From positions 15,503 through 39,502 of the forward strand of contig CABOGK010000004.1 in the NCBI GenBank assembly GCA_902399855.1: a stretch of DNA of 24,000 bases, written 5' to 3'. The position numbers were made by a program, and so were the translations under genes. Source of the DNA: Erysipelotrichaceae bacterium. GTDB lineage: Bacteria; Bacillota_I; Bacilli_A; Erysipelotrichales; Erysipelotrichaceae. The notes beneath the pieces are model-generated. The model saw nothing but the letters and a program-made list of their open reading frames with translations, had not been told where the DNA came from and made no database searches. Position 1 is the stretch's first letter, and each line of letters begins with the position of its first letter. This document shows, piece by piece, positions 1-24,000 of the stretch.

Positions 1-1
1 G

Positions 2-226
2 AATACGATGAGCCGTGGAGTAACGATTCTTTCCGGAAAAGGTGGTTATACACAACAGGAACGTCCTGTTGTAATGTGTGTGATTTCTCGAAAAGAATAT
101 CCTTTGGTGGAACAAGAAATCAACCGGATTGATCCAGCCGCTTTTATGGTTGTCAGTGATGTCAATGAAATTCATGGTTCTGGTTTTACTTTTGAGGATG
201 GAACGATCAATCGTAATGTATGGTAA
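2..226 (+). CDS. YitT-family membrane protein, C-terminal fragment (gene starts upstream of window)
   Basis: The frame is open to the window edge. GVTILSGKGGYTQQERPVVMCVISRKEYPLVEQEINRIDPAAFMVVSDVNEIHG parallels the C-terminal DUF2179-type domain of the complete YitT-like protein at 5671-6552 (GMTILKGQGAYSKKPYYVCKTVISTYEQRDAIDCIRNVKPDVLINVYKTHHFYG). A terminator follows directly. Confidence 0.7.
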   Translation, partial: NTMSRGVTILSGKGGYTQQERPVVMCVISRKEYPLVEQEINRIDPAAFMVVSDVNEIHGSGFTFEDGTINRNVW

Positions 227-228
227 TT

Positions 229-252
229 AAAAACAGGAAGCTTCCTGTTTTT
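229..252. terminator. Bidirectional rho-independent terminator between convergent genes
   Basis: Perfect 24-nt palindrome AAAAACAGGAAGCTTCCTGTTTTT, with the stem flanked by an A-run and a T-run. It lies between the + strand stop at 224-226 and the - strand stop at 253-255. Confidence 0.8.
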
Positions 253-2082
253 TTAAGAGAGTTCAAACATACCGGTATAAAGCTGATAATATACACCATG
301 CTGGTCAATCAGCTGTTCGTGATTTCCACGTTCAATGATTTGTCCATGATCTAAAACGATAATGACATCCGCATTGCGGACTGTGGATAAACGATGGGCA
401 ATCACAAATACAGTTCGCCCTTCCATCAATTGATCCATACCTTTTTCAATCAACTGTTCTGTTCGCGTATCGATGGAAGAAGTCGCTTCATCTAAAATTA
501 ATACCGGAGGATCGGCCACGGCAGCACGGGCAATGGCTAATAACTGTCTTTGTCCGGTGGAAAGATTGCTGCCATCGTTATGAATCATAGTTTGATAGCC
601 TTGCGGTAATCGGCGAATAAAGGAATCCGCATTGGCTAATTTGGCTGCGCGAACGCATTCATCGTCTGTGGCTTCCAGATTCCCAAAACGAATATTATCT
701 AAGATCGTACCGGTGAATAAGTGAGTATCCTGTAGTACGATACCCAAAGATCGTCTTAGATCGGCTTTCTTGATGAGCTTGATATCGATGCCATCATAAG
801 TAATCGAACCATTTTGAATGTCATAGAAGCGGTTGATCAAATTGGTGATGGTTGTTTTACCTGCACCGGTTGCACCGACAAACGCAACTTTTTGTCCAGG
901 TTTGGCATATAGGGAAATATCATGCAGAATCGTTTTCTTTGTCGTGTAACCAAAGCTGACATCGTGAAAACGAACATCTCCCTGCAGTAAAACGTATTCA
1001 ATTCCTTGTTCTCTGGGGTGTCGCCATGCCCATTGTCCGGTATTTTCCTTGGTTTCGATGATTTGGTCGTTTTCTTTACGAATGCTGACAAGAGTTATTT
1101 TTCCTTGATCCACTTCCGGATCCATATTCATCAATTCGAAGATGCGTTCAGCCCCGGAAAGAGATGTCAATAATAAATTCATCTGCATCGTAAACTGGTT
1201 GATTGGCATAGCCGCCTGCCGCACGAAAATTAAATAACTGGCCAAAGAACCGACATCCATTTGTCCTCTTAAAACCATGTACCCACCTAGTACGGATACA
1301 ATCGCATAATTGACATAGGACAAGGATACGACCATCGGAACGATTGTTTGGGCATAACCTTGTGCTTTGGCACTGCTGCGCTGCAGATTTTTATTTAACT
1401 TTTCAAAAACTTTTTGGTTTGCTTTTTCATGATTAAAAACTTTGACGACTTTTTGGCCGGAAATCATCTCTTCAGTAAAACCATTGATATCTCCGATGTT
1501 TTTTTGTTGTAAAGAGAAATAAGATTTGCTTTTTTTACTGGAAAATTGGATATAGATAAACATGATGATGTAAAAAAGTACTACGATTAAAGACAATCGC
1601 CAGCTTAATACAAAGAGCAGAATCAAAGTACCAACTACCTGGATAAAGCTTTGAATCATCATCGCAAAAGAGTTGTTTAACGCATCCGATACCGTATCTA
1701 CATCGTTGGTAAAGCGTGACATTAGTTCACCGTGTGAGTGAGTGTCAAAGAAGGACAATGGCAGTTTTTGCAGTACATGAAATAAATCTTGTCGAATATC
1801 TTTGACCACTTTTTGGGCGGCGACTGCCATGATCTGTGTATAGCCTAAAGCGGATAAAACACCAATCAAAAAGATAAATGCCATGAGCAGGATTTGAAGG
1901 AAAGCTTTATCTAACCCGGTGTTCAGTACTTCGTTGACCACAGGACGAATCATATATGTACCAAGAAGATTTCCTAATGCGGAAAGGGCAACCAGAATGC
2001 CGACTAACACAAATAAAAGCGCATGATTTCCCATATAATGCATCAGTTTACGAATGGTTTGGGTGATGTTTTGTGGTTTCAT
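253..2082 (-). CDS. ABC exporter, fused permease/ATPase subunit (consensus-site partner of a heterodimer)
   Basis: 609 aa with an N-terminal multi-helix membrane domain. The C-terminal NBD has Walker A GATGAGKTT, signature LSTGQRQ, Walker B VLILDEATSSID and H-loop VIAHRLS. An AAAGGAG RBS precedes ATG 2082. The gene overlaps the upstream partner by 4 nt (2079-2082). Confidence 0.9.
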   Translation of the reverse strand: MKPQNITQTIRKLMHYMGNHALLFVLVGILVALSALGNLLGTYMIRPVVNEVLNTGLDKAFLQILLMAFIFLIGVLSALGYTQIMAVAAQKVVKDIRQDLFHVLQKLPLSFFDTHSHGELMSRFTNDVDTVSDALNNSFAMMIQSFIQVVGTLILLFVLSWRLSLIVVLFYIIMFIYIQFSSKKSKSYFSLQQKNIGDINGFTEEMISGQKVVKVFNHEKANQKVFEKLNKNLQRSSAKAQGYAQTIVPMVVSLSYVNYAIVSVLGGYMVLRGQMDVGSLASYLIFVRQAAMPINQFTMQMNLLLTSLSGAERIFELMNMDPEVDQGKITLVSIRKENDQIIETKENTGQWAWRHPREQGIEYVLLQGDVRFHDVSFGYTTKKTILHDISLYAKPGQKVAFVGATGAGKTTITNLINRFYDIQNGSITYDGIDIKLIKKADLRRSLGIVLQDTHLFTGTILDNIRFGNLEATDDECVRAAKLANADSFIRRLPQGYQTMIHNDGSNLSTGQRQLLAIARAAVADPPVLILDEATSSIDTRTEQLIEKGMDQLMEGRTVFVIAHRLSTVRNADVIIVLDHGQIIERGNHEQLIDQHGVYYQLYTGMFELS

Positions 2083-3806
2083 AGACTGGCTCCTTTCTGT
2101 TGTGATTCATATAAACCGCGGTAGAAATCACTTGTTTGCAGGAGTTGTTCATGAGATCCTTTCGCAGCAATCTTTCCGTCTTCCAAGATCAAAATTTGAT
2201 CACAATGACTGACAGAGCTGACACGCTGGGCAATGATGATCTGTGTCAATCCATGAATTTTTGAAAGTGAATTTCGAATTGCGTGATCGGTATTAGTATC
2301 AACCGCACTCGTTGAATCATCTAAAATTAAGATCCTTGGTTTCTTCAATAAAGCTCTGGCAATACATAAACGTTGTTTTTGACCACCGGATACGTTATTT
2401 CCACCTTGTTCGATGTATGTATCGTATTGATCCGGCATCTTTTGAATGAATTCATCAGCACATGCGATTTTACAAGCCTCTTGAATTTCTTCATCGCTTG
2501 CGTTTGAATCGCCCCAACGCATATTTTCTTTAATCGTACCTAAGAATAAGGTATTCTTTTGTAAGACCATTCCCACTCTGTTTCTAAGATCTTCCAAATT
2601 CATATCGCGAACATCGACCTGACCAATTTTGATGGAGCCTTCACTGACATCGTATAACCGGGCAATCAATTGTACCAAACTGGATTTGGCACTGCCGGTT
2701 GCTCCCATGATCCCTACTGTGGAACCGGCCGGAATATGCCAATCAATATCATTAAGCACGTATTCTTTGGCGTTTTGTGCATATTTAAAATACACGTGAT
2801 GAAAATCGATGGAACTGTCCTTTGGCGTCAATGGAAGGGCACCGGAGATCAAAGTGACTTTTTCTTCCACAACTTGAGCAATACGGTTACAGGAAGCCAA
2901 AGAACGAGTAATCAATAAAAAGACATTGGAGATCATCATCAAAGAATTCATGATCTGAAGCACGTAGCTTAAAACACCGGTTAATTCTCCCACCTGCATT
3001 TGATTTTGTACAATTAAATGAATACCTAAGGTCATTAAACCAACGATGGCCATGTACATGGTCATTTGAAAGGCCGGGGTATTTAAAGAGGCAATATGGA
3101 AAGTATCTTGAGAAATTTTGGCAAGGTCCTGGTTCACTTTCTCAAATTGTTCTTCTTCATATTCGTCGCGCACAAAGGCTTTAATAGCCCGAATCGCCGT
3201 TAGATTTTCCTGAATCAAACGATTGACGGAATCAATGGCTTTTTGTAGTACAGAATACATTGGGGCTACCTTTCTGACCACAAAAAAGAGAATGACAGCC
3301 AGGATCGGGGTGGTAAACAAGAAAATCACAGAAAGTTCTTTATTGATCAGAAAAGACATCACAAGACCTAAAATTAATATAATCGGGCCACGGGCAAAAG
3401 GACGAATCCCATTGACCAGTGAATTCTGAATCACTGTCACGTCGCTTGTCAAACGTGTGATCAAAGAACTGGTTTCAAAGTGATCTAAATTGGCAAAAGA
3501 ATAACTTTGAATTTTCTGATATTGTACAGATCGAAGCCTTTGACCAAATAAGGTAATGGCTTTAGCGGCATACCGAGCATACAGTAAACCAAAAATTAAA
3601 GATAAGATGGCACAGCCAATCATTTCAAGCCCCTGTTCCATAAAAACAGAAGGGTCTTTTTGTGCAATCCCCACATCGATGATCTCTGACATCAACAGTG
3701 GGATAAAAACTTCAAATGAAGTTTCAATCGCAACACATAAAATAGAAAAAACAAAATATCGTCGAATACCTTTTGTATAGGCAAATAATACTTTTAAAGA
3801 TGACAT
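2079..3806 (-). CDS. ABC exporter, fused permease/ATPase subunit with degenerate ATP site
   Basis: Membrane domain plus NBD with Walker A GATGSAKSS, signature VSGGQKQR, Walker B ILILDDSTSAVD (Asp where the catalytic Glu is expected) and IIAQRVSS (Gln at the H-loop His position). I moved the start from the ORF-track ATG 3827 to ATG 3806 because AAAGGA lies 6-7 nt upstream of 3806 and a TATAAT (minus strand, 3834-3829) would leave 3827 untranscribed. Confidence 0.85.
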   Translation of the reverse strand: MSSLKVLFAYTKGIRRYFVFSILCVAIETSFEVFIPLLMSEIIDVGIAQKDPSVFMEQGLEMIGCAILSLIFGLLYARYAAKAITLFGQRLRSVQYQKIQSYSFANLDHFETSSLITRLTSDVTVIQNSLVNGIRPFARGPIILILGLVMSFLINKELSVIFLFTTPILAVILFFVVRKVAPMYSVLQKAIDSVNRLIQENLTAIRAIKAFVRDEYEEEQFEKVNQDLAKISQDTFHIASLNTPAFQMTMYMAIVGLMTLGIHLIVQNQMQVGELTGVLSYVLQIMNSLMMISNVFLLITRSLASCNRIAQVVEEKVTLISGALPLTPKDSSIDFHHVYFKYAQNAKEYVLNDIDWHIPAGSTVGIMGATGSAKSSLVQLIARLYDVSEGSIKIGQVDVRDMNLEDLRNRVGMVLQKNTLFLGTIKENMRWGDSNASDEEIQEACKIACADEFIQKMPDQYDTYIEQGGNNVSGGQKQRLCIARALLKKPRILILDDSTSAVDTNTDHAIRNSLSKIHGLTQIIIAQRVSSVSHCDQILILEDGKIAAKGSHEQLLQTSDFYRGLYESQQKGASL

Positions 3807-3869
3807 ATGGAATCCTTTCGTTTTCAATATTATACACCTAAATTTTAACCTGGGTCGAATCCGTGCATA

Positions 3870-3924
3870 TTTCCTATGGTTAGGAAAAATCTTATTTTTT
3901 GATTTTAGAAAAATAGCCTATAAT
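3870..3924 (+). promoter_or_regulatory. Operator-like palindrome plus predicted promoter of the HAD gene
   Basis: Perfect TTTCCTAtggtTAGGAAA at 3870-3887. TATAAT at 3919-3924 lies 31 nt downstream, followed by the GGAAAGGA RBS and ATG 3952. The -35 region is weak. Confidence 0.6.
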
Positions 3925-3951
3925 ATATAAGTTGTCTGGAAAGGAATCTTT

Positions 3952-4728
3952 ATGCATACATTATTTTTTGATTTTGATGGTACTTTACGTGTACCAGAAA
4001 CCAATGAAGTTTCAAAAGAAACAATACAGAATTTAAGAACTTTGCGAAAAGAAGGGAATTTGATCTTTATTAATACTGGACGTTGTTTTTCTTCTTTAGA
4101 AGGACAGGCCAAAGATTTACCGTTAGATGGTGTTATTTGTGGATGTGGTACTTATATTCGATATCGAGGACAGATATTATATGAAGTACAAGCTACATCG
4201 ATTCAAAAAGAGCGTGTGCTCAAGGCTTTACGCACATGTCGGCTCGATGCGTTTTTAGAAGGTCATGGTGGCCTGTTTGTCGATCAGACGTATTCAGATC
4301 AGCTGAACCAGGTGATTTCCTTTTTTAAACGAATGAATGTAAATATGTTGTCTACAGAGGATCCTTCTTTTGAGTTTTCTAAGATGAGTCTCTATTATAC
4401 AGATCAAAAACAAAAAGATGAATTTGAAAGTCTGTTAAAGGAAGATTTTGACTTTATCAACTTCCCAAATCTTAAAGCGGAGGCTGTTTTAAAAGGGCAC
4501 TCGAAAGCCAGTGGTATGCGCATGTTATTGAAAGAATTATCACTTCCATGTTCTACAAGTATCGCCTTTGGTGATAGTGATAATGACATGGAGATGTTAA
4601 AGGAAGCAAGCTGCAGTGTTTTAATTGGAAAGCATGCCCCGCATTTACAAGAGTTAGCCGATCTAAAAGCTCCGTCTGCCAAAGAAGAAGGAATCAGCTG
4701 GGCGTTACGAAAATTGAATTTGATTTAA
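3952..4728 (+). CDS. Cof-type HAD-IIB family hydrolase (probable sugar-phosphate phosphatase)
   Basis: 258 aa with HAD motif I FFDFDGTL at the N-terminus and motif IV GDSDNDMEML near the C-terminus, separated by a cap-sized insert. A good RBS is present. Confidence 0.85.
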   Translation: MHTLFFDFDGTLRVPETNEVSKETIQNLRTLRKEGNLIFINTGRCFSSLEGQAKDLPLDGVICGCGTYIRYRGQILYEVQATSIQKERVLKALRTCRLDAFLEGHGGLFVDQTYSDQLNQVISFFKRMNVNMLSTEDPSFEFSKMSLYYTDQKQKDEFESLLKEDFDFINFPNLKAEAVLKGHSKASGMRMLLKELSLPCSTSIAFGDSDNDMEMLKEASCSVLIGKHAPHLQELADLKAPSAKEEGISWALRKLNLI

Positions 4729-4745
4729 AAAGTGGATACACACAC

Positions 4746-4790
4746 AAAATTCTCCGGATAATGAAAATAGACCAGGAGAATTTTTTATAT
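4746..4790. terminator. Stem-loop terminator after the HAD gene (possibly bidirectional)
   Basis: AAAATTCTCC (4746-4755) pairs with GGAGAATTTT (4775-4784), followed by TTTTATAT. It lies between the HAD stop (4728) and the end of the minus-strand remnant (4792). Confidence 0.6.
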
Positions 4791-4791
4791 A

Positions 4792-5546
4792 TTAAAAGGA
4801 TGAATGAAAATTCAATTGTTCCAGAATTTTAGGCTGTAATTCGTTTTGAACATGAAGAATAGAAAAAGCTTGGTGGATATCTGAAATTGAGCTACTTTCC
4901 AATAAAATGGAAATGTTGTCAATTAAATTATCCAACTTTCTTTTTCCGTGCCAGAAAAGCGCCCTGGACAAATGTGCACATTTCTCAAATATGCATCTTT
5001 TTTAGGATTAATAGAATTTGGTTGAATTCTCTGTCGGATAGAAACAGTAAAGATAATAACTCCATGATATCTTTTGAGATTCCATAGATCTCTGGATCAA
5101 ATCGAAAGTCTTCGTTTTTCTTTCTTTTCTTCGGTTGTATATTCTAACCAGTCGCTATCTTTTTTCTTCGCATTGCGCAAGCAGATCCAAATCGATCGAA
5201 CATCGAGCCCTCATCGTACAACATGTTCTGAAATCCTGGAGAATGGTTTTGTTGGCCGGCAATGAGTCGATAGGCATATTAAAGACCACGGCGGAAAAGA
5301 CGATACGTATAGGATCCTTCATCTTGGGCTTCAATACGAATCAGAATGCATCGCTCATCTTGGAAGGGATGAGACTGGCTGAATCAGAGAAGCTGTTTCT
5401 TGCAGGGAAAGATGTTTACATTTGTCTAAACATTGTTGAAGAAGAACAGCTTGAAGCAATTTAAAAGAAAGAATGATTTTGGACTGGGCATCAAAATACT
5501 GCTTGTCCAGTTCCAAAATATGACCTAATTCGTTTAAATGTGAGAT
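4792..5546 (-). pseudogene. Decayed gene of unknown function (multiple frameshifts/stops, no canonical start)
   Basis: Minus-strand translation gives protein-like segments that hop between all three frames. In order these are ISHLNELGHILELDKQYFDAQSKIILSFKLLQAVLLQQCLDKCKHLSLQETASLIQPVSS, then SQDERCILIRIEAQDEGSYTYRLFRRGL, then KDSDWLEYTTEEKKEKRRLSI, then DPEIYGISKDIMELLSLLFLSDREFNQILLILKKMHI, then DNLIDNISILLESSSISDIHQAFSILHVQNELQPKILEQLNFHSSF. An AGGTGG RBS at 5559-5554 is followed by ATC rather than ATG. LSLQETASLI could be an HTH remnant. Confidence 0.45.
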
Positions 5547-5670
5547 GATTAAACCACCTATTAATCAATACGCATAAAATAGACAAAATCATACATTTTA
5601 TTCGATATTATTTATATATTTAAAAGAACGCATTTTTTCAAAGAGGTATCGAACTTCAAAACTTTTTATT

Positions 5671-6552
5671 TTATTCAATGGGTTTTTGATAGAAAGCACC
5701 GTAGAAGTGATGCGTCTTATAGACATTGATCAAAACATCGGGTTTGACATTACGAATACAGTCAATAGCATCACGTTGTTCATAGGTGCTGATAACGGTT
5801 TTGCAGACATAATAAGGTTTTTTACTATAAGCTCCCTGCCCTTTTAAGATTGTCATTCCATGACGGAATTGATTAAGAAAAGCATCGCTGACCGTTTCCG
5901 GATCATCGGTGGTGATTTCCAGAGTTACCTGGGCATAACGATCATAAAAACCAGAAATGGTCTTGGTTGAGATAAACTGAAAAACCAGGGAATAACCGGC
6001 TGCTTCCCAACCAAAGAGAGCACCGAAGATCAATATCAAAGTAGCATTGAATAAAAATACATAATCCCATAAACTCTTATGGATTTTATTGGATACATAG
6101 AGAGCAATAAAATCGGTACCTCCGGTTGAGGCATCGGCTTTTAGGGCAAGAGAGATAGAAAGGCCGTATAAAAAGCCACCAAATAATATATTCAACATTT
6201 TGTCATCGAAAAAAGGCGTAAAGTCAAAGACTTGTAAGAATAAAGAGACTAAACCAAACTGCAGACAGCTTAAAAAAGTAAAGCGATGGGATACGCTTTT
6301 ATAGCACAAAAGAGCGGCTGGAATATTTAAAACTAAGATGCCCAAGGATACGGAAAAATCAATGCCAAGCAGTTGAGTGATGCGACTGATCAGAATGGAA
6401 AGACCAGTAAATCCGCTAGAAAGCAGGTCGCAAGGATTCATAAAAACCTGTATGATATAAACCTGCATCCATGCACTGGCTATGATTAAAAGTACAGAGA
6501 ATATAAAGCGTGCAATTTTGTTTTTTTGAAGTTGATGAATCTGAGAAGCCAT
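5671..6552 (-). CDS. YitT-family membrane protein (DUF2179 C-terminal domain)
   Basis: 293 aa with several hydrophobic helices, then a soluble C-terminal domain similar to the fragment at 2-226. An AAGGAAGG RBS lies upstream of ATG 6552. Confidence 0.8.
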   Translation of the reverse strand: MASQIHQLQKNKIARFIFSVLLIIASAWMQVYIIQVFMNPCDLLSSGFTGLSILISRITQLLGIDFSVSLGILVLNIPAALLCYKSVSHRFTFLSCLQFGLVSLFLQVFDFTPFFDDKMLNILFGGFLYGLSISLALKADASTGGTDFIALYVSNKIHKSLWDYVFLFNATLILIFGALFGWEAAGYSLVFQFISTKTISGFYDRYAQVTLEITTDDPETVSDAFLNQFRHGMTILKGQGAYSKKPYYVCKTVISTYEQRDAIDCIRNVKPDVLINVYKTHHFYGAFYQKPIE

Positions 6553-6579
6553 AATGAACCTTCCTTTAGTACAGAAGCC

Positions 6580-6637
6580 ATTATAGAGAAAAATACAGAG
6601 ATTCTATCACAGATTGTCTTCCTAACAGATAAGGAAA
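6580..6637 (-). promoter_or_regulatory. Degenerate copy of the palindrome plus predicted YitT promoter
   Basis: Read on the minus strand, 6637-6618 is TTTCCTTatctgtTAGGAAG (each arm 6/7, spacer 6). TATAAT on the minus strand at 6585-6580 lies 32 nt downstream. The RBS and ATG 6552 follow. Confidence 0.45.
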
Positions 6638-6653
6638 AACCACAAAGATTTTA

Positions 6654-6708
6654 TTTCCTAATATTAGGAAACAGGAAAAATGGACAAAATAAAGAGGATG
6701 CATACAAT
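6654..6708 (+). promoter_or_regulatory. Operator-like palindrome plus predicted promoter of the PRD regulator gene
   Basis: Perfect TTTCCTAatatTAGGAAA at 6654-6671. TGGACA at 6681-6686, a 16-nt spacer, then TACAAT at 6703-6708. The gap from palindrome to -10 is 31 nt, identical to the HAD promoter. The predicted leader is very short (SD AAGGGA at 6714-6719), which is a weakness. Confidence 0.55.
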
Positions 6709-6726
6709 AAAGTAAGGGATTAGACT

Positions 6727-8640
6727 ATGTTAAATAAACGACAGGAAAAAATCATCATGCTCTTGCAGGATTCGAAGAAATGGATCACGGGTAAGGAATT
6801 TGCCCGTTTGATGAATGTTTCAGATCGAACGATACGAAGTGATATCGATACGATCAATCGTACATACAATGCGCATTTGATCGAATCGAATTTACGCAGT
6901 GGTTATCGAATCAATGAAGAAATATTGACGACATTGCCAATCGAACTCAATGCGGTATCGATTCCGCAGACACCGGATGAGCGTTGTACATATATTTTGC
7001 AGGAGTTAATTTTAGAAAAGAAACAAATCAACTTGTTAGATCTTCAGGAACAAGTTTTTATTAGTGGATATTCTATCGATAACGATATCAAACGCATCAA
7101 AAAGATGTTGGAGCCTTACCAGGATCTTTCTTTGATTCGCTCTAAAAACTGTATTCGTTTGGATGGCAGTGAAGAAAGTAAACGGAAACTTTATAAGCAA
7201 TTACTGTTTGAAGAAACACAGGGAAACTTTTTGAATTTAAATCGACTTTCCAGTATGTTTCATGATTTAGATTTGGAGTATGCCAAAGAAGTTTTGGACA
7301 AGATGTTTAAAAAGTACAATTTTCATGTTCGTGAAATGCAAAAGCCTATGTTGATGATTCATGTAGGAATAGCATTAGAGAGAATGATCCACCACAATTA
7401 TGTGGAAACTTCCAGAGATACACCGGAGCTTAGAAACACCAAGGAATACAGCATCACCAAAGAGTTCTTTGATACGATGGCACAATCGATCCATATCGAT
7501 GTCAATGAAAATGAAGTCGTGTTACTGGCACTTTTGTTGCGAGGGAAGAAAGCCATTACGATGCATAACGACCTTGTACAAAGTGTAACTGATGGCATCA
7601 ATGTCAATGACCTGGTGACAAAGATCGTCACGATGATCAAAGAAGATTTTGATATCGATTTTGTCAAAGATCTCGATCTAAGAACCGGTTTGGCTCTTCA
7701 TATACAAGGCTTGATCGAACGAAAGAAAAAGGATATTGTTGTATCGAATCTATATTTACAGGAATTAAAGAGAAAATATCCGCTTGTCTTTGAATTGGCG
7801 ATTCATGTCGGACAAATCTTAAATGAAACATTAGATATGCAGGTATCAGAAAATGAAGTTGGTTTTTTAGCACTCCATTTAGGAGCCGCTTATGAAAGAT
7901 CGCATTCTTTTCAAAAGTATCGAGTTGTGATGATCTATCCGGTCGATCAGGCTTTTGGGGATATCTTGTTAAGAAAAGTCGATACGCTGTTTTCGGAGCG
8001 AATGACAGTAATTAACTGTTCCAGTTTCTTTGAAGAAAAGATGATCAAAGAGTTAAATCCGGATCTGATCTTGACAACACTGCAGCTGCAGCACAATTTA
8101 GATATTTCAACGATTCAGATTTCTTTGTTTATCAGTACCGAAGATGAAAGTAAGATCTTTCAGGCATTGAATGCTTTGGATAAAAAGCGTTACCAACAAA
8201 AGTTTGAAGATGAACTCATTGATTTGATTGAGCCGGAGTTGTTCTATAAAAATTTGGAGTTGCGCACACCAACCGAAGTGATTACATATATGTGTGATAA
8301 TTTGGAGAAAAAAGGCTATTGCGATTCGTCATTTAAAGAAGCGGTTTTGAAAAGGGAGGAAGTGGCTGCCACCAGCTTTGTTTATTCCTTTGCGGTACCT
8401 CATTCCCTGAATGTACCAAGCTTTCGTCCGGCCATTTCTGTCGGTTTCTTAAAACGTCCGATCAAATGGGGCGAATTTGATGTCAAGATGGTCTTATTGC
8501 TGGCGGTCAATGAAGAACATCAGGATCTTCTGATTATGTTCTTTGAGTGGTTAAGCGGTATGATCAACAATGCCAATCATTTTGCCGCTTTACTGGAAAC
8601 AAAGGATTATGACGACTTTGTCGCCAAGATCGTTGAATAG
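6727..8640 (+). CDS. PRD-domain transcriptional regulator (LicR/MtlR-like: HTH, PRDs, EIIB-like, EIIA-2-like)
   Basis: 637 aa. It has an N-terminal HTH (KWITGKEFARLMNVSDRTIRSDIDTIN) and PRD-type segments (MIHVGIALERM, LALHIQGLIER, FLALHLGAAYER). The EIIB-like segment RVVMIYPVDQ has no Cys. The C-terminal EIIA-2-like domain carries AVPHS. Confidence 0.85.
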   Translation: MLNKRQEKIIMLLQDSKKWITGKEFARLMNVSDRTIRSDIDTINRTYNAHLIESNLRSGYRINEEILTTLPIELNAVSIPQTPDERCTYILQELILEKKQINLLDLQEQVFISGYSIDNDIKRIKKMLEPYQDLSLIRSKNCIRLDGSEESKRKLYKQLLFEETQGNFLNLNRLSSMFHDLDLEYAKEVLDKMFKKYNFHVREMQKPMLMIHVGIALERMIHHNYVETSRDTPELRNTKEYSITKEFFDTMAQSIHIDVNENEVVLLALLLRGKKAITMHNDLVQSVTDGINVNDLVTKIVTMIKEDFDIDFVKDLDLRTGLALHIQGLIERKKKDIVVSNLYLQELKRKYPLVFELAIHVGQILNETLDMQVSENEVGFLALHLGAAYERSHSFQKYRVVMIYPVDQAFGDILLRKVDTLFSERMTVINCSSFFEEKMIKELNPDLILTTLQLQHNLDISTIQISLFISTEDESKIFQALNALDKKRYQQKFEDELIDLIEPELFYKNLELRTPTEVITYMCDNLEKKGYCDSSFKEAVLKREEVAATSFVYSFAVPHSLNVPSFRPAISVGFLKRPIKWGEFDVKMVLLLAVNEEHQDLLIMFFEWLSGMINNANHFAALLETKDYDDFVAKIVE

Positions 8641-8650
8641 GAGGACTATC

Positions 8651-9238
8651 ATGAGTAAAAAACATAATATAAGGGCCGGAATACAGCTGCAAAAGACGAG
8701 TGTGAATAACTTTTCTCGTGTAGGTGCCTATTTGATTGACTGGTATATCGCATCGATGTTTGCCGGTATTCCGATTACCTTGATTGCCACATCGATTAAT
8801 CATAATACAACGATCACACAGGATTTAAGCACCTTACCATTAGGTTGGGCCGTTTTAGCCGGTATTTTAGCTATCGTCTTTTATCTGGGCTATTATTTTG
8901 TCGTAGAACTGAAAGTCTATAAAGGACAAAGCTTTGGAAAGCGTATCTTTAAGCTGAAGGTTGTAAAAGATGATGGAAGCGATGTGGATTTTAAAACGAT
9001 CCTGCTACGAGAAGGCTTGGGAATCATGATTGTCGAAGGATATTTAGCTAACAGTTCCAGTTATCTTCGTCAGATTCTGCAGCTTTTTACCGATTTTAAT
9101 ATCATGGATCTTGCGGTCTATTTATTTGGAATCATTTCGGCGGTTTCGATTTTGATCGGACTTGCCAGTCCTTCTCGAAAGATGATTCATGACTTTATTG
9201 CGCATACGCATATTATCAGTACAAAAGATGAGAATTGA
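8651..9238 (+). CDS. RDD-family membrane protein
   Basis: The RDD hallmarks are present: FSRVGAYLIDWYI, a hydrophobic helix pair, GQSFGKRIFKLKVVKDDG, LLRE, and SRKMIHDFIAHTHII. I moved the start from the ORF-track 8570 to ATG 8651 because AGGAGG at 8639-8644 lies 6 nt upstream. The gene sits 10 nt after the regulator stop, so the two are probably co-transcribed. Confidence 0.8.
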   Translation: MSKKHNIRAGIQLQKTSVNNFSRVGAYLIDWYIASMFAGIPITLIATSINHNTTITQDLSTLPLGWAVLAGILAIVFYLGYYFVVELKVYKGQSFGKRIFKLKVVKDDGSDVDFKTILLREGLGIMIVEGYLANSSSYLRQILQLFTDFNIMDLAVYLFGIISAVSILIGLASPSRKMIHDFIAHTHIISTKDEN

Positions 9239-9294
9239 TTTCCTAGAGATAGGAAATCATTTATTTTGTATGAATTTTCACAAAATGTTAACGT
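9237..9294 (+). promoter_or_regulatory. Palindrome (operator and/or terminator hairpin) plus weak predicted EIIC promoter
   Basis: GATTTCCTAgagaTAGGAAATC at 9237-9258 contains the perfect TTTCCTA-N4-TAGGAAA core (9239-9256). It overlaps the RDD stop and is followed by ATTTATTTT, so it is terminator-like. TTGTAT at 9266-9271 and the extended -10-like TGtTAACGT at 9286-9294 put the -10 32 nt after the palindrome. Confidence 0.45.
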
Positions 9295-9319
9295 TATTTC
9301 AAGAAAGAGAGGGTATATT

Positions 9320-10675
9320 ATGGATAAACTCGAAAAACTGCTCATGCCAATGGCAGATATTCTTACGAAAAACCGAGTTTTGATTGCGATTCGAGATGGA
9401 TTCTTGATCACGACACCATTGTTGATCGTAGGATCGATTTTCTTGTTGATCGCAAACTTCCCGATTCCCGGATGGGAAGAGGCAATCTCATCTGTATTAG
9501 GTCCAGACTGGACAGGATGGTTTACAGCGGTATCTAAGGCATCCTTTAACTGTACCGGTTTATTGACAGCTTTAGGTACAGGGTATGCGATGGCTCGTGA
9601 ATTTGGCGGTGATAAGATTCAGGGTGCAGCTGTTGCGGCTGTTGCGTTCTTTATTTTGATGCCAACGACACACATTGCCAGCGATGCAGATGGTAATTTG
9701 GTAGAAGGTGCTACCGTTGCCGGTTTGTCTTTTGACTACATCGGACCAGATGGTATCTTCATGGCGTTGATTTGTGCGATTTTAGGTGTATGGTTGTTCT
9801 GCTTTGCGTATAAAAAAGGCTGGACGATCAAAATGCCTAAGGGTGTTCCTCCGGCAGTTACAGATTCTTTTGCCGCTTTAGTACCAAGTGCAATGGTTAT
9901 GGCAGCTGCCTTCCTGATTCGAATTCTGTTTTCCTTTACAGAATTTGGAACAATGCAGGACTTTGTTGTTGCAATCTTACAGACACCATTACAAGGTTTA
10001 GGTGATACATTAGGAGCTAATGCACTATATACATTCATGTGTTCTTTCCTTTGGTTCTTTGGTATCAACGGTCCGGCTGTATGTAACTCTGTTTACTTCA
10101 TCGGAAATGTATTAACGGCACAGCAGTTATTGGCATTTGAAGCTGGAAAAGAATTACCATATATCTTTACCAACCCATTCAGTAACTTCTTTACCAACTT
10201 TGGAGGCGGAGGTTCCACATTAGGTCTTGTGATTTTGATGTGTACGGTTTGTAAGTCACAGCGAATCAAACAATTGGGACGTTTGTCTATCGTACCAGGT
10301 TTCTTTGGAATCAACGAACCAATCATCTTTGGTTTACCAGTTGTATTGAACCCAATTATTGCGATTCCATTCATTCTGGCTCCGATGTTGAACCTGACAT
10401 TGTCTTATTTTGCCACACTTTGGGAAATCATTCCAAAGACAACCGGTGTAAACTTGCCTTGGACAACCCCAATCGGATTCTCCGGATGGCTTTCTACCGG
10501 TTCCTGGACAGCCAGTGTATGGCAGTTGTTCTTACTGGCACTGAACATGTTGATCTACTTCCCATTCTTAAAGACATTGGATAAAAAATATCTGCAGGAT
10601 GAGGCTAATGCGGAAGCTGCCGGTGGCGAAGAAGAAGACATTTCTTTTGATGATTTAGATTTAGACGATCTATAA
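9320..10675 (+). CDS. PTS EIIC, lactose/cellobiose (type-3) family; no adjacent EIIA/EIIB
   Basis: The N-terminus MDKLEKLLMPMADILTKNRVLIAIRDGFLITTPLLIVGSIFLL and the GINEPIIFGLPVVLNP motif are typical of type-3 EIIC, and the protein is polytopic. I moved the start from 9266 to ATG 9320 (GAGAGGG at 9307-9313). It has an acidic C-terminal tail. Confidence 0.9.
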   Translation: MDKLEKLLMPMADILTKNRVLIAIRDGFLITTPLLIVGSIFLLIANFPIPGWEEAISSVLGPDWTGWFTAVSKASFNCTGLLTALGTGYAMAREFGGDKIQGAAVAAVAFFILMPTTHIASDADGNLVEGATVAGLSFDYIGPDGIFMALICAILGVWLFCFAYKKGWTIKMPKGVPPAVTDSFAALVPSAMVMAAAFLIRILFSFTEFGTMQDFVVAILQTPLQGLGDTLGANALYTFMCSFLWFFGINGPAVCNSVYFIGNVLTAQQLLAFEAGKELPYIFTNPFSNFFTNFGGGGSTLGLVILMCTVCKSQRIKQLGRLSIVPGFFGINEPIIFGLPVVLNPIIAIPFILAPMLNLTLSYFATLWEIIPKTTGVNLPWTTPIGFSGWLSTGSWTASVWQLFLLALNMLIYFPFLKTLDKKYLQDEANAEAAGGEEEDISFDDLDLDDL

Positions 10676-10684
10676 GATTGATGC

Positions 10685-10717
10685 AAAAGCAGGCCATCTA
10701 TCCTGATGCCTGTTTTT
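10685..10717 (+). terminator. Rho-independent terminator/attenuator after EIIC
   Basis: AAAAGCAGGC (10685-10694) pairs with GCCTGTTTTT (10708-10717, one G-U pair) and runs into a T-tract. Confidence 0.65.
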
Positions 10718-10755
10718 GTGCTTATATAGTATAATAACGATAAGGAGGCATACTG

Positions 10756-11277
10756 ATGAAAGTAATGATGATTTTTGATCAGACCCAGGCAGGGTTAGGC
10801 GGTAAAGAAAGCCCGGATCTTGCGATGGGAGGAAAGGCAATGGCGATTGGCTCCTGTGGAATGTTTGAACGTTTTATGCAACAAAATGATGGTAAGATCA
10901 TTGCCACATTGTATTGTGGAGATGGAACATTCAAAGAAGATCCGGAAAAGAATGCCAGGAAGTTTGCGGCCATGGCTAAAAAGTTTAATCCGGATGTAGT
11001 GATCTGTGGGCCATGTTTTAACTATCCAGGCTATGGATGGATGGCAGCCAAGACAGCACTAACTATCAACGAGCATACGGACATTCCGGCTTTTGCGATC
11101 ATGTCCAAAGAATGTGAACAAGCCATTGAAGAATTCAAAGATAAAGTTACGATCTTGAAAATGCCAAAAAAAGGTGGAACCGGATTAAACGAAGCATTAA
11201 GCGAAATGTGCGTATTTGCGCGTATGTTAGCGAATAAAGAAGATACGACAGCGTTTATTCAGGAACACGCCTATTAA
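10756..11277 (+). CDS. Small protein resembling the N-terminal half of glycine/sarcosine/betaine reductase selenoprotein B (GrdB-like, no Sec)
   Basis: 173 aa. Four segments match my recollection of GrdB N-termini (..Y.NQF.aGiGGE..A, CGD.yF, PD..iaGPaFNagRYG): MMIFDQTQAGLGGKESPD, IIATLYCGDGTFKEDPEKN, PDVVICGPCFNYPGYGWMA and GGTGLNEAL. There is no in-frame TGA. A strong AAGGAGG RBS is present. The match is from memory, not a computed alignment. Confidence 0.55.
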   Translation: MKVMMIFDQTQAGLGGKESPDLAMGGKAMAIGSCGMFERFMQQNDGKIIATLYCGDGTFKEDPEKNARKFAAMAKKFNPDVVICGPCFNYPGYGWMAAKTALTINEHTDIPAFAIMSKECEQAIEEFKDKVTILKMPKKGGTGLNEALSEMCVFARMLANKEDTTAFIQEHAY

Positions 11278-11290
11278 AATTAAACTTTCC

Positions 11291-11328
11291 AAAGAGGTCA
11301 ATCCACTATCCACAGACCTCTTTTTTTT
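11291..11328 (+). terminator. Rho-independent terminator after the GrdB-like gene
   Basis: AAAGAGGTC (11291-11299) pairs with GACCTCTTT (11315-11323) and is followed by a T8 run. Confidence 0.8.
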
Positions 11329-11330
11329 GA

Positions 11331-11387
11331 CTTCCTATAAGCTAGGAAACAACCTTAAAATATGAAGAAACGAAAAAAGCCTATAAT
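11331..11387 (+). promoter_or_regulatory. Near-palindrome plus predicted promoter of the M42 gene pair
   Basis: CTTCCTAtaagcTAGGAAA at 11331-11349 (one arm mismatch, spacer 5). TATAAT at 11382-11387 lies 32 nt downstream. The implied transcription start lies after ORF-track ATG 11362, which supports ATG 11416. Confidence 0.55.
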
Positions 11388-11415
11388 AAAACTGACAGAG
11401 AAAGGTGGCTTAATT

Positions 11416-12462
11416 ATGTATAATGAATGGATGAAAGAATTAACGCAGATCATAGGTGTATCAGGTGATGAAAAAAGAGTTTCTCGTTACTTGGCAAAGG
11501 CTTATCAAGGACAATGCGATAAAATCGTTTATGATAATTTAGGATCGGTATTTGCGCTCAAGAAAAGTAAAAAAGAAAATGCGAAACGTGTGATGGTTTG
11601 TGCCCATATGGATGAAGTTGGTTTGATGATCACAGAAATTCAGGAGAATGGATTATTGTCTTTTATCAAGATCGGGCCAATTGAAGAAAAGGCTTTATAT
11701 GGAAGCAGAGTGCGTATTCAGACACGCGAAAAAGAATTGATCGGTGTAATTGTAGCCGATGAAGATGCGATAAAAAATAACGATGTAAAAGGAATGCGCA
11801 TCGATATCGGAGCAGACAGTAAAGAAGAAGTACAGACACAAGGCATCATGGCCGGGGATACGGCAGTTTTTACCGGTGAATATACAACTTTACATCAAAA
11901 TCGTATCATGGCCAAGGCAGCCGATGCTCGCCACGGTTGTGTACTGGGGCTTGCATTATTACAGGCATTGAAGGATGTAGAACTGGACTTTGATTTATAT
12001 GTGGGTGCCAGCGTCATGGAAGAGGTTGGACAACGTGGAGGAACCACAGCCACCGGTTTGATTCATCCGGATCTTGGCATTGTATTAGATGGTGGAGCAG
12101 CCAGTGACTATAAAGGAAAAGACAATGAAGTCGGACAGTTAGGAAAAGGCGTTCTGATTCGATATTACGATAAAGGAATGATGCCAAATCGTGGATTATT
12201 GTTAGAACTGGAAACAGTTTGTAAAGAAAACAAGATCGATTCGCAATACTACTACACGATGACACTGACGGATTCTGCCTGGGTACATAAGCTGTTTAGC
12301 GGCTGTCCTACTTTGACATTGGGTGTTTGTGCCAGAAACTCTCATACCGGAAATGTAGAAATTGATATGCATGATCTGGATTGTGCCAAAAAGGCATTGG
12401 TTGAAATTGTCAAAGGCTTAAACGAAGAGAAGATACAGAAGTTTAAGGAATATAATCGCTAG
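11416..12462 (+). CDS. M42-family metallo-aminopeptidase (FrvX/YsdC/CelM-like), divergent paralogue
   Basis: Metal-ligand motifs are CAHMDEVG, KAADARHG, MEEVGQRG, VLDGG and a late His (ARNSHTG). I moved the start to ATG 11416 (AAAGGTGG at 11401-11408). Confidence 0.85.
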   Translation: MYNEWMKELTQIIGVSGDEKRVSRYLAKAYQGQCDKIVYDNLGSVFALKKSKKENAKRVMVCAHMDEVGLMITEIQENGLLSFIKIGPIEEKALYGSRVRIQTREKELIGVIVADEDAIKNNDVKGMRIDIGADSKEEVQTQGIMAGDTAVFTGEYTTLHQNRIMAKAADARHGCVLGLALLQALKDVELDFDLYVGASVMEEVGQRGGTTATGLIHPDLGIVLDGGAASDYKGKDNEVGQLGKGVLIRYYDKGMMPNRGLLLELETVCKENKIDSQYYYTMTLTDSAWVHKLFSGCPTLTLGVCARNSHTGNVEIDMHDLDCAKKALVEIVKGLNEEKIQKFKEYNR

Positions 12463-12476
12463 AAAGGATGTTTTCT

Positions 12477-13562
12477 ATGACAAAAGAAGCAATAGGAGAT
12501 ATCAATTTAGAGATGCTGAAGGAATTCAGCGAAGCCCATGGTATTAGTGGCAACGAAAAAGAAGTCAGCCGCATCATGAAAAAATGGATGCAGCCTTATG
12601 CCGATGAAATTACCTACGACAACAATGGTTCTATTCTCGGTGTGCAAAAAGGTACAGAAAATGTATCTTTGATGATTGCCGGTCACATGGATGAAGTGGG
12701 CTTTCTGGTTCGTGAAATTGATAAGAATGGATTTATTCGATTGTTGCCGGTTGGAGGCTGGTGGGGACATGTACTACCAAGCCAAACATTGGTTGTAACG
12801 ACACGGGAAGGAAAGCGATATCAGGGGGTCGTCGGTTCCAGTGCACCACATGGTCTTTCCAAGGAAGTGAAAGAAAAAGTCATTCACCCGTTAGACTTGT
12901 TTTTGGATATGGGTGTAGAAAATGCACAGGAAATCTATGATCTGGGGATTCAGATTGGTGACATGGTTACACCGGATACACAGTTTACTGTCATGAATAA
13001 CCCTAATTATTTGATGGGAAAAGCATGGGATGATCGTTTATGTGCTGCTATGGTAGTCGATGTTATGCGCATGCTTCGAAAAGAAGCACACGCTTGTACG
13101 TTGTATGGTGTAGGTACAGTACAGGAAGAAGTTGGATTACGAGGAGCCAGAACTGCCAGCGGTATGTTACATCCGGATGTGGCGATTGCTTTAGATGTAA
13201 CCACAAGCATGGATACTCCGATGGATCAAGGAGCTAATGGCCTAGGAAAAGGTGTCATACTCAGTGTGATGGATGCCGGTATCATCGGTAACAAAAATTT
13301 CCTGTATGAAATGGAGCGAATCTGTAAAGATTTAAATCTGGATATCAACTATGATATGATGACAGTCGGTGGAACGGATGCTGACAATATCCATAAGGCG
13401 CATGATGGTGTTGTGACCATGACACTTTCTATTCCCACACGTTATATGCATTCGCATCGTTTGATCATTCATAGAAAGGACTACTGGCAAACGGTTTTAC
13501 TGATGGCTGAATTTGCTCGTCGTCTGGATACAAATCTGTTAAAACAGCTAAAACAATTTTAG
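12477..13562 (+). CDS. M42-family metallo-aminopeptidase, canonical paralogue
   Basis: Motifs are AGHMDEVG, GKAWDDRLC, VQEEVGLRG, ALDVT and PTRYMHSH. The start is ATG 12477 (GAAAGGA at 12462-12468 overlaps the ORF-track ATG 12468). It lies about 15 nt after the upstream paralogue. Confidence 0.9.
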   Translation: MTKEAIGDINLEMLKEFSEAHGISGNEKEVSRIMKKWMQPYADEITYDNNGSILGVQKGTENVSLMIAGHMDEVGFLVREIDKNGFIRLLPVGGWWGHVLPSQTLVVTTREGKRYQGVVGSSAPHGLSKEVKEKVIHPLDLFLDMGVENAQEIYDLGIQIGDMVTPDTQFTVMNNPNYLMGKAWDDRLCAAMVVDVMRMLRKEAHACTLYGVGTVQEEVGLRGARTASGMLHPDVAIALDVTTSMDTPMDQGANGLGKGVILSVMDAGIIGNKNFLYEMERICKDLNLDINYDMMTVGGTDADNIHKAHDGVVTMTLSIPTRYMHSHRLIIHRKDYWQTVLLMAEFARRLDTNLLKQLKQF

Positions 13563-13588
13563 GCGAGATCAAAATCTCGTCTTTTTTA
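13562..13588 (+). terminator. Rho-independent terminator after the M42 pair
   Basis: CGAGAT (13564-13569) pairs with ATCTCG (13574-13579) and is followed by TCTTTTTT. Confidence 0.75.
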
Positions 13589-13597
13589 GAAAAGCGA

Positions 13598-13628
13598 TTG
13601 ACCTTCCATCCACTGTAAGGTGTTTTAT
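13598..13628 (+). promoter_or_regulatory. MerR-type promoter with long spacer and internal dyad
   Basis: TTGACC (13598-13603), a 19-nt spacer, then TTTTAT (13623-13628). The dyad ACCTTCC (13601-13607) / GTAAGGT (13615-13621) spans the -35 and spacer. The layout closely resembles the CueR-controlled copA promoter type (TTGACCTTCC...GGAAGGT). The exact -10 is ambiguous (TATAAG at 13626-13631 is an alternative). Confidence 0.55.
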
Positions 13629-13646
13629 AAGGGTGAGGTGAAGGAT

Positions 13647-14740
13647 ATGAAAATCAAAAAGGCAGCGGAAATGTGTCAAATGACACCACGAAATATTCGC
13701 TTTTATGAAGAAGTAGGTTTGATTCAGGCAACAAGAGTTGAAAATGGATATCGGGATTATGGAAAGAAAGATATTGAAAGACTTCAACAAATTCGCACAT
13801 TGCGAAATCTTGGCATCCGCATTGATTCGATCAAAGCGTATTTAAAAAGGAGAAGACTTTTTATCAGATTATTCAAGAGCGTAAACAAGAGCTGAATCGT
13901 CAAAGAAAAGACATGGATGCAATCTATCAAATGTGTGAGCAGTTAGAAAATCAAAAGCTTCCATTAAGCAGCAGTGTAACCAATCTCATAGAAGATACGT
14001 TACAAGAAAAAAGATATAGGTCCAAAAAACCGGTTTATGTTCGCTTGTTGTCCAATAATGTGAAAAATCGATTGAGTCGGCGAGCTGTATTGATAAATAG
14101 TATTGCCGGACTGCTAATATTTTTTGTATTAGGTTATTTGTTTTTAGGCAATCTTTTGAATACATTATTGAAGAATTCCGGAAATTTTTCACAGCCTATG
14201 ATCAATTCGTTGATCTTTATTCTTGTGCTTATCCTAACATTTTTGATGTCTGTTTATATGTGTAAGACTACCTACTTTGAACTTCGTGAAGATGGTATCT
14301 ATTATCTGGATAAACAATCGCCATGTTCTTCATGGGATTTGTTTATACATATTTTGAAAAACGATTATTTATCATGTATGGAATTTGTATCTTTTGATGA
14401 TTTGGTGGCGGTCAAAGTGGATGCACAGACCAAAGGTATGATTACAGGAGGAAATCACTTTATTTCTTTCTTTATCATTTTATTTACGAAGGATGAACGA
14501 GCCATTCGTTTGGATTCCAATCTGTTTTATGGGGAAGAACACTTTATGCTGGTGTTCCGTGTATTACATGATAAAGCGCCCAAATGGATTGATCCCAAAC
14601 ATTTAGATAAAATCCTGGAGATGTCGCATGAAAAGGCCTATAAGTTTTTAGATGACTACTTTTGGGAAAAACGTCCATGGCATAAAACATCTAGATATCA
14701 GAAATGGAAAAATAAACAGAAAGAAAGAGATAAAAAATGA
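13647..14740 (+). pseudogene. MerR-family HTH fused to a 2-TM / PH-like C-terminal region, interrupted by a -1 frameshift in an A-run
   Basis: The MerR HTH is MKIKKAAEMCQMTPRNIRFYEEVGLIQATRVENGYRDYGKKDIERLQQIRTLRNLG. Frame 0 stops at 13895. The -1 frame is open from 13841 and reads KKEKTFYQIIQERKQELNRQRKDMDAIYQMCEQLENQKL (a typical MerR coiled coil) straight into ORF 13913-14740. That ORF has two hydrophobic helices and a beta-rich domain. The junction is at TTTAAAAAGG (13841-13850). Confidence 0.6.
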
Positions 14741-15237
14741 GTTTAAAAGAACTTTCAAAACAGTATATTTTATTGGCATCTATTTATACAGGATCTTATT
14801 CCAGGACACCATTTGAAATGACATATCGAGTGTATCCCGGCTATGTGCATGTAGAGTATGATGAGCATGGATTCTTACTGAAATATAAACAGGAGCAGTA
14901 TTCTTTTTCGTATGCAGATATTGAATCGTTGGAATTGTCGGTTTGTGGGCGAAGAGCAACTATTCGACAAAGCTATGTACTCACGATCCATATAAAAGTA
15001 AAAGAATGGGATTTGGAAATAGAAACGTATGATTTTGATGATGCGATGATATTTTGTCAAAGAGCACCGAAAGAAGTTTTTACGGATCGGCTTAACTTAA
15101 TTTCTTTGTATCAGAAGCTCAAACAAAACCCGAAAATGTTTTATCAGTATTTGAATAAACATAATGAAGATATCTTTAAAGATTGTCCACAAGATCGAAG
15201 AAGAATAGATTTTGTACGGAAAAGTCGAGCTAAATAG
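14737..15237 (+). CDS. Hypothetical protein, translationally coupled to the MerR-membrane gene
   Basis: 166 aa with an ATGA start/stop overlap at 14737-14740. I recognised no family. The beta-rich core is followed by a basic C-terminus. Confidence 0.6.
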   Translation: MSLKELSKQYILLASIYTGSYSRTPFEMTYRVYPGYVHVEYDEHGFLLKYKQEQYSFSYADIESLELSVCGRRATIRQSYVLTIHIKVKEWDLEIETYDFDDAMIFCQRAPKEVFTDRLNLISLYQKLKQNPKMFYQYLNKHNEDIFKDCPQDRRRIDFVRKSRAK

Positions 15238-15275
15238 GACAATGAATTTGAATTCCATTTACTTTATAAAATACA

Positions 15276-15315
15276 AGAACCTATGAAAATATGAGTCACA
15301 GGTTCTAACTTTTTT
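15276..15315. terminator. Bidirectional terminator between convergent genes
   Basis: AGAACCT (15276-15282) pairs with AGGTTCT (15300-15306), followed by AACTTTTTT. There is an A/T-rich run on the other side for the minus-strand HAD gene. Confidence 0.6.
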
Positions 15316-15327
15316 AAAATAATGAAG

Positions 15328-16161
15328 TTATAGAAGCTTTAATTTTACAAATGCATAGTATAAACCATTTTTATCTATGGATTTAGTAACAAAATCGGCT
15401 ACCTTTTTTACCTCTTTATCTCCATTTCCCATGCAGACACCAATATTGGAAAATTTTAACATTTCAATGTCGTTTAAACTATCTCCAAAAGCGATTGAAT
15501 CTTCTATTGGAAATCGAACATAATCTAGAACTTTTTTAATTCCTGTGGCTTTTGTAATACCATCTATCATAATTTCTCCATGTGTTAATGAAGATGTTGA
15601 TGTATTCAGAAATCCAGTTATTGTATTTGGCAAGGATTGCATTAATTCCTCGCAAACCTTTCTATCTTTAGAGAATAAAGAGATTTTTAAAATGGAGTAA
15701 TAATCTATAGGCTTTATACTAGAAAAATGAAACATTTTATTTTCGTTTAAAAGAGCTCTGGCTAATTCGGAGTTATTATTTGCCTGCTCTAGTTTAAAAC
15801 TATGAAACATGTCGTAAGCTTCTCCATCAAGAAAACTCTTTGAATGTCCATCTAAGGTAAATCCTATGTGGTGCTTTTTCATGAAATTAACACAATAATG
15901 CAACGCATCTTGGGGGAATGACGCAGTGTAGATGTTTTTTTTATGAACAAAAATATTTGCTCCACAGGATAAAATATAGCCGTCAAGAGGAAGAAATGAA
16001 AAATCATTTCCTACTTCTGAAATTCCGCGACCAGTACAAATAAAAATTAGATGCCCATTCTTTTTTGCCATACGAATAGCTTTAATGGAAGATTCTGGTA
16101 TGGAATTTGTAGAGTAATCAAATAAAGTACCATCAATATCTAGGAAGATTGCCTTTTTCAT
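15328..16161 (-). CDS. Cof-type HAD-IIB family hydrolase (probable sugar-phosphate phosphatase)
   Basis: 277 aa with motif I FLDIDGTLF and motif IV GDSLNDIEML. An AAGGAGG RBS is present. The ATGA overlap with the upstream regulator stop (16158-16161) implies co-transcription. Confidence 0.85.
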   Translation of the reverse strand: MKKAIFLDIDGTLFDYSTNSIPESSIKAIRMAKKNGHLIFICTGRGISEVGNDFSFLPLDGYILSCGANIFVHKKNIYTASFPQDALHYCVNFMKKHHIGFTLDGHSKSFLDGEAYDMFHSFKLEQANNNSELARALLNENKMFHFSSIKPIDYYSILKISLFSKDRKVCEELMQSLPNTITGFLNTSTSSLTHGEIMIDGITKATGIKKVLDYVRFPIEDSIAFGDSLNDIEMLKFSNIGVCMGNGDKEVKKVADFVTKSIDKNGLYYAFVKLKLL

Positions 16162-18101
16162 TTCTGGTCAGCCTCCTTTTGATCAATCCAAGAATATACA
16201 AAGTTTTCAAAGTCTTTGAAAGAAGTACAGTTTCTTAAGTCCTGTATGATGTTAGGCTCGGCAAAAAATGAAATCATGGACTCGTACAGATATCGAAATT
16301 GCCTTCGATCGGCTTTATTAATAGCCAGTAATAAGATGACATAGACTGTATTGTGGCCCCAATTAATGCCTTTTTTTGAGATGAACACAGATATACTTGT
16401 TTTTATTGCGTTCATATCCGCAGAATGTGGTATGGCAATATTACCAAAAGCAGTAGTGGCTGCATTTTCTCTTTGATAGACCCTTTCTTCAAACGTGGAA
16501 TCTACATAATTTTTATTGATGAGTTTATCACATAAAAATGTTAAAACTTGTTCTTTACTTTCAAATTCATTATTCATTATAAATAAATCTTTTTCAAAAA
16601 AGTCATGGAAATTGATTCTAAGCTTATGATCTTTAAATATTTCTCTACTTTTACTAACGGAATGTTGGATATTATCAATTTGAGAGTTTAACTCGATAGG
16701 TGAAATGGGAACAATCATTTCATTTTCTTTTGCCTGATATCGTAATGGAATAGTAGTAAATATAATGGCAAAGGGGTTACTGACCTTTTTTATGAGTGTT
16801 TCTTCAGGAAGAACAGAAAATAGATTCAATTGATTTCCAAAATTGATGAGCAGAAAATTTGTAATCTGTTTTGACATATCATGATAGTCGGGACAGATTA
16901 AAATAGCCGGAACTTTCGCCTTGCTTTCACTTTGTCTTTCAATTTCAGCGCCAATATGCATGGCCAAAAAAGCAGTTTCATCCTCATTGATCATAATATT
17001 AAATTGTTCCATAAGGTCCAAAGATATAAAAATAGCAATGTCAAATACCAGAGGACTGTTTGTTCGTATGATTTGTGCCATGGAATTTGCGGTATAGCGG
17101 TTTTCTTTAGCACGAAATATTAAATTTTTGAGGTGTAAAGCGAATGGAGTTTTGAATGAGTCGCTGGATAAATCAATCATATAGTAATTATTAATTTCAT
17201 GGACGTATTTTTCAGTTAATTGAATAATATTTTCTCCAACAACATTTCCAAGTTCTTTATCAAATGATGACAGAGAGTAATTTGCGTTTGCTTTAAAAAT
17301 CATATATATGTCAAAAAGTTCATAGTCATTTAATACCATATGAAAATTTTGTTCCAATTCAGTATGTAAATCCATTAAAAAATCTTTTTCACTTTTAGAA
17401 TCAAAATGAAATAGAGTAGAGCCAGAATGTAAATCGCTACCGATAATCTTACGGTCCAGAATAATACAAAGATGTAGCAGTATATTGATGGAAGAAAAAT
17501 CGTTTAAATAGAAATTGTGCTTCTTAAAAGTCTCTTGAATAATTTTTTGTAATTTGAAAACATCAATACTTTTAAAGTTTTGAGCTAGGGCTTCTGTATT
17601 AATTAATGAATTACGATATTCTTCATTTATAACATAACTGATGAGTTTTCTTTTATCTTTTTCGTTTCCTTTAATGCGAATCTGTTCATTTTCACATGTA
17701 AATTCGATGTGATAGGAAGAAAAAGTTTTATTCATCTTCGATAATAATGAACGTATTGTAGAATAACTGACACATAGATAATCACAAACATCAAAAATAT
17801 CCAGAGAAGAAGAATGATTTAAAAAAAGCTGTTTAATTATATAATATGATCTTTCTTCATGTGTCTGCGGCAATACTTCTGTATCTTCGTTAAGTAATAA
17901 AGAAATATTACTTTTGGAATTAATCGTATAGCCTGATCGTGATGAAAGTATGATTTTCTTTCCATACATACTGTTTATTTCATGTACAAAATTTTTAACA
18001 GAGCGAGGGGATACTTGCAGAACATTCGCAATTTCATTACTTGTTGAAGCTGAGTTTTGAATAGAAAGATATTTTAGAAGGTCTATGTATTTTTTCTTCA
18101 T
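16158..18101 (-). CDS. PRD-domain transcriptional regulator (LicR/CelR-like)
   Basis: 647 aa. It has an N-terminal HTH (TSNEIANVLQVSPRSVKNFVHEIN) and PRD-type segments (LLHLCIILDR, FALHLKNLIFR, FLAMHIGAEIER). The EIIB-like segment has a Cys (PAILICPD). The C-terminal EIIA-2-like domain carries AIPHS. A GGGAGGG RBS is present. Confidence 0.85.
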   Translation of the reverse strand: MKKKYIDLLKYLSIQNSASTSNEIANVLQVSPRSVKNFVHEINSMYGKKIILSSRSGYTINSKSNISLLLNEDTEVLPQTHEERSYYIIKQLFLNHSSSLDIFDVCDYLCVSYSTIRSLLSKMNKTFSSYHIEFTCENEQIRIKGNEKDKRKLISYVINEEYRNSLINTEALAQNFKSIDVFKLQKIIQETFKKHNFYLNDFSSINILLHLCIILDRKIIGSDLHSGSTLFHFDSKSEKDFLMDLHTELEQNFHMVLNDYELFDIYMIFKANANYSLSSFDKELGNVVGENIIQLTEKYVHEINNYYMIDLSSDSFKTPFALHLKNLIFRAKENRYTANSMAQIIRTNSPLVFDIAIFISLDLMEQFNIMINEDETAFLAMHIGAEIERQSESKAKVPAILICPDYHDMSKQITNFLLINFGNQLNLFSVLPEETLIKKVSNPFAIIFTTIPLRYQAKENEMIVPISPIELNSQIDNIQHSVSKSREIFKDHKLRINFHDFFEKDLFIMNNEFESKEQVLTFLCDKLINKNYVDSTFEERVYQRENAATTAFGNIAIPHSADMNAIKTSISVFISKKGINWGHNTVYVILLLAINKADRRQFRYLYESMISFFAEPNIIQDLRNCTSFKDFENFVYSWIDQKEADQK

Positions 18102-18162
18102 TAGAGTTCCCTCCCATAATATATTCTTTAGTCTATCTTATACATTTCTTAGCTTCAAATAA

Positions 18163-18221
18163 TTTGATGCACTTTAAAGTGAAAATAGTCAAAATAAAAA
18201 TTTGCATCAAAAGGTGAAAAT
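18163..18221. promoter_or_regulatory. Repeat-structured control region between regulator 2 and the EIIB operon
   Basis: A direct repeat with 35-bp period: TGCACTTTAAAGTGAAAAT (18168-18186) versus TGCATCAAAAGGTGAAAAT (18203-18221), 14/19 identical. There is also the inverted repeat TTTGATGCA (18163-18171) / TGCATCAAA (18203-18211). Confidence 0.45.
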
Positions 18222-18285
18222 CAAAAGAGGAATATTGAAAAGATATAAATCATAATACAGACAGATGAAAAGAAAGGAGAAAAAC

Positions 18286-18597
18286 ATGGAAACTGTAAGA
18301 ATCTTATTGTGCTGTGGGGCTGGTATGTCAAGTGGTTTTTTGGCCAGTAACACACGTAAAGTGGCTAAAAAGAAAAAGCTAAATGTTACGGTGGAAGCAA
18401 GAAGCATCTCAGAAGTAGGAGAATACTTAGATAAGATAGATGTTTTATTGTTAGGGCCACACTATGCGTCTGAATTAGATCAGTATAAAACTGTAACAGC
18501 TAAATACGATGTCAAAGTTGCTGCTATCCCGCAAGATATTTATGCTACATTAGATGGTGCTCGTTTACTTGATTTAGCTTTCAGCTTGTTAAAGTAA
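18286..18597 (+). CDS. PTS EIIB, lactose/cellobiose family
   Basis: 104 aa. The N-terminal ILLCCGAGMSSG carries the phosphorylatable Cys motif. I moved the start from 18265 to ATG 18286 (AAGGAG at 18274-18279). Confidence 0.9.
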   Translation: METVRILLCCGAGMSSGFLASNTRKVAKKKKLNVTVEARSISEVGEYLDKIDVLLLGPHYASELDQYKTVTAKYDVKVAAIPQDIYATLDGARLLDLAFSLLK

Positions 18598-18606
18598 ATA
18601 AAAAAA

Positions 18607-18662
18607 GGGCTAAAAGTAGAGATCTTAGCCCGGAAAGAAATCTTTGGAATCCGATTTCTTTT
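18607..18662 (+). promoter_or_regulatory. Two tandem stem-loops in the EIIB-EIIC spacer (attenuator or processing/stability element)
   Basis: GGGCTAA (18607-18613) pairs with TTAGCCC (18625-18631). AAAGAAATC (18634-18642) pairs with GATTTCTTT (18653-18661), followed by TGTT. Neither has a strong T-tract. Confidence 0.35.
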
Positions 18663-18708
18663 GTTAGTATAGTTTGAATTCAGTAAAAAATCAATAAGGA
18701 GATAAAAT

Positions 18709-19947
18709 ATGAATAGGTTTATGAAATGGTTGGCAGAATCTTTTGCTCCGACCATGAATAGATGGTTTAGTAAACCCTGGCTTGCTGCAGTGTCAAATTG
18801 TATGCAAAAGATTATCCCGTTTATTTTAACAGGATCTCTAATCTATTTTTATAATGTATTTGTTTCATTTTTTCCAAGTTTACCGGATTTATCGCCAATT
18901 TTAAATTATAGCTTCATGCTAATTACTATGATTGTAGCCTTTATGATGGCCAATCAATGTATGGAGAAATTGAATCATCCTGGTTATACCACGAATGCAG
19001 GAATTGCTGCAATTTGTATTTTGTTTATGGCTGTAACGCCAAAAGGGGACTCTGCAGATAGTTTATCTGCTTTCATGGGAAACTTAGGTCCTAGTGGAAT
19101 TGCGGTTGGTATGGTAATTGGTTTGTTTGTTTCATTTGTATTTCATTTGTGGGGAAAATTGCATTTTTTAGAGGATAGTAGTGTTCCGGATTTTGTGACA
19201 GGATGGATCAATACAATTATTCCTAACGTGCTTTGTTTAGCTATAGGTATGATTGTCGTATTTAATTTTGGAATAAATCTTGTCGATGTAATTTTAGGTG
19301 TTTTTATGCCAATTTCAAATATTCTTTCGACGCTACCAGGATTTATTCTTTACTCATTTATAATGGGCTTCTTTTACACCCTGGGTGTATCCACTTGGTT
19401 ATGGGGTGCAATATCTACACCGGTTTTTATGATCAATATACAGCAAAACATTGATGCGGTAGCTGCTGGAAATGCAGCCACACAAATTGTTACCAGTGAA
19501 GCTGTATTTACTTTGGCTTTTATTACAATGGGAGGAGTATGCTGTACGTTAGGATTGAACTTGTTGATGTGTTTCTCAAAATCGAAACAGCTAAAAATGT
19601 TAGGAAGAGTATTCTTAGCTCCAAGTATTTTCAACATCAATGAACCAATTATGTTTGGTGCACCAGTAGTTTTTAATCCTTTATTAATGCTTCCTGCATG
19701 GATCAATGCAATTATTGGACCGGTATATGTGTGGGTACTGATGAGTACCGGATTATTGAATATACCATCTAAAATGATACAAGTAGGCCAAATTCCTGCA
19801 CCATTCTGTTCGGTAATGGTCACACAAGATATGCGTGCATTATTATGGTGGGCTATTCTCTTTGTGATATATATTGCAATTTGGTATCCATTCTTCAAGG
19901 TGTACGAAAAACAAAAATTACAAGAAGAAAGCCAACAGGCTGCATAA
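18709..19947 (+). CDS. PTS EIIC, lactose/cellobiose (type-3) family
   Basis: 412 aa and polytopic, with the NINEPIMFGAPVVFNP motif. A TAAGGAG RBS is present. Confidence 0.9.
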   Translation: MNRFMKWLAESFAPTMNRWFSKPWLAAVSNCMQKIIPFILTGSLIYFYNVFVSFFPSLPDLSPILNYSFMLITMIVAFMMANQCMEKLNHPGYTTNAGIAAICILFMAVTPKGDSADSLSAFMGNLGPSGIAVGMVIGLFVSFVFHLWGKLHFLEDSSVPDFVTGWINTIIPNVLCLAIGMIVVFNFGINLVDVILGVFMPISNILSTLPGFILYSFIMGFFYTLGVSTWLWGAISTPVFMINIQQNIDAVAAGNAATQIVTSEAVFTLAFITMGGVCCTLGLNLLMCFSKSKQLKMLGRVFLAPSIFNINEPIMFGAPVVFNPLLMLPAWINAIIGPVYVWVLMSTGLLNIPSKMIQVGQIPAPFCSVMVTQDMRALLWWAILFVIYIAIWYPFFKVYEKQKLQEESQQAA

Positions 19948-19959
19948 AGGGGGTAAATT

Positions 19960-20301
19960 ATGGACGAACAAAACGAATTAATATCTGTCGCCATGCAAAT
20001 TATTTTGCATGCTGGTGATGCCCGAAATCTTGCCAGAGAATCCTTATCTTTAGCTAAGAATTTTGAATTTGAAAAAGCTGATTATAAGCTGAAAGAGGCG
20101 GAAGAATCTTTGGTACTAGCACATAAATCACAGACGGAAATCATTCAGAATGAAGCAAGTGGGCATAGTTATCAATTTAGCTTATTGTTCGCTCATGCAC
20201 AAGATACTCTAATGACAATTCAATCAGAACTAAAAATGTCTAAAGAGATGATAGACATTTTAAAGATTATTAGTAAGCAAGGCGGTGAACGTGATGAGTA
20301 A
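19960..20301 (+). CDS. PTS EIIA, lactose/cellobiose family
   Basis: 113 aa and helical, with HAGDARN near the N-terminus and the LLFAHAQDTLMT active-site His motif. An AAGGGGG RBS is present. Confidence 0.9.
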   Translation: MDEQNELISVAMQIILHAGDARNLARESLSLAKNFEFEKADYKLKEAEESLVLAHKSQTEIIQNEASGHSYQFSLLFAHAQDTLMTIQSELKMSKEMIDILKIISKQGGERDE

Positions 20302-21730
20302 TTTTTCATCGGAATTTCTATGGGGAGCATCCACTTCTGCCTACCAGGTTGAAGGAGCAGCTTCGATAGATGGGAAAAAGCCTTCGCAGCAAGATGTGAT
20401 TAATAAGGATTCCTATAAAAAATTTGGCTTTGCAACTGCTGAAATTGCGAGCGATCAATATCATCACTATAAAGAAGATATTGCTCTAATGAAAGAAATG
20501 GGATTCAAAGCGTATCGGTTTTCGATTGCTTGGTCGCGTGTCTTTCCAGATGGAGTTGGTGAAGTTAACGAAAAAGGAATTCAATATTATCGTGATTTGA
20601 TCAATGAATTAAAGAAAAATGATATTGAACCTATTATTACTTTGTATCATTACGATTTGCCCTGGGCCTTGGTTGAAAAATATGGTGGATGGCTTGATCG
20701 ACAAGTCATAGAAGATTTTGAATATTATGCACGCTTCATTATCAATGAATTTAAGGATAAAGTAAAATATTGGACTACGATCAATGAACAAAGCATCATT
20801 GTTCAATTTTGGACACAAAAGTGTTATATCCCTCAAGAATTGCAGGGAAACAACCAACTACGATATCAAATCAACCACCACATGAATTTAGCGCATGCGA
20901 TTGCTTGTAAATTAGTGCATGAATTGGTTCCTGATGGATTAGTGGGAGCAGCGTTAGGTTATTCTCCGATTTATCCTCTGAGCTCTAAACCAGAAGATTG
21001 TATGGCAGCACAAAATGCGCATGATTTGCGAAATGCATTCTATTTAGATATTTACTTTAAAGGTGAATATACAAAATCAGCAATGATCTATTTAGAAAAA
21101 CATGGATTGGCTCCTAAAATTGAACCAGGTGATATGGAGCTCATCAAAGAAGGATATTCGGATTTTCTGGCACTGAATTATTATGCTAGTGAATGTGCAA
21201 AGTACTGTTCAGATAATGGAACTAAACAAATTAGATATAGTGGTGTGAATCGCTCTGGTAAGAAAGGAGAGATTTCGGGTTTTGAGACGCATCCAGGATT
21301 TTATGAAATGTGCAAGAATCCCAATTTGGATACAACAGACTGGGATTGGGCAATTGATCCTACCGGATTAGAATATATGTTCAGAGATATTTATACTCGA
21401 TATGAGAAACCATTGATGATTACAGAAAATGGACTAGGTGCCTATGATACATTGACCACGGATGGGAAAGTCCATGATGATTATCGTATTCATTATTTAA
21501 GAGAGCATATCAAAGCTATGAACCGTGCCATGGAATATGGTGTGGAAGTGTTAGCCTACTGTCCGTGGTCAGCTATTGATTTACTCTCCACTAGTAATGG
21601 CGTCAAAAAACGATATGGATTTATATATGTGGATCGTACGGATGATGACCCAAAAGAATGTAAACGATTAAAGAAAGATTCATTTTATTGGTATAAGAAA
21701 GTCATCGAATCTAACGGAGAAGAATTATAA
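20294..21730 (+). CDS. GH1 6-phospho-beta-glucosidase
   Basis: It has the N-terminal signature FLWGASTSAYQVEGA, acid/base TINEQ, nucleophile MITENG and the phosphate-pocket type STSNGVKKRYG. I prefer ATG 20294 over the ORF-track GTG 20285. It overlaps the EIIA stop by 8 nt. Confidence 0.9.
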   Translation: MSNFSSEFLWGASTSAYQVEGAASIDGKKPSQQDVINKDSYKKFGFATAEIASDQYHHYKEDIALMKEMGFKAYRFSIAWSRVFPDGVGEVNEKGIQYYRDLINELKKNDIEPIITLYHYDLPWALVEKYGGWLDRQVIEDFEYYARFIINEFKDKVKYWTTINEQSIIVQFWTQKCYIPQELQGNNQLRYQINHHMNLAHAIACKLVHELVPDGLVGAALGYSPIYPLSSKPEDCMAAQNAHDLRNAFYLDIYFKGEYTKSAMIYLEKHGLAPKIEPGDMELIKEGYSDFLALNYYASECAKYCSDNGTKQIRYSGVNRSGKKGEISGFETHPGFYEMCKNPNLDTTDWDWAIDPTGLEYMFRDIYTRYEKPLMITENGLGAYDTLTTDGKVHDDYRIHYLREHIKAMNRAMEYGVEVLAYCPWSAIDLLSTSNGVKKRYGFIYVDRTDDDPKECKRLKKDSFYWYKKVIESNGEEL

Positions 21731-21734
21731 GTAG

Positions 21735-23240
<1,506 letters not shown>

Positions 23241-23265
23241 TATATTTGCCATGGCATTTGTTAAA

Positions 23266-23312
23266 ATCTCGTATTTTCGAAAGAAGTAGAATTACGGGAT
23301 CTTTTATATTTT
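23266..23312 (+). terminator. Terminator after the GH1 pair
   Basis: ATCTCGTA (23266-23273) pairs with TACGGGAT (23293-23300, one G-U pair), followed by CTTTTATATTTT. The loop is rather long (19 nt). Confidence 0.5.
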
Positions 23313-23378
23313 ACAAAAGTTCGTACATAAAAGTGTATTCTGAGAACAAAAGTTCGTACATAGAATGTAATTTGATAG
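23313..23378 (+). repeat. Tandem 33-bp repeat (two units) upstream of the AAA ATPase gene
   Basis: ACAAAAGTTCGTACATA is exact at 23313-23329 and 23346-23362. The unit tails are diverged (AAAGTGTATTCTGAGA versus GAATGTAATTTGATAG). TATAAT at 23388-23393 follows. Confidence 0.8.
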
Positions 23379-23414
23379 AAAATGATGTATAATCATGGTA
23401 AATAGGAGTCTGCT

Positions 23415-24000
23415 ATGGAAAGAAAATTAATGACTAAACTCAAACAGTGGAAAGAAGATAAGAACAGAAAGCCGTTGATTATACGAGGGGCACGTCAAGT
23501 TGGAAAAACATGGATCATGAAGGAATTCGGAAAACGGTATTTTGATCAGTTTGTATATATTAATTTTGATGAAAACAGGCGAATGAAAGATTTATTTGAA
23601 GGAAATATTGATCCTAAAACAATACTTATGCTACTCAATGCAGAAACAGGTATTTCCATTCACTCGGAAACAACACTGATTATATTTGATGAAGTTCAGG
23701 AAGTTCCCAGAGCTTTAACGTCTTTAAAATATTTTTATGAAGAAGCACCGGAATATCCTGTTATTGCAGCTGGATCCTTATTAGGCGTAGCACTTCATGA
23801 GGGAACCTCTTTTCCTGTAGGGAAAGTATCGTTTCTAAATTTATATCCATTATCTTTTATAGAATTTTTGGATGCCTGCAATGAAACGGCATTAGTGCAA
23901 CTTTTAAAAGATAGAAACCAAAATACGTTCCAATTATTAAAAGAGAAATATATCGAAAGATTAAAACAATATTATTTTGTAGGAGGTATGCCAGAGGCTG
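23415..24000 (+). CDS. AAA-family ATP-binding protein (AAA_14/DUF4143 type), 3' end outside window
   Basis: This gene is not in the ORF track because it runs off the window. AGGAG at 23404-23408 precedes ATG 23415. The translation begins MERKLMTKLKQWKEDKNRKPLIIRGARQVGKTWIMKEFGKRYFDQFVYINFDE, and further along the ORF reads TTLIIFDEVQEVPRALTSLKYFYEE. That gives Walker A GARQVGKT and Walker B IIFDEVQ. The N-terminal architecture is typical of DUF4143 ATPases. Confidence 0.8.
   Translation, partial: MERKLMTKLKQWKEDKNRKPLIIRGARQVGKTWIMKEFGKRYFDQFVYINFDENRRMKDLFEGNIDPKTILMLLNAETGISIHSETTLIIFDEVQEVPRALTSLKYFYEEAPEYPVIAAGSLLGVALHEGTSFPVGKVSFLNLYPLSFIEFLDACNETALVQLLKDRNQNTFQLLKEKYIERLKQYYFVGGMPEA

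Follow-up and report, generated by a model that had tools for sequence, protein, structure and literature searches.

The six-gene block at positions 6727-13562 of the window (the whole 24,000-nucleotide stretch from an Erysipelotrichaceae bacterium analysed here) is best read as part of a split regulon for GlcNAc-Asn salvage that is related to the ega locus of Enterococcus faecalis, the block supplying its transporter-and-peptidase half. From sequence comparison we give this reading a probability of about 0.6, and the system would then be a peptidase-rich variant of the one described in E. faecalis in 2023. The salvaged cargo is probably the N-glycan core stub GlcNAc-Asn, derived from host or dietary glycoproteins, and short peptides containing GlcNAc-Asn are probably also taken up. 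If this is true, gut Firmicutes probably use the system on the sugar-asparagine stubs of host glycoproteins.

All six genes lie on the plus strand in the order PRD regulator, RDD, EIIC, GrdB-like, M42, M42, in agreement with an earlier sequence-only reading, and the profile annotation it proposed assigned families to all of them. The regulator (6727-8640) is classified as an MtlR/LicR-type transcription activator, with HTH_11, Mga, two PRD and C-terminal EIIA_2 domains. It is followed by a gene for an RDD-family membrane protein of 195 aa with three hydrophobic segments (8651-9238), which is apparently co-transcribed with it. The longest RDD ORF spans 8570-9238, and the start at 8651, as called in contigs identical to the window, reproduces the 10-nt gap reported earlier between the two genes. 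Among relatives, an RDD gene was present in 24 of 31 cases with a PRD regulator, 14 of 18 with a sigma-54 type and 1 of 26 with a GntR type. The EIIC gene (9320-10675; ORF 9266-10675, actual start ATG 9320, 451 aa) precedes that of the GrdB-like protein (10756-11277, 173 aa), M42 peptidase a (11362-12462, likely start ATG 11416 with the RBS GGTGG) and M42 peptidase b (12468-13562, called start 12477). Both M42 proteins have complete metal ligands and match PRK09961 and PRK09864, the NCBIfam models that correspond to M42 proteins of E. coli PTS operons, below their cut-offs; the closest solved structure to peptidase b is B. subtilis YsdC (1VHE). As had been noted, genes for a glycosidase, kinase or isomerase are absent from the block. 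The accompanying statement that it has no EIIA or EIIB holds for the lac type, but a regulatory EIIA_2 domain forms part of the regulator.

The palindrome TTTCCTA-N4-TAGGAAA, which had been ascribed to the genes of the block, was recovered as exact copies and one spacer variant. Exactly three copies are present in the window, against 0.23 expected, and none of 100 shuffles reached three. Copy 1 (TTTCCTATGGTTAGGAAA, 3870-3887) precedes the HAD gene by about 65 nt and a TATAAT box by some 32 nt. Copy 2 (TTTCCTAATATTAGGAAA, 6654-6671) lies immediately 5' of the regulator's TGGACA-16-TACAAT promoter-like site, suggesting that the regulator is autoregulated, and the equivalent position is kept in relatives. 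Copy 3 (TTTCCTAGAGATAGGAAA, 9239-9256) lies 64 nt before the EIIC start and doubles as the stem of a terminator-like hairpin 3' of RDD. The variant, TTCCTA-TAAGC-TAGGAA (11332-11348), lies upstream of the M42 pair and is followed by a TATAAT box at 11383-11388; its spacer is 5 nt here, whereas the operator at this position has the canonical 4 nt in relatives. Terminator-like hairpins with T-runs on the plus strand end the EIIC/GrdB-like unit (11291-11328, dG -11 kcal/mol, z -3.4) and the M42 unit (13561-13582, dG -11.1 kcal/mol, z -3.9), the latter resembling an intrinsic terminator. In relatives the palindrome occurs only between genes, in most cases some 55-70 nt 5' of the regulator, IIA/EIIC, M42 or HAD genes, and the pattern is conserved across family boundaries, from Erysipelotrichaceae through to Clostridium, Peptacetobacter and Streptococcus. 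It tracks the PRD regulator, being present in 22 of 32 loci with the regulator as compared to 4 of 48 without.

The gene behind copy 1 encodes a Cof-type HAD-IIB phosphatase (3952-4728, plus strand) that is a regulon member in this genus only. It had been proposed to remove the phosphate from the imported cargo. The common operator is real, but a HAD gene occurs within 10 kb of a GrdB-like gene in only 6 of 84 cases; a core role in dephosphorylation is therefore unsupported, and the enzyme is peripheral to the PTS system.

The second half of the regulon lies beyond the window. Contigs identical to it continue with M19 and M3 genes on the minus strand, followed by IIA, IIB, Asparaginase_2 and M20. 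The IIA-IIB-glycosylasparaginase-M20 operon lies about 4 kb past the window's end, divergent from M3/M19, and the M3/IIA intergenic region contains the palindrome once more; in sister strains M20 is followed by CutC. A cellobiose/GH1 block of roughly 8.9 kb parts the two halves, which are about 14 kb apart. The IIA and IIB beyond the window are 52-55% identical to those co-operonic with GrdB-linked EIICs in other species, as compared to 32-34% for the pair in the window's cellobiose locus, and are likely the cognate partners of the window EIIC. The IIA and IIB genes at 18265 and 19960, earlier named as the nearest, belong to the unrelated cellobiose/GH1 locus, and the EIIC had looked like an orphan because the window stops too early. 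The Asparaginase_2 protein matches Flavobacterium glycosylasparaginase with 199 bits versus 122 bits for isoaspartyl peptidases, and shares 57% identity with the E. faecalis gene product at the EgaG position.

The neighbourhood was surveyed around 84 GrdB-like genes, found in 79 of 80 species loci, with partners counted within 10 kb. A lac-type EIIC of one distinct subfamily accompanied all 84, being adjacent in 75. Asparaginase_2 was found near 66, M20 near 68, CutC near 33 and M42 near 47 of them, the last as a tandem pair in 42 loci, all with the orthologous a-b order; 35 had both the M42 and the glycosylasparaginase set. The species span several orders. The genes form a conserved functional unit, and their adjacency is not a matter of chance. 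In one operon (L041) the order is GntR, M20, AGA, IIB, EIIC, GrdB-like, M42, M42, IIA. Some relatives' loci include ChbF-like GH4 and ChbG-like YdjC genes, which points to a cargo of the chitobiosyl-type N-glycan core. The chb operon (ChbBCA, ChbF, ChbG) belongs to the same lac/cellobiose PTS family, but the window block has no glycosidase or deacetylase and its EIIC is of a distinct subfamily.

The EIIC scores 371 bits on the lactose/cellobiose-family model TIGR00410 and 157 bits on the chitobiose IIC model (cut-off 760). GrdB-linked EIICs are 43-90% identical to one another versus 28-34% to other lac-type EIICs, which sets them apart from ordinary cellobiose permeases, and the window EIIC is 46% identical to that of the E. 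faecalis ega locus versus 28% to the window's other lac-type EIIC. The EIIC/GrdB-like pairs fall into two separate ancient clades, one associated with glycosylasparaginase (A) and one with M42 (B, to which the window pair belongs), and some genomes (L048, L023) have both side by side.

Ega is the enterococcal glycosylasparaginase locus (Combret et al., Res Microbiol 175:104169, as related in PMC11549559 and PMC11976118). PMC11976118 refers to it as the GlcNAc-L-Asn PTS, whose EIIA is provided in trans. The E. faecalis locus that we retrieved (GntR, M20, Asparaginase_2, IIB, EIIC, GrdB-like) agrees with the account of ega in PMC11549559. Both regulons have an EIIC of the GrdB-linked subfamily with the GrdB-like gene directly downstream, a glycosylasparaginase and a PepV/Sapep-type M20 dipeptidase, and in both some PTS components come from outside the immediate operon. 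The window system differs in its clade, in being split into two halves, in its PRD/EIIA_2 regulator and palindromic operator in place of a GntR repressor, and in the added M42a-M42b pair, RDD, M3, M19, HAD and CutC genes. That the characterised system is of clade A, GntR-regulated and without M42 weighs against our reading, as do the block between the halves and the 5-nt spacer of the M42 operator in this species. The earlier reading did not recognise its exact gene combination as a described system; the core of it (lac-type IIB/IIC, a GrdB-like 'putative oxidoreductase', glycosylasparaginase and dipeptidase) is known from E. faecalis, going by these accounts.

A second known system is the Lacticaseibacillus casei alf-2 cluster (alfR2-pepV-asnA2-sugK, alfHC), which serves fucosyl-alpha-1,6-GlcNAc-Asn and in which PepV was proposed to trim N-glycopeptides, although it is dispensable for use of 6'FN-Asn (PMC6960285). 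It shares with the window system a glycosylasparaginase and a PepV-type M20 for cytoplasmic breakdown of an N-glycan-core glyco-amino acid, but relies on an MFS permease together with a sugar kinase rather than on a PTS, and has no GrdB-like, M42 or RDD gene. The earlier proposal of a sugar-amino-acid or sugar-peptide cargo trimmed by peptidases appears largely right, in light of the ega PTS as presented in PMC11549559 and PMC11976118 and of the glycosylasparaginase and PepV in the regulon. Its glycated form is not supported, Amadori compounds not being indicated because deglycase-type enzymes are absent.

In the mechanism that we propose, the PTS would report substrate availability through the PRD and EIIA_2 domains of the activator, which would bind the palindrome, whose centre lies about 50 nt 5' of the predicted transcription starts. 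It would thereby switch on four units in the window (regulator-RDD, EIIC/GrdB-like, M42a-M42b and HAD phosphatase) and, beyond it, IIA-IIB-glycosylasparaginase-M20 (with CutC in sister strains) and the divergent M3-M19. EIIC with the beyond-window IIA/IIB would import the glyco-amino acid or glycopeptide and phosphorylate its GlcNAc. Glycosylasparaginases need free alpha-amino and alpha-carboxyl groups, and the M42 pair may, together with the PepV-like M20 and perhaps M3 and M19, remove flanking residues to leave such an asparagine. The putative glycosylasparaginase step would yield aspartate and 1-amino-GlcNAc-6-P, the latter giving GlcNAc-6-P and ammonia.

A possible though clearly less probable explanation is that the cargo is GlcNAc-Asn only, as in E. 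faecalis, and that the M42 pair and M3/M19 perform co-regulated general peptide scavenging, responding to the same glycoprotein-breakdown signal but not acting on PTS-imported molecules. Consistent with it, 31 of the 84 GrdB-like genes have Asparaginase_2 nearby and no M42, and the peptides on which M3 oligoendopeptidases act are longer than a PTS permease could carry. The ega locus, as covered in PMC11976118, also handles GlcNAc-Asn without M42 genes. On the other hand, the maintenance of both ancient clades in some genomes suggests two different cargoes, the M42 pair follows directly behind EIIC/GrdB-like in its 42 loci, and clostridial loci place four exopeptidase genes (two M20 and two M42) between transporter and glycosylasparaginase.

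It is rather unlikely that clade B carries some other sugar-amino-acid or sugar-peptide conjugate (muropeptide-like GlcNAc-peptides, O-GlcNAc peptides or another N-acyl/glycosyl amino acid), with the glycosylasparaginase link secondary. The window EIIC indeed shares no more than 46% identity with the characterised transporter of clade A, and 12 of the 84 genes have M42 without Asparaginase_2 within 10 kb; most of these cases, however, are truncated contigs or systems split like the present one. M42 aminopeptidase genes also recur inside substrate-unassigned PTS operons of E. coli (frvX in frvABXR, sgcX in the sgc cluster, ypdE in ypdDEFGH), but these are of the fructose or galactitol type with one M42 gene each, and no GrdB-like or glycosylasparaginase partner is known to us from them. 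Against such a cargo, glycosylasparaginase occurs in 35 of the 47 M42-containing neighbourhoods, often in the same operon as in L041, and one operator governs both halves in this genome.

An ordinary cellobiose/chitobiose permease incidentally adjacent to housekeeping peptidases is strongly disfavoured: the EIIC does reach 371 bits on the cellobiose model TIGR00359 (cut-off 434) and a cellobiose-type IIB/IIC/IIA/GH1 locus lies nearby, but the synteny over 79 species, the operator common to the promoters, the distinct subfamily, the block without glycosidase and GlcNAc-Asn transport by the characterised relative, as outlined in PMC11976118, all contradict it.

The GrdB-like protein is the system's universal hallmark and tracks its EIIC through the ancient duplication, with 39% identity between the window and E. 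faecalis proteins. Its family is already curated by NCBI as NF041545 ('GrdB_like_no_Se'; 250 bits, cut-off 175). It covers PF07355 positions 3-164 only and has a flavodoxin-like alpha/beta fold with conserved loop residues including Cys54. It is homologous to the first ~165 residues of glycine/sarcosine/betaine reductase selenoprotein B (E about 1e-17 to 1e-19 on GrdB/GrdF models) but is without selenocysteine, the C-terminal catalytic half and nearby grdA/C/D/E genes, and a reductase function found no support. That it is a new kind of EIIB replacing a missing lac-type IIB is very improbable: the fold, the invariant Cys and the absence of a IIB beside EIIC in several loci (this block and Lactobacillaceae included) would fit, but IIB coexists with it in 59 of 84 neighbourhoods, the profile-profile match to lac-type IIB has 22.9% probability, D/Q occupies the IIB catalytic Cys position and a cognate IIB is present in this genome. 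The GrdB-like gene of E. faecalis OG1RF is reportedly a pseudogene (PMC11549559); should use of GlcNAc-Asn have been demonstrated in a strain with the broken gene, the protein would be dispensable for GlcNAc-Asn. We infer that it most likely acts in the cytoplasm as a partner protein, binding or processing the phospho-substrate after import.

The block at 6727-13562 is best read as one half, that with the transporter and the peptidases, of a PRD-regulated, M42-type and physically split variant of a glyco-asparagine PTS like that of ega, the glycosylasparaginase locus of Enterococcus faecalis. Its six genes were placed, all on the + strand, as the sequence-only reading had them, and their assignments were backed by Pfam and NCBIfam. 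The regulator (6727-8640, +) has the complete Pfam architecture of an MtlR/LicR/ManR-type PRD activator, with HTH_11, Mga, two PRD and a C-terminal PTS_EIIA_2 domain, and no EIIB(Gat)-like domain was detected in it by Pfam. The gene for the RDD membrane protein (195 aa, +) has its longest ORF from 8570, but gene calls on identical contigs set the start at 8651, with which the previously reported 10-nt gap to the regulator holds. The lactose/cellobiose-family EIIC (451 aa, ATG at 9320, +) matched TIGR00410 with 371 bits and fell below the equivalog cut-offs of the cellobiose, lactose and chitobiose IIC models. Directly downstream, on the same strand, lies the GrdB-like gene (10756-11277, 173 aa), followed by the two M42 peptidase genes (+; PF05343, 251 and 305 bits). 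The two peptidases, M42a and M42b, share 31% identity, and the metal-ligand set (H, D, EE, D, H) is complete in both, in the motifs HMDEVG, D, EEVG, D and H. For M42a the ATG at 11416, with GGTGG as its ribosome-binding site, is the more likely start; the other ATG, at 11362, is followed by a TATAAT box (11383-11388). Hairpins with T-runs were found after the GrdB-like gene (11291-11328) and after M42b (13561-13582), and the block therefore appears to be transcribed as regulator-RDD, EIIC/GrdB-like and M42a-M42b, three units that all have a palindrome ahead of them.

To survey the neighbourhoods, an alignment of the GrdB-like protein was run against one genome per species, yielding 80 loci from Erysipelotrichaceae, Clostridium, Peptostreptococcaceae, Tissierellia, Enterococcus, Vagococcus, Lactobacillaceae, Lachnospiraceae and a few Actinobacteria; ORFs were called and clustered, the clusters were annotated with Pfam, and 84 GrdB-like genes were counted. 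A lac-type EIIC was present within 10 kb of every one of them (84/84) and directly adjoined 75. Asparaginase_2 (66/84), M20 (68/84), M42 (47/84), RDD (46/84) and CutC (33/84) genes were also found nearby; M42 and Asparaginase_2 occurred together in 35 neighbourhoods, and in 42 a tandem M42 pair lay in the same gene run as the GrdB-like gene. The possibility that the genes are adjacent only in this genome thus fails, and the linkage is that of a genuine unit, the association being kept across the surveyed loci.

The EIICs linked to GrdB-like genes form one group with 43-90% identity to the EIIC of the window, whereas the remaining lac-type EIICs of these loci reach 28-34%. This EIIC subfamily is the constant partner of the GrdB-like protein and the two have co-diverged, their neighbour-joining trees mirroring each other and both splitting into two old clades. 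Clade A, to which E. faecalis belongs, has the gene order IIA-IIB-EIIC-GrdB-like-glycosylasparaginase-M20, in some cases with CutC at the end. In clade B the M42 pair follows, often with M20; its members, besides the window, are many enterococci, clostridia and a subgroup of the lactobacilli. Some genomes (loci L023, L033, L036, L038, L046 and L048) carry two GrdB-like genes, one per clade, and sometimes two EIICs; one GrdB-like gene then neighbours the M42 pair and the other glycosylasparaginase/M20. Where clostridia have two copies, no EIIC adjoins the second.

The link to ega rests on the genes of both halves of the system. One report (PMC11549559) describes the ega locus as encoding a GntR regulator and a dipeptidase, the N4-(beta-GlcNAc)-L-asparaginase EgaG, EIIB and EIIC of the lac/cellobiose type, and a 'putative oxidoreductase' reported as a pseudogene in E. 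faecalis OG1RF; uptake of GlcNAc-L-Asn by the ega PTS proceeds via a shared EIIA, CelA1, according to a second one (PMC11976118). The E. faecalis locus retrieved through its EIIC contains GntR, M20, Asparaginase_2, IIB, EIIC and GrdB-like genes and no M42, and its GrdB-like gene (172 aa) is intact in that strain. The two systems share 46% identity in the EIIC, 39% in the GrdB-like protein, whose gene adjoins the EIIC gene in both, and 57% in the glycosylasparaginase. In contrast to ega, the system in the window has no GntR/UTRA regulator but a PRD/Mga/EIIA_2 activator; GntR was found in the enterococcal and lactobacillal versions. The claim that the system is undescribed holds in part only; the core genes match the ega locus, and the clade B, M42-containing and PRD-regulated form differs from it.

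The glycosylasparaginase itself is found beyond the window. Contigs that match the window, including a split MerR-like gene, run past 24000 with AAA_14/DUF4143, M19(-), M3(-), IIA, IIB, Asparaginase_2 and M20 genes, and CutC follows M20 in sister strains. The Asparaginase_2 gene is located ~4.6 kb past the window end (18566-19528 in L088, a contig identical to the window that extends further), behind the same palindrome. The product has solved glycosylasparaginases as best PDB matches (199 bits, versus 122 for isoaspartyl peptidases) and keeps the HDT autoprocessing/nucleophile motif, while the M20 downstream of it is of PepV/Sapep type (TIGR01887, 344 bits versus a cut-off of 208). The IIA and IIB of this downstream operon are 52-55% identical to those found in one operon with GrdB-linked EIICs in other species, as compared to 32-34% for the IIB (18265) and IIA (19960) of the window. 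The EIIC, earlier regarded as an orphan, is therefore so only within the window; in the genome, IIA and IIB resembling those of the GrdB-linked systems follow beyond its end.

The two halves of the glyco-asparagine system are separated by a block of ~8.9 kb (15328-24000, ending at about 14772 in L088) with HAD(-), a second PRD/EIIA_2 regulator(-), IIB, IIC, IIA and two GH1 genes, and then the AAA_14/DUF4143 gene. Some strains have this block and others (L003, L004, L006 and L007) do not; in strains without the stretch from HAD to the second GH1 gene, at about 15.3-23.2 kb, the halves lie close together. Since only a 146-aa DUF4143 remnant is kept in L003 and L007, deletion of the ~8.9-kb block is suggested for these two. 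The GrdB-like protein is encoded in identical form by numerous contigs from gut metagenomes as well as by assembly GCA_012843735.1, and its nearest named relative is that of an uncultured Faecalicoccus (94% identity).

Three types of regulator were found in the surveyed loci, namely the PRD activator, a GntR/UTRA protein and a sigma-54 LevR-like activator. RDD genes accompany the PRD-regulated (24/31) and sigma-54-regulated (14/18) loci, and only 1/26 of those regulated by GntR. The palindrome TTTCCTA-N4-TAGGAAA occurs in the window at 3870, 6654 and 9239 (3 observed, 0.23 expected), and a variant with a 5-nt spacer, TTCCTA-TAAGC-TAGGAA, precedes the M42 genes (11332-11348). At this position the spacer is of the canonical 4 nt in Faecalicoccus L007, Holdemanella, Amedibacillus and others, so that control of the M42 unit may be looser in the species of the window. 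A copy with one mismatch recurs in the M3/IIA intergenic region beyond the window end. In the surveyed loci the palindrome is intergenic in every case, usually 55-70 nt upstream of the start codon of the regulator, the first transporter gene (IIA/EIIC), the M42 pair or the HAD gene. Of the loci with a PRD regulator 22/32 contain it, versus 4/48 of those without, and in these four the regulator was probably uncalled or off the contig. Three of the four copies in the window are followed by a recognisable -10 box at ~32-34 nt, the copy at 9239-9256 having only a weak candidate element, so that the centre is ~50 nt upstream of the predicted transcription starts, a position (near -50) that suits an MtlR/LicR-type activator, should the regulator indeed activate. 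Position and co-occurrence with the regulator gene indirectly support the palindrome as the putative operator of the PRD regulator, and a conserved candidate operator is hereby provided for a PRD activator family. The third copy doubles as a hairpin with a 10-bp stem and a T-rich run (9236-9259) directly after the RDD stop codon, and could thus at once terminate the regulator-RDD transcript and serve as operator of the next unit.

The GrdB-like ORF is uninterrupted and without a selenocysteine codon, and it matched NF041545, 'GrdB_like_no_Se', with 250.5 bits (cut-off 175) over model positions 1-170 of 171. An assignment as a lac/cellobiose EIIB can be dismissed, with an hhalign probability of 22.9% against PF02302 and D/Q at the position of the catalytic Cys that ends strand 1. 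Nor is the protein a glycine reductase selenoprotein B (GrdB/GrdF/GrdH): PF07355 is matched over the first ~165 positions only, and scores of 63-69 bits are far from the cut-offs of 602-800. The C-terminal half of GrdB (~430 aa), which contains Sec, is lacking in the GrdB-like protein. The AlphaFold model (pLDDT 96.6) has a flavodoxin-like alpha/beta fold; a search for a solved structure or PDB sequence specifically related to the protein found none. The conserved residues, comprising a Gly-rich loop DQxQAGxGGKE (conserved in clade B), C54-G55-D56, G85-P86...Y90 and M136-P-K-K-G-G, gather in loops at the C-terminal strand ends as predicted by the model, suggesting a putative ligand-binding or catalytic pocket.

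A cargo of sugar-amino acid or sugar-peptide type that is trimmed by peptidases, as the sequence-only reading had proposed, is supported, and can be made specific through the homology to ega together with the glycosylasparaginase and M20. According to work on the alf-2 cluster of Lacticaseibacillus casei, glycosylasparaginase requires free alpha-amino and alpha-carboxyl groups, and trimming of N-glycopeptides was proposed for PepV (PMC6960285). The same study pointed to L. johnsonii ATCC 33200, locus L081 of our survey, as having GntR-PepV-AsnA2 clusters accompanied by PTS genes. The M42 pair is kept in the same order in 42/42 loci, with the first gene orthologous to M42a and the second to M42b, and this pairing by itself suggests that the two may form a hetero-oligomer. 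It is possible, although we consider it rather unlikely, that the clade B PTS imports short N-glycopeptides too, and that the GrdB-like protein and M42a/M42b would form a dedicated cytoplasmic module processing the phosphorylated glycopeptide. If so, this would be the first PTS cargo bearing a peptide chain, and the GrdB-like protein a novel kind of accessory protein or enzyme for the PTS, derived from the substrate-specific subunit of glycine reductase. The presence of M42 genes in PTS operons (frvX, sgcX, ypdE) is a long-standing puzzle, for which import of glycopeptides would give the first biochemical rationale, an explanation that is plausible but unproven; the M42-type form makes the puzzle directly testable.

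In the gut, the debris of N-glycoproteins is a major nutrient supplied by the host, and to our knowledge use of the final GlcNAc-Asn stub by Firmicutes is represented by two model systems only. The survey makes the ega-like system a widespread one, in two ancient paralogous forms and in 79 species of Erysipelotrichaceae, Clostridia, Peptostreptococcaceae, Tissierellia, enterococci, lactobacilli and some Actinobacteria, and flags three conserved proteins, GrdB-like, RDD and CutC, as parts of one pathway. CutC is usually annotated as a 'copper homeostasis' TIM-barrel protein; since in many species its gene closes the series, in a conserved position behind those of glycosylasparaginase and M20 (e.g. 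from 20483 in L004, and at 19814-20519 in L018), an enzymatic role in glycosylasparagine/GlcNAc catabolism rather than copper handling is suggested. In some loci of Romboutsia and Terrisporobacter (L052, L068-L070), GH4 (ChbF-like) and YdjC (ChbG-like) genes lie between the PRD regulator and IIA-IIB-EIIC-GrdB-like, which hints at chitobiosyl-Asn or a related cargo.

Among the genes flanking the block, the MerR-family gene is split into 13620-13895 (91 aa) and 13913-14740 (275 aa), also in the identical contigs L002 and L088, and is a single 364-aa gene in other strains of the species (L001, L087). Being seen in several identical contigs and intact in other strains, the split is a genuine strain-level frameshift or pseudogene and not a read error. 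The ORF at 14737-15237 (166 aa), which shares 4 nt with the end of the MerR-like gene, and that at 5135-5464 (109 aa) had no Pfam/NCBIfam match and are kept among close strains only. A YitT/DUF2179 membrane protein gene (5671-6552, -) is divergent from the regulator, and such a gene adjoins the system in 28/84 GrdB-like neighbourhoods, across different orders.
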